From assembly GCA_964588145.1 (NCBI GenBank), contig CAZPNL010000002.1:4014-68013 (forward strand): a stretch of DNA of 64,000 nt, in the 5' to 3' direction. Origin of the DNA: an uncultured Gammaproteobacteria bacterium (lineage in GTDB: Bacteria > Patescibacteriota > Microgenomatia > UBA10105 > UBA927). Shown here one piece after another: positions 1-64,000 of this stretch. Made by a program: the position numbers and the translations under genes. The notes under the pieces were generated by a model, which made no database searches, was not told where the DNA came from, and saw only the letters and a program-made list of their open reading frames with translations. How positions within the stretch are numbered: position 1 is the stretch's first letter; each line of letters begins with the position of its first letter.

Positions 1-1
1 A

Positions 2-691
2 TCGAGGGTATTATCGCTCAACGATGAACTTTTTCCTCCAAATGCAGCTTCATATTACGGTGTAAGCTCACTAGATGGATATGACCCATTTATAGACGAG
101 CGATATATGGAATTTATTGCAGCGCTTGATAGAAAAGAGCCAAATATTGCAAAACCGTTTGGATTTAACCGTATAGTTCGAGCAAATAGTATGGATTCAC
201 CTCTTGTAGGGATTTCAGGAGTTAATTATGTTGTATCGCTAGCAGATATTAATAATTCTAATTTTGAAACTATTATTTCGGAGGGAAAGACAAAGTTATA
301 CAAGCGTCGTACGAGTGTTCCACAAGCATATATAGCTACAAATATAATTGTCGCAGGTACTTCTCAAAAACAAATAGAAGCGCTGCATGATAAGAACTTT
401 ATTCTTGGGCAGTCAGTAGTTGTAGAAGGTAATCTTGCCGTAAGTCAGGCGCCACTAGCACCTGAAGAGCAAATGAGCGTGGTGTCGGAAAAACAAGGAG
501 ATATGATTACACAAGCTAAGGTAGTTGTGCCAAGACTTATCGTTTTTACTAAACGTTTTGCTCCCGGATGGCATGTCACGGTTGATGGGTATACCGCTGA
601 GCTAATCCGTGTAAACTATATATATAGTGGCCTCCTTTTGCAGCCAGGTGATCACACTGTTCGATTTATCTATCATGATGGGTTATTTTAG
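2..691 (+). CDS. YfhO-like polytopic membrane protein, C-terminal part only (5' end lies upstream of the window)
   Basis: The frame of ORF 107..691 stays open back to nt 2 (SRVLSLNDELFPPNAASYYGVSSLDGYDPF...), so the listed ATG is internal. The tail 'FAPGWHVTVDGYTAELIRVNYIYSGLLLQPGDHTVRFIY' is the YfhO-type C-terminal pattern also seen in 2506..4851. Confidence 0.6.
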   Translation, partial: SRVLSLNDELFPPNAASYYGVSSLDGYDPFIDERYMEFIAALDRKEPNIAKPFGFNRIVRANSMDSPLVGISGVNYVVSLADINNSNFETIISEGKTKLYKRRTSVPQAYIATNIIVAGTSQKQIEALHDKNFILGQSVVVEGNLAVSQAPLAPEEQMSVVSEKQGDMITQAKVVVPRLIVFTKRFAPGWHVTVDGYTAELIRVNYIYSGLLLQPGDHTVRFIYHDGLF

Positions 692-709
692 CAAAAAGTT
701 GAGAATCGT

Positions 710-1624
710 ATGAAAGAACACACTGTATCTATAGTCATTCCAAATTTTAATGGAAAACATTTATTAGAAAAGCATCTGGCGCATATTGTAGATGCCGTGG
801 ACAAAGGTGAAATTATCATAGTAGATGATGGCAGTACAGATGATAGCGGGAAATATATAAAAGATTTTTTTCCCAAAATTACGCTGGTATCGCATAAGCG
901 CCAAGTAGGATTTGCTGGTGCCGTCAATGCAGGTGTTAAGGCAGCTTTTGGCGATGTCATCATACTTCTCAATACAGATGTTGAACCGCAAAAAGGGTTC
1001 TTGGCGCCACTTCTCAATCATTTTACTGATGAAAATATTTTTGCGGTAGGCTGTATGGATAAAAGTGTTGAAAATGGTCAAATTCACCTAAGAGGGAGAG
1101 GTATAGCGGAGTGGAAATTTGGATTTCTTCATCACAGAAGGGGTGAAGTTGATGCGTCAGATACCGCCTGGGTGTCTGGAGGAAGTGGTGCATTTCGTAA
1201 GGATATTTGGGAAAAGCTTGGAGGCATGGATGTACTATACAGCCCGTTTTATTGGGAGGATATAGATTTATCTTACCGTGCACTAAAAGCAGGATACAGG
1301 ATACTATTTGAGCCGAAAAGCATCGTCAATCACTATCATGAGCATGGAGCAATTCAAACTCAGTTTTCTAAGTCATTTGTGCGTCAGATTGACTGGCGAA
1401 ATCACTTTATATTCATATGGAAAAATGTTACAGCTAGAAATTTAATAATCGAACATATAGCAAATATACCACGTACTATATTTCAGGCGCTAAAAAAAAG
1501 AGATGTATCCATAATCGGTGGCTTTGTAAAAGCGATCTTTTTAATGCCTCATATTATAAAAGCGAGGAGATCTGTAGTGCAATTTTGGGCAATTGACGAC
1601 ACCTCTATATTTCTTGCAAAATAG
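710..1624 (+). CDS. Glycosyltransferase family 2 (GT-A fold)
   Basis: 304 aa. Motifs 'VSIVIPNFNGKHLL', 'IIIVDDGSTDDS', 'ILLNTDVEP' (DXD-type), 'SGGSGAFRKDIWEKLGG' and 'YWEDIDLSYR'. Starts 18 nt after the upstream stop. Confidence 0.85.
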   Translation: MKEHTVSIVIPNFNGKHLLEKHLAHIVDAVDKGEIIIVDDGSTDDSGKYIKDFFPKITLVSHKRQVGFAGAVNAGVKAAFGDVIILLNTDVEPQKGFLAPLLNHFTDENIFAVGCMDKSVENGQIHLRGRGIAEWKFGFLHHRRGEVDASDTAWVSGGSGAFRKDIWEKLGGMDVLYSPFYWEDIDLSYRALKAGYRILFEPKSIVNHYHEHGAIQTQFSKSFVRQIDWRNHFIFIWKNVTARNLIIEHIANIPRTIFQALKKRDVSIIGGFVKAIFLMPHIIKARRSVVQFWAIDDTSIFLAK

Positions 1625-1630
1625 ACACTT

Positions 1631-2503
1631 ATGGTCTGTTATTTTTGTAAATCCAAATCAAATCACTTCATAGATAAAAATGGCTTTGCCATCTACGTGT
1701 GTCCTGTATGTGGTCTGGGTCAGACACAGCTTGGTATTCCCTATGAGCAGTTTGTAGAGGAGTATTACGTTAAAGGTTATTTTTCTGGTGAGACAAATAA
1801 GGTCGCATATGTGGATTATGGGAGAGATAAGCCTCTTATTGTAAAAAACATGTCTCATGTCTTAGATGAGCTTGTCCGGGTTGTATCTGCCGGAAAATTA
1901 TTGGATGTTGGGTGCGCATATGGCTACTTTATGGAATTAGCAAAAGCTCGCGGGTTTGATCCCTACGGCATAGAGCCTTCGGCACACGCTGGGAGTCAAG
2001 CGCAGAAATTATTGGGTAAAAAAAAGGTACAAATGGGTAGGCTTGATGAAACCAGTTTTAGTTCAGGATCCATGGATGTTGTATCACTTCTAGATGTATT
2101 TGAGCACCTAGGGGACCCCAGGGCTGCATTAAAGCAGATTAATGCGCTTTTAAAGCCTGGAGGATACACCATGATAGCTACAGGAGACAGTCGTAGTTTA
2201 TTGCCAAGGATCTTAAAACGTAGGTGGACATTTTATATACCCCCACAACACCTCTTTTTCTTTCATAGGGATCTGATGGCTGCACTCCTAAGGGAGGCAG
2301 GATTTGAACCCGTAAAGGTATTTAGCGTGGGCAAATGGCTGAGTGTCGAATATGTGCTGCATTTAGCCCAAACGACTGGAGAAAGTAAGATCGCCGCTGT
2401 GCTTATGAAGCTGTGTCGAGCTATAGGAGTCGCATCCTTTCCTATATATATTCCCTCGCACGACAATATGATTTTTATAGCAAAAAAAGTTGAAAAGCCC
2501 TAA
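1631..2503 (+). CDS. Class I SAM-dependent methyltransferase with N-terminal 4-Cys zinc-ribbon
   Basis: 290 aa. 'CYFC...CPVCG' ribbon, SAM motif I 'LLDVGCAYGYF', 'DVVSLLDVFEHL' and 'LKPGGYTMI'. Starts 6 nt after the upstream stop. Confidence 0.8.
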   Translation: MVCYFCKSKSNHFIDKNGFAIYVCPVCGLGQTQLGIPYEQFVEEYYVKGYFSGETNKVAYVDYGRDKPLIVKNMSHVLDELVRVVSAGKLLDVGCAYGYFMELAKARGFDPYGIEPSAHAGSQAQKLLGKKKVQMGRLDETSFSSGSMDVVSLLDVFEHLGDPRAALKQINALLKPGGYTMIATGDSRSLLPRILKRRWTFYIPPQHLFFFHRDLMAALLREAGFEPVKVFSVGKWLSVEYVLHLAQTTGESKIAAVLMKLCRAIGVASFPIYIPSHDNMIFIAKKVEKP

Positions 2504-2505
2504 TG

Positions 2506-4851
2506 CTAATTGTTTTTGTGTAGTATATAAATAGGATATATTACGACAAGCAACATGAGAGTAAGTGTGCTGAGATATATCCCAATGTTCCATGATAACG
2601 GATTATAAGAAAGAGTTACATTGCTTGTATTTTGATCAATCAAAATTCCTCGTTGCGCAACATTTACCTGCAATATGTCTAGTGCCTTTTGGTTTTGATT
2701 TGTGGCTATCCAGCCTGGGTAAAACGTATCTGTGAGTATGAGTAGCGCTTTTCCATTTGTAGAGGTTTTAATCTGTACCTTATTAGGAGTATAGCTCTCG
2801 ATATTTGCTTCTCCAGTATTCGCATTTAGCGCAAGATCACTACGTTTTTCATCCACTATTGTATCTATATGGTAATCATATGAGGGCGCGTACAGTATTT
2901 TTGCTACCTTTTCATAGCCTGAGGCAAGTGTAACTTGCCCCACAATATATGTTCTAGGCGTCGCTTTTGTGTTGTTGTATATTTCCCAATTGCCCAATAT
3001 TTCAGCCTCCGTGAATCTATCAGGATAGGCAGAGAGTGGCGATATGCCATTTTCTACACGGTTGAGAAAATACTGCACTGACCACATATCCATCATGCGT
3101 AGTCTGGACATATTTGATTTGAAATCATCGTCTCCAAAGCCTGCTGGAATCTGTGCATCAGATCTATTTGTTCGGTCAAACAGGGAAAGTACAGTAGAGT
3201 TTTTGGCTCCATTGATAAGCTGACCATACCATTTTGGGTAAAGCGGATCGGTGCCGTCAGGTGAGTAATAATGCATTTGCGTGGCAAAGTTGGCTTCGAT
3301 GTAAGCACTTCCATACCCCCAGGCTCTGGCATATCCTGCATTTTCTAAAAGCCAATTGCCTACAGATGTTTGCGGATAAAAAAGTGATGTGGGTACAAAG
3401 GGATTGAATTTTTGAAAATGATACCAAAGGTCTGCAGATGTTAAAGCTATGCAAAATATGGATAATATTAGAGCAAGTCTCTCAATTTTTTGTCGTACCC
3501 AAAAGGCAAAAGATAAAAGAAGTGCACACGCACCAGCATATATAATCGCGTTTGATTTGACTTCAAGCAGGTGAATTTTTTGCAAAACAAAAAGTGTAGA
3601 AATTACTCCAAGTGTTATCATGGAATATTTCAACATGTTCCCCTTTGTGTGTAGCCACGACTGCATGCCCCAGCCTGCAGTTATGCTGATAAGAAAGCTG
3701 AGTAGAAATATGGAATTTCCAGGGTTACTGCTGGCAAAGAGTGGTATTTGCAATTTGATGATGAGTTCTGACATCGGGTTTCGTGTTGTGGTGAGTAGTA
3801 AAAATGGTATGGAAACAAGAAATAATTTTAGTTGTACATTCTTGTGCTTTTGAAAATACGCACTTACCGCAAAGATAAGTCCTACGATACCCATATACAT
3901 GGACTTGGCTGGATAAGAATCGTTAAAAAAATAGTTTCTCGAGGCAGGATTTCCAAAAATATCTTGAGAAATATACATGAGAAGTTGTTTGGGTTGTATA
4001 AGAAGCATTGTTATGACATCTTCAGGCGAGTGATTTGATCTAGCTGCATGGCCAATGAGTTCTATGGTAGGAAAAAGTTGTGGCGCTACTATGCACATTG
4101 ATAGAGCATAGCAACAGCCTATATAGATAAGTGATTTTTTATTGTTGAATAAACGTATACCAGCATATGTCACACTGGTAAAAATGCTAAGCCCATACAG
4201 TTGTATATGTCCTGCTAGAGCCGTATACACTAAAGCAGTTATGAGTAGCGGATAGCTATAAATTTTTCTTTTCACTATCTTCTCTATAGCAAAAAGGATA
4301 AGAGGTAAAAAAGCGATCGTGTGGCCCATGGTGTTGTACTCCAAAAATGTGCTCATATAGAGACAGTAGCCATATGAGATGGAGGCAAATAGAGCAGTGA
4401 GGCGCTTGAGTCCTATGCTTCGGGCGTAAAGAAAAGTGAATAAGCTTGTCAAAAGAGGCTGGAGTATAACTTGTATAGACCAGCCTATGGGAAGGGTTGT
4501 AACATAGTACAAAATATTGAAAGGATACAGTGCCGCTGATTGATGATTGGCAAGAAGTGGTTGGCCAGAAAAGTTGTACGGATTCCAGAGGGGCACGTGT
4601 CCTGATTTCCAGCGCTCGACCACAAATTGTCTCCATGGATAGAGCTCTCGAACGACATCAAAATACTGGGCTTTGTGTGGATATGCTCCAGGTTGGTAGC
4701 CTAAATACGATCCGAGTCTCCAAGGTTTATATTCGGCAATGAGTAAATCACCTGCAAAAGGCACATTTCCAAAAAAGATAGTTTTGTAGAAAAAAATTAC
4801 CCATACGAATACTAGTGTGAGGAGCGATAGCAATGTGGCTTTTGTATCCAT
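2506..4851 (-). CDS. YfhO-family polytopic membrane protein (GT-C-like)
   Basis: 781 aa with many hydrophobic segments. N-terminal 'FAGDLLIAEYKPWR...YPWRQF...GHVPLWNPYNFSGQPLLANHQSA'. The C-terminal domain ends 'TFYPGWIATNQ...VTLSYNPLSW' followed by a terminal TM helix. ATG confirmed at 4849-4851 (cat on the + strand). Confidence 0.7.
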   Translation of the reverse strand: MDTKATLLSLLTLVFVWVIFFYKTIFFGNVPFAGDLLIAEYKPWRLGSYLGYQPGAYPHKAQYFDVVRELYPWRQFVVERWKSGHVPLWNPYNFSGQPLLANHQSAALYPFNILYYVTTLPIGWSIQVILQPLLTSLFTFLYARSIGLKRLTALFASISYGYCLYMSTFLEYNTMGHTIAFLPLILFAIEKIVKRKIYSYPLLITALVYTALAGHIQLYGLSIFTSVTYAGIRLFNNKKSLIYIGCCYALSMCIVAPQLFPTIELIGHAARSNHSPEDVITMLLIQPKQLLMYISQDIFGNPASRNYFFNDSYPAKSMYMGIVGLIFAVSAYFQKHKNVQLKLFLVSIPFLLLTTTRNPMSELIIKLQIPLFASSNPGNSIFLLSFLISITAGWGMQSWLHTKGNMLKYSMITLGVISTLFVLQKIHLLEVKSNAIIYAGACALLLSFAFWVRQKIERLALILSIFCIALTSADLWYHFQKFNPFVPTSLFYPQTSVGNWLLENAGYARAWGYGSAYIEANFATQMHYYSPDGTDPLYPKWYGQLINGAKNSTVLSLFDRTNRSDAQIPAGFGDDDFKSNMSRLRMMDMWSVQYFLNRVENGISPLSAYPDRFTEAEILGNWEIYNNTKATPRTYIVGQVTLASGYEKVAKILYAPSYDYHIDTIVDEKRSDLALNANTGEANIESYTPNKVQIKTSTNGKALLILTDTFYPGWIATNQNQKALDILQVNVAQRGILIDQNTSNVTLSYNPLSWNIGIYLSTLTLMLLVVIYPIYILHKNN

Positions 4852-4944
4852 TTTATATACCTATTGTACTACAAGTGAAAACTGAGCTACTAAAGCCTGA
4901 AGTTTTCCAAAATATTAAAAAGTAAGGTACAATAAGAGCACAAA

Positions 4945-6222
4945 ATGAAATATTTTTGGCTTATAAATGCCGTTATCCTATTTGCCCTATCAATTCCTCT
5001 GGTAATGGGGTACCGCATACTACCCATAGAAGGAACACCCTATTGGCTTTTTGGAATATTTTTCCTCCTCAATTGTGTAAACATTCTTCTCAATTTATTG
5101 ACAAATATGTCTGATAAATATAAATACTTTCATTTTATTCAGGTGGCTTTGCCGGTAGTGATTCTGAGTATCTCCTTGGGCGGAGTGATGCTCACAGCAA
5201 TCGTAGATAGACACAATACCGCCCCTGTGTGGGGTGTCCATGACATCATCCTGCAGCAGGAGGCCGCAATTCGGTATATTGTAAAAGGTAAAAATCCATA
5301 TAAAGAGTCGTATTTTGGGACTCCTGTAGAAAGTTTTCATTACGATGAAATGGGCAAGCCTGCTACAAATCCTGCGCTGTATCACTTTGTAATGCCTCCT
5401 TGGTATTTGTTATCTAAGCTTCCTGTGTATGGAGTTGCAAACAAGCTGTTTGGGTTTTTTGATGGTCGTATGGCGCTTATGCTCGTTCAAATAGTTGCCC
5501 TGTACTGTGTGTACAAGCTTTTTAGAGAAAAAGCTCTTGGGATGACTGCTATGATTCTGCTTGCACTTTCACCAGCAAGCGTTAATTATTTTATCGAAGG
5601 CAGGAGTGATGCTGTGGCGCTGGGGTGGTTACTTGGTGCGATAGTATTAATAAAATATAAAAAGTATGCACTATCTGCGATTGTATTTGGGCTTGCTGTC
5701 ATGACCAAGCAGACTGTTTGGTTTGCAGCACCACTCTACGCTGTATTAGTTTGGAGTGCACAAAATAAATCAGTTATAAAATCAACAAGAACGCTTGGGA
5801 TTGCTGCAATAACGAGTTTGATTTTGGTTATCCCATTTCTCTTGTGGGACGCTCGCGCTTTTTTGGATAGCGTCGTTTTTTATCTTTCTGGTAACGTGTC
5901 TACGGGATACCCAATATCTGGTTATGGACTGGGTATGGTGCTCTATGGTGCGGGAATAATCAAAGACATTCACGCGTACTATCCATTTGCGCTATGGCAA
6001 TTGTTGCTCGGTGGTGGAGTGCTTACGATGGGTATGCGAACGCTTGTTAAAAAAACATCAATCTCAATGTTTTGGATAATATATGCTATCGTGCTATTGG
6101 CAGTTTGGTATACCAGTAGATATTTCAACAACAGTCATATAGCATTTATTTCAAGTCTTTTTGTGATAGGGGGACTTCTTCATATAGATGAACAACAGAG
6201 TGTGTATGTCAACAAAAAATAA
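4945..6222 (+). CDS. Polytopic membrane protein, DUF2029/GT87-like (GT-C-like)
   Basis: 425 aa with about 10 hydrophobic segments. 'IEGRSDAVALGWLLGAIVLIKYKKYALSAIVFGLAVMTKQT' resembles GT87/DUF2029-type mannosyltransferase-like proteins; this is a motif-memory assignment only. Confidence 0.5.
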   Translation: MKYFWLINAVILFALSIPLVMGYRILPIEGTPYWLFGIFFLLNCVNILLNLLTNMSDKYKYFHFIQVALPVVILSISLGGVMLTAIVDRHNTAPVWGVHDIILQQEAAIRYIVKGKNPYKESYFGTPVESFHYDEMGKPATNPALYHFVMPPWYLLSKLPVYGVANKLFGFFDGRMALMLVQIVALYCVYKLFREKALGMTAMILLALSPASVNYFIEGRSDAVALGWLLGAIVLIKYKKYALSAIVFGLAVMTKQTVWFAAPLYAVLVWSAQNKSVIKSTRTLGIAAITSLILVIPFLLWDARAFLDSVVFYLSGNVSTGYPISGYGLGMVLYGAGIIKDIHAYYPFALWQLLLGGGVLTMGMRTLVKKTSISMFWIIYAIVLLAVWYTSRYFNNSHIAFISSLFVIGGLLHIDEQQSVYVNKK

Positions 6223-7828
6223 CATTTCACTTATTGTACTTATTTGTATAGTTGTCATTGCATGTATCGTGCGTGTATGGAAAGTGACAAGTGATCCCCC
6301 CGCTTTATCATGGGATGAGGTATCCATAGGATACAATGCATACTCTATCCTCAAGACTGGCAAAGACGAGCACGGCAGATTTATGCCTCTGGATACATTT
6401 GTAGGATATGGTGACTACAAGCCGCCCGTAGCCATATATCTGACAGTACCATTTGTAGCAATATTTGGACTAAATGAACTAGCAGTAAGACTGCCGTCGG
6501 TGCTTTTTGGCACTGCTACGGTTTTACTTGTATATTTTTTAGTGCGAGAATTGTTTCGCTCTTGGCAAGAAGCATCCAAGGTTGCACTCATAAGCGCAGC
6601 AGTGCTTGCGCTTTCTCCCTGGCACATACAGATATCACGAGCTGGTTTTGAAGCAAATATCGCACTATTTTTTATAGTTCTTGGAGTCATTTTTGTCTTG
6701 AAAGCATTGACACGTCCCAAGATATGGCTGTATGCATGGGTGCCATTTGTTGGTGCAATTTACACTTTTAATAGTAGTCGCTACGTAGCACCGCTTTTGG
6801 GTGTATTGCTCCTTATTTATGCCCGTAAAGCCATCATGAAACAGAAGAAATACTTTAGTATTGGTGTTGTATTTTGCATTATTTTATTGCTCCCCATTAT
6901 TCCGCACTTGACCTCCAAAGAAGCTCGACTACGATTTGCGGAAGTAAATATATTTTCAGATATTAGCATTGTAATTGAGGCCAATCAAAGAAGTGCCACA
7001 GATGGAAACACCTGGTGGTCAGGGATCGTACACAACCGGAGATGGGGATATCTGAGGGCATATGTTGTGCATTATTTGGATAATTTTGAGCCATGGTTCT
7101 TATTTTTACGAGGGGATGGAAATCCCAAATTTTCTTCCCAAAGTGTTGGACAAATGTACCTGTTTGAAGCAATCTTTTTATTCATAGGACTCTATTGGAT
7201 GTTTCGGATCTATCCTACGCAAGCGAAATTGCTGACCTCATGGCTAGTGTTGGCTATTATCCCAGCAGCGGTTGCCCGTGAAACCCCACACGCACTCAGG
7301 ATTCTCAATAGTCTTCCTGTATGGCAAATATTTGTAGCGTTTGGAATATATACAGTAATAATGCAATGTAAGAAATATAGAAATATAGTATTTATTGGAA
7401 TATCCACTTGTTATGTTTTTGGTTTTACGTATTTTTATCACGATTACCTTATATATTATCCGGTAACATATTCTGCTGAGTGGCAGTGGGGCTATCGAGA
7501 AGCACTACATGCTCTAAAAACGAAGGGAACGCAAAGTGATCCAGTAGTTATGGCAGATGACATAGGCAGACCCTATATGTACACACTTTTTTATAGCAAA
7601 TACGATCCAGCTACATACCTCTCGGAGAAAAAATCCTATTTTGACGCAGCTGGATTTTACCAAGTGCAAAGCTTTGGCAGATATACGTTTGTGCGTGGTG
7701 CCCCAACAGAGCTTAAACCAAATGTCACGTATATTGTAAATCCATCTCATAAACCAGAAGGAGCAAAAGATATTGATACCATAAAGCTCCTCAATGGAGA
7801 GCCTGTGCTATCCGTATTTCAAATATGA
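6206..7828 (+). CDS. GT39/ArnT-like (PMT_2-type) membrane glycosyltransferase, paralog 1 of a tandem triplet
   Basis: 'PPALSWDEVSIGYNAYSILKTGKDEHGRFMPL', 'YKPPVAIYLTVPFVAIFGLNELAVRLPSVLFG' and 'LSPWHIQISRAGFEANIALFF'. Start placed at ATG 6206 (MSTKNN...); ATG 6188 is an alternative. Confidence 0.75.
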   Translation: MSTKNNISLIVLICIVVIACIVRVWKVTSDPPALSWDEVSIGYNAYSILKTGKDEHGRFMPLDTFVGYGDYKPPVAIYLTVPFVAIFGLNELAVRLPSVLFGTATVLLVYFLVRELFRSWQEASKVALISAAVLALSPWHIQISRAGFEANIALFFIVLGVIFVLKALTRPKIWLYAWVPFVGAIYTFNSSRYVAPLLGVLLLIYARKAIMKQKKYFSIGVVFCIILLLPIIPHLTSKEARLRFAEVNIFSDISIVIEANQRSATDGNTWWSGIVHNRRWGYLRAYVVHYLDNFEPWFLFLRGDGNPKFSSQSVGQMYLFEAIFLFIGLYWMFRIYPTQAKLLTSWLVLAIIPAAVARETPHALRILNSLPVWQIFVAFGIYTVIMQCKKYRNIVFIGISTCYVFGFTYFYHDYLIYYPVTYSAEWQWGYREALHALKTKGTQSDPVVMADDIGRPYMYTLFYSKYDPATYLSEKKSYFDAAGFYQVQSFGRYTFVRGAPTELKPNVTYIVNPSHKPEGAKDIDTIKLLNGEPVLSVFQI

Positions 7829-9471
7829 AAAAACGTATCCACACATATTATAAAATATTAATAGTTTTAGGTATTGCCATAGTATTGCGATTTTGGCAGC
7901 TTGGGGCTGTCCCAATCAGTCCCAATTGGGACGAGACTGCACTTGGGTATAATGCATACTCCATAGCTAGAACTGGACGAGATGAGTATGGGACATTTTT
8001 ACCTTTATCTATCCGCTCTTTTGATGATTACAAGCCGCCTCTTTATGTATATTTAACTGTTCCATCTGTTGCACTTTTTGGTCTATCACCATGGTCTACT
8101 AGGCTTCCTGCTGCGATAGTAGGGGTACTTGCTGTATGTGGCACCTATGTACTGACGAAAAAAATCCTTTCATATAGTCAACTAGCAGAGAAATCGGTTG
8201 AAAATATTTCGCTATTAAGCGCTCTACTGTTGGCAATTAGTCCATGGCATCTCCAGTTTAGTCGGGCAGCGTTTGAGGCTGGTATTGGCATAAGCATAAA
8301 CATATGGGCTGTATATTTCTTCCTCCGTGGATTAAAACAGAATAGGTTTTGGTATGTGTCTGCATTTCTTTTTGCCCTCAGCCTCTATGCATATCATAGT
8401 CAGCGTATATTTGCCCCACTGCTTCTAGGTCTTCTGTTGTGGACATTTTGGAAAGAGGTATGGAAACATTCCAAAAAGCAGACCGTGATGGCAATTTGTG
8501 TAGGAATCATCACAGTTACACCACTAGTGCCAGTATTTTTAAGTCCCACGACATTTACCAGGCTTCGTGGGACCAGTGCTATCGCAGATGAGACATTGCT
8601 GCTGGCCCCATCGGTGCAAAAATTGGAAGTAGCCCAAAAGACCCACGACATCATCGGTGAGATTGCAAACAATCGGAGAATTATTTTTGCAAAAACTATA
8701 CTGGATGGATACTTGAGACACTTTTCACTGGGATGGCTATTTATCCGTGGAGATAATGCCAGGCATCATGCGCCTGCATTTGCACTCATGTATCTTGTGG
8801 AGCTGCCATTTCTCCTCTACGGCCTCTATGTTACAACACGTACAGGAGGCAAGGTATCAAAAGTGGTTTTAGGATGGATATTGATATCCCCCATAGCAGC
8901 CTCACCTACGACTGAGTTGCCACATGCCATCAGAACACTTGTGGTACTGCCGATGCTGCAGATTGTTGTCGCGATGGGAATATATAGGGCATGGCAGGTC
9001 ATCGGCAAGCGTTCGACTCCTGTTAAATATTCAGCTGTAGGACTTTTTGCAATCACCTGGATATTTATGATTGCAAATTATCTCGATCTTTATTTCATCC
9101 ATCAAAATATCGAGTTTTCCCAGTTTTGGCAATATGGATATAAGGATGCAGTTGGTTACACGCAGGAGTATCGAAGTGTGTATAAAAAAATCGTGGTATC
9201 AACAAAACTTGAACAGCCACATATGTTTTTTCTCTTTTTTCTCAAATATGACCCCGAAAAATATCTAGCGGAGGGTGGTACTTCTTCTGGAGGATTTGCC
9301 GAGGTTAAAAACAGATTTGATATATATGAATTTCGACCTATACACTGGGAGAATGAAAACAAAGATGGCACGACGCTGTTTATAGGTTCGTCCTCAGAAA
9401 TTCCTACAGGAAATAAAAAAACGATTCGCTATCAAAACGGCACAGTTGCTATGCAAATTGCTGATAGGTAA
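7825..9471 (+). CDS. GT39/ArnT-like membrane glycosyltransferase, paralog 2
   Basis: 548 aa. 'SPNWDETALGYNAYSIARTGRDEYGTFLPL', 'YKPPLYVYLTVPSVALFGL' and 'ISPWHLQFSRAAFEAGIG'. ATGA overlap with the upstream stop (7825-7828). Confidence 0.8.
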   Translation: MKKRIHTYYKILIVLGIAIVLRFWQLGAVPISPNWDETALGYNAYSIARTGRDEYGTFLPLSIRSFDDYKPPLYVYLTVPSVALFGLSPWSTRLPAAIVGVLAVCGTYVLTKKILSYSQLAEKSVENISLLSALLLAISPWHLQFSRAAFEAGIGISINIWAVYFFLRGLKQNRFWYVSAFLFALSLYAYHSQRIFAPLLLGLLLWTFWKEVWKHSKKQTVMAICVGIITVTPLVPVFLSPTTFTRLRGTSAIADETLLLAPSVQKLEVAQKTHDIIGEIANNRRIIFAKTILDGYLRHFSLGWLFIRGDNARHHAPAFALMYLVELPFLLYGLYVTTRTGGKVSKVVLGWILISPIAASPTTELPHAIRTLVVLPMLQIVVAMGIYRAWQVIGKRSTPVKYSAVGLFAITWIFMIANYLDLYFIHQNIEFSQFWQYGYKDAVGYTQEYRSVYKKIVVSTKLEQPHMFFLFFLKYDPEKYLAEGGTSSGGFAEVKNRFDIYEFRPIHWENENKDGTTLFIGSSSEIPTGNKKTIRYQNGTVAMQIADR

Positions 9472-9486
9472 AGAGTATTTCGACAT

Positions 9487-11169
9487 ATGAACACATGGAT
9501 TCTTAAAAAATTTGGTGCAAGAAAATATTTTTATATATTTCTTATGTTGCTCTTGCTGGGTGCAATATTTCGTCTTTATGCTCTTGCACGCGTACCACCG
9601 TCTGGCTCACTAGATGAAGTTTCCTTAGGCTATAACGCATATTCGATACTCAAAACCGGGAGAGACGAGTACGGATATCATCTGCCAGTGCTTCTGCGTG
9701 CCTATGACGACTGGAGACCTGCTTTATATGTATATATAGTTGTACCTTTTGTGCAAATATTTGGATTATCAGTATTTGCTGTACGTTTGCCCTCTGTGAT
9801 ATGTTCAATTTTTGTACTCATTTTTTCATACTTCATAGGTAAAGAAATATCTACTAGCATAAATGTTAAAAAACCAGCTATTTCAATTGTTGTTGGTCTA
9901 CTCACTATGGCAATATTGGCAATATCGCCATGGCACATATACATTTCTCGATTAGGTCATGAGGTAAATCTTGCTCTCCTTTTTACCATCCTTGGAGTAT
10001 ATCTATCTTTAATATGGAGTAGGCTGCAAAAGCCAAAGCATCTACTCGTATCGTTGTGTTTTTTGTCTCTTGCGTTCATATCTTATCAAAGTCAAAAAAT
10101 TGTCGTTCCCCTTTATATAGCAATATTTTTAATACTGCATTACAGGCAATTGATGAAACAATGGAAAACAGTGGGGGTATCGCTACTATGTGCATGTATT
10201 ATTGCTTTGCCTACTCTAATTGCTTTGGCCTCACCCGAGGGGATGTTAAGATTTTCAGGTACAAATGTATTTACCTCAGAACATCCTATGCTCATGGAAA
10301 GTCAGGCATCTTATAGCAAGGCACAAGCTGAGAAGAATATTTTCAATCGTGCAATATACAATAAATATGTGGCAGGGGCCAGGGTATTTGTGTCTCAGTA
10401 TTTGGCCCACACAAATCCCACATGGTTATTTATGGGGCAGGAAAAAGAAAATCACAAAGTGCCATGGATGGGGCTCATGTACACATGGGAATTTCCTTTT
10501 CTCATACTAGGTCTATGGTTGCTTTTGAGAAATGATAAAAAGCAAAAAAGTGCAGCACTTATTTTGTCACTGCTTGCCATTTCCATAATTCCTGCTGCAA
10601 TCACAACTCAGGTGCCGCATGCCATGCGAATTTATACAGTGCAACCATGGCTTGAAGTGTGCACTGCTCTGGGTGTGATACAGGGGTTTTTGCAATTGAA
10701 AAAACCTATATATAAAAAAGTTGGAATCACTGTAGGTATGTTGATATTTGCGGTTTCAGCGGGGGTATTGACGCAGCGCTATTTTGTAGATTTTCCACGC
10801 TTTCACTCAGGATCTTTCCAATATAGTCTTCAAAACGCACTGGCTTATTCACAAAAAATAGATAGTTCGTATGATAAGGTGATCGTGTCTGGTCAGGATA
10901 ACTTGAGTCAATCGTATATGTTTTATTTATTTAATACGAAATATGATCCTTCTAAATATATTTTAAATGGTGGTACAAAATCAGGTGGCTTTGCCCAGGA
11001 GCATGTCATAGGCAAATACGAATTTAGACCCCTCAACGTCGTGGGTGACCGTAAAAAAGAAAATACATTACTTATTGGGAATGCGACAGAGCTGGCGAGT
11101 TTTCAGCCTCTGGAGACTTTTGATAATTTGGATGGCACAAACGCTATACGTATCGTCGAGTCATGGTAA
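9487..11169 (+). CDS. GT39/ArnT-like membrane glycosyltransferase, paralog 3
   Basis: 560 aa. 'SGSLDEVSLGYNAYSILKTGRDEYGYHLPV', 'WRPALYVYIVVPFVQIFGL' and 'ISPWHIYISRLGHEVNLALLF'. The C-terminal 'YMFYLFNTKYDPSKYILNGGTKSGGFA' parallels paralog 2. Confidence 0.8.
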   Translation: MNTWILKKFGARKYFYIFLMLLLLGAIFRLYALARVPPSGSLDEVSLGYNAYSILKTGRDEYGYHLPVLLRAYDDWRPALYVYIVVPFVQIFGLSVFAVRLPSVICSIFVLIFSYFIGKEISTSINVKKPAISIVVGLLTMAILAISPWHIYISRLGHEVNLALLFTILGVYLSLIWSRLQKPKHLLVSLCFLSLAFISYQSQKIVVPLYIAIFLILHYRQLMKQWKTVGVSLLCACIIALPTLIALASPEGMLRFSGTNVFTSEHPMLMESQASYSKAQAEKNIFNRAIYNKYVAGARVFVSQYLAHTNPTWLFMGQEKENHKVPWMGLMYTWEFPFLILGLWLLLRNDKKQKSAALILSLLAISIIPAAITTQVPHAMRIYTVQPWLEVCTALGVIQGFLQLKKPIYKKVGITVGMLIFAVSAGVLTQRYFVDFPRFHSGSFQYSLQNALAYSQKIDSSYDKVIVSGQDNLSQSYMFYLFNTKYDPSKYILNGGTKSGGFAQEHVIGKYEFRPLNVVGDRKKENTLLIGNATELASFQPLETFDNLDGTNAIRIVESW

Positions 11170-11173
11170 TAAT

Positions 11174-12856
11174 ATGAATCCAAAAAACGTTGTAAAAAGC
11201 CTAGCTTCTACCCCGTCAATAAAGACACATAATTGGAAGTTGTGGATTCTTCTTATAATTTGTTCTTTATTGCCATTATTTGCACTATTACAGCCCGGTC
11301 TACCCAAAACCCATGACGGTCAAGACCATGTCGCCAGAATTGCCAATTTTTATCAGTCGCTATCTGAAGGAAATGTAGTGCCGCGGTGGGGAGGAAATCT
11401 CAACTGGGGCTACGGACACCCTGTGCTCATGTTTTTATACCCCTTGCCCTCTTATGGGGCATCAGCGTTACATTTCTTAGGCTTTTCGTTTACTGACAGT
11501 CTCAAAGTGCTATTTGGAATTACGTTTGTAGCAAGTGTTCTTGCTATGTATCTATGGGTTCGGGCGCAGTGGAACATGGGTGTAGCCCTCATAGGAGCCT
11601 TGGTATACGGATTTGCTCCATATAGGTTTGTAGATTTGTATGTACGAGGGGCTATAGGTGAGCATGTAGCGTTTGTCTTTATACCACTCGTGTTGTTTGG
11701 GTTACTTCAATTGGCGCGAAGTCAAAAAAATCATATACAAGCCATGTGTGTTGTGATTTTTTCTGCAGCAGGGCTTGTGCTTTCTCACAATGCAGTAACT
11801 ATTATGATGATTCCAATATACGCGTTGTACTGGTTGTATTTGATCAATAAAGAAGCTGTCCGACCTGGGTATTTCGTAATTCAAAGCATTATTGCGCTTT
11901 CTCTTTCTACAGGAGTATCAGCTTTTTTTTGGGTGCCAGCGTATTTTGAAGGAAAATTTACACTTAGAGATATAGTTACAGCCGGAGAGTACGCCAGTAG
12001 ATTTGTATCATTTTCTGACTTTTTTGCATCAAATTGGAGTTATGGGGGGACAAATCTGTTGTCAAAGTCTCTGGGCTGGCCTATGTGGATAGGAATTGGC
12101 GCAGTACTTCTGGCATGGAAAAAATGTGAATCAAAAACAAAAATTCTTTTGTCACTTTTTGGTATCGTATTGGCGACATCGCTCTTTCTTATGACCAGTC
12201 AATCAGGACTGGTATGGCAAAAACTTACAATACTGCAAAAGTTTCAATTTCCTTGGAGATTTTTGATTGTAGCTACGCTCGCTGGTTCAGTACTGGCAGG
12301 TGTCTCATTGAGATATCTATGTGGAAATAACAAAATATATTATGCAATTTGTATACTTTTCACAGTATTTGTAAGTATCCCCACCTGGCAACCAGCGTCA
12401 TATCTTGTAAAGCCAGATTCTTTTTATACAAATGTATATGAAGGTACAACGGATACAGGAGAAAGCAGCCCCATCTGGTCAGTGCGATTTATGGAACACC
12501 CCCCAGATAAGCAAAGCGGAGTCATAAACGGTGAGGCCATCATAATTGAAAAGAAGCGCACATCAACAGTCCATGAGTATACAATCAGCTCTAAGGGGTC
12601 CTCACGCATAGTAGAAAATACCCTGTACTTTCCAGGATGGCGTGTATATGTAGATGACATACAAGCAGGATTACAGTTTCAAGATCCAAGCTATCGCGGG
12701 CTTATGACGTATCTTTTAGATAATGGGGTCCACAATGTGCGCGTAGTTTTTGAAAATACAGGTATACGAAAAATTTCAGAAACTGTTAGTATGATGAGTC
12801 TAGGAGTGATTGTGCTTATGGTTGTATTGAAAAAACAAATCAATCGCTTTCTATGA
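11174..12856 (+). CDS. PTPS-related/COG5617-like polytopic membrane protein (GT-C-like), paralog A
   Basis: Start moved to ATG 11174, 4 nt after the upstream stop. 'KTHDGQDHVARIANFYQSLSEGNVVPRWGGNLNWGYGHPVLMFLYPLPSY'. The C-terminal 'LYFPGWRVYVDD...VRVVFENT' is followed by a terminal TM helix. Confidence 0.65.
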   Translation: MNPKNVVKSLASTPSIKTHNWKLWILLIICSLLPLFALLQPGLPKTHDGQDHVARIANFYQSLSEGNVVPRWGGNLNWGYGHPVLMFLYPLPSYGASALHFLGFSFTDSLKVLFGITFVASVLAMYLWVRAQWNMGVALIGALVYGFAPYRFVDLYVRGAIGEHVAFVFIPLVLFGLLQLARSQKNHIQAMCVVIFSAAGLVLSHNAVTIMMIPIYALYWLYLINKEAVRPGYFVIQSIIALSLSTGVSAFFWVPAYFEGKFTLRDIVTAGEYASRFVSFSDFFASNWSYGGTNLLSKSLGWPMWIGIGAVLLAWKKCESKTKILLSLFGIVLATSLFLMTSQSGLVWQKLTILQKFQFPWRFLIVATLAGSVLAGVSLRYLCGNNKIYYAICILFTVFVSIPTWQPASYLVKPDSFYTNVYEGTTDTGESSPIWSVRFMEHPPDKQSGVINGEAIIIEKKRTSTVHEYTISSKGSSRIVENTLYFPGWRVYVDDIQAGLQFQDPSYRGLMTYLLDNGVHNVRVVFENTGIRKISETVSMMSLGVIVLMVVLKKQINRFL

Positions 12857-13707
12857 AACTGCCTATCTCAGTCGTACTGGCTACCTACAACGAAGCTACA
12901 AATATCACTCGCTGTCTTGAAAGTGTAAAGGATATAGCATCAGAGATAGTGATCGTTGACGGGGGTTCAACTGATGACACTGTAGCATTGGCAAAGTTGT
13001 TTGGAGCAAAAGTGATTAAAACTACAAATCCTCCAATATTCCACATAAATAAACAAAAAGCACTTGACGAAGCCAAATACGATTGGGTACTGCAGCTAGA
13101 TGCTGACGAGGTGGTAAGTGATGAACTAGCCCATGAGCTTGTACAGCTCTATAAACAGGGGATTGGGATAGCACAAAAACATATGAAGCTACCCCCACTC
13201 TTTGCAAGGCACATGAAGCTTCTTGAAGCTCGGGATGGAGCTATAGGGGATAAATCTGGCAACATCGTTGCATACTTTATACCGCGAAAAAATTATTTTT
13301 TAGGAGGTCCTATTACACATGGGGGAACCTATCCGGATGGAGTCATACGTCTTGTCAATCGAAAGCACGTGCATTTTCCTTGTAAAAGTGTACACGAACA
13401 AATAGTTATATCTGGAGACGTAGCATGGTGTAGCGGCGCACTACTTCATTATTCAAATCCAACGCTGAATAGATATATTGCTGGCGCACAAAAATACACG
13501 GCACTACTTGCTATTGAAATGAAAAAAAATCCTGTTAAGCCATCGCCTATATCGTATCTTATGATTTTTCCTATGCAAACTTTTTTCGCACTCTTTTTTC
13601 GTCACAAAGGCTTTCTAGATGGGTGGAGGGGGCTTCTGTTTGCGTTTTTTTCAGCATGTCATTTCCCATTCGCATATTTTACGTATCTTAAAACGAAACA
13701 CACATGA
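12853..13707 (+). CDS. Glycosyltransferase family 2
   Basis: 284 aa. 'ISVVLATYNEATNITRCL', 'IVIVDGGSTDDT' and 'VLQLDADEVV'. ATGA overlap with the upstream gene. Confidence 0.8.
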   Translation: MKLPISVVLATYNEATNITRCLESVKDIASEIVIVDGGSTDDTVALAKLFGAKVIKTTNPPIFHINKQKALDEAKYDWVLQLDADEVVSDELAHELVQLYKQGIGIAQKHMKLPPLFARHMKLLEARDGAIGDKSGNIVAYFIPRKNYFLGGPITHGGTYPDGVIRLVNRKHVHFPCKSVHEQIVISGDVAWCSGALLHYSNPTLNRYIAGAQKYTALLAIEMKKNPVKPSPISYLMIFPMQTFFALFFRHKGFLDGWRGLLFAFFSACHFPFAYFTYLKTKHT

Positions 13708-14231
13708 AGAAGTTTATTTTTGCATTATTGATATTTTTTGTTGCCTCAAATTATGTACATGCTGAGAGTACCTATGTGTTGCCCTATCCCGGGCCAATGC
13801 CTGGAAATGCATTTTATAAGGTAGGTCGCCTCACAGACACGCTATATAAATATTGGTATTGGGGCACGCTTGGCGGACTCAAATATGAGAGAAAGCTCGC
13901 TGACAAGTATTTAGTTGAGGCAAAAGTATTATTTGAATACAAACAATATGTTTTAGGACTCGATGCTCTTCATAGATCCGATGTACATGTACCAAATATT
14001 TGTTCATACTATGTGAAGGCAAAAAGCGCTCAAGTGCAAACTGAGGCCCTAAGAGCTGATGTGCAAGCAGAGCTTCTAAAGCATGAAGAGGTATTGATAG
14101 AATTGACACGCAGTCTTCCTGAGAGCTTTTACTGGCAAGACGAGTACAAGCCTGGGTCTCAACTGATGCTTGCTCAAGAGATACAGAAATCCCAAAAAAT
14201 TAGGTCAGATTGTATGCAAAATATACACTAA
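13704..14231 (+). CDS. Secreted hypothetical protein (DUF5667-like)
   Basis: 175 aa. Signal-peptide-like 'MKKFIFALLIFFVASNYVHA'. 'YVLPYPGPMPGNAFYKVGRLTD' and 'KLADKYLVEAKVLF' resemble DUF5667-type secreted proteins (recalled from memory). ATGA overlap upstream. Confidence 0.5.
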   Translation: MKKFIFALLIFFVASNYVHAESTYVLPYPGPMPGNAFYKVGRLTDTLYKYWYWGTLGGLKYERKLADKYLVEAKVLFEYKQYVLGLDALHRSDVHVPNICSYYVKAKSAQVQTEALRADVQAELLKHEEVLIELTRSLPESFYWQDEYKPGSQLMLAQEIQKSQKIRSDCMQNIH

Positions 14232-14233
14232 TT

Positions 14234-15349
14234 ATGTTCATACTTTCATTGATTGCAGCTTTAGTATTTCTGCTTTTTAGTTATTCATTTATAGATGCCA
14301 ATTTACTTTTGGCTACAGGAACTGCCTATACTTTGCTTGAGACTACCCTAACTCAGGCGATGAAGTCACACAGACTGGAAAGCGCGCTCTTGTATATAGG
14401 TTTTATAATACTTTTTTACAGCTTATATGTTTGGAGTTTAAAGCGCAAAAAATCCTGGTGTAGTAGGCGGCAATGTATCATTTTGCTTATTATTTTAACA
14501 CTGTCGTTTCCAGCGTTTACCTATGACATTTTTAACTACATACTCACAGCCAAAGTCGCATATCTCTATCATGAAAATCCATATATTGTAATGCCTATAG
14601 AAATTGCTCACGAGCCTATGCTTGCATTTACGCGAGCTGCCAACAAATTCGCTCTCTATGGCCCTACCTGGATATTGTCGACCTTTGTTCCATATATAAT
14701 TGGCGGAGGAAAGGTATGGGTTACCATAATAAGCTTCAAACTATTCGTAGGTGTTTTGTATGGGTGTGCTTGTTGGATATTGGTAAAATTGTCACACGAT
14801 AAAAAATCAGCGCTTCTATTTGCTGCAAATCCGCTCGTGCTTGTGGAAATATTTGTAAATGGTCATAACGATATAGCCATGATGTTGCTCGTACTGGTGG
14901 CATATTTCTTGAGTCGAAAAATAGCTGGTCTTAAAGGCTTAATTGCGGCACTACTTTTTCTCTTTTTGTCCATTTTTGTAAAAGGAGCAAGTCTTGTGCT
15001 TATTCCTGTTTATTTCTTTTTTCGAAATGATGAACAAAAACTATATGTATGGTCTTTTCTTGCGATGTTTTTTGTATTTCTTCTCACACCTTTGCGGGAG
15101 GAGTTATATCCCTGGTATGCGGTGTGGTTTTTGGTGTTTGTGCCACTTTTAAGTAAAAAGTACATGTATCTCCGAAATGCTGCAGTTGTCCTTTCGTTTG
15201 GTTTACTTCTGAGGCATGCTCCATACATAGGTATGGGTTATTATGAGGGTCCAGGTCCTATGTTGCGACTGGTATGTACGCTTTTGCCGATAAGTATTTT
15301 TACAGCAATATACATACTAAATAAAAAAATTCGAAATCATTTGCTCTAG
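14234..15349 (+). CDS. Polytopic membrane protein, DUF2029/GT87-like (GT-C-like)
   Basis: About 371 aa and hydrophobic throughout. 'VEIFVNGHNDIAMMLLVLVAYFLSRK' is a GT87/DUF2029-like motif. Start is ATG 14234 (2 nt after the upstream stop); ATG 14210 is the alternative. Confidence 0.5.
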   Translation: MFILSLIAALVFLLFSYSFIDANLLLATGTAYTLLETTLTQAMKSHRLESALLYIGFIILFYSLYVWSLKRKKSWCSRRQCIILLIILTLSFPAFTYDIFNYILTAKVAYLYHENPYIVMPIEIAHEPMLAFTRAANKFALYGPTWILSTFVPYIIGGGKVWVTIISFKLFVGVLYGCACWILVKLSHDKKSALLFAANPLVLVEIFVNGHNDIAMMLLVLVAYFLSRKIAGLKGLIAALLFLFLSIFVKGASLVLIPVYFFFRNDEQKLYVWSFLAMFFVFLLTPLREELYPWYAVWFLVFVPLLSKKYMYLRNAAVVLSFGLLLRHAPYIGMGYYEGPGPMLRLVCTLLPISIFTAIYILNKKIRNHLL

Positions 15350-15351
15350 AT

Positions 15352-16938
15352 ATGAAGATGTTTAAAAAAATTACTCTACTTTTTATATCAATTATTCTTA
15401 TTTGTATTGCTGTGGCGCCACTGTTTGGAACAGCTTTTATTCCAACGCATGACGGGGAATATCACATCATACGATTTTGGCAATTTTATAAAAATCTAGA
15501 AACTGGCGTCGTGTTTCCACGTTGGGCGCCTGATCTTAACTCCACCTACGGCGTACCACTATTCACGTTTCAATATCCGTTATCAAATTACATCGGAAGC
15601 CTATACCATTTTTTAGGATTTGAGTTTACCCAAAGTGTGAGACTTGTGCTTGCAACAGGATTTATAGTTGCATGCTTAGGTTGCTTCATGTGGCTTCAAT
15701 CAGTTTCAAAAAATGTTCGTATTGCATCTTTTGCAACAAGTATATTTGCCATGGTGCCATACTGGTTTGTCGATCTGTATATACGTGGATCCGTGGGAGA
15801 AGTGCTTGCTATAGCCTGCGTCATGTGGGCTCTGTACTTTCAAGATGCCAAAAAGTATTGGTTACTTGCGCTCATGATTGGGCTACTGGTGATAAGCCAC
15901 AATATTCTGGCATTTGTTTTTGTGCCGATTTTTGCATTAAAATCAATAGTTTTTGATAAAAAGTCACTTCCATGGATTGCTCTTGGCATCCTGTCAGCAT
16001 CTATATTTTGGATTCCGGCACTTGCTGAACGTGCATATGTTTCTGATCTAAGTCCTGTGGATGTGGCAGATCATTTTCCAACTATTTTACAACTCATATT
16101 TCCTACATGGGGAAGTGGTTTTTCCCAGCCTGGCTCTCCTGACGGTGAGATGTCGCAGCAGATTGGAATCATGCCGTTGTTGCTATTGGGTATTTCTTTG
16201 CTAATTCTTTTTAATCAGAAAAGCCAATTCCAAAAAAATTCACATCTGGTATTTTATCTTATTATTGCTTTTGTGAGTATCTTTTTTATGACCGAATATG
16301 CACTTCCCATTTGGAAGTTTTTACCGATGGTAAGCTATATACAATATCCATGGAGATTGATGTCAATATTGCTTCCCGTCACAGCCTATATAGCGGCGAA
16401 CGTATTTGAACGAATGCACGTATCGATTCAGGGAATTATTGCAATTTTGGCATGCGTGCTGTCATTCACATATATGCAGCCTGTAGTTTATCAACCACGG
16501 AGTGATACGCATTATTTAACCCAAGACAATTTTATTCATGGCACATCTTCACTTGGAAATTCATTCTCGACTAAATGGCTACCCTATGTGGGAGTGGTAC
16601 CAGATAAAATTGCAACACTAGAACAACAAGTAGGAGATATAACTATGCTCACACTTGAACCAACTAGGATTGTATTTCAGGTACATACGCCCATCCAAAA
16701 TGAAATGATTCTGCAGAAATCATTTTATCCTGGATGGAAGGCATATATAAATGCTGCGTCTGTTCCTATACATTTTGAAGATGGTCGCATGCACATCTCA
16801 GTTCCAGTAGGGGTGTCTGTTGTCATGGTGCAATTTGAGGATACTCTTCTTCGGACGCTTTCAACTATACTTACGCTCGTCACTTTATCTACAATCATAG
16901 GATCAGGTATACTAGCTGAATATGCGCATAGGATTTGA
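15352..16938 (+). CDS. PTPS-related/COG5617-like polytopic membrane protein (GT-C-like), paralog B
   Basis: 528 aa. 'PTHDGEYHIIRFWQFYKNLETGVVFPRWAPDLNSTYGVPLFTFQYPLSNY' aligns with 11174..12856. The C-terminal 'SFYPGWKAYINAASVPIHFEDG...' is followed by a terminal TM helix. Confidence 0.65.
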   Translation: MKMFKKITLLFISIILICIAVAPLFGTAFIPTHDGEYHIIRFWQFYKNLETGVVFPRWAPDLNSTYGVPLFTFQYPLSNYIGSLYHFLGFEFTQSVRLVLATGFIVACLGCFMWLQSVSKNVRIASFATSIFAMVPYWFVDLYIRGSVGEVLAIACVMWALYFQDAKKYWLLALMIGLLVISHNILAFVFVPIFALKSIVFDKKSLPWIALGILSASIFWIPALAERAYVSDLSPVDVADHFPTILQLIFPTWGSGFSQPGSPDGEMSQQIGIMPLLLLGISLLILFNQKSQFQKNSHLVFYLIIAFVSIFFMTEYALPIWKFLPMVSYIQYPWRLMSILLPVTAYIAANVFERMHVSIQGIIAILACVLSFTYMQPVVYQPRSDTHYLTQDNFIHGTSSLGNSFSTKWLPYVGVVPDKIATLEQQVGDITMLTLEPTRIVFQVHTPIQNEMILQKSFYPGWKAYINAASVPIHFEDGRMHISVPVGVSVVMVQFEDTLLRTLSTILTLVTLSTIIGSGILAEYAHRI

Positions 16939-17971
16939 CGATTCACCGCTTCGCACAGGTCATGCAGGTCGTGGGATTGGGTATTATACCCGGTATCTCC
17001 TAGATGAACTTGAAAAAATTCCTGATATTCAGATAGTCAAATTTTCAGGAGATCCAAACAAATGTGAGGACGTAGATCTCGTGCATATACCATATTTTGA
17101 TGTCTATAAGCGTTCGTTGCCAATTTTAAAACGCTTCAAAACTATTGTCACGATACATGATCTTATTCCTATTGCCTATAATGAACATTTTGCACCCGGC
17201 ATACGTGGGTCGATCAGTTGGCAGATGCAGCGACAATCAGCGCAGGGATGCGCACATATTATTACTGATTCTGATGCATCCAGGCGGGATATAGTACGAT
17301 TTGTAGGAATCAATGAAAAAAAAGTAACGTCCATCCTCCTCGCGCCTGGTCCTCAATTTAGTCGGGCTATATCTGCGGAAAACATGCAAAAAGCTGCGAT
17401 GTATAATTTGCCTGCGTCATATTTTTTATATGTTGGGGATATCAATTGGAATAAAAATGTTTTAGGTCTCATAGATGCGTATGCACAGTTGGATGAAGAA
17501 GTGCGCAATCGGGTACACCTGGTATGTATTGGTGTCGCATTTACCCATACTGAGTTAGCTGAAATGGTGCAAATAAAAGCTCGCATAAAACAATATCAAT
17601 TAGAGGAATTTGTCCATATGCCAGGCAGAGTTGATGATCTGGCGCTTCCTGCAATCTATGCATCCGCACTTTGTCTCGTGCAGCCGTCATTTGCCGAAGG
17701 TTTTGGGTTGCCTGTGCTCGAATCAATGGCAGCAGGGTGCCCTGTTGTCTGCACCACACAAACGAGCCTAGCTGAAATCGCAGGACCAGCAATTACGGTA
17801 AATGCGCAGCCAGATGACATTGCCAGAGGAATGGGCCAAATTTTAGCGCAATCTGAGCTTGAACGTCAAAAAATGATACAATCAGGTATTGCGTGGGCGT
17901 CAGCTTTTACTTGGAAAAAAGTAGCTCAGGAGACAGCCGAGGTATATAAAAAAGCATTGGATCTGATATAG
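16922..17971 (+). CDS. Glycosyltransferase family 4 (GT-B, group 1)
   Basis: 349 aa. 'MRIGFD' start and E-x7-E region '[24 protein letters not shown]'. Confidence 0.85.
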   Translation: MRIGFDDSPLRTGHAGRGIGYYTRYLLDELEKIPDIQIVKFSGDPNKCEDVDLVHIPYFDVYKRSLPILKRFKTIVTIHDLIPIAYNEHFAPGIRGSISWQMQRQSAQGCAHIITDSDASRRDIVRFVGINEKKVTSILLAPGPQFSRAISAENMQKAAMYNLPASYFLYVGDINWNKNVLGLIDAYAQLDEEVRNRVHLVCIGVAFTHTELAEMVQIKARIKQYQLEEFVHMPGRVDDLALPAIYASALCLVQPSFAEGFGLPVLESMAAGCPVVCTTQTSLAEIAGPAITVNAQPDDIARGMGQILAQSELERQKMIQSGIAWASAFTWKKVAQETAEVYKKALDLI

Positions 17972-17974
17972 CGT

Positions 17975-18658
17975 ATGAAAAAATTAAGTATTGTTATCCC
18001 TGTATATAATGAAGAAAATACAATTGGTGATGTCCTGTCAAAAGTTGAATCTGCAGACACTCCTGGCTATAAAAAGGAGATTATCGTTATAAATGATGGT
18101 TCAACTGATGGCACCAAAAAAGTTCTAGAAAAGTGGGTAAAAAAAATCGTTTTTATAGACAAGTCAAATGGCGGTAAGGGCTCAGCCTTGCAAAAAGGAT
18201 TTGAAAAAGCCACAGGGGAAATTGTCCTTATACAAGACGCAGATCTTGAGTATAGTCCGGATGATTATCCAAATCTGCTTAAGCCATTTGAACACGCGCA
18301 GGTTGATGTGGTTTATGGCTCTCGGTTTCTCGGAGCGCATTTATCAACAGTATTTGTGTACACGTTTGGGAACAAACTTGTAACTTTACTGACCAATCTT
18401 TTGTACAACACAAACCTGACAGACATGGAGACAGGCTACAAAGTGTTTAGAAAAAAAGTACTTGATGGGATACGCATACAATCAAAATCATTTGATTTTG
18501 AGCCAGAAATTACTGCAAAGATTTTACGAAGGGGATATCAAATATACGAAATCCCCATTACATATTTTGGACGCAAGTTTTCCGAAGGAAAAAAACTTAC
18601 ATGGAAAGATGGCATAAGTGCCATAATTGCTCTGATTAAATTTAGATTATTAGAATAA
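17975..18658 (+). CDS. Short GT2, polyprenyl-phosphate sugar synthase-like (DPM1/GtrB/ArnC-like)
   Basis: 227 aa. 'LSIVIPVYNEENTIGDVL', 'IIVINDGSTDGT', 'VLIQDADLEYSPDDYPNLL' and 'DMETGYKVFRKKVL'. No obvious C-terminal TM segment. Confidence 0.7.
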   Translation: MKKLSIVIPVYNEENTIGDVLSKVESADTPGYKKEIIVINDGSTDGTKKVLEKWVKKIVFIDKSNGGKGSALQKGFEKATGEIVLIQDADLEYSPDDYPNLLKPFEHAQVDVVYGSRFLGAHLSTVFVYTFGNKLVTLLTNLLYNTNLTDMETGYKVFRKKVLDGIRIQSKSFDFEPEITAKILRRGYQIYEIPITYFGRKFSEGKKLTWKDGISAIIALIKFRLLE

Positions 18659-19917
18659 TGAATATTCTGCATCAAATACACTCGCTAAAAAATTCAAAAC
18701 TAGCTATCAATAGTATATTGCTGTTTGCAGGCAATATGGCGGTAAATGTCTTTGCATACCTATATCATTTGATAGTAGGCAGAATCCTAGGCCCTGTGGG
18801 ATATGGAGAGCTGGCTGCACTTTTATCTCTTTTATATATTGTGAGCGTTCCATCAGAGGTCTTGCGCACTGTATCTATGAAATTTTTTTCTCAAATGTAT
18901 GCTAAGCAGCAGCTTGGTCAGGCAAAAGCCCTCTATATGAGTTTTATAAAATATATTGCAGTTATAGGAGTTATGGGATTTTTTGTATGCATGCCGTTTG
19001 TAGGGTCGTTAAAACAATTTCTCAATATCTCAAATGATACGTATTTTTTGTGGCTCTATTTACTTTTTGCGTTTCAGTTACTAAGCGGACTCAGTGCCGG
19101 TGTGTTATTGGCTTTTCAAAAATTTGTTATGTCAACCTTGACTGCAAATATTATGATTGTCACGAGGCTTGTATTTGGCGTAGTGAGCGCTCCCTTTGGC
19201 GTTGGTGCCTCGCTTGCTGCTACAGCTATAGCTGCCATAGTAGGTATGAGTAGCTATATATTTCCATTTAAAAAATTATTTAGAGATCCCGCTCAAACAG
19301 CACAGTTTACAGCGAAGGATATTATTAAGTACAGTATGCCAACGCTCTTTTCGTTGCTGGGTTTAACTGCCTTATATAGTATGGACATAATACTTGTGAA
19401 ACATTACTTTTCTCCAGTGGATGCTGGCATATACTCCTCGCTTGCAATTCTTGGAAAAGTTATTTTTTTTGCATCCAGCTCCATAGGGTTTGTACTCTTC
19501 CCAGTTATGGCACACAAATGGGAATTAGGTAAGCCCATTCACCGAGAATTTTTTTCCTCCGTAGTAGCCGTTGGCGCACTGTCCTTTGGAATAGCAGGAG
19601 TGTATTTTATATTTCCAGAACTTGTGGTAAATTTACTTTTTGGTGCAAAATTTATGGCTGCTGCAAAATATGTAGGAATATTTGGTGTATTTCTTGCATT
19701 TTTTTCAGTAGCAAGCATACTTATGAATGCATACTTAGCTATTGGAAAAACACGAGTAAGTATATTTATGATTGCTGCCTCTATCGCGCAGATTATAGGT
19801 ATTTCTTATTTACATGCAAATTTAGCACAGGTTATATATATAAATATTTCAGTAGTGGCAATCCTAAGCGTGAGTCTCATGTTGTATTATCCATATGTCA
19901 AAAACAGAATTTCCTAA
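18658..19917 (+). CDS. Wzx-like polysaccharide/oligosaccharide flippase (MOP superfamily)
   Basis: 419 aa with about 12 hydrophobic segments. N-terminal 'NSILLFAGNMAVNVFAYLYHLIVGRILGPVGYGELAALLSL'. TAATG 1-nt overlap with the upstream stop. Confidence 0.65.
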   Translation: MNILHQIHSLKNSKLAINSILLFAGNMAVNVFAYLYHLIVGRILGPVGYGELAALLSLLYIVSVPSEVLRTVSMKFFSQMYAKQQLGQAKALYMSFIKYIAVIGVMGFFVCMPFVGSLKQFLNISNDTYFLWLYLLFAFQLLSGLSAGVLLAFQKFVMSTLTANIMIVTRLVFGVVSAPFGVGASLAATAIAAIVGMSSYIFPFKKLFRDPAQTAQFTAKDIIKYSMPTLFSLLGLTALYSMDIILVKHYFSPVDAGIYSSLAILGKVIFFASSSIGFVLFPVMAHKWELGKPIHREFFSSVVAVGALSFGIAGVYFIFPELVVNLLFGAKFMAAAKYVGIFGVFLAFFSVASILMNAYLAIGKTRVSIFMIAASIAQIIGISYLHANLAQVIYINISVVAILSVSLMLYYPYVKNRIS

Positions 19918-20698
19918 ATTACTTTCCATAATAATGCCTGTCTATAGACAAGAAAAAACTATAGCTGCAAATATTAAAAATATCCTTATTGAATTGGAAA
20001 AATTAGGGGTACAATTTGAACTTATCGTTGTTATAGATGGAAAAATAGACAACAGTTTTGACGAGGCAAAAAAGGTAAAATCTAAACACCTTCAGGTCGT
20101 AGGATATCAAACCAATCATGGCAAAGGATACGCAGTGAGATTTGGCATGTCACATTCCGAAGGTGATATCATAGGCTTTATCGATTCTGGTGGAGATATT
20201 TCTGAAAATGGTATATCCATAATGCTAGAGCATTTTCGCTGGTATAAAGCCGATATTATCATAGGAAGTAAGCGTCATCCTGCCTCTAGAGTGCAATACC
20301 CATGGCAGCGAAAAATATTGTCCTTTGTATATCAGCTGGTTATACAATGGTTATTCGGTCTTAAGGTGAGAGACTCTCAGGTTGGGCTGAAATTTTATAG
20401 ACGTGAGGTACTTGAGGATGTGTTACCAAGGCTGCTAGTAAAGCAATTTGCTTTTGATATAGAGATACTTGCTGTGGCAAATTACTTAGGGTATAAAAAA
20501 ATATTTGAAGCCCCAGTGGATATAGATTTCACAGGTCTTTCCAGCATAAGTTCTAAAAATTTTTGGATTATATCGCTCCGCACACTTTGGGATACGATAG
20601 CAGTTTTTTATCGATTAAAACTATTGAGATATTATGATGAAATAAACAAAAGAAAATGGAAATTTGATCCGGAATTAAATTTTCGTGTAAATATATAA
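19895..20698 (+). CDS. Short GT2, polyprenyl-phosphate sugar synthase-like
   Basis: 267 aa. 'LSIIMPVYRQEKTI', 'LIVVIDGKIDNS', 'GFIDSGGDIS' and 'FAFDIEILAVANYLGY'. Confidence 0.7.
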   Translation: MSKTEFPKLLSIIMPVYRQEKTIAANIKNILIELEKLGVQFELIVVIDGKIDNSFDEAKKVKSKHLQVVGYQTNHGKGYAVRFGMSHSEGDIIGFIDSGGDISENGISIMLEHFRWYKADIIIGSKRHPASRVQYPWQRKILSFVYQLVIQWLFGLKVRDSQVGLKFYRREVLEDVLPRLLVKQFAFDIEILAVANYLGYKKIFEAPVDIDFTGLSSISSKNFWIISLRTLWDTIAVFYRLKLLRYYDEINKRKWKFDPELNFRVNI

Positions 20699-20700
20699 GT

Positions 20701-21726
20701 ATGAAATTTCTTATTACTGGAGGGGCTGGATTTATAGGTACAAATTTAGCATCTAAGCTCATTGGACAGGGACATGATGTAACTATTTTTGATAACTTTT
20801 CTCGTAAAGGGTCACGGTCCAATGCAGAATGGCTTTCCAAGTTGGGAGGAAATGTACGCGTTGCAGAAGGAGATGTCTCAAGGCAGAGTTCCATCAAGCA
20901 ATTGATCGAAGTGATTTCAAATGTAGATAGTATTTTTCATCTCGCAGGCCAAGTGGCTGTAACTACCTCTGTACAGAATCCCAGAATGGATTTTCAAGCA
21001 AATGCTCTGGGTACATTTAACATATTGGAGTCCATGAGAAGGCAAAATTCTCAAGCTATACTGATGTATGCCTCGACAAACAAAGTGTATGGAAATTTAG
21101 AAAATCAACAAATTGTTGAAAAAAACAACAGATACGAATTTGAAAATGGGATAGGAATTTCAGAGCAAACTCCCGTAGACTATTATTCTCCTTACGGGTG
21201 TTCAAAAGGTGTAGGAGATGCGTATGTGCATGACTACGCTCGTGTATATGGGCTGCGAACAATAGTATTTCGCCAATCATGCATATATGGTCCAAGACAG
21301 TTTGGGATAGAAGATCAAGGGTGGCTTGCGTGGTTTATGATTGCATCAATCACAAAAAGACCTATTACCATTTATGGCACAGGCAAACAAGTGCGTGATG
21401 TCCTCTATGTAGATGACCTGATAGATGCATATTTGGCAGCCATAAAAAATATAGAAACAACAAAAGGGCAGATATACAATATCGGGGGAGGAATGCAAAA
21501 TTCATTATCAATCTGGTACGAATTTATTCCACATCTAAAAAAACTTCTTGGAAAAGATATAGCAGTAGATTTTAAGCCTGAGCGCACGGGAGATCAAAAG
21601 GTGTATATCTCAGATATTTCAAAGGCCTCCCGTGATTTTGGTTGGAAGCCAAAGGTTAGGGTAGAATCAGGTCTTGAAAAATTACATACATGGATTACTT
21701 CGCATAAACATCTTTTTACTCCGTGA
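20701..21726 (+). CDS. NAD-dependent sugar-nucleotide epimerase/dehydratase (SDR; CDP-paratose 2-epimerase-like)
   Basis: 341 aa. 'ITGGAGFIGTNLASKLIGQGHDVTIFDNFSRKGSRSNAEWL', 'YASTNKVYG' and 'YGCSKGVGD' (YxxxK). Confidence 0.75.
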   Translation: MKFLITGGAGFIGTNLASKLIGQGHDVTIFDNFSRKGSRSNAEWLSKLGGNVRVAEGDVSRQSSIKQLIEVISNVDSIFHLAGQVAVTTSVQNPRMDFQANALGTFNILESMRRQNSQAILMYASTNKVYGNLENQQIVEKNNRYEFENGIGISEQTPVDYYSPYGCSKGVGDAYVHDYARVYGLRTIVFRQSCIYGPRQFGIEDQGWLAWFMIASITKRPITIYGTGKQVRDVLYVDDLIDAYLAAIKNIETTKGQIYNIGGGMQNSLSIWYEFIPHLKKLLGKDIAVDFKPERTGDQKVYISDISKASRDFGWKPKVRVESGLEKLHTWITSHKHLFTP

Positions 21727-22853
21727 TGAAAATTCTTATACTCAATTGGAAAGACACAAAAAACCCTACGTCTGGCGGGGCAGAGGTGTTGACGCACGAA
21801 CTGGCAAAAGGGTGGGTAGCAATGGGAAATGAAGTAACCATGATAGTGAGCGCGTTTGCAGGGTGTCACTCTGATGAAGTATTTGATGGAATTCGAATTA
21901 TACGTTTAGGCCATAGTGATGTACGGTCTGGAATTGGTTCGGTACATTATCTTGCGGCTCGTAGATATCTCCAAGAGTTTAAGGGAAAGATTGATGTGGT
22001 TGTGGATGAGGTGCATGGTTTTCCATTTTTTACACCATTTTATGTTCATGAGCCAGTTGTGCCTCTCATCTGCGAAGTTGCTGATACGATATGGGCGACG
22101 ATGTTTGGCCCTATTGTGGGACTGCTTGGGAAAATTATCGAATCTCTCTATATACGTGTAATCTATAAAAACGCCCATTGGCTCACCATATCTCCATCTA
22201 CACATGATGATCTTCTTCATATGGGGGTGAAAAATGAAAATATCACAATATTGCCAATGGGGATAACAGTACCTGATAAAATCAAGATTAAGCCAAAGTC
22301 TAAGAAGCCCACAATTATTTTTGTAGGCAGACTCGTTGCCTCAAAAGGAATTGAGGATACGCTAAATGCACTGAAAATCGTAAAAGCGAAGCTGCCAGAC
22401 GTACAGTTGTGGATCATAGGCAGAGGAGATGTGACATACGAAGAGCATCTTCGTTCAGTCTCCAAAGACCTGAATTTAACCCAGAACGTAACATTTTATG
22501 GTTTTGTCAGTGCATCGGAAAAATTTTCACTTATGTCACAAGCACATGTATTGGTTGCTCCATCGGTCAAAGAAGGCTGGGGCTTGATAGTGCCTGAGGC
22601 AGGACTGGTGGGTACGCCAAGCGTTGTGTATCCTACGCACGGATTGAGGGATGTAGTGGAGGATGGAAAAACCGGACATATATGCAGAGAGCAGTCACCA
22701 GAGTCACTTGCAAGTGGTATACTACAATTGTTTGGGGACAATAAGAAGTATGCTCATATACGTGAGGCAGTGATGAAAAAGTCAAAGTCCTACAGTTGGG
22801 CACATACTGTTCGGGTAGGCTATTATGAATTATTAAAACTTTATGAAAAATGA
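21726..22853 (+). CDS. Glycosyltransferase family 4
   Basis: About 375 aa. 'MKILILNWKD...GGAE' and 'PSVKEGWGLIVPEAGLVGTPSVVY'. ATG 21726 overlaps the upstream TGA by 1 nt; the track start at 21723 is a GTG. Confidence 0.8.
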   Translation: MKILILNWKDTKNPTSGGAEVLTHELAKGWVAMGNEVTMIVSAFAGCHSDEVFDGIRIIRLGHSDVRSGIGSVHYLAARRYLQEFKGKIDVVVDEVHGFPFFTPFYVHEPVVPLICEVADTIWATMFGPIVGLLGKIIESLYIRVIYKNAHWLTISPSTHDDLLHMGVKNENITILPMGITVPDKIKIKPKSKKPTIIFVGRLVASKGIEDTLNALKIVKAKLPDVQLWIIGRGDVTYEEHLRSVSKDLNLTQNVTFYGFVSASEKFSLMSQAHVLVAPSVKEGWGLIVPEAGLVGTPSVVYPTHGLRDVVEDGKTGHICREQSPESLASGILQLFGDNKKYAHIREAVMKKSKSYSWAHTVRVGYYELLKLYEK

Positions 22854-24015
22854 TTCTGCATTTATACCATTATCCAAGCCAGCTATAGGAAAAGAGGAAA
22901 AACGAGCCGTCCTTAAGGCGCTCGATTCTGGCTGGATCACCCTTGGACCAAAAACTGCTGAATTTGAAGATCTCTTTAAGGCATTTATAGGTACTAAACA
23001 TGCCGTAGGTGTTTCCTCATGGACAGGAGGAATGCATGTTGTATTATCCTCGCTTGGCATTGGACCAGGTGATGAGGTGATTGCTCCTGTATTTACCTTT
23101 GCGGCAACCATAAATCCCGTTATCCAGGTTGGAGCAAAACCAGTACTTGTAGATATTGACCGTGATACATTTCTGATTGATGTGCAAAAGGTAGAAAAGG
23201 CCATCACCAAAAAAACCAAAGCTATTATACCCGTGCATTATGCCGGACAAGCAGTTGACATGGATGCTCTGAAAGATATCGCAAAACGATATAATCTAAA
23301 AATTATCGAGGATGCGGCACATGCTGTTGGTACGGTGTATAAAGGTGCGCAGATTGGTACACATGGAGATGCTGTAGTATATTCATTTCACCCTATCAAA
23401 AATATGACCACAGGGGATGGTGGGATGATTGTGACAAATGATGCAGAATTGGATACGAAAGCCAGGTTATATAGGTTGCATGGAATGAATAAAGAAGCAT
23501 GGAAGAGGCTTGATAAATCAGGCAATTGGTACTACGAGATAGTCGTTCCTGGATTTAAGTACAACATGACGGATATTTCTGCCTCAATTGGTATAGAGCA
23601 GCTGAAAAAACTCTCAACATTCATACTGCATCGTACAAAGATAGCCGCTTTATACACAAAGGCTTTTGTCAAAATTCCAGAAATTACATCACCCAAGGTT
23701 TTGCCCTATGGAGTGCATGCATGGAACTTGTATTCAGTTTTGCTGGATGTAGATGCGCTGACAATAAGCCGAAATGATTTTATCGAAGAGCTCAAAAAGA
23801 GAAATATCGGAACAAGTGTATACTTTACTCCACTACACATGCACCCATATTATCAAAAAGCATTGGGCTATAATGAGGGGGATTTTCCAAATAGTGAGTG
23901 GGTATACCAGCGTCTCCTTTGTTTACCAATGTCAAATGCCATTACTATGCGTGAGGCAAAAACAGTGATACACGAAGTCACACAACTGATCAGTGAGTAC
24001 AAGAAACATGGATGA
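22843..24015 (+). CDS. DegT/DnrJ/EryC1-family PLP aminotransferase, ArnB-like
   Basis: 390 aa. 'IPLSKPAIGKEEKRAVLKALDSGWITLGPK', 'IIPVHYAGQAVDMDAL', 'IIEDAAHAVG' and 'FHPIKNMTTGDGG' (PLP lysine). Confidence 0.85.
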   Translation: MKNDSAFIPLSKPAIGKEEKRAVLKALDSGWITLGPKTAEFEDLFKAFIGTKHAVGVSSWTGGMHVVLSSLGIGPGDEVIAPVFTFAATINPVIQVGAKPVLVDIDRDTFLIDVQKVEKAITKKTKAIIPVHYAGQAVDMDALKDIAKRYNLKIIEDAAHAVGTVYKGAQIGTHGDAVVYSFHPIKNMTTGDGGMIVTNDAELDTKARLYRLHGMNKEAWKRLDKSGNWYYEIVVPGFKYNMTDISASIGIEQLKKLSTFILHRTKIAALYTKAFVKIPEITSPKVLPYGVHAWNLYSVLLDVDALTISRNDFIEELKKRNIGTSVYFTPLHMHPYYQKALGYNEGDFPNSEWVYQRLLCLPMSNAITMREAKTVIHEVTQLISEYKKHG

Positions 24016-24910
24016 TGCATTTTTATCACAATTTTCTCCACCACTGGGTTTCCTACAGTCATCACTTCCACCTGGGAGCATAAGGCAGGATTTTACCCAG
24101 GACATACAAAAACGCTTTAGCAGTGGCACAGTCGTGTCTGTAAACAAGGATACTGAGCAGGTTGGGTTGGCAATATATACTCTATCTGAATTTGATAGTT
24201 CAATATTTCACAATAAATTTGCTATTATCTCTCATCTTCTAGCATCCTCTGATAATGATAAAAAAGAAGTCCTTGAGAAGCTCATAGAATGTTTAAAAGC
24301 GAAGGGTTTTACATATGCTGTAGTAAGGATTCCTACAGATTTTGCATGGATTATGATGCTTTCAAGATTTAAGTTTCAAATGACAGATACGGTTACATAT
24401 CTGACGCATACTCTCCAGGATATTTCTTTGGATATTGAAGATAAAATTTTGCCCTGCACACCACAAGATGAATCACAGGCGCTTGTGATATCGCAAGGAA
24501 GCTTTTGTTATGGTAGATTTTACAATGATCCAGATCTTAAGAGAGAGGATGTAGACGCGCTATATCAGCAATGGGTTGCCAATGCATTTGGTGGTCAAGT
24601 ATGTGATGCCGTGTATGGTTATTTTGAGATGCATGTCTTACTTGGGTTTGTGGCAATTAAAAAAATACCAATACATGGACTCGCGCAAAATACAGTTATG
24701 AGTGTCGAGCTTGTGTGTGTTGATAAAAAAGCACGAGGTTTGGGTATAGGAAAAAAACTTATTCACTACGCGCTGCAACAGATGAAAAAAATGAACACAA
24801 CTATTGCCTTGATTGACACGCAGGGAAACAATATCGCAGCTCTGAATACTTATATATCTTGTGGATTTCGCCCAGGTGCACAAATGATGTCATTTCGACT
24901 GCTACTTTAG
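24008..24910 (+). CDS. GNAT-family N-acetyltransferase (WecD-like two-domain layout)
   Basis: About 300 aa. The C-terminal GNAT core is 'VELVCVDKKARGLGIGKKLIHYAL' and 'NNIAALNTYISCGF'. ATG 24008 is preferred over GTG 23993. Confidence 0.7.
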   Translation: MDDAFLSQFSPPLGFLQSSLPPGSIRQDFTQDIQKRFSSGTVVSVNKDTEQVGLAIYTLSEFDSSIFHNKFAIISHLLASSDNDKKEVLEKLIECLKAKGFTYAVVRIPTDFAWIMMLSRFKFQMTDTVTYLTHTLQDISLDIEDKILPCTPQDESQALVISQGSFCYGRFYNDPDLKREDVDALYQQWVANAFGGQVCDAVYGYFEMHVLLGFVAIKKIPIHGLAQNTVMSVELVCVDKKARGLGIGKKLIHYALQQMKKMNTTIALIDTQGNNIAALNTYISCGFRPGAQMMSFRLLL

Positions 24911-24911
24911 T

Positions 24912-26390
24912 ATGAATATAGTACTCATCTGTATCATTCCTATTCTTGCATTTATATTGGAATCTTATCCGCGATTTATAAATAGGAGATTTGGGGTTGA
25001 TGTCTGGACACATCTTCTCTATCTACAGGAGTTTCATAGGCAGAAGAGGTTACCTAGAAATATCAGTAATGGTTTCATCATAACAGGTGACTATGATTAT
25101 CCGCCTATTTTTATTTATATATTATCTCTTTTTCCATTTAAATTAGTAGAAAAGTACGAATTTCTTTTTTCACCAGTCGTTGATAGTATATTTATGATGC
25201 TCTTTGGTGTGATCACATATGTTTTTACCGGTAGCATCGTAACGACACTCCTTACGCAAGGAATGTATATATTGACGCCAATTATTGCCATAGAAAACTC
25301 CAGTGCGACACCCCGGTCGCTTGGGTATGCACTCTTTGCTTTTATAGCGGTCTTTGAGTTTCTCTATATGGGATCAGGAAACACGCTCTATCTATATCTG
25401 TCGATATTTTTGGGCGTATGGATATTTCTCGCACATAGATTTTCTACGCAAGGATATTTATTTTTTTCTATAGTATTTACCCTGATTGAGCGAAGAATCG
25501 AATATGCATTCGTATTTGTCATTTCTCTTTTGCTTACCATTTTTATATCGCGAGGATATTATTTAAAGGTACTATCTGGTCATTTGGGAAATTTGCGCTT
25601 TTGGAAAGCAAATATTCAATATAGATTTGCACATCAGGTAAAGGGCTTGGTAGCAGAAAAAAACCCTAGTGATTTCGTCTTATATCTATATAGGTTTTTT
25701 CTCAAATTCCCCCCATTTGTGCTGGCTGTTACGAGCCCGTGGATGATTCTTGCAATTAGCCTTTCGCTGATTCCGCCTGTTCTAGAAGGATTTTATCTAC
25801 GCATGTTTTGGCTTGTCGGATTTTCATACGCGCTATCACTTTTTACGCTTTGGATACCTCAACTCAGGTTTCTGGGAGAGGGACAACGGTATCTAGAGCT
25901 TACGGCTTTTCCAACCGCCTTGTTGTCAGCAGTTGCATTTGAGCGACTCCTTGAGGGTAGTTTGAGTGTGATTGTCATCCCTGCTGGTTTAGTTGTAGCT
26001 ATACTGTGCCTTGTCACGATACTTGTAATTCAGAAAAAAGGAATAATTGATGAAAAGATGCGAACTGTTACTCCTGAGATTGAGCATATGTTTGCATATC
26101 TAAAGGACTTAAAGAAAAAGCCCAGACTGCTTTGTATTCCACATCAGATGACAACTAGTACCATTTATCATACAGGGTGTGAAGTACTTGTGAATGCAGA
26201 CTATACAAACATCATAATGATTTCTGATATATATCCGGTGCTTCGTAAGCCAATCCTGGAAATCATGCATGAATTTGAGCTCGATGAGATCTTATTAAAT
26301 CAAAATTACGCAGCTATCGAAGATCTCCATCTCAAAAAATATATAGTTATAAAGGAATCAGGACCGTTTGTCCTTTTGAAACTCAAGTAA
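24912..26390 (+). CDS. Uncharacterised polytopic membrane protein, paralog A (family not recognised)
   Basis: 492 aa with about 10 hydrophobic segments and a C-terminal domain of about 120 aa that looks soluble. The N-terminal 'ILESYPRFINRRFGVDVWTHL...GDYDYPPIF' matches the neighbouring minus-strand gene. Confidence 0.7.
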   Translation: MNIVLICIIPILAFILESYPRFINRRFGVDVWTHLLYLQEFHRQKRLPRNISNGFIITGDYDYPPIFIYILSLFPFKLVEKYEFLFSPVVDSIFMMLFGVITYVFTGSIVTTLLTQGMYILTPIIAIENSSATPRSLGYALFAFIAVFEFLYMGSGNTLYLYLSIFLGVWIFLAHRFSTQGYLFFSIVFTLIERRIEYAFVFVISLLLTIFISRGYYLKVLSGHLGNLRFWKANIQYRFAHQVKGLVAEKNPSDFVLYLYRFFLKFPPFVLAVTSPWMILAISLSLIPPVLEGFYLRMFWLVGFSYALSLFTLWIPQLRFLGEGQRYLELTAFPTALLSAVAFERLLEGSLSVIVIPAGLVVAILCLVTILVIQKKGIIDEKMRTVTPEIEHMFAYLKDLKKKPRLLCIPHQMTTSTIYHTGCEVLVNADYTNIIMISDIYPVLRKPILEIMHEFELDEILLNQNYAAIEDLHLKKYIVIKESGPFVLLKLK

Positions 26391-27875
26391 ACAAATATCT
26401 CCATACTTGGCAATCTGTTTCATCTTTTGCGCGCCAATCTCTGCTTTTGTCGCAAATGATTCCCGCAGTAAGATATGCGTGAGGTTGTATTCTTTTCTTA
26501 GGTCTGTGAGAGGCCTTGTCAGGAGTGGGTATATGCCCCTGAGCTTCATCAATCCCTGATTATCGGCATTTACCAGTACATCCGCTTTTGTATTGTATAT
26601 AGTCATAGTAGTGATTTGATGGGGTATGCAGATGATGCGTGGTTGTACCTTTAGAGTGTTAATAAATTCATACATAGAGTGAAGGTCACCCGTAAGTGTT
26701 CTGTTTTGGTCTTTGAGTATGGCTTTGCTTTGCACAATGAGAATAAGTGAGAGGTTTGCGAGAAGCAATCCAAAGGCGCCAATCATAACTATAGTAGAAT
26801 ATTGGGTATTTATGAGTGTGTATATGCCAAAAGCCGACAAAATAGCTGTTGGTACTGTTGCCATTTCCAAGTATCTTTGCCCTTCTCCAATAGGTATAAG
26901 TCTTTTTATTGATAATACGACAATGGCCAGTCCAAAAAAGAAGAGAATCCATATGGAAAATTTTTCAAAGAGAAGATTACCTGCAAACGGACTATAAGAA
27001 CTAGTTAATCTACTTAATTGCAAATAGAGAGGTGCAAGCAGCCAAACGTTTGTTCCCAAAAGTCCTATGGGAGAAAATTTTGCGAGTACATAGTACACGA
27101 TCCCTATAAAATCAATTTGTTTCGTCGTTTTTTGAATTCCTCGTATTTGATGTGCAAAGCGGTATGGATAGTATATAACCCAAAAATATATATTGTAGAG
27201 ATGTCCTGTTAGCACGCGCTTGTAGTATCCATTTGTCACGATAATTGCAGTGATAAGTCCGGATAAAAACATGCCTGTATAGAGCAGATTGCGTTCGTAC
27301 AAAGTGAAAAACAGAGTAGCAAAGAGAAACGATTGGGTCGCAAATCTATGAGATAAAAATATCAAGACAGAAAAAATATAAGAAAACACTAAGTACTCTA
27401 TTTTTGGTGAAACAGAATAGAGGACAAGGGGGTAAAATGCCAGTGTAAAATTGAGGTACCCAAAGGAACGTGGTGTCAGATAGCTATTTTCTAGTGCTAC
27501 TAGAGGAGTAAGCATATATATTCCTTGGCTCAAAAGGGCGATAATAGGGTTACCGGTAATTTGTAGTGCGATAACATATACGATGAAACATTGTATGGCG
27601 TCTATAAAGGGCGCTATAAAGCCTTGTAATTGCAGAAGTTTGGCTTTTGATACGAAAGACAATATAAACGGAAAAAGTGGTGGGTAATCAAAATACCCGT
27701 CAATGATAAACTGGTGAGTAATTTTTCCTGGAATTTTATGACCATTCTTACGTATATGGTCAGTTTCAGTGAGTCTCGTCCATACGTCTACTCCAAACAG
27801 TCTGTTGAAAAACCGCGGATATGCCTGCAGCAAAAACGAAAGACATGGTATGATGATGGCATAAATATGAGACAT
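26358..27875 (-). CDS. Uncharacterised polytopic membrane protein, paralog B (family not recognised)
   Basis: 'LLQAYPRFFNRLFGVDVWTRL...DGYFDYPPLF'. Start set to the ATG at 27875 (MSHIYAIIIP) because it aligns with M1 of paralog A (MNIVLICIIP); ATG 27902 is the alternative. Confidence 0.7.
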   Translation of the reverse strand: MSHIYAIIIPCLSFLLQAYPRFFNRLFGVDVWTRLTETDHIRKNGHKIPGKITHQFIIDGYFDYPPLFPFILSFVSKAKLLQLQGFIAPFIDAIQCFIVYVIALQITGNPIIALLSQGIYMLTPLVALENSYLTPRSFGYLNFTLAFYPLVLYSVSPKIEYLVFSYIFSVLIFLSHRFATQSFLFATLFFTLYERNLLYTGMFLSGLITAIIVTNGYYKRVLTGHLYNIYFWVIYYPYRFAHQIRGIQKTTKQIDFIGIVYYVLAKFSPIGLLGTNVWLLAPLYLQLSRLTSSYSPFAGNLLFEKFSIWILFFFGLAIVVLSIKRLIPIGEGQRYLEMATVPTAILSAFGIYTLINTQYSTIVMIGAFGLLLANLSLILIVQSKAILKDQNRTLTGDLHSMYEFINTLKVQPRIICIPHQITTMTIYNTKADVLVNADNQGLMKLRGIYPLLTRPLTDLRKEYNLTHILLRESFATKAEIGAQKMKQIAKYGDICLLEFQKDKRS

Positions 27876-29201
27876 AATTTCTCGGTGCACTGGAAAAATC
27901 ATGTAGTGCTTGGAGCAGCAATCCTACTTATTTTTCTTGGAATTTTTCTCAGGCATCATAATTATAGAACAATTCCTAGACACGGTGCGACTTTTGATGA
28001 ATTTGCTTGGACGTGGCTTGGTATAAACCTGATACAAACGGGTATGCCAAAGTCATGGTCTCCTCACGCTCAATACTCTAATAGAGAACACTTGATTTAT
28101 CAAGGGGCAGCATTTTGGATTGTCTATCCGTATCTGGAACATCCACCACTTTTTGGACTCATTGCTGGAGCCTCCTCACTCGTAAATGGTGCTACGGATA
28201 TGTATACCGTGACACTGCGCACGATGAGACCATTGTCGTTACTGCTTGGAGCCCTCACGCTCATATTATTAGCCATACTTGTCAACAGAATATATGGAAG
28301 AAATGTAATGCTTATAGTCTTAGCAATAGCATCAGTATCACCTACGATTGTAGTGGGCTCACGTATACTACAAAACGAAAACTTTTTTATCCCCATGTGG
28401 CTCCTGGGACTCATAGCGCTCCACACATATATAAAGTCAAATACTATCCGTTGGTATATGGTTTCTCTTTTTTTGGCGTTACTGCTGCCACTAGCAAAGG
28501 TGCCCTGGGTAGTTGCTGGCGCATCGTATGCGTGGATATTATTTGTCCACAAAAGATATACGTTATTTATGCTTATGTGTGCTATGCCCGCTGTTTCGGT
28601 GGGTCTTTATGCACTATATGGTCATCTCTATGATGCAAGGCTATTTGACGGACTACAGCAGTTACAACTGGCGCGGTATGATCTAAAATTTTCATCACTG
28701 TACTCACTGATAACTGATCCACTTATCGTTGACCGGAGATATCTGGATGGATGGATTTATGTAGGCTTTATGAGCATTGTGATGCTTATGCGAAATGCAA
28801 AAAAACATATATTTATCATTATTCCATTTTTTACGTATTTAATAGCCTATCTTGCAGCTATACCAGATGAGCCGCTTCATGGCTGGTATAGGTTTCCGTT
28901 GTATCCATTTTTATGTGTGAGTGCAGGAGTATTTATCTACCAAGAGTTTATAAAGCCAAGCATGGCAAGTGTGCTGTGGATATTGCTAAGTGGACTATCA
29001 TTCCTATCAGAGCCATATATGCGGCAGTATGGGTTTTCTTTACCAATTCTCAGGGTGTTTCTCATTGGCGTAGTAGGAGTTCTCCTTTATTTGTCTAGGG
29101 AATGTGCAAATGAGAGTAGGGGTAGGGGAATGCTTATGACGTTATTTAGTTTAAGCATCATCGGATCAGCTATAGCCTCTTTTGTTTATATAGACTACTA
29201 A
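27867..29201 (+). CDS. Polytopic membrane protein, GT39/PMT_2-like (GT-C-like)
   Basis: 'HGATFDEFAWTWLGINLIQTGMPKSWSP' and 'YLEHPPLFGLIAG'. First ATG is at 27867; in-frame GTGs at 27885 and 27906 are possible. The track start at 27714 would overlap the divergent gene by about 190 nt. Confidence 0.55.
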   Translation: MRHNFSVHWKNHVVLGAAILLIFLGIFLRHHNYRTIPRHGATFDEFAWTWLGINLIQTGMPKSWSPHAQYSNREHLIYQGAAFWIVYPYLEHPPLFGLIAGASSLVNGATDMYTVTLRTMRPLSLLLGALTLILLAILVNRIYGRNVMLIVLAIASVSPTIVVGSRILQNENFFIPMWLLGLIALHTYIKSNTIRWYMVSLFLALLLPLAKVPWVVAGASYAWILFVHKRYTLFMLMCAMPAVSVGLYALYGHLYDARLFDGLQQLQLARYDLKFSSLYSLITDPLIVDRRYLDGWIYVGFMSIVMLMRNAKKHIFIIIPFFTYLIAYLAAIPDEPLHGWYRFPLYPFLCVSAGVFIYQEFIKPSMASVLWILLSGLSFLSEPYMRQYGFSLPILRVFLIGVVGVLLYLSRECANESRGRGMLMTLFSLSIIGSAIASFVYIDY

Positions 29202-30154
29202 TTGTTAGGCTGCTTCCAGTGATATTTTTTCATTTTTGAAATCATATCTTTTATACCATCCTCAATCGTAAATTTGGGAGCATACCCCAAAAGCGCCTTG
29301 GCTTTAGCAATATCGAGTGCACCGCGATATACCTGCTGTATTGTTGGTTCACGTATTTCGTATTCAAAAGTTGGAAAATATGTTTTGACAATTTCAGCAA
29401 ATTCGCTTGCTTCACGCGCTTCGCCCCTAGAAATATTAAATGTTTGACCAACAGCACTGTTTTTTGTTGTGCATAGGACAAATCCGTCAGCTACGTCTTC
29501 GATGTATGAGATGTCCAGTGATTCTCCACGTACGACCCATGCTTTTTTATTGAGGAGCGCTGCGTCAAAGATACGCTGTGTGACGCGATTGGCACAGTCT
29601 GTAAATCCATAGACTGATGTAGGACGCACGATGACCCATTCTTTCTTTGATAGTTTGACAAAATATTCACCAGCTGCTTTACACGCTCCATAATCATTGA
29701 TAGGACTGAGTAGGACATCTTCAGGTTGAGGACTTTTTGTAAAATGCCCATAGGCCATACTTGAAGAAGTATATATAATTTTTTTGGCTGAGCTTGATTC
29801 CTCAAAAGCGCGTACCACATTTAATGTCCCCTGCATATTGATGGGCTGCATCTCATGTATGTATTGGTCAGGTACTCTGGCCATAGGAAGTCCTGCTAGA
29901 TGGATAACTGTGTCAGGTCCAAATGTGCTAAATGCTTGCAGAACACCGTCAAAATCACGTATATCTATGTCAAAAGTGACTTTAGGTTGCTTGAGATATT
30001 TTTGACGAATTTCTAGGCAATAAGCAAAGTAAGTCGGATTTTGGATAAAATTAAGCTTTTTATCAAGTACTGCCACTTCATGACCAAGTTCAATAAGTTT
30101 GGATGCTGTATGTGCTCCTATGAGGCCTACTCCACCGGTGATAAGTATTTTCAT
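29198..30154 (-). CDS. NAD-dependent sugar-nucleotide epimerase/dehydratase (SDR)
   Basis: 'MKILITGGVGLIGAHTASKLIELGHEV', 'YTSSSMAYG' and 'YGACKAAGE'. ATG at 30154 lies 1 nt after the upstream minus-strand stop; the track start at 30172 is a TTG. Confidence 0.75.
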   Translation of the reverse strand: MKILITGGVGLIGAHTASKLIELGHEVAVLDKKLNFIQNPTYFAYCLEIRQKYLKQPKVTFDIDIRDFDGVLQAFSTFGPDTVIHLAGLPMARVPDQYIHEMQPINMQGTLNVVRAFEESSSAKKIIYTSSSMAYGHFTKSPQPEDVLLSPINDYGACKAAGEYFVKLSKKEWVIVRPTSVYGFTDCANRVTQRIFDAALLNKKAWVVRGESLDISYIEDVADGFVLCTTKNSAVGQTFNISRGEAREASEFAEIVKTYFPTFEYEIREPTIQQVYRGALDIAKAKALLGYAPKFTIEDGIKDMISKMKKYHWKQPNN

Positions 30155-30155
30155 A

Positions 30156-30920
30156 TCATTTATTTTTCTCAATTACCATAATAAAGCCTTTTGATATATG
30201 CCAAAATATTGGAAATTTAGCTATAAGGCTAATGCCAATATTCTTTACTATAGCATAAATTCCACCTCTTCCATACCCGATATATTTATTGTTGGGATCA
30301 TCAGGAAGAACAAATTTGTAACTACATGGGTACGAATTAAAAAATGTACACATACCTGGGTACCCTTTTGAGTATGAGGAATCCTCAAATGAATCTTTGC
30401 CTTTTGTGATCTGTAAATATTTATTTGCTATAGGTAGAGGGAGCCATGCGAGAAATGGTAATCCATAGTGCTGCTCAAAAATCCAATATTTGTTTGGTGC
30501 TGTTAGATATATGATTCCGCCCGGCTTAAGCAGTGCAAACATCTTGTCAAATGATTTTTTATGATCTGGCATATGTTCAAATACTGTGAGCGTCACGATC
30601 ATGTCAAATTTTTGTTTTGATACAAAGTCTTCGATTGCTGTGTGATGGTAAGTGATTTTTTTAGACCGTGCATGTTTTTTAGCAAACATATACGCATGAA
30701 CATACGGCTCCACCCCTGTGATGGATTTAAAAAAAGGTGCCATGGCTTCTGTGAATTCACCTCTGCCACTTCCTACGTCAAGTATATTGAGCTGAGAGAG
30801 CTTTTGGGCTCCGAAACGATTTTTGGCTATCTCTACAATATGATCTATTGCTCCTTTTATAATCTCATTTGGCAGAAGACTTAGATGTTCACCATAATAA
30901 TTTAGGGTTTTATTTTTCAT
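30156..30920 (-). CDS. Class I SAM-dependent methyltransferase
   Basis: 254 aa. 'LNILDVGSGRGEF', 'DMIVTLTVFEHM' and 'LKPGGIIYLT'. Confidence 0.8.
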   Translation of the reverse strand: MKNKTLNYYGEHLSLLPNEIIKGAIDHIVEIAKNRFGAQKLSQLNILDVGSGRGEFTEAMAPFFKSITGVEPYVHAYMFAKKHARSKKITYHHTAIEDFVSKQKFDMIVTLTVFEHMPDHKKSFDKMFALLKPGGIIYLTAPNKYWIFEQHYGLPFLAWLPLPIANKYLQITKGKDSFEDSSYSKGYPGMCTFFNSYPCSYKFVLPDDPNNKYIGYGRGGIYAIVKNIGISLIAKFPIFWHISKGFIMVIEKNK

Positions 30921-30923
30921 AGT

Positions 30924-30954
30924 TGTATAATAAGTTAACGATCGTTATTATACA
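30924..30954. promoter_or_regulatory. Palindromic element in a divergent intergenic region, carrying mirror-image TATAAT boxes
   Basis: TGTATAATAA (30924-30933) and TTATTATACA (30945-30954) are perfect 10-nt inverted repeats around an 11-nt spacer, GTTAACGATCG. TATAAT reads on the + strand at 30926-30931 and on the - strand at 30952-30947. Confidence 0.35.
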
Positions 30955-30989
30955 CGATAGGTTATTGGGTTGCTAAAGGAAATTATCTT

Positions 30990-31697
30990 ATGAATACACG
31001 CAGTATGACGTTTTCGGATAGGGATCTGCAGGATCAGGTGGTCCCAGGTCATAGATATCTACACAAATGGATAACTTCAAGTGGTATACCACAAAAAGCC
31101 AAAATTCTAGACATTGGCTGTTGGACAGGGCCCCTAGAGCAAATGTTTGAGCATTCGCAGGTACATATGACCGGAGTTGATATAGATGAGGCACCGCTCA
31201 AGTGGGCACGCACGCGATTTCCTAAGTATGCATTTGTAAAAGCTTCAGTTACCGAAGGGCTTCCTTTTGATGACAAAACATTTGACGTCGTGTGTTTTTT
31301 TATGGTGATAGAGCATGTACTTGCAGGCACAGAGGGGGAGGCGCTCAAAAACATCAGCCGTGTTACCAAAAAGGGTGGTAAGCTTTTTATGAGCACGATG
31401 TTGTCCAATCCTCTCTCAAATGTACTTGATCCAGCGTATTTTCTCACAAGTCACAGACACTACTCCAAAAGTCATTTGACTGAGCTTCTAAACCGTGCAG
31501 GATTTAAAGTCGAGCATGTGTATTTCAATGGTGGCTGGTTTACGACGTTACATATATGGTTATTGTATTTTTTCAAACACATTTTACACCTCAAGGAGCC
31601 TAGGGGGCCATTTATGGACTGGCTTATGAGTCTGGATTATCAAAACAAAGGGTTTTGTGAAATAGAGATCATGGCTACAAAAGTAGCGAGCGTATGA
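30990..31697 (+). CDS. Class I SAM-dependent methyltransferase
   Basis: 235 aa. 'KILDIGCWTGPL', 'DVVCFFMVIEHV' and 'TKKGGKLFMST'. SD-like AAAGGA sits 9 nt upstream of the ATG. Confidence 0.8.
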   Translation: MNTRSMTFSDRDLQDQVVPGHRYLHKWITSSGIPQKAKILDIGCWTGPLEQMFEHSQVHMTGVDIDEAPLKWARTRFPKYAFVKASVTEGLPFDDKTFDVVCFFMVIEHVLAGTEGEALKNISRVTKKGGKLFMSTMLSNPLSNVLDPAYFLTSHRHYSKSHLTELLNRAGFKVEHVYFNGGWFTTLHIWLLYFFKHILHLKEPRGPFMDWLMSLDYQNKGFCEIEIMATKVASV

Positions 31698-32758
31698 AGC
31701 GCGTTTCTATAGTTATAGTAAATTATAATGGCAAAGAGTGGCTAAAAATTTGTCTAGCAACGCTACGAAATATCACATACAAAACTGTCGAAATTATCGT
31801 AGTAGACAATGCATCCTCAGATGAATCTGTTTCATATCTTCATAAAAATTTCCCCAAAGTTATTATTATCGAAAGTAGTACAAATGTAGGATTTGCTCAG
31901 GCAAATAATCTAGGGGTGGCTAGGGCTACTGGTGAGTATGTCCTGCTTCTCAATAATGATACAAAGGTTGCTCCTGATTTTTTAAATCACATGGTCGTAG
32001 CAATGGATAAGGATGAGAGTATAGGGGTTGTACAAAGCGCGATATTTTTACTAGAAGACTCAAAGCGATTTGATAGTATTGGTGCGTTTTTCACCTGGAC
32101 TGGTTTTCTGTATCACTTTGGATACAATCAGATGTACGAAAAAATGTATGACAAACAATTGTTCCTTTACACCGCAAAAGGCGCCTGCATGCTTATTCGT
32201 AAAAAAATAATAGATGAGATTGGGCTATTTCATCCAGAGTATTTTGCATACTTTGAAGAAACTGATTTTTGCCACAGAGTATGGCTCTCTGGTTACAAAG
32301 TGGTGTATGAACCAAGGGCCGTAATATGGCACAAGATGGGTGCAACCTCAAATAGTCTTCCGCAAGCCAATGTACAATTTCATTCTTACAAAAATAGGAT
32401 TCATTCCTATAGTGTAAACCTGGGAGCTATAAAATTATTACAAACGTTACCAATTCATATTGTTCTTTGTCTTGCTATAAGTATGGGATACATTTTGAAA
32501 AGACAACCACAAGTGGGCATGGCGGTGTTACAGGCTGTTTGGTGGAATATACTTCGTATCAGAAAAACTTCCTGTGAACGCAAAAAAATTCAATCATATC
32601 GAATTATATCTGATCAAAGATTTTTGAAAAGACAATCTGTTGTACCTCCATTTTGGTATTTTATATCATTGCTGGTTGACTCGCTAAAAACTTACAAAGA
32701 GCCATTTATTCTAAGGAAATCTATCCTAAATAAAGCAAAATATATAAAAAATTTATGA
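31694..32758 (+). CDS. Glycosyltransferase family 2
   Basis: 354 aa. 'VSIVIVNYNGKEWL', 'IIVVDNASSDES', 'LLLNNDTKV' and 'YFEETDFCHRVWLSGYKVVY'. ATGA overlap upstream. Confidence 0.85.
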   Translation: MKRVSIVIVNYNGKEWLKICLATLRNITYKTVEIIVVDNASSDESVSYLHKNFPKVIIIESSTNVGFAQANNLGVARATGEYVLLLNNDTKVAPDFLNHMVVAMDKDESIGVVQSAIFLLEDSKRFDSIGAFFTWTGFLYHFGYNQMYEKMYDKQLFLYTAKGACMLIRKKIIDEIGLFHPEYFAYFEETDFCHRVWLSGYKVVYEPRAVIWHKMGATSNSLPQANVQFHSYKNRIHSYSVNLGAIKLLQTLPIHIVLCLAISMGYILKRQPQVGMAVLQAVWWNILRIRKTSCERKKIQSYRIISDQRFLKRQSVVPPFWYFISLLVDSLKTYKEPFILRKSILNKAKYIKNL

Positions 32759-35010
32759 AGTTGCTAAATTATGCTTATTCAAGATTACTTAAAAATAATC
32801 TCTATAGTGTGGGAGTTTTAACTATATATTCACTGATTGCAATATATTTTTATAAAAATTCACTACATGCATATTTTCAAAGTGATGAGTGGTATTATTT
32901 TTTGCAATTTTTTCCGCTGTTATCTAATAACAATTGGATTGTTGAGGTATTTAAATCAAGCATATTTAGTGCAAATAGTATATCCGGAGGTGGCCACTTG
33001 ACTCCGATGTATAGTTTCATTTGGGCAGTCCATGTGTATCTATTCGGATTAAATTATGACATGTATATTAAAAGTAGCATACTGCTCCATATTATAAATT
33101 CATTTCTCGTTTATCAATTTTTCCACATATTGTTAAAGAATAAATATATCGCCTTTATTTCTGGATTATTTTTTGTAGCTACTTCCTCACACAGCCAAGC
33201 TGTCACTTGGATCATGGCGTATGTGCCGACACAATTCGCATTTTTGGGCATAATCTTATCGCTTATATGGTATGTGAAAAGTTTTGTACATACCAAGCGA
33301 TCAAATATATATTTATTTCTTTTTACTATTTCTACTATTTTTGCCCTACTTACGAAAGAAACATCAGTTCTAATATTTTTTATCGCACCGTGTCTATGGA
33401 AATATTATTCAAATTCAACCAACAGACGATACAGATCTCTAGTGTTAGTTTTTGTACTTTTGGTGCTTTATGTCTTGTATCGGTTTGGCCTTCCTAAATG
33501 GCTTGGACTTATAGTGACGCAAGGTCCGCAATTCTTACCTACAGATCTGGTGATTTTTCGCATGTTCTCATATCCTCTTCGAATGCTCGTATCAGAATTT
33601 TTGCCTACGTCTTTTTTGATGCAACTTTCTGAATATTTGACAACTGTACAATATCCATATTTTGCCGCAGAAAAAAATGTTCGTGGACTCACATATCTAT
33701 CATTTATAGAGTCTGCTGGCGCAGATATTTATATTTACTCAATCTCGGTGGGGATGGTGATTGGATTGTCTGTTGCTTGGTATAATGCTATCAAAAATAG
33801 AATAAATACATCACTATTATTATTGGGGATAGTCTTATGTAGCGCCGTTGGATCTGCCTGGCCTTTGATATTTATTTCTGCATATGCTCCATGGTGGGGA
33901 TACGTAACATTTATAGATTCCAGACATTTATACGTATTTGGGCTAGGTGGTGCAGCACTGATAGCTTATGCAATTAGCGGCATCATGTCTAAGATGTCAG
34001 TACAACAAAAAAATATACGACCATTAGGATTCATAGTTTTACTCTGTGTCATACTCTGGACTTTCTGGCAGTACAGCCTAGTGGGAGCAGCTATTGCTAA
34101 AGATGTAGACATGGCAAAAGATCGTAAGTATATAACGTCTGAAATACTAAATACTATCCCACGCGATTCAAAAAGTTCCATCATATTATTTCTAAGTGAT
34201 ACGGGCTACTACGGCTTTGATACCAATCCGCCATTTCAAAATTCTCTGGGTGAAATATTGGCAGTACATCTCTACACGAGAAAAATTCTTCCTGTTGATT
34301 TTTTAACTAGTAAATATCTGGTTGGTGCAGATATATTTGGTCAGGGGTATATGGAAAACGGTGGCTTCGCATACGGATTTTACGGTAGAAAAAAAGCTTT
34401 TTTTGAGGACTTAGTTAAATATCGTTTTGATAGTAAAGATGTGTACGCCTTTAGTTGGAATGGCAAAGAGGGCAAGCTTACAAACTCATCAGAGGTTGTC
34501 AGAAACGAAGCGAAACGATATGTGTCAATTTTTGAAACTACGAAAGAGTGGAAAATGGCAACTATCCAAAATGGATTTGCAGCATTTAAAGTTCCTCCTG
34601 AGTTTAATTATCGTGTCCAAAGTGCTGACGCAGGAATTTTAACATATAACGGTATGTCACAAGAATATAATACGCTTTGTCATAATAGGGAAATCATATA
34701 CGAAACTCTCCAAAAAGATGCATCAACGGCATTTCATATCTTTTTAGCGACACAAACTAAGAGCAATGGTGAGCATATAGGAGAAAATTTCAAGGTAAAA
34801 CTTATCACTCCTATAATCGGAAATCCGTATGTAGTGGTGATAGTGCCAGGTGAAAAATATGAATATTATATACCATCTTATTCGGCAAAATCGTATATGA
34901 AAATTACTGCAGATAGCTGTCTCACTGCTGCTGATATAGAGTTTGGGCAAAATGACAATTGGAAGTCAGATGTGCTCTTGCTCCTGCATACTGTAGACTT
35001 AGTAAATTAA
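32755..35010 (+). CDS. Large polytopic membrane protein, TMTC/DUF1736-like N-terminal region (GT-C-like) plus extracytoplasmic C-terminal domain
   Basis: 751 aa. 'FQSDEWYYF...GGGHLTPMYSFIW...HIINSFLVYQFFHILL...FFVATSSHSQAVTWIMAY' parallels 45195..46889 and the C-terminal half of 51623..54607. ATGA overlap upstream. Confidence 0.55.
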   Translation: MKLLNYAYSRLLKNNLYSVGVLTIYSLIAIYFYKNSLHAYFQSDEWYYFLQFFPLLSNNNWIVEVFKSSIFSANSISGGGHLTPMYSFIWAVHVYLFGLNYDMYIKSSILLHIINSFLVYQFFHILLKNKYIAFISGLFFVATSSHSQAVTWIMAYVPTQFAFLGIILSLIWYVKSFVHTKRSNIYLFLFTISTIFALLTKETSVLIFFIAPCLWKYYSNSTNRRYRSLVLVFVLLVLYVLYRFGLPKWLGLIVTQGPQFLPTDLVIFRMFSYPLRMLVSEFLPTSFLMQLSEYLTTVQYPYFAAEKNVRGLTYLSFIESAGADIYIYSISVGMVIGLSVAWYNAIKNRINTSLLLLGIVLCSAVGSAWPLIFISAYAPWWGYVTFIDSRHLYVFGLGGAALIAYAISGIMSKMSVQQKNIRPLGFIVLLCVILWTFWQYSLVGAAIAKDVDMAKDRKYITSEILNTIPRDSKSSIILFLSDTGYYGFDTNPPFQNSLGEILAVHLYTRKILPVDFLTSKYLVGADIFGQGYMENGGFAYGFYGRKKAFFEDLVKYRFDSKDVYAFSWNGKEGKLTNSSEVVRNEAKRYVSIFETTKEWKMATIQNGFAAFKVPPEFNYRVQSADAGILTYNGMSQEYNTLCHNREIIYETLQKDASTAFHIFLATQTKSNGEHIGENFKVKLITPIIGNPYVVVIVPGEKYEYYIPSYSAKSYMKITADSCLTAADIEFGQNDNWKSDVLLLLHTVDLVN

Positions 35011-35048
35011 TGATTTGACCTTGGCTAATTATATACGTTTTGAGTATA

Positions 35049-35735
35049 ATGATGGTTGTGAATACGAAACAAACATTTGAAGACTTTTATTTTTCAGGTT
35101 GGTTTAAACACGCTGTAGGAAATTTTTCACCGTCAGATCTGCAGCTATCGCAGCGATGGTTTTGGGGGTGGCTAGCAGAGTTGAATAAGCACGTTGACGT
35201 GATGCACGGACAGGGTAGATCAGTGCTTGAGATAGGATGTTCCATCGGAGGTGTATCTACCATACTTCATGATCGCGGGTTTGCTGTAACAGCTACAGAC
35301 ATATCAAAAATGGCAATAGCAGGTGCTAAGAAATTATCACCAGAGATAGATTATCGAATTCTAGATGTACAAAAACCTATAGCATTAAAGAAAAAATTTG
35401 ATCTGGTGTTTGCATTTGAGGTAGTTGAGCATCTCAAGTATCCAGAAAAAGCCATCGGGTATATGCGGGACGTACTTAAACCAAATGGCACATTAGTTAT
35501 ATCTACTCCATATCCATATCCTTGGATTTTTCGTGACCCGACTCATATAGCAGTGAAATATCCAGAAGAATGGGTAGAGATGCTTAAGAGACAAAAATTG
35601 CAAAATGTTGCCTACCATAGATTTTCAGTCCTGCCATATTTTTATAGGTACAATAAATATTTTCATTTCAGGTTGCCATTTGCTATACCACTATCGTTTA
35701 TAAATAGTCCAATATTTTTCTTGGGTACAAAATAA
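35049..35735 (+). CDS. Class I SAM-dependent methyltransferase
   Basis: 'VLEIGCSIGGVSTILHDRGF', 'DLVFAFEVVEHL' and 'LKPNGTLVIST'. First ATG is at 35049; the track start at 35040 is a TTG. Confidence 0.8.
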   Translation: MMVVNTKQTFEDFYFSGWFKHAVGNFSPSDLQLSQRWFWGWLAELNKHVDVMHGQGRSVLEIGCSIGGVSTILHDRGFAVTATDISKMAIAGAKKLSPEIDYRILDVQKPIALKKKFDLVFAFEVVEHLKYPEKAIGYMRDVLKPNGTLVISTPYPYPWIFRDPTHIAVKYPEEWVEMLKRQKLQNVAYHRFSVLPYFYRYNKYFHFRLPFAIPLSFINSPIFFLGTK

Positions 35736-38700
35736 TGCTTCGTTTGATCAAAAATAGACAATGGGAGTGGATGGTTATCCTCCTACTTGGGCTTTCCCCA
35801 TTTCTTTGGTTTGATTCTCAGACTGTGATCATGGGGCATGACTCTGGCCTGGTGCTCAATCCCATTGAGCATTTTATTGATCGATTATCCACCTGGACAG
35901 AGCGATTTAATATGGGCGCAGATCAATATTATGCTATACCAGGATTTTTTATCCATGGACTAGATGCGCTAGTCTACTGGTGTACTCACAATATATCTCT
36001 TACCCAAAAAATCACGTTTATATTTTGGTTTGCGTTGCCAGGTCTAACCATGATGCTATTGGTAAAATCTATCGGGCAAAGGTATAAGTTGCCTTACATA
36101 GCTTTGCCTGCATCTATATTTTATATGTTTAATCACTTTCTTCTCCAGGGATGGTTTGTAGCCGAGAGAACCAAGTTTTCCCTCTATGGGGCATTGCCAT
36201 TGTATTTGTACCTATTGTTTGAGTGGTCCGGAAAGCGACTCAGTACGCCTATCACAGCAGTAGCCATATCAGCGGTATTTTTCTTTTTAAACGGGTTGGC
36301 TAGCCCTCCGCTTTTTGGCGGTATACTGCTGGCAACAGTTGTATTTATATTGTTTTATGGCATACTATATCGTCAATTATGGAGGCTAATAGTATTGTTT
36401 TCTTTAGTCATACTGCTAAGCACTATACTGCAAGCTTATTGGCTATTCCCAATGATAGACTTTCTTAAGCATTCATATGCTCAGACTGTTGATCTGTATG
36501 GGGGGAAAGCTGGCATTGCAGGCTGGGTCAAATATATCAGTGAGCAAACATCTCTTTACAACTTATTTCGACTTCAGGGCATACCTGAATGGTATCAAAA
36601 CCCGCTCCATCCATACGCACAAACGATGCTGAATAATCCGTTTTTTTCGGGTATGAATTTTATATTGCCAATCATTGCATTTCTTCCATTATATTTATAT
36701 AGAAAAAATCATAAACTTTTGTTGCTCATTATTTTTTTATCCACGCTTGCACTCATATCAATTGCATTTAGTGCAGGCGCACACCCACCGTTTGGATTAT
36801 TTTACATTTTTTTGATGGAATATGTACCAGGGTTTATCGCGTTTCGTACTCCGTTTTATAAATTCGCACCAGCATTATGGTTTTCATATGCGATACTTAT
36901 CTCACTTTCCATAAATTGGATTGTAGAAAAATGGCGCCACAGGAACAGATGGATACCATTCTTCGTTATTTCTTTTTGGTGCGTTTCCATTCTAGTCTTT
37001 AATTATCCATTTTTCACTGGAGTCTTTTTTGACTATATTCGCGAGCAGAGAACAATGCGGCTTTCAATACCCCAATACGTCACCGAGTATTTTATATGGA
37101 GTCAATCTGCGGATCAGAAACACAAAAGAACTCTCTTTTTGCCTTTGCCAAATCCCGATTCAAGTATTGATGCGTACTCATGGGGATATTGGAGCCTAGC
37201 TCCACTCTCAACACTTGCAAGTAGTGCTAATATTATAAACAGAAGTTATTTTACATCTCCTCTTGAGCAGCAAATAATATCACAGCTGGCAGAGTATCTG
37301 AGAGTTAGCGATCATAGGTGGAAAAAACTATCTCAAATTATTGGCATAGATTATATCGTTGTTCGAAAAGATTTTGCTTGGAATTTACCAAATACTCCAG
37401 GTGAAAATCCACAATTGTATGACAAATTGAGAGATTTGAACGGCATGACTTACATGAAGAGTTTTGGCATGTGGGATGTATACAGTATTGACGCCAAAAC
37501 AAGTCGTATTGAAATTTCTGATACTTTTTCGGTCATAGATTCGCCATCAGGAGATATTCCAAAACTTGTAAGTATGCCAGTTTTTGATGCTACCTTACCA
37601 TTATTGCAGGCTGTCGATGTAAGTCTTCAGGCGTCTGACGACAACATTGCTGCTCGTTACTCTGTAGCAAAATGCAATACCTGTAATTTACAGTGGAAGT
37701 TTATCAATCTAGACTTATATCGACCTCTGCTTACTCAGGATTCAAATGTATACCCACTATATCAATTGTTTCATTCATCCACATCCACAATTACAAGCAA
37801 TAGTTCATTGCAGTTACAACAATTTGCGTACACACTCTTGTCAGATACACTTGGATATCAAAAAGTTCTCGATGAACAAAAGTCAGAAAATAAAGTGAGT
37901 GTTGTACAAGGCGCACTACAAAGATCGCTCAAAAATTTTTCAAGCGCACTGCAAAAAAGTGATATAGCACTTACGACTGAACGCAGAATTGAGATACTCA
38001 GTATTCTTCGAAATATCAAAAGTATTCAAACACAGCTAAAGGCTACAGAGAGTCAAAAAGAATTTGTGTTACAGTATAAAGCTGAGATTGATTCCTTATT
38101 TACTCTTATTGATGAAAAAACCTGGAGGACACAAACTGCTTCTAGTAAAAAGCTTGAATTAACACTTACGAAATCAGGACCATATCATATCTATTATCGT
38201 CCAAATGCTCAACTTGAGTCAGACAGAGTACAAATTGCCGTTAATGGTGTACCCAGGATCGTACAAATGTCTGTGGCAATGGATAATTGGCATGATTTGG
38301 GTATATTTGATTTACCGATGGGCACAAGTCAGATTGAAGTAAATCAGAAAACAGTTAATGAATATGCACAAAAGATGCCAATGATATTTCAAAAAGGTAC
38401 ATTTCTCTGCCAAAAGTCAGACGCCATAAGAGGAAATATGAACGATATTTATAGAATACAGTTCTCGCATACGTCAAAGGATGAATCAGGAGAATTTTAC
38501 ATTTCACTTTTGCCCGAAAGCCTCGAGCCATCAGAGCGTACTGGGCTAGAAAAATTGACCTCAACTAGTCAGGTGAGACAATATACAAATGATTATGCTG
38601 TAGGAGGAAAGCAAAATTTTGTCGTCCATATATGTAACTCAATTACACGTCAAAATATAAGCGCAATTGATCTACATATTTTTGATATATCCATAGTAAA

Positions 38701-39073
38701 GTTGTCAATTCCAGATATCGTAGCATATTCTGGCACGGCACTAGCAAAGAAACCATATCATCCAACTGTCACAAAGCATAGTTCATCTATGTATGAATTT
38801 GATCTACCTGCTACCCAATCTCCACAAGTTATCACACTAAAAAATTCTTACTCCCCCAGATGGGTATTTGGTGATAGTTCGTCTGTACCGGTGTGGGGAT
38901 TTGCGAACGGATGGATTATTTCAGACTCAAATAATAGTGCGGTGCGACTGGAGTATGCACCTGATAGAATCGTTCGTATAGGATTTGCGACTACACTTGT
39001 CGGAACTATAGGTATAGCGATATATTGGGCATATCGGTTTAAAAAAATTCATCATGAAAAAAAACTTCATTAA
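35735..39073 (+). CDS. Giant polytopic membrane protein, AftD/DUF3367-like (GT-C-like) with large extracytoplasmic region
   Basis: 1112 aa. N-terminal 'FLWFDSQTVIMGHDSGLVLNPIEHFIDRLSTWTERFNMGADQYYAIPGFF', about 12 TM segments, then about 600 aa that look soluble. The tail is 'SYSPRWVFGD...VRLEYAPD' followed by a terminal TM helix. TAATG overlap upstream. Confidence 0.55.
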   Translation: MLRLIKNRQWEWMVILLLGLSPFLWFDSQTVIMGHDSGLVLNPIEHFIDRLSTWTERFNMGADQYYAIPGFFIHGLDALVYWCTHNISLTQKITFIFWFALPGLTMMLLVKSIGQRYKLPYIALPASIFYMFNHFLLQGWFVAERTKFSLYGALPLYLYLLFEWSGKRLSTPITAVAISAVFFFLNGLASPPLFGGILLATVVFILFYGILYRQLWRLIVLFSLVILLSTILQAYWLFPMIDFLKHSYAQTVDLYGGKAGIAGWVKYISEQTSLYNLFRLQGIPEWYQNPLHPYAQTMLNNPFFSGMNFILPIIAFLPLYLYRKNHKLLLLIIFLSTLALISIAFSAGAHPPFGLFYIFLMEYVPGFIAFRTPFYKFAPALWFSYAILISLSINWIVEKWRHRNRWIPFFVISFWCVSILVFNYPFFTGVFFDYIREQRTMRLSIPQYVTEYFIWSQSADQKHKRTLFLPLPNPDSSIDAYSWGYWSLAPLSTLASSANIINRSYFTSPLEQQIISQLAEYLRVSDHRWKKLSQIIGIDYIVVRKDFAWNLPNTPGENPQLYDKLRDLNGMTYMKSFGMWDVYSIDAKTSRIEISDTFSVIDSPSGDIPKLVSMPVFDATLPLLQAVDVSLQASDDNIAARYSVAKCNTCNLQWKFINLDLYRPLLTQDSNVYPLYQLFHSSTSTITSNSSLQLQQFAYTLLSDTLGYQKVLDEQKSENKVSVVQGALQRSLKNFSSALQKSDIALTTERRIEILSILRNIKSIQTQLKATESQKEFVLQYKAEIDSLFTLIDEKTWRTQTASSKKLELTLTKSGPYHIYYRPNAQLESDRVQIAVNGVPRIVQMSVAMDNWHDLGIFDLPMGTSQIEVNQKTVNEYAQKMPMIFQKGTFLCQKSDAIRGNMNDIYRIQFSHTSKDESGEFYISLLPESLEPSERTGLEKLTSTSQVRQYTNDYAVGGKQNFVVHICNSITRQNISAIDLHIFDISIVKLSIPDIVAYSGTALAKKPYHPTVTKHSSSMYEFDLPATQSPQVITLKNSYSPRWVFGDSSSVPVWGFANGWIISDSNNSAVRLEYAPDRIVRIGFATTLVGTIGIAIYWAYRFKKIHHEKKLH

Positions 39074-39383
39074 AATTTTGATATTGCTTGGGACTTACAT
39101 CCTACTGCGCATACTCATTGAGCTCCCGTATATAAATTTATTAAAATTATGGTTCGAAAATTCAATTGAGGTGACACTACTATTTGTTTCATATCTGCTT
39201 TTTAAGCCGCCAGCACATACAGTAGTGTTATGCTCGATATTTGGCATTGTATTCATGCAACTTTTGGCAAGTATAGGTCAGACATACTTGGGCGAGATTA
39301 TGTCAGTTCTGGTTTATTTTGGTATCATGATAAGCATAGGCAATGGCGTAAAAAATATCATGAGATCTGGATGGTCGCTATGA
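39054..39383 (+). CDS. Small 3-4-TM membrane protein
   Basis: 109 aa and hydrophobic. Overlaps the upstream gene by 20 nt and the downstream gene by ATGA, which suggests translational coupling between the two giant genes. Confidence 0.5.
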   Translation: MKKNFIKILILLGTYILLRILIELPYINLLKLWFENSIEVTLLFVSYLLFKPPAHTVVLCSIFGIVFMQLLASIGQTYLGEIMSVLVYFGIMISIGNGVKNIMRSGWSL

Positions 39384-41278
39384 TATTTGGCGACTGGAGA
39401 TTTTTTTGGCCACAATCGATTCATGAAATTTCAATATTTCCCTTTGCATGGGACTCGAGCTTCAATACTGGTATAGGCAAAAGCAATCTAGATTCACTAT
39501 GGATCACGGGGTACTTTAATCTCACAGCTCAGCTAACAAAGCTAGGGCTGTCTTGGGATGTGGTTGGATTACTCACATGGATTATTCCTGCTCTCCTCCT
39601 TACCATTGTTGGATCGTACGTACTTTCGTCTCTATGGATCAAATCTAAAGGAGCCAGGAGTATTGTGTCCCTGGTGTACACGTTTAACACGTTTCTCCTC
39701 CTTGTATTTTTTGGTGGACAGATGGGGGTAGTGCTGGCCTATGGCATGGTGCCACTTACACTGTATTTTGCAATAGAGTTTTTTTCAGGACTTCAGGCTA
39801 AAAAGCCACTCGCTCGTCAATCTCTTGTATTTGGAGTTGTACTTGCCATACAAATTTTATTTGACATCAGAATCGCATATATTGTCGTCATTGCGCTTGG
39901 ATTGTATTGGGTGATATTTGTACGTAAAATTCATGTCTCCTTAGTCGTGGCCATAAGTATTCCCGTACTACTGCATGCATATTGGCTGCTCCCTTCACTC
40001 ATGTTTCCAGGATCTGTGACCGCCCAAATGGGTGGCGTATATACATCTGTGGAAGCTCTAAAGTTTTTTAGCTTTGCTGATTTTTCTCATGCTTTGTCAT
40101 TATTACAACCAAATTGGCCTGACAACATATTTGGAAAAACGAGCTTTCTCATGCCAGAGTTTTTGTTGATACCTCTCTTTGCTTTTGCGGCACTACGCTC
40201 CGGGAAAACGCAGATACAACCAAAAATATTTTTTGCACTCCTAGCACTTATCGGAATATTTCTTGCAAAGGGCATACATGAGCCATTTGGGTTTGTGTAT
40301 GAGTGGGCATTTGCAAAAGTGCCTGGCATGATCATGTTTCGTGATCCAGTGAAGTGGTATGTGTTGATTACGCTAGGCTATAGCATGTTGATGGGAATTA
40401 CCGTAGATGAATTAATCCGTGCAAAATCACCATTCATAAAAAAAGTTGTCATTGGCTCTGTTGTCGTAGTATGGCTGGGTTTACATAGAGATGCCCTGCA
40501 AATTATCCAAAAGCAAATTCAAACACCTATCGCTACACCAGAGTACAAAGCATTGGCAGATGCATTGGGAAAAGATACTACCTTTTATCGCCTGCTCTGG
40601 GTGCCTCAGTGGCCGCGAGAGGGGTATTTCTCAGATATTCACCCAAGTATAGGCAGAGTCGAGTTTCTACATGAGGCCAGTGCCACAGGCCAGATAGCAG
40701 AGTTAAATACTCCAGACATGCCAGAAAAACTATCTCGGCTCGCAGTTAAATATATAGTTGTTCCCGAAGATACATATGGGACTCTGTTTCAGACAGATCG
40801 AAAATACGACAACAACCTGAGAGAGCAGGCGATTGCACAACTTGATGCAACTAAGTTTTTACGCAGAAACAAAGAATTTACCCATCTTGCTGTATATGAG
40901 TTGGCTTCTATTAAGGACAGATTTTTTTGGAATGACCAAGTGCAAGGGGATATGAGTTATAAAAAAATAAACCCAACGTATTATCAAATTTCTATGACGG
41001 GATGTTTACATAGTTGTAGTATGGTGTTCTCCGAACAATACAGTCCATATTGGGAAGTACGGGTCGGAAGCTCTATTGTACGCTCTGTAAAAACAAATGA
41101 TAATCTCAATAGCTTTTATCTACCTGCAAATAGTCAAAATATAGATGTTTACTATAAACCGCAACAATACGTGCGATATGGTGCGATCATAACCTTATCG
41201 ACAGTTGGCGGAATATTGGTATATGCATACGTATACTTGAGAACTCAGAAAGCAGCCAAAAAGCGTATGGTAAAATAA
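39380..41278 (+). CDS. Large polytopic membrane protein (GT-C-like, possibly DUF3367-related)
   Basis: Start set to ATG 39380 (ATGA overlap with the stop of 39054..39383). 'FPFAWDSSFNTGIGKSNLDSLWITGYF' and about 10 TM segments. The tail is 'QYSPYWEVRVGSS...IDVYYKPQ' followed by a terminal TM helix. Confidence 0.55.
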   Translation: MIFGDWRFFWPQSIHEISIFPFAWDSSFNTGIGKSNLDSLWITGYFNLTAQLTKLGLSWDVVGLLTWIIPALLLTIVGSYVLSSLWIKSKGARSIVSLVYTFNTFLLLVFFGGQMGVVLAYGMVPLTLYFAIEFFSGLQAKKPLARQSLVFGVVLAIQILFDIRIAYIVVIALGLYWVIFVRKIHVSLVVAISIPVLLHAYWLLPSLMFPGSVTAQMGGVYTSVEALKFFSFADFSHALSLLQPNWPDNIFGKTSFLMPEFLLIPLFAFAALRSGKTQIQPKIFFALLALIGIFLAKGIHEPFGFVYEWAFAKVPGMIMFRDPVKWYVLITLGYSMLMGITVDELIRAKSPFIKKVVIGSVVVVWLGLHRDALQIIQKQIQTPIATPEYKALADALGKDTTFYRLLWVPQWPREGYFSDIHPSIGRVEFLHEASATGQIAELNTPDMPEKLSRLAVKYIVVPEDTYGTLFQTDRKYDNNLREQAIAQLDATKFLRRNKEFTHLAVYELASIKDRFFWNDQVQGDMSYKKINPTYYQISMTGCLHSCSMVFSEQYSPYWEVRVGSSIVRSVKTNDNLNSFYLPANSQNIDVYYKPQQYVRYGAIITLSTVGGILVYAYVYLRTQKAAKKRMVK

Positions 41279-41286
41279 TCTAACGT

Positions 41287-42228
41287 ATGTCTAAAACTAT
41301 CCTCATTGCAGGCGGCGCTGGCTTCATAGGGTCAAATCTTTCTGCCGAGCTGCTTACTCTCGGTCACAATGTGCACTGTATTGATTCTCTCATCAGTGGA
41401 CGCGAGGAAAATATCCTAGAGCTGAAGAAAAATCCCGCGTTTACGTTTCAGAAGGCAGATGTCACCAAGCTTCCTGAATTTAAAATACAATTTGACTGGA
41501 TTTTTCATCTGGCTTCCCCAGCATCTGTTCCAGATTATCAAGCACATCCATTTGAAACTGCGCTATCAAACTCGTTTGGTACACAGGCACTTTTGGAATT
41601 AGCACGGCAGACTAATGCACGATTTCTTTTTACATCAACCAGTGAAATATATGGTGACCCTAAAGAACATCCTCAGAAAGAAACATACTGGGGAAACGTC
41701 AATCCAGTGGGACCAAGGGCTTGCTACGATGAAGCCAAGAGATTTGGCGAAATGATGACCATACTATTTCACACACAACACAAAGTGGATACGAGAATAG
41801 TAAGAATATTTAATACTTATGGCCCAAAGATGCGCAAAACCGATGGCCGTGTGGTATCAAATTTTATCAATCAAGCCCTCGCTGGTGAGCCCATGACAAT
41901 TTATGGCACCGGGGCACAAACCCGCTCATTTTGCTACGTGGATGATTTGGTTGATGGACTTATAGCTATGATGCAGACAGACGGGTTGGCGGGTGAAATA
42001 GTTAATCTTGGAAATCCCTCAGAATTTACAATGAACGACTTTGCGCAAAAGGTAAAAGTCATGACAATAAGTAATTCAGATATTGTCCATAAGCCACTTC
42101 CAGTGGACGACCCCAAAGAGCGTAGGCCTGACATTACAAAAGCTAAAAAATTACTTGGGTGGGAGCCTATGGTAAGTGTAGATGAGGGGCTTGCTAGAAC
42201 GATTGAGTATTATAGAAAAGAGGCTTAG
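41287..42228 (+). CDS. UDP-glucuronate decarboxylase (UDP-xylose synthase, UXS)-like SDR
   Basis: 313 aa. 'ILIAGGAGFIGSNL', 'TSTSEIYGDP', 'CYDEAKRFGE', 'RIFNTYGPKMRKTDGRVVSNFI' and 'QTRSFCYVDDLV'. Confidence 0.85.
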   Translation: MSKTILIAGGAGFIGSNLSAELLTLGHNVHCIDSLISGREENILELKKNPAFTFQKADVTKLPEFKIQFDWIFHLASPASVPDYQAHPFETALSNSFGTQALLELARQTNARFLFTSTSEIYGDPKEHPQKETYWGNVNPVGPRACYDEAKRFGEMMTILFHTQHKVDTRIVRIFNTYGPKMRKTDGRVVSNFINQALAGEPMTIYGTGAQTRSFCYVDDLVDGLIAMMQTDGLAGEIVNLGNPSEFTMNDFAQKVKVMTISNSDIVHKPLPVDDPKERRPDITKAKKLLGWEPMVSVDEGLARTIEYYRKEA

Positions 42229-42350
42229 AGGGTTAGTTATTTAGAAGCTTAGAGTATAGAGTCGAAATGATTAAAGCAATTATTATCAACTAATTTTTCA
42301 ATAACCCACATCAATATTCAACGAGAAAAAATGAGAATTATAGATTAAAT

Positions 42351-42581
42351 ATGTATATGAAAATTCAAGATATTTTATTTGTTATAATATTCTTCGGATT
42401 ATTTTTTGTGAAATTTCCGCATAAATATGTGTTTACAGGCTTATTGTGCTTTATCTTTGCGATTCCTCTCTTTGCCTCCTGGACGTTTTTTACAGCCGAG
42501 CGTCTCACATGGTACGGAGCTGCATTTGTGTTAGCTGAAACAGTAGGACTACTTTTTACAAACAGAAAGGATCTCACATGA
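42351..42581 (+). CDS. Small 2-3-TM membrane protein
   Basis: 76 aa and hydrophobic. ATGA overlap with the galE start. Confidence 0.4.
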   Translation: MYMKIQDILFVIIFFGLFFVKFPHKYVFTGLLCFIFAIPLFASWTFFTAERLTWYGAAFVLAETVGLLFTNRKDLT

Positions 42582-43546
42582 AATTTTTGATCACTGGTGG
42601 TGCTGGATACATAGGATCAGTCACAAATAAATTTCTCAAGAGTCTTGGGCACGATACAGTAATCTTTGACAATCTTTCGACAGGTTACAAACACGCCATT
42701 GCGGACACAAGGCTTATAGAAGGAGATTTAAAAAATAGTGCTGACATCAAAAAAGTGTTTATTGGGCAAAAATTTGATGCTGTCATCCACTTTGCAGCAG
42801 CGGCTCTCGCTGGGGAGTCTATGAAAGAACCTGCATACTACTATGAAAATAATATGTTGGGAGGACTACATTTATTGGAGGCTATGCGAGAAGCTAATTG
42901 TGACAAGATAATTTTTTCATCAACATGTGCTGTGTACGGATTTCCCCAGACACTCCCGGTGAGTGAAAACGAACCATACAAACCTGTGAGCGTCTATGGA
43001 TCGAGCAAGCGGATGTTCGAAGAAGTGCTAGAATGGTATGACGAAATATTTCAAATAAAGCATGTCAAATTAAGATATTTCAACGCTGCAGGCGCCTATC
43101 CTGATGGGAGCCTGGGTGAAGCCCATCCAGTAGAAACCCATATTATTCCAAAGGCATTTGATGCTGCGACTGGCAAAACCAGTGAATTCCATATATTTGG
43201 AGATGATTACAAGACCAAAGATGGCACATGTGTGCGAGATTATATCCATGTGCTTGATCTAGCAGATGCACACCTAAAGGCTTTTGAATATTTAGAGAAA
43301 GGTAATGATTCTACGGCCATAAATCTAGGTGTTGGCAAAGGGTATTCCAATAGGGAAGTACTCTCGATGGTGGAAAAAGTATCTGGGAAAAAAATAAAAA
43401 TAACTGTCAAGCCCAGGAGACCTGGAGACCCTGATGCAATCTATGCTGATAACGCGAAAGCTAAAAAGCTTCTGGGGTGGAATCCAACACATTCTGATCT
43501 GGAATCCATAGTGCAGTCTGCATGGGCATGGTATCAAAAGATGTAA
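42578..43546 (+). CDS. galE: UDP-glucose 4-epimerase
   Basis: 322 aa. 'ITGGAGYIGS', 'FSSTCAVYG', 'YGSSKRMFE', 'LRYFNAAGA' and 'VRDYIHVLDLADAH'. Confidence 0.85.
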   Translation: MKFLITGGAGYIGSVTNKFLKSLGHDTVIFDNLSTGYKHAIADTRLIEGDLKNSADIKKVFIGQKFDAVIHFAAAALAGESMKEPAYYYENNMLGGLHLLEAMREANCDKIIFSSTCAVYGFPQTLPVSENEPYKPVSVYGSSKRMFEEVLEWYDEIFQIKHVKLRYFNAAGAYPDGSLGEAHPVETHIIPKAFDAATGKTSEFHIFGDDYKTKDGTCVRDYIHVLDLADAHLKAFEYLEKGNDSTAINLGVGKGYSNREVLSMVEKVSGKKIKITVKPRRPGDPDAIYADNAKAKKLLGWNPTHSDLESIVQSAWAWYQKM

Positions 43547-43807
43547 ATATATCTTTTAAATAACAATGTATTTTCGAAGCGTAATGTGATGAAAAAAATC
43601 TGGTTAATTATCTTGGGGATCTGGAGGTGTATACACTGCATCAGTAGAATTTTTGAACGTCGTTTTACTCGTGCCCCAACTCAGTATGCCAATCTTTTTG
43701 AGAAAAGCGATTATCTTTTGAATGTGGTTCATATACTTACATTATAATTCTTCATGTCAATGCCAAATTGAAATGTACAATGTTGCAATTTACGTCGTTT
43801 TTCTGCG

Positions 43808-43813
43808 TATAAT
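43808..43813 (+). promoter_or_regulatory. Candidate -10 box (TATAAT) immediately upstream of the NRAMP start codon
   Basis: TATAAT at 43808-43813 lies 6 nt before ATG 43820. TTGCAA sits 19 nt upstream of it. No SD is visible. Confidence 0.25.
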
Positions 43814-43819
43814 GAATAT

Positions 43820-45184
43820 ATGGAAGGCAAATTAGAAAAAATCGCAGAGTCTCCAGCGGTACTTTTGGAAAAAAGTATCGCAGTCACAAAGCGAGTGGAG
43901 GAAAAAGTTGAGCATTCCAGCGTCATGATAAAGACCAAAAGTTTTTGGAAAGGCTTAGGGCCTGGTCTCGTCACAGGGGCAGCTGATGATGATCCGTCAG
44001 GTATTACCACATACTCACAAGCAGGCTCAATGTACGGGTTTCAGCTGTTGTGGCTGGCTGGTTTTACATTTCCATTTATGGCAATAGTTCAGGAAATGTG
44101 TGCCAGATTAGGGCTTGTGACAGGTAGAGGACTAGCTGGTAATATCCGTATTCACTTCCCACGATGGGCACTATATATATGTGCTGGAAGTCTCTGTATT
44201 GCAAATACACTCAATATCGGCGCAAATCTAGGTATCATGGCGAAAGCCACGCAATTACTCCTGCCGCAAGGTAATTTTTTTCTCATTTTAGCGTTATTTA
44301 CAATCAGTACGCTTCTGCTGCAAATTTTTACCTCCTATGAAAAGTATGCCTCATATCTCAAATATTTGGTTTTTGTACTTATCTCTTACGTGGCTACCGC
44401 ATTTGTAGTAGGCTTAGATTGGAAGGATCTTTTTACGCATACTTTTGTGCCATCCTTAACATTTTCCAAGGATCAACTCATGCTTGTGACTGGTATTTTA
44501 GGCACCACAATATCCCCCTATCTCTTTTTTTGGCAAACAAGTCACGAGGTAGAAGAGGAAATCCTCCATGGTAAAACCACGCTTCGGCTGCGCGAAAATG
44601 CAACAGATGCAGAAATCAAATCCATGCGTATAGATGTGTGGGTTGGGATGTTTCTCTCAAATCTCATCATGTACTTTATTATCGCAACATGTGCTGCAGT
44701 ACTTTTTAAAAACGGTATGACAAGTATCGCATCAGCCGAAGATGCAGCCGCAGCACTCCGGCCACTTGCTGGCGATTTTGCGTTTGTGCTGTTTGCAGTA
44801 GGCATCATAGGAATGGGACTGTTGTCAGTGCCTGTGCTTGCAGGAGCTGTTGCCTATACCGTTACAGAAAGTTTTCGCTGGAAATCTGGGCTTCACTACA
44901 AGCTTCATGAGGCACGTGCTTTTTACGGAGTGCTCATAATTTCAATGCTGATAGGTTTTATGATAAACCTGTTTGGAATTGATACGATCAAACTTTTGAT
45001 ATACACAGCCGTGGTAAATGGGCTCGTGGCTCCAGTCATACTCTTTTTTATCATCACAATGACGGGAAATAAACACATTATGAAAGAGCGGACAAATACC
45101 ACTGCAATTACTGTTCTCGGGTGGATTATCACACTTCTTATTTCGCTCTCAGGGATTGCCACGATTGTCTCATTTTTTATATAA
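43820..45184 (+). CDS. NRAMP-family divalent metal transporter
   Basis: 454 aa. 'LGPGLVTGAADDDPSGITTYSQAGS' and about 11 TM segments. The start could also be the internal 'MIKTKSFWKGLGPG'. Confidence 0.8.
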   Translation: MEGKLEKIAESPAVLLEKSIAVTKRVEEKVEHSSVMIKTKSFWKGLGPGLVTGAADDDPSGITTYSQAGSMYGFQLLWLAGFTFPFMAIVQEMCARLGLVTGRGLAGNIRIHFPRWALYICAGSLCIANTLNIGANLGIMAKATQLLLPQGNFFLILALFTISTLLLQIFTSYEKYASYLKYLVFVLISYVATAFVVGLDWKDLFTHTFVPSLTFSKDQLMLVTGILGTTISPYLFFWQTSHEVEEEILHGKTTLRLRENATDAEIKSMRIDVWVGMFLSNLIMYFIIATCAAVLFKNGMTSIASAEDAAAALRPLAGDFAFVLFAVGIIGMGLLSVPVLAGAVAYTVTESFRWKSGLHYKLHEARAFYGVLIISMLIGFMINLFGIDTIKLLIYTAVVNGLVAPVILFFIITMTGNKHIMKERTNTTAITVLGWIITLLISLSGIATIVSFFI

Positions 45185-45194
45185 CACAACACTG

Positions 45195-46889
45195 TTACAA
45201 TGTGCCATTGATGATGAGGTCATAGTACTTTGTGACGTTAGGGTTGATACCATCCAGTCTCTGAGCAGTGTGTATTGCCTCAATGGCCTTTGCTTTGTCT
45301 CCACGCAAGTATGCTGTAGCAGCTAGCATGGTCCAAAAGTACGAATCTTCCGGGTAATCCTCAACAGCTTGCGTTAATATACGAAAGCTTAATTCTGGCT
45401 GTTTAGTGCGTATTGTGAAATGTACAATATTTGTATATGTGCTATAGGCATGGTACCCGTGATTATAGTTATTTGCATCAATTGCCTTTTTCATGACCTC
45501 CTCTGCTTGCGTGAGTCGTCCAAGTTTTTCGTAAGCCAGACCAAGAATCATAAGGTTATTATCAAATTCAAACATTTCTAGAGATCTAAGCGCGTGCTCC
45601 ACTGCTTTTTCAGGTGTGTTTTTTTCTAGGTACGTGCTTGCTAAGTACGCTTCAATCAAATAATTGTTTTCAATCTCAGCATATCTAGTAAAGAGAGATA
45701 GGTTATCCTTTCTATATAAATTCTTTATAAACGTCTGCACAGAAAATAACACCAAAATGAAACAGCAGAGAGCTATAGCGATTCGTTTAAATTTTATAGG
45801 TAAATAGATGGTTTGTGCATATGTCCCAATCATTCCCATGCTGCCAAGCATAGAAAAAGCATACCATCGACCCGCTACGGTATAATCTAATGGGATGATA
45901 TGCGAATAAAGTAATAGTCCGCTCACAAACATTGTTCCAAAAAAAATATATCCGGAAATAAAACTGCGCTGTTTCACATATATATAGATGCCAATACATG
46001 CAAACACACTCAGGAAAATAAAGTCAAATACTAGCGGTGCATAAAAATCATCCCAAGTCATGTCTGTAACTGTCCATAAGTGAATGCTTGAAAAATTTAT
46101 AGGAATGATAGATTTTGTAAAATAAAAGGAAAGGATTTTGGGTATATTAATAATCCGTTCAAAGATCGGTGTATTTCCAAGAGGGTATAATGATTTATCT
46201 ATGGCAGAAAATCCATGAAGTGCATATCTCATGCTGATATAAACGAAACTCAAAAGTGCGATAAAAAATATGATGCGTGTGAGGTGACGCTTATCTATAA
46301 GTGCCCCATACAAAAAAAACATTGGTAAAAAGAGTATTCCCGATTCTTTACTAAGGAGACTCAATAGTAAGAAAAAATATGAGAATACTGTAAATAGTAG
46401 CTTTTTAGGAAATGCATGATAGCTGATGAATGCAATTAATCCAAAAAACATATACAAAATATCAGATGCTGCAGATATGAGAGCAACTTGACTTTGATTA
46501 AAGGGATGTACGAGGTAGATAGTTGCCAAAAGTATGCTATATGAATTTTTCAGAAATATACGAAAAAGGCGATATATCAAAAATGTGTTGAGTATGCGTA
46601 AAAGAATTTGTGCGAAATGAAAATATCCTGCCTGTTCACCAAATAATCTATACAACAACACATAATACACTGCTGTAATAGGACGATAGTTCTCATTGCC
46701 TGTGAGCGCATGACTTTCAAAAAGCTGGAGAAGTGAAGCATTTTTTGTTTGAGGGTTATCGATAATATATGGATAGTCTAACCATACAAAACCATTTTGC
46801 AAAATATTGCCAAATACAATAAATCCGATGATAGTAAAAAGCACGAGAGGTAGACTTTGTCGATGAATAAATTGAAAAATAGTACGCAT
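45195..46889 (-). CDS. TMTC-like membrane protein: DUF1736/PMT-like polytopic N-terminal region plus C-terminal TPR repeats
   Basis: 564 aa. 'LDYPYIIDNP...NENYRPITAVYYVLLYRLFG...HFAQILLRILNTFLIYRLF...YLVHPFNQSQVALISAASD'. The C-terminal region, about 160 aa, is TPR-like ('LGLAYEKLGRLTQAEEVMKKAI', 'AATAYLRGDKAKAIEAIHTA'). Confidence 0.65.
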   Translation of the reverse strand: MRTIFQFIHRQSLPLVLFTIIGFIVFGNILQNGFVWLDYPYIIDNPQTKNASLLQLFESHALTGNENYRPITAVYYVLLYRLFGEQAGYFHFAQILLRILNTFLIYRLFRIFLKNSYSILLATIYLVHPFNQSQVALISAASDILYMFFGLIAFISYHAFPKKLLFTVFSYFFLLLSLLSKESGILFLPMFFLYGALIDKRHLTRIIFFIALLSFVYISMRYALHGFSAIDKSLYPLGNTPIFERIINIPKILSFYFTKSIIPINFSSIHLWTVTDMTWDDFYAPLVFDFIFLSVFACIGIYIYVKQRSFISGYIFFGTMFVSGLLLYSHIIPLDYTVAGRWYAFSMLGSMGMIGTYAQTIYLPIKFKRIAIALCCFILVLFSVQTFIKNLYRKDNLSLFTRYAEIENNYLIEAYLASTYLEKNTPEKAVEHALRSLEMFEFDNNLMILGLAYEKLGRLTQAEEVMKKAIDANNYNHGYHAYSTYTNIVHFTIRTKQPELSFRILTQAVEDYPEDSYFWTMLAATAYLRGDKAKAIEAIHTAQRLDGINPNVTKYYDLIINGTL

Positions 46890-46934
46890 AGAATTAATTC
46901 GTTACACACAAAGTAGACAGGGGTCACACATGCC

Positions 46935-47369
46935 TTATGTGGAGGTTTGTCGATACGTATACGTATTAACAATAAGTCCAAAATAGCCTAGATAAGCAAT
47001 GAGAAATCCCACTCCCATTAAAAATGAATATGAATCATCTTGTGTTGGGACAAATTTTCCACCAGTGAATGTTGCGACAGACGCACCCAAGCACGCAACG
47101 ACTGCTGGAGCTAAAAAATGAACTGACTTAGTATGTGATGAGCGAATAACCATCCAAAGTGACCCAAGGAATATTACTACGCCCAAACATATATGTATAG
47201 CCAATATTGGGTCGTGTGAAGAAAATCTCCAAAGCTCTCCTGCTGTGACATCTTCCGGAAAATGGACAAAAAATGTTGTATAGAGTCCAAAAATAAATTC
47301 CAAACTCAAAAGCACGACAATTCCTATAGTTTCTTTTCGCAATGAATCTACGAAGTATTGTTGCGACAT
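46935..47369 (-). CDS. Small 4-TM membrane protein
   Basis: 144 aa with four hydrophobic segments. Lies 45 nt upstream of the TMTC-like gene on the same strand. Confidence 0.5.
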   Translation of the reverse strand: MSQQYFVDSLRKETIGIVVLLSLEFIFGLYTTFFVHFPEDVTAGELWRFSSHDPILAIHICLGVVIFLGSLWMVIRSSHTKSVHFLAPAVVACLGASVATFTGGKFVPTQDDSYSFLMGVGFLIAYLGYFGLIVNTYTYRQTST

Positions 47370-47550
47370 ACATGATTACTATAGAATATTTATTTAGTCT
47401 TGTCACCAGAGGAGGTTTTTATAGTTTCAATTATATCTTAATTCACTTTGAGTATTTGCCTGTTTCTGGACAAAATTCTTTGTAGATTATTTTTGTCTAA
47501 CACGTGTATACTAAATGTATAGAGGTCTTAATATATAAACCTTGCCTGAT

Positions 47551-47880
47551 ATGGTAAAAAAAATTATTGTATTACTTATTATTTTTTCACTACCGTTTAT
47601 AGGGTTTTATATTTGGAAAAACTTTGTCTATCAAATTACGGAAATGGATGCAATTACAGCCATAGAAAAAGTAAGCGAAGTGCAGCAATGGAGAAAGCTC
47701 ATCTCAGCTGGGGTTGGAGGAAGTGGTGTCGGACAAAAAGGATCTCCACATATAGACGTGGAATCATCAGACGTACATTTCTTTTTTATACACACCTACG
47801 AATTGCGTGGTGGACACACTATGACATTTCACAGATATAAAGTTTCTAAAAAAAATTCAGAAGTGACGAAGATACAATAA
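47551..47880 (+). CDS. Hypothetical small protein with N-terminal TM/signal anchor
   Basis: About 109 aa from ATG 47551 (the track start at 47542 is a TTG). Begins 'MVKKIIVLLIIFSLPFIGFYIW'. Confidence 0.4.
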   Translation: MVKKIIVLLIIFSLPFIGFYIWKNFVYQITEMDAITAIEKVSEVQQWRKLISAGVGGSGVGQKGSPHIDVESSDVHFFFIHTYELRGGHTMTFHRYKVSKKNSEVTKIQ

Positions 47881-48251
47881 TCATAAGCATTATCGACTCA
47901 TTTCTGCCTCAAATAAGAGAATGGGACTCGCATTAAAAAGGAAATTACTAGTAAATGCAAGGTAATTTTCGTGTAGGAATTCTCGTGCACAACAGCTTTC
48001 GCAGCACCATGCCATAGGAATTATCTCCAAATGACCAGAGGCATTTTGAGTGAAAAAACCTATAAGAGATTCATTAATTTCGGCTAATCAAATTGGTAGT
48101 CCAGCTTTAGCACAAATCGCATGGTTGTAATTACATTTACAGTGCATGTATTTGAGAGTATTGACGATCATAATGCCACATTTAATTAGTATGCGGTCTA
48201 CAAAAGGGCCGGAAATGTCGTGATGATGTTTTAAAATATTATATTTTCAAC

Positions 48252-48294
48252 CCCACACCGGAGGTGGGATAGCCTCGCCACGTCGGGAGTTTTT
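48252..48294 (+). terminator. Two short GC-rich hairpins followed by a T5 run (weak intrinsic-terminator-like)
   Basis: CCCAC(48252-56)/GTGGG(48264-68) with a 7-nt loop. Then CTCGC(48274-78)/GGGAG(48285-89), a 5-position stem with one G-G mismatch, followed by TTTTT (48290-94). The surrounding spacer is otherwise AT-rich. Confidence 0.25.
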
Positions 48295-48375
48295 AAATTT
48301 TTCAAGCACAAATTGCGTGGGAGTTTCTCAAGTTAAGTAAAAATCTTGCCAGTCCAAGTGTCGTATAATACGATC

Positions 48376-48972
48376 ATGACAATTGGGATAGACATTAGCC
48401 AAATCGTCTACGAAGGCAGCGGTGTAGCCACATATGTCCGTCGTATGGTTGAAAACCTCGTATCAGCTGACAAAATGAACTCATATGTGCTTTTTGGAGG
48501 ATCCTTACGGCAGCAGAGAGTGCTTAAAAAGTTTGTACATGAGACCCAGAAGGTGAATTCTACCGTTCGGGCAGTAATCGTTCCTTTATCTCCTCTTGTG
48601 CTTCATCTTTTGTGGAATAGGCTTCATGCCGTGCCAATTGAGTGGTTCATAGGAGATATTGATGTCTTTTGGAGTAGTGACTGGGCACAGCCTCCTGCAT
48701 TGAAGGCAAAACTCGTCACCACAGTACATGACATAATTGCACTCAAATATCCTCAGGAAACGCATAGTATAACTCAAGTTGAAGTATCCAAAAAACAAGT
48801 CAAAGCAAACATTGTAGCAGTGCATAAACTCAGGCTCGCATGGGTCAAAAAGACCTGTGAAAAGGTATTTTGCGATAGCATTGCTACTAAAAATGATCTG
48901 ATACAATATCTTGGATTTGAAGAGAAACAATTGGACGTAGTGTATCCAGGTGGAGGCGAGGACAAAAAGTAA
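48376..48972 (+). CDS. Truncated GT4: N-terminal (acceptor-side) domain only, possible gene remnant
   Basis: 198 aa from ATG 48376. Begins 'MTIGIDISQIVYEGSGVATYVRRMVENL' and contains 'VTTVHDIIALKYP'. It ends at 'VVYPGGGEDKK*', exactly where intact GT4s in this window continue into the E-x7-E domain. Confidence 0.55.
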   Translation: MTIGIDISQIVYEGSGVATYVRRMVENLVSADKMNSYVLFGGSLRQQRVLKKFVHETQKVNSTVRAVIVPLSPLVLHLLWNRLHAVPIEWFIGDIDVFWSSDWAQPPALKAKLVTTVHDIIALKYPQETHSITQVEVSKKQVKANIVAVHKLRLAWVKKTCEKVFCDSIATKNDLIQYLGFEEKQLDVVYPGGGEDKK

Positions 48973-49037
48973 AGGTGAAAAGGGAAAGGGAATGATGTTT
49001 ACATTTACCATTTTCCATTTGCCATTTAAAATGTTCT

Positions 49038-50180
49038 ATGATTATCGCAATTGACGGTTATGAAGCAAATGTAGATCACCCAGTAGGGATAGGTCGGTTT
49101 GCACACGAAATCATCTGTGGTCTCCATGCATTGACTCAAAAGCGCACGGATATAGAAGTTCGTGTATATTTGCCAGAAACAGCCAAAAAATCTCTACCTG
49201 AATCAAATGTGTACTGGAATTATTATGTCCGTAGCCCCAAAAAATTATGGACCTTTGCAGGGCTACCCAAGGCGCTTTGGCTTGATAGACCTTTTGCAGA
49301 TGTGGTGTTCTCCCCAACCCACTATATACCTCGGTTTGTAACAATTCCTCGAGTTTGCTCTATTATGGATTTGTCATATCTCAATTATCCAGAATTATTT
49401 AAACAAGAAGATCTCTACAAACTTGTGAAGTGGACAGCATTTAGTGCCAGGCATGCTAAAAAAATCATTACAATCAGTGATTTTACGCGCTCTGCTATAA
49501 TTAATGAGTATAAAAAAAGCATTTCAGCAGTACCTATAGTGTATCCCGGATTTACCCCTATGAAGAACGCAAACCACGTATCTATAGCCTCACTTACTGA
49601 AAAATTTGGTATTACGAAAAGCTTCGTTCTCTCCGTAGGTACCCTTCAGCCACGTAAAAATTATGTACGTCTCATCGAGGCATTTAGCGGAATTCTCAAA
49701 GAGCAGGAGAAAATATTTCCAAACCTTGAACTTGTGATTGTGGGTAAAAAGGGTTGGCTCTATGAAGACATACTAACAGCACCACAAAAATTTGGAGTTG
49801 AAAACCAGGTAAAATTTTTAGAGTTTGTCAGCGATGAGGAGCTTATAACTCTTTATAAACATGCACTATGCTTGGTAATCCCAAGTTTATATGAAGGATT
49901 TGGATTACCTGTGCTAGAAGCCATGACACATGGGTGTAGTGTTGTGGTAAGCAATGTTTCGAGTCTGCCAGAGGTTGCGGGGGAAGCTGGAATATATATA
50001 GAGCCTACAGATGTCACAAGTATTGCAAACGGGTTAGTCCAAGCACTCAAAGAGCGAGGATCAGCTTCTGAAATAAAACGAGTGCAGACGGGACTTGCTC
50101 ATGCAGCTACATTTACTTGGGAAAAAGCCTCCGCTCAAGTTTTGGATATTCTAGAGTCTGTGGCAAAGGAGAACACATGA
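49038..50180 (+). CDS. Glycosyltransferase family 4
   Basis: 380 aa. '[11 protein letters not shown]...GIGRF' and '[32 protein letters not shown]'. Confidence 0.85.
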
Positions 50181-50776
50181 GAACACTTATCGATTTTTGG
50201 GTATTTTTATCAACCCTGACCGGGCTTATCCCCAGTCACACCATCAGATTGCTCCTATACAAGTATGTATTTCGTGTGCAGATAGGAAAAGACAGTTCCA
50301 TCCATTGGCTGTGCCGTTTTAACAAGCCCTCTGGTGTAACCATAGGCCACAATACCATCATAGGCAATGATGCCTTTCTGGACGGAAGATCGAAAACTGT
50401 GTGGGAGACAGGTCAAAATAAGCTTGTAGGGTATATGAAAAATTTTCTCAGTCCCTCAGTCCGTCCGCTTCAGATAGGAAATAATGTATCTATAGCAGGA
50501 GACGTGCGCATATTTACTATGGAGCATAATATCAATGACGCGCAGTTTGCTGAAAGAGAAGGGCCAGTCATAATCGAAGATTATGTCGTTATCGGAACTA
50601 GGGTCACGATCTTGCCAGGAGTGCGGATCGGAAAGGGTGCAGTCGTGGCAAGTGGAGCTGTCGTGACAAAGGATGTGGCACCCTATACCATCGTAGGTGG
50701 AGTACCAGCCAAGCCTATATCAGAACGCACCAAACATCTCCAGTACACCCTCAAATTTCGCCGAAAATTTCAATAA
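50177..50776 (+). CDS. Hexapeptide-repeat (left-handed beta-helix) O-acetyltransferase
   Basis: Start at ATG 50177 (ATGA overlap). '[15 protein letters not shown]', '[15 protein letters not shown]' and '[49 protein letters not shown]'. Confidence 0.8.
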
Positions 50777-50784
50777 GTCGACGT

Positions 50785-51651
50785 ATGGATCTATCGATCA
50801 TCATTCCCAGTTTTAATACCAAAAAACTCCTATCTACATGTTTGGACACGGTCATAAAAAGCTTTAATAATTCAGATATGTCCTATGAAATTATTGTGGT
50901 GGACAATGGTTCGACAGATGGAACGAAAGAACAAATAGAAAAGGATTTCAAAAGAGTAATAAAATTGTTCAATAAGTCCAATGTAGGGTATGGAGCTTCA
51001 AATAATTTAGGTCTAAAAAAGGCAAAAGGCGAGTATATATTGCTCTTAAACTCAGATACAGAAATAGTAGGAAATGCCCTCGAGGTGTTATATTGTGAGG
51101 CCAAATCTCATCCAAAAACATTTGTTGGTGCCAAATTATTTAATTCTGATACAACCCCGCAAGCTTCTGCTGGACCAGAATACAATCTATGGACTGTGTT
51201 TCTCATGCTTTTTTGCAAAGGAGACCATATGGGGTGGACGCGAAGCTCTCCGGGCAGCTCCTGTGGGGTAGACTGGGTGTCAGGCGCCTGTATGCTGGGC
51301 AAACGCGCTGATTTTGAGGCTGTGGGTGGGTTTGACGAGGATATATTTATGTACATGGATGAGATGGATTTTCTCTTTCGGGCTAGAAGTATGGGCTATA
51401 AAGTCAGGTTTGTTTCAGAAGCCCATGTTGTACACGTAGGGGCAGCCAGTAGTGGGTCGCGCAAAGATCCTGTCGGTCAAATATTTCGTGGACTCGCCTA
51501 TTATTACAGAAAGCATTATAATAAGAGGTCACAAATCATCCTAGGCTTTCTTTTGCGCCTAAAAGCAAAAATTGCAATTCTAGTAGGAAAGCTATCGGGG
51601 AGATCTGAGCTTGTCCAAACATATGAACACGCTATACGCCTGGCTTCGTAA
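50785..51651 (+). CDS. Glycosyltransferase family 2
   Basis: 288 aa. 'LSIIIPSFNTKKLL', 'IIVVDNGSTDGT', 'LLLNSDTEI' and 'FMYMDEMDFLFRARSMGYKV'. Confidence 0.85.
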   Translation: MDLSIIIPSFNTKKLLSTCLDTVIKSFNNSDMSYEIIVVDNGSTDGTKEQIEKDFKRVIKLFNKSNVGYGASNNLGLKKAKGEYILLLNSDTEIVGNALEVLYCEAKSHPKTFVGAKLFNSDTTPQASAGPEYNLWTVFLMLFCKGDHMGWTRSSPGSSCGVDWVSGACMLGKRADFEAVGGFDEDIFMYMDEMDFLFRARSMGYKVRFVSEAHVVHVGAASSGSRKDPVGQIFRGLAYYYRKHYNKRSQIILGFLLRLKAKIAILVGKLSGRSELVQTYEHAIRLAS

Positions 51652-54607
51652 ACATATTTACGTCCTCTTTACGCTTTTCCTGCTTGTATTTATCCCACTC
51701 TACCCCAAGCTGCCGCTCATTGACGTCCAACAGACATGGGTCTACATCAGGATTGAGGATTTCCTCGTTGCCGTAGTGGCGTTGTTGGTGAGTATAAAGG
51801 TATATAAGCAAAGAGACAGTATCAACTCATATATCACAAAGCCCATCATCATCTATTGGTTTATAGGCGCACTATCTGTCGTAGTTTCTATAGTCTTTAT
51901 AGGGCCAAAACTCATAAGTTATCATCCTTCGCTTGTACTGCTGCATTTTGGGAGACGAATTGAGTACATGATGCTGTTTTTTTTGGGGCTACTGGCCGTA
52001 CGTAGTAAAGTGTTTTCATTAAAAACCTTCTTGATAGTCCTCGTAGGATCAATACTGGCAGTTGTGTTATATGGTGTGGGTCAAAAGTATGCAGGATTCC
52101 CGGCGTTTCTGACTATGAATGAGGAGTTCGCCAAAGGAGTCCCTCTGCGTCTCCCGCCTACAGCACGGATTGCATCCACCTTTGCAGGCCATTATGATCT
52201 GGCTGCATATCTGGTGCTTATGCTCCCTATATTGGGAAGCTTGGCATTGGGAGTCAAAAATATATGGACGAAACTCCTATTGTTACTGGTTGGGATGTGT
52301 TCGCTTGCTATTCTTCTATTTACTGCCTCCCGCGTGTCCTTTGGTGTATATCTCGTATCGATATCTGTGATGCTCTGGTGGAGCAAAAAGAAATGGCTCA
52401 TCCCTATTGTTGTAGTTGGAAGTATCATCCTGATGCAGTCAGTGAGCGGAGCCTCTGAGCGATTTACCAAAACGCTACGGGTAAGCGAGGTAATAGTCGA
52501 TATGTCTACTGGCAAACCTATAGGTACTTTAGAAAAGAGGACTGACGGCTCTGTGGTTGTGGAAAATCAGGAGCGCCCCGATGAAGAAACGCTCCCAAAA
52601 GGGAGTGGGTTTATCAATGTGCCATCCACCCAGCAGGACTCCTCCGTTGGGACGATTTCCTATTACAAAAGCAAGCCACTCTCTGAGGGGAGGGGTGAGA
52701 TTGCGACAATCTCTGGCAGCTTTCTCATCGAAAAAGCCCTAGTCTACGACATATCGCTCACGACCAGATTTCAAGGTCAGTGGCCAAAAGCTCTTGAAGC
52801 ATTTAGGCGAAATATTCTATTGGGGAGTGGGTATTCGACGCTCAATTTGGCCGTCGACGGATGGTATATGCGACTATTGGGTGAAACAGGGCTACTTGGG
52901 GCGATTGGGTACCTGGGAATACTTAGTTACGGTGTATACGGCTTTTTTGTCCTCAAGCCAAAGCTGGGACGTGTAGAAACAGCCTTAGTCATTGGGTATT
53001 TTTCAGGTCTTATAGGTTTACTATTAAATGCTATTCTCATTGATGTCTTTGAGGCATCCAAGCTCGCATTTGTATTTTGGTTGCTCACAGGGGTTGTGGT
53101 GGGTATTATGACGCCACATTTGGAACTGAAGCACAATTACGTGGGCTTTCTCTGGGCAAGTCTCACCCACAAAATTTCGCTCAGTTTATATTTACTCATC
53201 GCAGTTTTTGTCTGGTTTGGCGGGGGCGTAGGGACGTACTTTGTAGGTGATGATTTCACCTGGCTACGGTGGGCTACCAATGCGCATAACAGTGAATTTT
53301 TAGGGTATTTTACACAGGCTGATGGATTTTTCTATCGGCCAATACCAAAAATAGCCTACGCACTGCTCTATACCATCTTTTGGCTCTCCGCCATGGGCTA
53401 TCACGTGGTATCATTTTTGCTCTTTGGCACCTGTGCCATACTTATTTATAGTATTGCGAAAAAACTTCGGGTCAGTACCTTTGTGAGCTTCATGATCGCA
53501 CTCTGGTTTACGACCTTATCTATTCATCATGAAAATGTGTTTTGGATATCAGGGCTTAGTAGTCTTATGGCCACAGTCTTTAGTCTTGGAGCCATACGAG
53601 TAGCACTAGCACAACACGAACAACATGGTTTCAAAAACTGGCTTAGTATTGGGCTGGGCATCAAACTGCTTGCCTTAGCAATCTCTAGTTATGAACCCGT
53701 GCTGCCAATAATATTTATATACATAGCCATACTCCGCTATTACAAAAAAGTATTTCGTGTAGAGCAGCTCATCCCTCTCCTGCTGTTAGGTGGGTATTGG
53801 TACCTACGCACTATGAGTGGGGCTGTAGGTGCTACTGGGGATTACGGCTTTAAGACCAGTACCTTTATCGTCAATAGTATTGCAAATGTATTAGCGTATC
53901 TCACCTCAATATTTGTAGGGCCACAAGCCATAGATTGGTGGACACATCAGCGTGAAGCGCTTCGAGGTTCAATGGCGCTTGTGGCTGGGGTAAGTACAGT
54001 CATGGGGATAGTGTTTGTAGCTGTAGTATATAAAACGAAAAGCGTTCTACTCAAAAATCATGAAGTGCTTCTTTGGATCCTTATCACACTCATGAGTTTT
54101 GTGCCCGTCATGGGTCTTGGGGCAGCCACAGACAGATATGCACTGTTTCCATCGGCATGTTTGGCCATAGTGTTTGCTATAGTTCTGAGAACATTTTGGG
54201 CACAAGGGAAACGTATACTAACTATAGTATTACTTGGAATTCTTGGGGGTACGATGATTACAAATGTAGGTGAAGTTACCAGGTTAGGAAATGACTGGAA
54301 ATTTGCAGGAAATATTACTGAGCAGACGCTGCTGCGGGTAAAAACAGAATTTAAAACAGTTGATGTACCCAAGAAATTTCTATTTGTAAATACTCCTATT
54401 CGATATGGCCGTGCCTGGGTGTTTCCAACAGGATTGACCGATGCATTTTGGCATGTATACCGTCTGAGTCCATTTCCCGTTACCATTTATCAGTTTCCAA
54501 CTCTTAAGGAGGCATTTGCATTTGCACAAGTGTACCGAGAAGTTTTTATTTTTGAGAATTTTGAAATAAAAAGAGCGTTTGAAGAGCAGATGCCCGCACA
54601 ACCATAA
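51623..54607 (+). CDS. Fusion membrane protein: O-antigen ligase/polymerase (Wzy_C)-like N-terminal half plus TMTC/DUF1736-like (GT-C-like) C-terminal half
   Basis: About 994 aa from ATG 51623. N-terminal half: 'LLFTASRVSFGVYLVSISVMLWW', a hydrophilic loop of about 130 aa, then 'FRRNILLGSGYSTLNLAVDGWYMRLLGETGLLG'. C-terminal half: 'VGDDFTWLRW...DGFFYRPIPKIAYALLYTIF...HVVSFLLFGTCAILIYSI...LSIHHENVFWISGLSS'. Confidence 0.65.
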   Translation: MNTLYAWLRKHIYVLFTLFLLVFIPLYPKLPLIDVQQTWVYIRIEDFLVAVVALLVSIKVYKQRDSINSYITKPIIIYWFIGALSVVVSIVFIGPKLISYHPSLVLLHFGRRIEYMMLFFLGLLAVRSKVFSLKTFLIVLVGSILAVVLYGVGQKYAGFPAFLTMNEEFAKGVPLRLPPTARIASTFAGHYDLAAYLVLMLPILGSLALGVKNIWTKLLLLLVGMCSLAILLFTASRVSFGVYLVSISVMLWWSKKKWLIPIVVVGSIILMQSVSGASERFTKTLRVSEVIVDMSTGKPIGTLEKRTDGSVVVENQERPDEETLPKGSGFINVPSTQQDSSVGTISYYKSKPLSEGRGEIATISGSFLIEKALVYDISLTTRFQGQWPKALEAFRRNILLGSGYSTLNLAVDGWYMRLLGETGLLGAIGYLGILSYGVYGFFVLKPKLGRVETALVIGYFSGLIGLLLNAILIDVFEASKLAFVFWLLTGVVVGIMTPHLELKHNYVGFLWASLTHKISLSLYLLIAVFVWFGGGVGTYFVGDDFTWLRWATNAHNSEFLGYFTQADGFFYRPIPKIAYALLYTIFWLSAMGYHVVSFLLFGTCAILIYSIAKKLRVSTFVSFMIALWFTTLSIHHENVFWISGLSSLMATVFSLGAIRVALAQHEQHGFKNWLSIGLGIKLLALAISSYEPVLPIIFIYIAILRYYKKVFRVEQLIPLLLLGGYWYLRTMSGAVGATGDYGFKTSTFIVNSIANVLAYLTSIFVGPQAIDWWTHQREALRGSMALVAGVSTVMGIVFVAVVYKTKSVLLKNHEVLLWILITLMSFVPVMGLGAATDRYALFPSACLAIVFAIVLRTFWAQGKRILTIVLLGILGGTMITNVGEVTRLGNDWKFAGNITEQTLLRVKTEFKTVDVPKKFLFVNTPIRYGRAWVFPTGLTDAFWHVYRLSPFPVTIYQFPTLKEAFAFAQVYREVFIFENFEIKRAFEEQMPAQP

Positions 54608-54612
54608 ACAAT

Positions 54613-56049
54613 ATGGTACAAAAAAAATTTGAAATTGTAAGTATCATCCTAATTTTAGTGCTTCTATTGGGTGTGCGCCTGTACAAAATCCAAAACCCCA
54701 TCGGTGAGTGGCATAGCTGGAGACAAGCTGACACCGCTGCAGTCGCTAGGCACTTTGTGACAGATGGCATAACCATGATGCATCCTCGGTATGACGATCT
54801 GTCAAATATCCAGTCTGGGAAGGACAACCCAAGCGGTTGGCGTATGGTGGAGTTTCCGCTCTATCAGGCTATGGCTGCAGTTCCTGCGAGACTCATCCCG
54901 CAGATGTCAGTTGAAGTATGGTTGCGACTCGTGTCTATCTTGGCAAGTGCCATCAGTTGTCTGTGTCTGATACTCATCTTGAAAAAACTTGCAGGTGACT
55001 TGACTGGTATATTTGCAGGAGCATATTTCGCTATCCTGCCATACTCGGTGTTTTACGGCAGAGCTATACTCCCTGAGAGTCTTGCAGTATCTTTTGCTAT
55101 GGTCAGTCTATTCCTGCTAATTTATAAAAAATCGTGGGTGTTTTTGCTGCTGGCAGCTGTGTGTGCAGCCATGTCGCTTCTGGTAAAGCCCACCGCAGGC
55201 TTTTTGCTAGTTCCCGGCACATACGTACTGATCAAGAATTACAACATTTCTATCAAAGGTGCAATTGCAGCAGTGATATTTTGTGCCATTACTCTTGTGC
55301 CATTTGTCCTCTGGCGTACATGGATACTCCAGTATCCTGAGGGGATTCCCGTCTATGAGTGGCTGCTCAATGCTGGAAATATACGATTTAAAGGTGCATG
55401 GTTTTACTGGCTGTTTGCCGAGAGATTAGGAAAGCTCATGCTCGGATATTGGGGAGCAGGACTACTGGTTTTGGGTGCAGCTGCGCTCAAAATGAAAAAA
55501 GAAGGCGCATTTGTGAGCCTATGGGTGCTAGGGGGACTTGCATACCTATCAATTTTTGCAGCTGGAAATGTGCAGCATGATTATTATCAAATTATACTCA
55601 TGCCAATAATTGCGGCACTTCTGGGGAAAGGGACAAGTGTGCTATTGGACGGTAGGTTGTTTGGGAGAGCTCAGTCAGTGGTTGCTCTGGGGCTTATGCT
55701 TGCATGCATTCTTGGGTTCTCATTTTATACGATTCGCACTTACTACTGGATTAATCGCCAGGACTTTATAGAAGCTGGTAAAAAAGCAGACGAAATACTG
55801 CCCAAAAATGCCAAAGTCATCGCCTCCAACAATGGTGATACGACGTTTCTATATTATATAAATCGTCAAGGGTGGCCGCTTGGGTTTGATATAGATGATA
55901 AGATCAAAAAAGGTGCGACACACTATGTGACTATCTCTCCTACGGATGCAGATGGTGAAACTATGGCACTTGCCAGCAGATTTACCGTACTTGAAAGAAA
56001 CGATACATATGCCATCATAGACTTAACCCGTCCCAAAATCGCCCAATGA
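54613..56049 (+). CDS. GT39/ArnT-like (PMT_2-type) membrane glycosyltransferase
   Basis: 478 aa. 'GEWHSWRQADTAAVARHFVTDG', 'GWRMVEFPLYQA' and about 11 TM segments, followed by a small C-terminal domain. Confidence 0.65.
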   Translation: MVQKKFEIVSIILILVLLLGVRLYKIQNPIGEWHSWRQADTAAVARHFVTDGITMMHPRYDDLSNIQSGKDNPSGWRMVEFPLYQAMAAVPARLIPQMSVEVWLRLVSILASAISCLCLILILKKLAGDLTGIFAGAYFAILPYSVFYGRAILPESLAVSFAMVSLFLLIYKKSWVFLLLAAVCAAMSLLVKPTAGFLLVPGTYVLIKNYNISIKGAIAAVIFCAITLVPFVLWRTWILQYPEGIPVYEWLLNAGNIRFKGAWFYWLFAERLGKLMLGYWGAGLLVLGAAALKMKKEGAFVSLWVLGGLAYLSIFAAGNVQHDYYQIILMPIIAALLGKGTSVLLDGRLFGRAQSVVALGLMLACILGFSFYTIRTYYWINRQDFIEAGKKADEILPKNAKVIASNNGDTTFLYYINRQGWPLGFDIDDKIKKGATHYVTISPTDADGETMALASRFTVLERNDTYAIIDLTRPKIAQ

Positions 56050-56053
56050 TGGT

Positions 56054-57235
56054 ATGAAGATTCTTTTTGTTTCAGCCCTTTATCCATATCCCCTATACTC
56101 AGGAGGACAGATCCGTGTGTACAATCTCCTTCGAGAACTGTCTAAAAAGCACGAGATCACCTTGGCTGCATTTACACGCACTTCTGAGGAAACAGGTGTA
56201 AATAACAAATTATCCTTTTGTAAAAAGGTTATCACAGCTCATCGTGGACGTGCCTGGCAACCGAAATACGTTTTAGGGTCAGTACTTGGGACGCATTCGT
56301 TTCTCGTTCAGAGTTATATCAATCCTCAAATGCGAAAACTTCTAGAAGAAGAACTAAATCACACGACTTATGATCTTATCCATCTTGAGCCCTGGTATGT
56401 GTTTGAGAGCCTTCCACCGACATCTACGCCAATAGTGTCTGTTGAACACAATATTGAATATGATGTGTACCAAAAATACGCAAATTCTTTTGCGGTGCCA
56501 CTGATGCGACCATTTTTTTATCCTGATATCTATAAAATGCGCAGGGAAGAAGAACACATATGGAAAAAGTCTCGTGCAGTTGTAGCAGTTTCATACTCAG
56601 ACAGAAAAATCATTACCAAAAAAATAGATGTAAAGCATGTTGAAATTGTACCAAATGGGGTTGCGCTAGAGAGTTTTCGGATGAGAAAGCCTATATCCTA
56701 CGATGAAAAATTAAGGTTGCTTTATGTAGGTTCTTTTCGCTGGATGCAAAACCGAGATGCTGTAGCGTTTCTCATGCGAGATATTTGGCCAAAGATTCGA
56801 GAATTTTATCCTAAGGCAAAGTTACGCATCATAGGTAAATCAGCCCCTAAGGGACTCAAGAAAACTATTGGAGAGGGTGGTGCAATACTAGATGAACATG
56901 TAGACGATATCGCTGCGGAGTATGCACAGGCACATATATTGATTGCTCCTCTTCGTGTGGGTGGCGGCACAAGTTATAAAATTCTTGAAGCCATGGCATC
57001 AGGGGTACCTGTGATCACAAGTTCCTTGGGTGCTGAGGGGTTGGAGATGCAAAGCGGGAGAGAGATTATGATTGCCAAAAACACTCAAGAGTATGTTGAT
57101 TGCTTGCAGAAAATTGTCACAGATGATGTATTCCGCATTAAGCTTACGCATACTGCTCGAAGTATAATTGAAAAATATTATGATTGGGGTTCCATTGCCT
57201 CAAAATTAGACGCGGTTTGGGCTCAAAGCGCATGA
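56054..57235 (+). CDS. Glycosyltransferase family 4
   Basis: 393 aa. 'MKILFVSALYPYPLYSGGQIRVYNLL' and 'GGGTSYKILEAMASGVPVITSSLGAEG'. Confidence 0.85.
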   Translation: MKILFVSALYPYPLYSGGQIRVYNLLRELSKKHEITLAAFTRTSEETGVNNKLSFCKKVITAHRGRAWQPKYVLGSVLGTHSFLVQSYINPQMRKLLEEELNHTTYDLIHLEPWYVFESLPPTSTPIVSVEHNIEYDVYQKYANSFAVPLMRPFFYPDIYKMRREEEHIWKKSRAVVAVSYSDRKIITKKIDVKHVEIVPNGVALESFRMRKPISYDEKLRLLYVGSFRWMQNRDAVAFLMRDIWPKIREFYPKAKLRIIGKSAPKGLKKTIGEGGAILDEHVDDIAAEYAQAHILIAPLRVGGGTSYKILEAMASGVPVITSSLGAEGLEMQSGREIMIAKNTQEYVDCLQKIVTDDVFRIKLTHTARSIIEKYYDWGSIASKLDAVWAQSA

Positions 57236-58110
57236 AAAATCCTGACATATCTATCATCATCGTCCACTATAACACCCCTGTTCTTTTAAAGGAGTGTTTG
57301 GTATCTCTGTATAAATATATTTCTTCTCAAATTACAGTTGAAATAATAGTTGTTGATAACGGGTCTACCAGTGAGCACAAAAAAGAATTGCGAGAAGTCA
57401 TTGGTCACTTTCATACAAAGCTCAACCTGAACCTGATTCAAAACAAGGAAAATCTCGGATTTTCTAAAGCGAACAATATCGGCATACGAGCATCACATGG
57501 TGCATATGTGCTGTTATTAAATTCTGATACACAGCTCCAGGATGCAGTCCTGACACACGCATTCCAGTATATGGAAGAGCATACTGAGGTATACGCGTAT
57601 ACTCCTAAGCTTATACTGCAAAATGGGGACATAGACTCAGCCTGTCACCGCGGCTTTCCTACGCCCTGGGCATCACTGTGCTATTTTACGAAACTTGAAC
57701 AGCTCTTTGGCAAAACCAAACTCTTTGGCGGCTATCATCAGACGTACAAAAATATGGATAGTATCCATGAGATCGATTGCCCCAGTGGTGCATTTTTTCT
57801 CGTGAGAAAAAATGCACTGGATAGGATTGGTCTTTTAGACGAGCGATTTTTTATGTATGGTGAAGACATAGATTTGGCATACCGCTTGCGCCAGACAGGT
57901 GGACGCATCATTTATGATCCTACATATGTCGTGCTTCATAAAAAAAAGCAAAGTGGCAGAAATAACGCTGACTGGGTACTCCGCAAAAAGACGCAGCGAC
58001 ATTTTTATGAGGCCATGCTTCTCTTTTATGATAAATGGTATGAAAAAACATATTCACCCGTCGTTTCGTGGCTGGTGCATACTGTCCTGCATATAAAGAT
58101 AGGTAATTAA
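57232..58110 (+). CDS. Glycosyltransferase family 2
   Basis: Start at ATG 57232 (ATGA overlap). 'ISIIIVHYNTPVLL', 'IIVVDNGSTSE', 'LLLNSDTQL' and 'FMYGEDIDLAYRLRQTGGRIIY'. Confidence 0.85.
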   Translation: MKNPDISIIIVHYNTPVLLKECLVSLYKYISSQITVEIIVVDNGSTSEHKKELREVIGHFHTKLNLNLIQNKENLGFSKANNIGIRASHGAYVLLLNSDTQLQDAVLTHAFQYMEEHTEVYAYTPKLILQNGDIDSACHRGFPTPWASLCYFTKLEQLFGKTKLFGGYHQTYKNMDSIHEIDCPSGAFFLVRKNALDRIGLLDERFFMYGEDIDLAYRLRQTGGRIIYDPTYVVLHKKKQSGRNNADWVLRKKTQRHFYEAMLLFYDKWYEKTYSPVVSWLVHTVLHIKIGN

Positions 58111-58111
58111 T

Positions 58112-59212
58112 ATGAAAATAGGCATTGACGGGCGACTCATTGATGAAACAGGTGTCGGCCGATATATCCAAAATCTCATCCTGGAGCTTGCAAAGCGCAA
58201 CACAAAACATGTTTTCATAGTCTACTTGCGAAATCCTCAGTATGAAGATTTTGTATTGCCCAATGCTAACTGGCGCAAAAGGCTCGTCTATTCTCGTTGG
58301 CACACCCTATCCGAGCAGGTGGAGATGCCTCTGGCGTACTTGAAAGACAAGCTCGATGTTGTGCATGTGCCGTATTTTACGGCTCCTATTTTTTATCCTG
58401 GGAAATTTATCCTTACCATTCATGATCTCATCGTACTGCATGTAACGACTGGGAAAGCCAGCACGCTCCCATTGCCGCTATACGCCTTAAAAAAACTTGC
58501 ATATAAGGCAGTGCTGTATCTGGGCATATTGAGAGCACAAAAAATTATTACCGTTTCCCATACTGTAGAAGCTGAACTGACTCAAGCGTTTCCATTTGCC
58601 AGAGACCGTCTGGCAGTTACACTGGAGGGATTTGATACTAGGCTTGTACCGACACAAGAGCGCCTTATTCCAGAGACTTATTTTTTGTATGTTGGGAACG
58701 CATATCCGCATAAAAATGTTGAAGCGCTTATTCGGGCATTTGAAATGTATGTGAAGACACATCCACAATCTAAGACCTCGCTTCTGCTTGTCGGACGTGA
58801 TGATATGTTTTATGCGAGACTGAAGGGTTTGGTAGCCACGCTAACCAGTAAGGACCGCGTCAGATTTTTTGGTCCAGCAGGCGACACACAGCTCTCATCA
58901 CTCTATACACATGCCGCGTGTCTGGTATCACCGTCCACCGCTGAGGGCTTTGGATTGCCACCAGTAGAGGCAGTATCACTTGGGACGCCAGTACTTTTAA
59001 ACGATATACCTATATTTCGTGAAGTGATGGGTGATTTGGCAACCTATGTAAATGTGCATGATCAAGACGCGTTTGCTCGACAACTAGACGCGATAGAACA
59101 AAACCCAGTAGATCAGAAGCTCCTTGCCAAGCACGCGTTTAAGCGCTTTAGTCAAAAATACCGCTGGGACAAACTCGCCAAACAAACACTGGCAGTCTAC
59201 GAATCTGTATGA
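58112..59212 (+). CDS. Glycosyltransferase family 4
   Basis: 366 aa. 'MKIGIDGRLIDETGVGRY' and 'PSTAEGFGLPPVEAVSLGTPVLLNDIPIFREV'. Confidence 0.85.
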   Translation: MKIGIDGRLIDETGVGRYIQNLILELAKRNTKHVFIVYLRNPQYEDFVLPNANWRKRLVYSRWHTLSEQVEMPLAYLKDKLDVVHVPYFTAPIFYPGKFILTIHDLIVLHVTTGKASTLPLPLYALKKLAYKAVLYLGILRAQKIITVSHTVEAELTQAFPFARDRLAVTLEGFDTRLVPTQERLIPETYFLYVGNAYPHKNVEALIRAFEMYVKTHPQSKTSLLLVGRDDMFYARLKGLVATLTSKDRVRFFGPAGDTQLSSLYTHAACLVSPSTAEGFGLPPVEAVSLGTPVLLNDIPIFREVMGDLATYVNVHDQDAFARQLDAIEQNPVDQKLLAKHAFKRFSQKYRWDKLAKQTLAVYESV

Positions 59213-60324
59213 ACATTGCCATCATCTATGACAGGGTTAATACTTTTGGTGGAGCAGAACGTGTACTTTTGTCTCTCCACAAACTCTATCCTGAAGCACC
59301 ACTTTTTACCTCTGTTTATGATCCGATTGAGGCTCCATGGGCAGATGATTTTGATGTAAGACCAAGTTTTGTCAGCCACATCCCCTTTGCCCGCTCCCAT
59401 CACCGCCTGTTTCCGTGGCTCATGCCTCTGGCGTTTGAGACGCTCAATCTCAATGGATTTGATGTCGTCATATCAGTCAGCTCTGCAGAGGCAAAAAATG
59501 TTATTACCCGACCAGGTCAGGTGCATATCTGTTATTGTCTGACGCCAACAAGATACCTCTGGAGTGGGCGGGATGAATATGAAACCAGACCAGGACTTGG
59601 GGTCTTCAGTAGTCTTGCCTCACAAACGTTAAAAAAAATAGGGAATACACTTCGTAATTGGGATGAAGTTGCATCTGCACGTCCTGATTACTATGTCGCC
59701 ATATCAGACAGGGTATCGGAACGAATTGAAACGTATTATCACAGAACTGTAGAGGAGGTGATCTTCCCACCTGTTGACGTATCAGAGCTCCTAAGTGCAG
59801 AAGAAGTCGCCCCTCCGCAAAAAGACTTTTTTCTGGTTGTCTCCCGATTTGTCGGGTACAAACGGATAGACCTTATTATCGAAGCCTGTAATGCCCTCAA
59901 CCTTCCGCTTATCGTCATTGGCCGTGGCCCAGGAGAGGCAGAACTCCGGAGTATTTCAGGAAAAAATGTTACCTTTGTCACCTCGCATTTGACGGATAGT
60001 GAGCTTGGTGCATATTATAGAAATTGTCGCGCATATATCTCGGCTGCTGACGAGGACTTTGGGATAGCTGCCGTCGAAGCCCAGGCTCTGGGGGCACCAG
60101 TGGTTGCCTATAAACACAGCGGGATTGCCCAGATAGTCCAAAATGGCAAAACAGGAATTTTATTTGAAAAACAAACCGTAGAAAGTCTCAAAGAGGTACT
60201 AGCAAGTTTCCAAAAAAGTGCCTATACTCGGTCAGTGTGTGAGGTACATGCGAGGCGATTTAGTGAAGAAGTTTTTTTACAAAAGTTTGATGCGCTGGTG
60301 AGGAGACTCACCAAAAGTATTTAG
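59209..60324 (+). CDS. Glycosyltransferase family 4
   Basis: 371 aa. 'MNIAIIYDRVNTFGGAERV' and 'AADEDFGIAAVEAQALGAPVVAYKHSG'. ATGA overlap upstream. Confidence 0.85.
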   Translation: MNIAIIYDRVNTFGGAERVLLSLHKLYPEAPLFTSVYDPIEAPWADDFDVRPSFVSHIPFARSHHRLFPWLMPLAFETLNLNGFDVVISVSSAEAKNVITRPGQVHICYCLTPTRYLWSGRDEYETRPGLGVFSSLASQTLKKIGNTLRNWDEVASARPDYYVAISDRVSERIETYYHRTVEEVIFPPVDVSELLSAEEVAPPQKDFFLVVSRFVGYKRIDLIIEACNALNLPLIVIGRGPGEAELRSISGKNVTFVTSHLTDSELGAYYRNCRAYISAADEDFGIAAVEAQALGAPVVAYKHSGIAQIVQNGKTGILFEKQTVESLKEVLASFQKSAYTRSVCEVHARRFSEEVFLQKFDALVRRLTKSI

Positions 60325-60386
60325 TAAAAAAAGTAGAAATATCTGGCTGATAGACAGGTCACAAGCCGTTTATGCACCAAGATATG

Positions 60387-60393
60387 AAAGGAG
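60387..60393 (+). promoter_or_regulatory. Shine-Dalgarno site of the nucleotidyltransferase gene
   Basis: AAAGGAG lies 9 nt upstream of ATG 60403, after a 78-nt gap. Confidence 0.5.
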
Positions 60394-60402
60394 ATATTAT
60401 TT

Positions 60403-61485
60403 ATGAAAGCTGTCATATTTGCTGGTGGAGTGGGTACGCGTCTCTGGCCCCTTTCTCGCAAAAAGTCCCCAAAGCAGTTTGAAAAAATCGTGGGAAACCA
60501 ATCTACGCTTCAGCTTGCTGCTAGCCGCTTGCAACCAGACTTTTCATGGAAAGATCTCTATGTATCTACTGGCAAAGATTATGCGCGTATAGTGGCAGAT
60601 CAGCTTGCAGAAATGCCCGTCAATCACATCATCTCAGAGCCCCTCATGCGCGATGTGGGACCAGCTGTAGGACTTGTGACAGCACTCCTCAACCGCGAAT
60701 CCCCCAATGAGCCCATGGTAATACTCTGGAGTGATCATCTCGTGAAAAAAGACGCCCTGTTTCGAAAAATACTTGTAACTGCAGGCAAAGAAATCGAGAA
60801 AAACCCGGAGCAAATCATATTTGTATCCCAAAAGCCACGATTTGCCAGTGTGAACCTGGGTTGGATCAACTACGGCAAACAAGCTAAAAAGGTAGGAGGC
60901 GTGGCATTTCATCATTTTGTGGGTTTCCAGTATAGGCCAGATGAAAAAACGGCAGAGGAATACTTTGCCAGTGGTCATCACGCATGGAATCTTGGGTACT
61001 TTGTGACCACTCCCGCATTTCTTTGGAAACAGTACGAGCAGTTTGTGCCAAATATGCATAGGGATCTCTCGCAAATTGCTGATGCTTGGCGTACGTCTAA
61101 ATACGAGGAAACGCTTGAGCGTCTTTACCCGAAGCTCGAAAAAATCAGCTTTGACAATGCTATCTTAGAGAAACTCAACCCCAGTCAGGCTCTGGTTGTA
61201 TCAGATAACATTGAGTGGAGTGATATAGGTGCATGGGAGGCACTCAAGGAGGCGCTCGAGGACGGGGAAGACAAAAACGTCATACAAGGCTCTGTGGTGC
61301 TACGTGATACAAAGGATAGTTTGGTGTACAATTATACCAACCAGACTGTCGTGACTATAGATGTTTCCGATACGCTTGTCATCAATACTGGGGACGTCGT
61401 ACTTGTGTGTAAAAAAACCTCAGTGCCCAAGATTAAAAAGCTTGTGGAGAGCCTGGCAGGCACGGATCTGGAGCATCTCACCTAA
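60403..61485 (+). CDS. Mannose-1-phosphate guanylyltransferase-like sugar nucleotidyltransferase
   Basis: 360 aa. 'MKAVIFAGGVGTRLWPLSRKKSPKQF', 'SEPLMRDVGPAVGL' and 'EWSDIGAWEAL'. Good SD (AAAGGAG) 9 nt upstream. Confidence 0.8.
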   Translation: MKAVIFAGGVGTRLWPLSRKKSPKQFEKIVGNQSTLQLAASRLQPDFSWKDLYVSTGKDYARIVADQLAEMPVNHIISEPLMRDVGPAVGLVTALLNRESPNEPMVILWSDHLVKKDALFRKILVTAGKEIEKNPEQIIFVSQKPRFASVNLGWINYGKQAKKVGGVAFHHFVGFQYRPDEKTAEEYFASGHHAWNLGYFVTTPAFLWKQYEQFVPNMHRDLSQIADAWRTSKYEETLERLYPKLEKISFDNAILEKLNPSQALVVSDNIEWSDIGAWEALKEALEDGEDKNVIQGSVVLRDTKDSLVYNYTNQTVVTIDVSDTLVINTGDVVLVCKKTSVPKIKKLVESLAGTDLEHLT

Positions 61486-61500
61486 TTCACTTAAAGCAAT

Positions 61501-62139
61501 ATGCTCTATCCTTTTTTTAAACGGACAGTTGATATCGTCGGTGCCAGTATATTGGCCATCGTGTTTTTCCCGATCTGTTTTGTGACGGCTGTAGCTATCA
61601 AACTGGAGACTGAGGGGCCGATACTTGCTGATACACCGCAGCGCGTCGGAAAAAACGGAAAATTATTCAAGCTCTTTAAATTTCGTTCGATGATCGTCAA
61701 TGCACATGAGAAGCTGCGCAAAGACCCCAAGTTTGCCAGTCTCTATAGTGAATACAAAAAAAATAGCTATAAGCTCCCTGACGACCCCCGTGTCACGCAG
61801 GTAGGGAGGTTTATTCGCAAGCACTCGCTTGATGAGATTCCGCAGCTCCTCAATGTATTTCGTGGAGACATGAGCCTTGTGGGTCCACGGCCATACTATC
61901 CAGATGAACTCGTAGAACAGCAACGCAAATACCCACATACCAGAAAGCTTGTGAAAGTCGTGCTCTCAGCCAAACCCGGTATGACCGGCTACTGGCAGGT
62001 GTCAGGCAGAAGCGAGGTAAACTTTGATAAGAGGATTAAGATGGATGCAGACTATGTCGAGAGGAGATCTGTAATGCTTGATGTGATCATCCTCCTCAAA
62101 TCCCCCTGGGCGATGATTAGCGGGAAAGGGGCAGTTTGA
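61501..62139 (+). CDS. Small (PglC/WbaP-C-type) polyprenyl-phosphate phosphoglycosyl transferase, priming enzyme
   Basis: 212 aa with one N-terminal hydrophobic helix. 'KLFKFRSM', '[21 protein letters not shown]' and '[14 protein letters not shown]'. Confidence 0.85.
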
Positions 62140-62175
62140 CATTGTACGTATATTTCAGAGATAATAAATAAACCT

Positions 62176-64000
62176 ATGTTTGGAAAAAAGAAAGAGTCAG
62201 TTATTGATACAGAAGTAAAACCCAAGAAAAAAGGCGGAGCCAAAAAAGTATTTGGGTGCCTTTTGCTTCTCATTCTCATTCCACTTCTAGTGATTGGTGT
62301 AACCATAGGTGCCCTTGCTATGACGCTCTATCCCATGAAGGAGATCGTGCCACAAGGACAAAAAGTGATCACAAGTGCCAGAGAGCTTGCCGCTGCAGCT
62401 AAAGCTCAAGATCTTGAGAAATCGAAAGCGGGTTTGGCCCAAGTTCGTGCAGACCTGACAGTTGTGCGAAATACCTACAAAGCCACAGATCCACTGAAAA
62501 AAATACCGTATCTAAACGAATATGTTATGGATGGTGAGCATGCGTTTAATGCTGCGTTTGCAGGTTTAGATGCTGGAGACAAGACTATTCAGGCTCTCGA
62601 GCCCAATGCAGATCTATTGGGGCTTAAAGGAACGAAGACCAACTTTGTAGCTGGTAGTGCTGATGAGCGTATCCAGTTTGCTGTCAAAACCATGACTGCT
62701 CTTATACCAAAGGTAAACGACATTGCAACATCTGTCGAAACAGTCCAAAAAGAGCTCGATCAGATTGACCCCATGCGTTATCCAGAGGAATACAAAGGTA
62801 CCAAGATACGTCAACAGATGATTGATGCTAGAGCACTTATCGACAATGCAGCAGGACTATTTGTCAACGCACAGCCACTGCTCAAAAAGCTTCCAGAGTT
62901 ACTTGGTGAACCCAATGAAAAACGGTACCTCGTCGTGTTTCAAAATGATAAAGAACTTCGTCCTACAGGAGGATTTCTTACAGCCTACGCCCAGTTTCGT
63001 ATCGTTCGTGGCAAGATCATCCTGGAGGGTGCAGATGATATATACGCCCTAGATAACTCAATAAACAAAAAATTTGAAGCGCCACCAGAGATTGTAAAGT
63101 TTCACAAAGGCGTGAGTCAGTGGTTTATTCGAGATAGCAATCTGTCTCCTGATTTCAAGCTCTCCATGAACCAGTTTGAAACTATGTACGCAGCCAGCAA
63201 TCGCAAAGAAAAAATCGACGGTATCTGGGTGATGGATACAAATGTACTCGTAGAGATTCTCAAGATCCTGGGGCCTCAGTATGCATACGGCCGCGAGTTT
63301 AGTGCAGACAATGACAAGCGCTGTGATTGTCCAAAGGCTGTCTACGAGCTTGAGGATTATTCGACAAGACCAGTCAATTATGTCCGTGAAGCACGCAAAG
63401 ACATCATTGGAGTCCTCATGCGCGATCTCATGCAAAAGGCTTTAGGAGTTTCACCCTCCCAGTACTGGGGTAAACTTTTTGCAATGTTTTTTGACCAAAT
63501 CAATCAAAAGCATATCATCGCCTACTTCAAAGATCCTGAGGTGCAAAAGGCAGCAGAGAGCTTCAATCTGGCAGGGCGAATTGCAACCAAAGAAGAAACC
63601 CCCGCTATCCTCAAGTACAAAGAGGGTGAAGGATGGGACTACCTCCATATCAATAACACCAACTTTGCTGGAGCCAAATCAAACCTCTTTACCACTTTTA
63701 AAGTTTCCAAAGATGTAAAGGTAGAAGGCGATGGATCCACTACAAATAAAGTACTCATCACCTATACCAATTCTTTTGCAGCCAGCAACTGTGATCTAGA
63801 GGCTGGACTGCTGTGCTTAAACGCCCCACTTCGCAACTGGCTTCGCGTCTATGTGCCAGCAGGCAGTACGCTTGTGGACAGCAAGGGTTCTATACACCCA
63901 AAGACTTCAAAGGCCGAGGATATGACGACATACGATAGTCTGGGGAAAACCGTCATCGAAGGCTTTTTGATCATCAACCCCAAGAGCCAGTCTCGGATCG
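62176..64000 (+). CDS. DUF4012-like membrane-anchored extracytoplasmic protein (3' end beyond the window)
   Basis: Not in the ORF track because it has no stop. I translated the frame from ATG 62176 by hand to nt 63999 and found no stop. It begins 'MFGKKKESVID...' and carries one TM segment, 'VFGCLLLLILIPLLVIGVTIGALAM'. The DUF4012 hallmark 'RYLVVFQNDKELRPTGGFLTAYAQF' is present. Confidence 0.75.
   Translation, partial: MFGKKKESVIDTEVKPKKKGGAKKVFGCLLLLILIPLLVIGVTIGALAMTLYPMKEIVPQGQKVITSARELAAAAKAQDLEKSKAGLAQVRADLTVVRNTYKATDPLKKIPYLNEYVMDGEHAFNAAFAGLDAGDKTIQALEPNADLLGLKGTKTNFVAGSADERIQFAVKTMTALIPKVNDIATSVETVQKELDQIDPMRYPEEYKGTKIRQQMIDARALIDNAAGLFVNAQPLLKKLPELLGEPNEKRYLVVFQNDKELRPTGGFLTAYAQFRIVRGKIILEGADDIYALDNSINKKFEAPPEIVKFHKGVSQWFIRDSNLSPDFKLSMNQFETMYAASNRKEKIDGIWVMDTNVLVEILKILGPQYAYGREFSADNDKRCDCPKAVYELEDYSTRPVNYVREARKDIIGVLMRDLMQKALGVSPSQYWGKLFAMFFDQINQKHIIAYFKDPEVQKAAESFNLAGRIATKEETPAILKYKEGEGWDYLHINNTNFAGAKSNLFTTFKVSKDVKVEGDGSTTNKVLITYTNSFAASNCDLEAGLLCLNAPLRNWLRVYVPAGSTLVDSKGSIHPKTSKAEDMTTYDSLGKTVIEGFLIINPKSQSRI

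Follow-up and report, generated by a model that had tools for sequence, protein, structure and literature searches.

The enzyme behind polymyxin resistance in Gram-negative bacteria, the aminotransferase ArnB, belongs to the Arn pathway (Ugd, ArnA, ArnB, ArnC, ArnD, ArnE/F, ArnT), in which the amine is N-acylated by a formyltransferase before transfer. In the WecE/WecD (RffA/RffC) pathway to the dTDP-Fuc4NAc of enterobacterial common antigen, neighboring genes encode a 4-aminotransferase and a two-domain GNAT by which the newly formed amine is acetylated, and the gene for the enzyme that provides the keto sugar lies elsewhere. The PseB/PseC/PseH and PglF/PglE/PglD pathways lead to UDP-2,4-diacetamido-2,4,6-trideoxyhexose by way of a keto sugar, an aminotransferase, and an N-acetyltransferase. 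Here, we analyzed a stretch of 64,000 nt (the window) from an ultra-small, LPS-less CPR bacterium, in which the gene for an aminotransferase resembling ArnB overlaps a GNAT gene. Their sequences suggest that the most likely product of the two encoded enzymes is an N-acetylated 4-amino sugar destined for a surface glycan and that the aminotransferase-GNAT module may be a swappable N-acetyl amino-sugar unit.

Gene content of the locus and its recurrence

Four co-directional open reading frames between positions 20701 and 24910 form one tightly overlapping operon on the forward strand. They encode a CDP-tyvelose 2-epimerase-like (TyvE-like) SDR (20701 to 21726, 341 aa), a GT4 glycosyltransferase (21723 to 22853, 376 aa), a DegT-family, ArnB/PseC-like sugar 4-aminotransferase (22843 to 24015, 390 aa), and a tandem two-domain GNAT N-acetyltransferase (24008 to 24910, with the longest frame beginning with GTG at 23993). 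The SDR and GT4 genes overlap by 4 nt and the GT4 and aminotransferase genes by 11 nt; the 8-nt overlap between the aminotransferase and GNAT genes that was described in the initial annotation runs from the ATG at 24008 to the aminotransferase stop at 24015. Pfam matches of all four are far beyond chance (DegT_DnrJ_EryC1, 438.6 bits, E value of 2.6e-131; SDR PF16363, 183 bits; GT4 Glycos_transf_1 PF00534, 122 bits; GNAT Acetyltransf_1, 45.5 bits).

Upstream on the same strand are a candidate Wzx-type (MOP) flippase of 419 aa (18658 to 19917; Pfam Polysacc_synt, 36 bits; ~12 hydrophobic segments by hydropathy) and a short soluble GT2 resembling Dpm1, ArnC, and PpgS (19895 to 20698; Pfam GT2, 67 bits). 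The GT2, whose sequence makes it a candidate polyprenyl-phosphate sugar synthase, has no transmembrane helix and shares 27% identity with the catalytic domain of E. coli ArnC; its top NCBIfam match is ArnC, at 45 bits versus a cut-off of 529. The short GT2s at 17975 and 19895 had been called ArnC-like, and ArnC, AglJ, and PpgS are indeed among their top NCBIfam matches, all below cut-off. Downstream is a polytopic membrane protein of an unnamed GT-C-like family (24912 to 26390, forward strand; no Pfam match; 7 hydrophobic segments), which has a 55% identical ortholog in locus L105 and a paralog at 26358 to 27902 on the reverse strand. This second family member is a conserved convergent partner of the GNAT, since its orthologs (45 to 51%) directly follow the GNAT on the opposite strand in L023, L024, L106, and L115. 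GT-C genes are numerous in the window, as had been noted, with PMT_2 matches at 4945, 6188, 7825, 9487, 27714, and 54613, YfhO at 2506, and an AftD-like gene at 35735.

The order Wzx, Dpm1/ArnC-like GT2, GT4, aminotransferase, GNAT, and candidate STT3-like GT-C, which we call the cassette, is found in 8 other loci. A homolog of the Wzx candidate lies ahead of the GT2 in L022/L104, L023, L106, L115, and genome G288, and orthologs of the GT2 (45 to 68% identical) are present in the cassette loci and in G288. A GT4 ortholog (31 to 42%) lies immediately upstream of the aminotransferase in each of the 7 other cassette loci for which upstream sequence is available, and the aminotransferase adjoins the GNAT in 5 of the 6 cassette loci that have downstream sequence.

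The SDR at 20701, which the initial annotation had counted with the sugar module, is neither a dehydratase nor a decarboxylase and lies outside this conserved cassette. It matches CDP-tyvelose 2-epimerases over its full length (Thermodesulfatator atlanticus TaTyvE, 9rl0, 349.5 bits; Salmonella RfbE, 1orr, 326.7 bits; next best PDB match, 142 bits) and shares their catalytic Thr/Tyr/Lys; we therefore rejected it as the keto-sugar-forming enzyme. Set against the TyvE residues described in PMC13098431, it keeps the TNK segment, the Tyr/Lys pair, and the Arg, whereas VAM is VAV (Met85 to Val) and YDQGW is EDQGW (Tyr203 of the cytosine-closing loop to Glu). CDP-glucose synthase, CDP-glucose dehydratase, and an RfbH-type enzyme were not found in the source genome. 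A TyvE-like SDR occupies only 1 of 6 resolved GT2-to-GT4 junctions, and of 400 phylum genomes, the 21 that encode such an SDR all lack a cassette-type aminotransferase. By sequence, the SDR at 20701 would be an epimerase acting at C2 that belongs to the locus backbone rather than a step of the aminotransferase-GNAT module.

Affinities of the aminotransferase and the acetyltransferase

The motifs SGWITLGPK, IIPVHYAG, IEDAAHA, and FHPIKN, quoted earlier as ArnB-like, all occur in the aminotransferase translation. Among solved relatives, ArnB scores highest (331 bits), followed by the perosamine synthase Per (239), PseC (188), and WecE (149). With NCBIfam models, the protein scores 406 bits for ArnB, which fails the equivalog cut-off of 631, and 380 bits for PseC; three of its cassette kin score slightly higher with the PseC model than with the ArnB model. 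Scores with the two WecE models are 247 and 203 bits (cut-offs, 375 and 435), and that with DesI is 184 bits. In 93 of 160 fetched related loci, ArnC and ArnA-domain homologs lie beside an aminotransferase that is 41 to 54% identical to this one.

In a careful 49-row tree, the cassette clade (support, 100/99) groups with 20 ArnBs from arn operons (86/70 and 92/83), with PseC outside. At discriminating columns, the cassette has the ArnB state and not the PseC state in 6 of 6, in small sets of 3 ArnB, 2 PseC, and 5 cassette sequences. In a quick 58-row tree that includes fusion relatives, the cassette aminotransferases form one branch of an unresolved five-way polytomy, alongside arn-operon ArnB, PseC, fusions with a 6vo6-like SDR, and PglF-like fusions. 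An AU test does not reject a clade of cassette plus PseC sequences (P = 0.195). In both trees, the aminotransferase falls outside the WecE clade. With broad sampling, the cassette aminotransferases thus appear to be a lineage of their own, of which this protein is the founding member: ArnB is the nearest characterized enzyme, as had been expected, but the cassette is not nested within ArnB. Firm clustering with 4,6-dideoxyhexose or 3-amino-sugar enzymes, which the initial annotation had named along with lipid A genes as evidence against its proposal, was not seen.

The GNAT is a remote relative of WecD. All 40 of its relatives match WecD models, its family profile matches WecD with an E value of 1.6e-23, and superposition of WecD and its AF2 model (pLDDT, 95.3) gives a TM score of 0.84. 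The relative P0021, which lies inside the cassette clade of aminotransferases, is a natural aminotransferase-GNAT fusion. These data support a WecD-like GNAT that is functionally tied to the aminotransferase. The arrangement had been likened to WecE-WecD, which is true of the adjacency but not of the order, since in E. coli, wecD (rffC) precedes wecE. Because ArnB is the nearest characterized relative and the WecD-like GNAT is coupled to the aminotransferase by adjacency and fusion, an N-acetylated 4-amino sugar, as originally proposed, is the natural reading and is well supported as the probable product.

Candidate sugars and sources of the keto sugar

Our leading single candidate for the sugar is an Ara4N-like pentose, a choice that we make tentatively. 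The protein families, the coupling of the genes, the conservation of the cassette, and the gene inventory are observed directly; from them we infer the nucleotide, the position of the amine (C-4), the pentose skeleton, where the keto sugar comes from, and how the product is delivered, as follows. The PLP-dependent aminotransferase would convert a nucleotide-activated 4-keto sugar to a 4-amino sugar, the leading candidate for the keto sugar being the ArnB substrate, UDP-4-keto-pentose derived from UDP-glucuronate (Ugd and a UXS-type decarboxylase). The GNAT would then acetylate the new amine with acetyl-CoA, giving UDP-4-acetamido-4-deoxy-L-arabinose, with acetylation in place of ArnA formylation. 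The GT2, GT4, Wzx flippase, and candidate STT3-like GT-C may build a polyprenyl-linked intermediate that contains this sugar, or may transport the sugar itself in polyprenyl-linked form, for delivery to a surface acceptor. LpxC and LpxA over cut-off were not found in the source genome (88.8% complete), which argues, in line with the initial annotation, for an acceptor other than lipid A.

Ugd, RmlA/B, and a deformylase are absent from the window, as had been stated; Ugd, rmlA-C-B-D, and a GMD-like gene are on contig C5. The UXS-type UDP-glucuronate decarboxylase identified earlier (41287 to 42228, forward strand) matches human UXS1 at 339 bits with aligned STSEIYG and YDEAKR motifs, and it adjoins a GalE-type UDP-sugar 4-epimerase (42578 to 43546, forward strand; TIGR01179, 417.7 bits; cut-off, 262.3). 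It had been asked whether this decarboxylase is ArnA-like: no other protein of the genome is closer to the dehydrogenase domain of E. coli ArnA, yet the identity is only 25%, and the enzyme is of the ordinary UXS type. UXS enzymes normally retain and reduce the 4-keto intermediate, and that the sole UDP-glucuronate decarboxylase is of this type is evidence counter to the pentose. UXS, which lies 17 kb downstream of the cassette in the window and 3.7 kb upstream in L023, occurs in 85 of 400 phylum genomes. All five cassette genomes have UXS and a Ugd-family gene, and all five also have RmlB, so co-occurrence does not separate the pentose and hexose routes. Among the papers listed by full-text literature searches, none dealt with N-acetyl-Ara4N or with Ara4N or Arn genes in Patescibacteria; co-mentions concerned the glycolipid or LPS biology of E. 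coli or Yersinia, or carbohydrate chemistry.

A 4-acetamido-4,6-dideoxyhexose of a type like Qui4NAc, Fuc4NAc, or N-acetylperosamine, with free dTDP-4-keto-6-deoxy-D-glucose from RmlB, or else the GMD product, as the starting material, is somewhat doubtful but nearly as likely as the Ara4N-like pentose. This would be a WecE/WecD-like pathway run by a different aminotransferase lineage. No dedicated keto-sugar-forming enzyme is consistently found in cassette loci, so that the parsimonious choice of substrate is an intermediate of housekeeping metabolism that is released freely, and the rml and GMD-like genes on C5 could supply one. The only named relatives of the GNAT are WecDs, which act on dTDP-Fuc4N, and a WecE/WecD-like pair on contig C29 likewise has no dehydratase of its own. 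However, the cassette aminotransferase is outside the WecE clade and below the WecE cut-offs, the genome already encodes two aminotransferases of the WecE type that do exceed a cut-off (C29, 595 bits; C1, 392 bits), and the characterized members of the surrounding clade, ArnB and PseC, act on UDP-sugars. The window, L023, and L024 also have no rml genes, except for an RmlC-like ORF beside CDP genes in L024.

It is improbable that an SDR instead oxidizes an intact NDP-sugar directly, giving a 4-amino-4-deoxy sugar. Among the best 120 long relatives of the aminotransferase, 72 are fusions with an SDR like 6vo6, which we take to be the C4-dehydrogenase Cj1427 (aminotransferase part, 45 to 50% identical). 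In the Patescibacteria genome G250, whose related gene set we also count in favor of the pentose, such an SDR fused to an ArnB-like aminotransferase is encoded in a row with a GT2 that shares 41% identity with E. coli ArnC, a GNAT of the WecD type, and a pair of PMT_2 GT-Cs, and the source genome encodes a 42% homolog of that SDR (C1:28064-29113). Yet 6vo6-like SDRs are found in none of 3 other cassette genomes. Another candidate, a divergent extended SDR (29198 to 30172, reverse strand; top PDB matches GalE-like, 75 bits), has a 61% ortholog beside the cassette GT-C only in L024/G408, which is 1 of 5 genomes searched. The adjacent TyvE-like enzyme could yield a 2-amino sugar if it released a 2-keto intermediate, through which TyvE chemistry passes, but according to PMC13098431, TyvE binds its NAD tightly and its intermediate is transient; moreover, no other cassette has a TyvE-like enzyme, and 21 genomes have one but not the aminotransferase.

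Least likely is a 2,4-diacetamido-2,4,6-trideoxyhexose of the bacillosamine or Pse-precursor type from UDP-GlcNAc. In its favor, the PseC model score is near that of ArnB, the AU test leaves room for PseC affinity, and 9 of the best 120 long relatives are fused to a PseB/PglF-like dehydratase (aminotransferase parts, 47 to 55% identical; the most similar long relative, P0179, at 55%, is among these fusions; the precomputed Pfam list gives GNAT families for 4 of the 9) and another to NeuB and a CMP-transferase. However, neither NeuB nor a PseB/PglF-type 4,6-dehydratase was found in the 88.8% complete genome (top Polysacc_synt_2 match, 54 bits versus 336 in the positive control G053), and only 1 of 5 cassette genomes (G407) has the dehydratase.

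Comparison with the Pse/Pgl, Wec, and Arn pathways

The cassette shares with the Pse and Pgl pathways the succession from keto sugar to aminotransferase to N-acetyltransferase, and natural dehydratase-aminotransferase-GNAT fusions occur among its relatives. It differs in that bona fide PseC references are only 36 to 40% identical to its aminotransferase and that the dehydratase, NeuB, and the CMP-transferase were not found in the genome. Like WecE and WecD, it pairs adjacent genes for an aminotransferase and a two-domain GNAT and would draw on a keto sugar made by an enzyme encoded elsewhere. In contrast to that system, the gene order is reversed, the aminotransferase is of another clade, and the GNAT is ~75 residues longer than WecD and far under the WecD cut-offs (52 versus 219 bits); the genuine WecE and WecD-like pair of this genome is the separate one on C29.

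Compared with the Arn pathway, the genome has no detected ArnA (neither the dehydrogenase nor the formyltransferase), ArnD deformylase, ArnE/F, ArnT homolog, or lipid A genes, and the aminotransferase, which scores under the cut-off of the ArnB model, represents a separate lineage. What the two have in common is a DegT aminotransferase (43% identity between the cassette protein and E. coli ArnB), an amine that, judging from the genes, would be N-acylated before transfer, a Dpm1/ArnC-family GT2 with a candidate GT-C membrane transferase nearby, and Ugd and a UDP-glucuronate decarboxylase in the same genome. In the cassette, a GNAT would attach an acetyl group where the Arn pathway relies on a formyltransferase; the cassette further includes a GT4 and a Wzx-type flippase, and its candidate GT-C comes from another, unnamed family.

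The aminotransferase operon and the cassette in which it recurs

Four genes on the plus strand overlap at their ends. They encode an extended SDR (20701 to 21726), a GT4 glycosyltransferase with no specific family assignment from NCBIfam (21723 to 22853), a DegT/DnrJ/EryC1 aminotransferase (22843 to 24015; Pfam PF01041, 438.6 bits), and a protein whose C-terminal domain is a GNAT (24008 to 24910), all recognized by their Pfam matches. The flanking genes are on the same strand, with the preceding gene ending at 20698 and the following gene starting at 24912. All four of the ArnB-like motifs quoted in the initial annotation are found in the translation of the aminotransferase gene, and given a GNAT start at the ATG at 24008, the aminotransferase and GNAT genes do overlap by the 8 nt that it reported. 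The window also contains numerous GT2, GT4, GT-C, and methyltransferase genes, together with genes for a UDP-glucuronate decarboxylase (UXS), GalE, ManC, and a Bac_transf initiating transferase, and as a whole it is a glycosylation island. A 208-aa ORF at 48346 to 48972 has an N-terminal GT4 domain (Glyco_transf_4) only and lies just upstream of a 380-aa GT4 (49038 to 50180); it may be what remains of a glycosyltransferase or one part of a split one.

With the aminotransferase as the query, we fetched 80 species-genome loci and 80 metagenome loci and named the neighboring genes by BLAST against the window proteins and the E. coli Arn and Wec proteins. Ninety-three of the 160 loci are Arn type, carrying an ArnC homologue and an ArnA-domain homologue beside an aminotransferase that is 41 to 54% identical to that of the window; many of the remaining 67 are contigs too short to judge. 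Nine loci with eight distinct aminotransferases, 51 to 64% identical to that of the window, are of a different, cassette type (L022/L104, L105, L023, L024, L106, L109, L110, and L115, of which L022 is labelled Levybacteria and L023 Patescibacteria). The order of genes in the cassette is Wzx, GT2 (45 to 56% identical to the GT2 at 19895), GT4 (31 to 42% identical to the GT4 at 21723), aminotransferase, and GNAT, and at the 3' end there is a membrane protein on the opposite strand that is 45 to 51% identical to that encoded at 26358 to 27902. The GT4 gene is immediately upstream of the aminotransferase gene in all seven other loci that have upstream sequence, and the GNAT gene comes next after it in four of the five other loci that have downstream sequence (five of six when the window is counted). 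At L105:1514-4145, the closest cassette relative (aminotransferase 62% identical), a PylC-like ATP-grasp enzyme is in the GNAT position and is followed by an SDR and a metallophosphoesterase, which suggests that a different N-acyl group would be placed on the same amino sugar there.

A genome of the same family, G288, has eleven genes that are syntenic with window positions 11045 to 22853 (locus L262, C1:14058-33578). The order Wzx-GT2-TyvE-GT4 is kept (identities of 68% for GT2, 55% for the TyvE-like SDR, and 32% for GT4), and after the GT4 there is a different module, SDR/DegT/SDR/SDR. Based on gene order, we read these loci as a conserved, putative glycan-assembly backbone with an exchangeable sugar-synthesis module, which in the window would be the aminotransferase and the GNAT. 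The difference between G288 and the window is a probable instance of module swapping in a hypervariable glycan locus.

Affiliation of the aminotransferase and of its GNAT partner

The closest solved relatives of the aminotransferase are four ArnB entries (331, 327, 327, and 251 bits in a PDB search), followed by perosamine synthases (239 bits), QdtB (203 bits), PseC 2fn6 (188 bits), and WecE 4piw (149 bits). Its sequence identity with E. coli ArnB is 43%, and the PLP lysine (in FHPIKN) and conserved aspartate (in IEDAAHA) expected of DegT enzymes of fold type I align between the two. It scores 406.1 bits against the NCBIfam ArnB model (NF008658; cutoff, 631) and 380 bits against the PseC model (cutoff, 423.5), below the cutoff in both cases, and 259 bits against LegC, 247 and 203 bits against two WecE models, and 184 bits against DesI. 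The ArnB cutoff is also missed by all five non-enteric ArnBs from arn operons (375 to 580 bits, compared with 739.5 for E. coli ArnB). The cassette kin of the window protein score 366 to 386 bits with the ArnB model and 382 to 404 bits with the PseC model. Since genuine non-enteric arn-operon ArnBs reach 348 to 387 bits on the PseC model, we dropped these scores as a means of separating ArnB from PseC.

The position of the aminotransferase was examined in three trees: a quick tree of 66 rows, for which every third of the 93 arn-context aminotransferases was taken; a careful tree of 49 rows, which kept 20 ArnBs after five duplicate ArnBs had been removed, together with L192 and L203, whose branches were the longest; and a quick tree of 58 rows, to which the aminotransferase domains of long fusion proteins were added and from which nine further ArnB rows were omitted. 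The PseC references were L184 (574 bits, above the PseC cutoff) and the protein of the sampled genome G053, whose neighbors are PseB-like and a cytidylyltransferase. In the careful tree, the cassette clade is monophyletic (100/99) and joins the arn-operon ArnBs and a protein from the Patescibacteria genome G250 (86/70; 92/83), with the two PseC references outside the cassette-plus-ArnB group. A clade of cassette proteins and PseC was not rejected by the AU test (delta lnL, 11.85; p = 0.195). In the 58-row tree, the cassette clade (98) forms a polytomy with four other lineages, namely, ArnB (92), PseC, the fusions with an extended SDR resembling PDB 6vo6 (98), and a group holding the PglF-like fusions. 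The phylogenetic placement that the initial annotation had proposed as a check thus gives a grouping with ArnB at the 86/70 node of the careful tree, where the AU test also allows an affinity with PseC, and a separate lineage in the polytomy once the fusion relatives are added. The term "ArnB-like" is apt for the nearest characterized enzyme, but the cassette aminotransferases are their own lineage, a picture with which the HMM scores agree.

A word-based search with the GNAT matched the GNAT alone, making it a near-orphan by that measure; a full phmmer search recovered 285 representatives with E ≤ 1e-10, of which 5 pass E ≤ 1e-30, the query counted. We aligned 40 GNAT sequences (38 of the 39 best relatives, the query, and a paralogue on contig C29 of the same genome), all of which match WecD models below the cutoff, and the top PDB match of the family profile is WecD (E = 1.6e-23). 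The AF2 model (pLDDT 95.3) predicts a tandem GNAT, with an N-terminal GNAT-like domain and a catalytic GNAT. Foldseek aligns this model with WecD 2fs5_A (E = 4.7e-14; TM 0.84, WecD normalised; rmsd, 3.5 Å), and two other tandem GNATs, VipF and the mycothiol synthase MshD, rank as high as WecD. The window GNAT thus shares with WecD its two-domain architecture and its partnership with a sugar 4-aminotransferase, but it scores far under the curated WecD cutoffs (52.2 versus 219 bits for NF008212 and 27.8 versus 195 bits for TIGR02382).

The one relative left out of the GNAT alignment, P0021, is a 618-aa protein whose aminotransferase part is within the cassette clade and whose C terminus matches the window GNAT, and this fusion provides a Rosetta-stone link between the two activities. 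Longer fusions were surveyed among the best 120 relatives of at least 684 residues. Seventy-two of these join a 6vo6-like SDR to an aminotransferase, as in G250, and their source names span Patescibacteria, Chloroflexota, Woesearchaeota, and Omnitrophota. The remainder comprise 33 tandem aminotransferases, 9 fusions of a PseB/PglF-like dehydratase to an aminotransferase, 5 proteins with other N-terminal domains, and 1 aminotransferase-NeuB-cytidylyltransferase protein.

The G250 protein is a 726-aa SDR-aminotransferase fusion (L209:10676-12856, which is G250:C1:38675-40855) at the head of a five-gene row that reaches L209:17780. Next in the row come a PMT_2 GT-C, a GT2 (41% identity to E. coli ArnC), a WecD-like GNAT, and then a further PMT_2 GT-C. 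The aminotransferase part of the fusion is 49% identical to that of the window and 46% identical to E. coli ArnB, and the closest PDB entry to its SDR domain is 6vo6 (165 bits), presumably Cj1427, a GDP-heptose C4-dehydrogenase. Judged by gene content, this row is a predicted Arn-like system using a GNAT. Elsewhere in G250 (C70:2060-4018), a UXS homologue (53 to 60% identical) lies in two pieces about 1 kb apart in one 665-aa frame, which may hold an inserted domain or intein. The window's own genome encodes a stand-alone 349-aa SDR (C1:28064-29113) that is 42% identical to the aminotransferase-fused SDR domain of G250.

Candidate sources of the keto sugar and candidate products

The SDR at 20701 to 21726, which the initial annotation grouped with the aminotransferase and the GNAT, matches the two solved CDP-tyvelose 2-epimerases (TyvE) over its full length (9rl0, 349.5 bits; 1orr, 326.7 bits; next match, 142 bits). 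It keeps the catalytic Thr-Asn-Lys segment, Tyr, and Lys (STNKVYG and YSPYGCSK aligned), and it differs from TyvE at Met85, which is Val, and at Tyr203, which is Glu. According to PMC13098431, from which the residue roles are taken, Tyr203 is one of two loop residues closing over the cytosine. We ruled out this SDR as a dehydratase or decarboxylase, as it is TyvE-like and not RmlB-, UXS-, or ArnA-like. Its distribution also rules it out as the partner of the aminotransferase: the TyvE-like gene is in 21 of 400 sampled genomes of the phylum, none of them among the 4 that hold a related aminotransferase, and of six resolved GT2-GT4 junctions, only that of the window holds it. The TyvE-like gene of the window is not set in a CDP-3,6-dideoxyhexose pathway (RfbF, RfbG, RfbH, and RfbS). 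An RfbF query gave no tblastn match in the 88.8% complete genome, whose four nucleotidyltransferases are RmlA-, GalU-, ManC-, and GlmU-like. The genes next to the cassette at L024:2691-6345 encode RfbF, an SDR resembling CDP-glucose dehydratase, a bona fide RfbH (608 bits), and an RmlC-like protein. CDP-dideoxyhexose genes are thus found there, and the window has the TyvE-like gene and none of these.

The ugd and rmlAB genes, noted initially as missing from the window, are both present on contig C5 of the same assembly (1.55 Mb, 139 contigs), in a sugar-nucleotide supply cluster with the order rmlA-rmlC-rmlB-rmlD-ugd-GMD-like (L012, C5:12775-19345). The UDP-glucose 6-dehydrogenase of this cluster scores 525 bits with the TuaD model, below its cutoff of 700, and 458 bits with an NDP-sugar dehydrogenase model (cutoff, 189.8). 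In two other cassette genomes (G406:C23 and G408:C9), UXS, Ugd, and RmlB are encoded within ~6 kb of one another. The question of whether the decarboxylase at 41287 to 42228 is UXS type or ArnA-like is answered in favor of an ordinary UXS: it matches human UXS1 with 339 bits, with STSEIYG and YDEAKR aligned, and it scores far below the cutoffs of the ArnA (NF005998, 78 bits) and U4kpxs (NF008872, 96 bits) models. At 25% identity, it is nevertheless as close as the genome comes to the ArnA dehydrogenase domain; a tblastn search with E. coli ArnD and ArnT found no match there. The genome also encodes a genuine WecE (595 bits; cutoff, 375) whose gene overlaps that of a WecD-like GNAT (96 bits) at C29:12098-15102 (L015), beside WecB-like (179 bits; cutoff, 210) and Fcl-like (469 bits; cutoff, 500) proteins that are both below cutoff. 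This small genome therefore has a second aminotransferase/GNAT pair, one of the classical kind, and a further WecE-type aminotransferase (392 bits) is encoded at about C1:83.3-84.4 kb.

The cassette has no constant companion among the keto-sugar-forming enzymes. Of three long loci, two have a UXS-type gene near the cassette: it lies 3.7 kb upstream in L023 and 17 kb downstream in the window. The type of SDR encoded at 29198 to 30172 is beside the cassette in the window and L024 only and is in one of five cassette genomes searched, the PseB type is in one of five, and the 6vo6-like SDR, found in the window's genome and in G250, is in none of three other cassette genomes. We consequently dropped the idea of a dedicated keto-sugar enzyme common to all cassette genomes. 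UXS, a Ugd-family gene, and RmlB are each in all five (UXS is in 85 of the 400 sampled phylum genomes), so that co-occurrence was also dropped as a means of discriminating pentose from hexose.

The product that we tentatively predict is an Ara4NAc-type pentose, formed from an ArnB-type UDP-4-keto-pentose substrate. This is favored because the aminotransferase is far more similar to ArnB than to other solved enzymes and groups with ArnB in the careful tree, because the cassette proteins are in the ArnB state at six of six ArnB-versus-PseC discriminating columns (small sequence sets), and because UDP-sugars are the substrates of the characterized members of the surrounding clade; the nearness of UXS genes in two of the three long loci and the parallel with G250 point in the same direction. 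Against a pentose are the absence of ArnA from the genome, the usual retention of the 4-keto intermediate by UXS, and the polytomy in which the cassette clade lies. A 4-acetamido-4,6-dideoxyhexose is a somewhat less probable product; in its favor, RmlB would make a free 4-keto sugar available in all five cassette genomes, and the only named relatives of the GNAT act on dTDP-4,6-dideoxyhexose. Another, directly oxidised sugar is improbable: SDRs resembling the presumed C4-dehydrogenase are commonly fused to related aminotransferases, but they are patchy among the cassette genomes. Least likely is a diacetamido-trideoxyhexose, since in the window's genome no NeuB was found and the best candidate for a PseB/PglF-type dehydratase reaches only 54 bits (336 in the positive control G053), even though the aminotransferase part of one PseB/PglF-like fusion (P0179) is 55% identical to that of the window and four of the nine such fusions (about 1015 to 1022 aa) list GNAT families. 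The odds that are left fall to other sugars.

Delivery and relation to Arn systems

The GT2s encoded at 17975 and 19895 are short, soluble, Dpm1/ArnC-like proteins without TM helices that are 27% identical to the ArnC catalytic domain, and the membrane proteins encoded at 24912 and 26358 match no Pfam family. The sugar could be delivered by an Arn-like route through a polyprenyl-phosphate monosaccharide. Alternatively, the GT4 would build it into a polyprenyl-diphosphate oligosaccharide that Wzx would flip and a putative GT-C would transfer; the presence of Wzx and of an invariably adjacent GT4 favors this second route. Lipid A, doubted as the acceptor in the initial annotation, finds no support in the 88.8% complete genome, in which LpxC has no match and the best LpxA match is 33.9 bits (cutoff, 231).

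Taken together, it is possible, if rather unlikely in every particular, that these LPS-less Patescibacteria make an undescribed UDP-4-acetamido-4-deoxy-L-arabinose, in which the 4-keto-pentose would come from a UXS-type decarboxylase without ArnA, a WecD-like GNAT would add the cap in place of a formyl group, and a putative STT3-like GT-C would transfer the sugar to a protein or cell-wall acceptor. In a full-text literature search, judged largely from titles and abstract openings, no paper was found that deals with N-acetylated Ara4N or, for Patescibacteria, with Ara4N or Arn genes; the listed papers on 4-acetamido-4-deoxy sugars and arabinose concern E. coli or Yersinia glycolipid and LPS biology and carbohydrate chemistry, none of them CPR bacteria. 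In sum, the cassette aminotransferases are a lineage apart, here paired with a WecD-like GNAT in a swappable module of a CPR glycan locus.

Should the sugar prove to be an ordinary 4,6-dideoxyhexose, the module would be unremarkable, one of the variable sugar modules of a hypervariable glycan locus. To our knowledge, Ara4N chemistry has been met almost exclusively on lipid A, where the modification underlies resistance to polymyxin. An ArnB sister lineage in bacteria that lack lipid A, coupled there to an acetyltransferase, a Wzx flippase, and a putative oligosaccharyltransferase-like enzyme, would show this chemistry to be a general surface-glycan tool that is not specific to LPS, and it would give a first handle on the products of the very large CPR glycosylation islands. 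In contrast to arn operons, the window does not encode ArnA, ArnC, ArnD, or ArnT beside its aminotransferase, as judged by the Pfam and NCBIfam assignments of the window genes; if the pentose prediction is true, an Arn-like pathway would have been rebuilt here from different parts for a different target.
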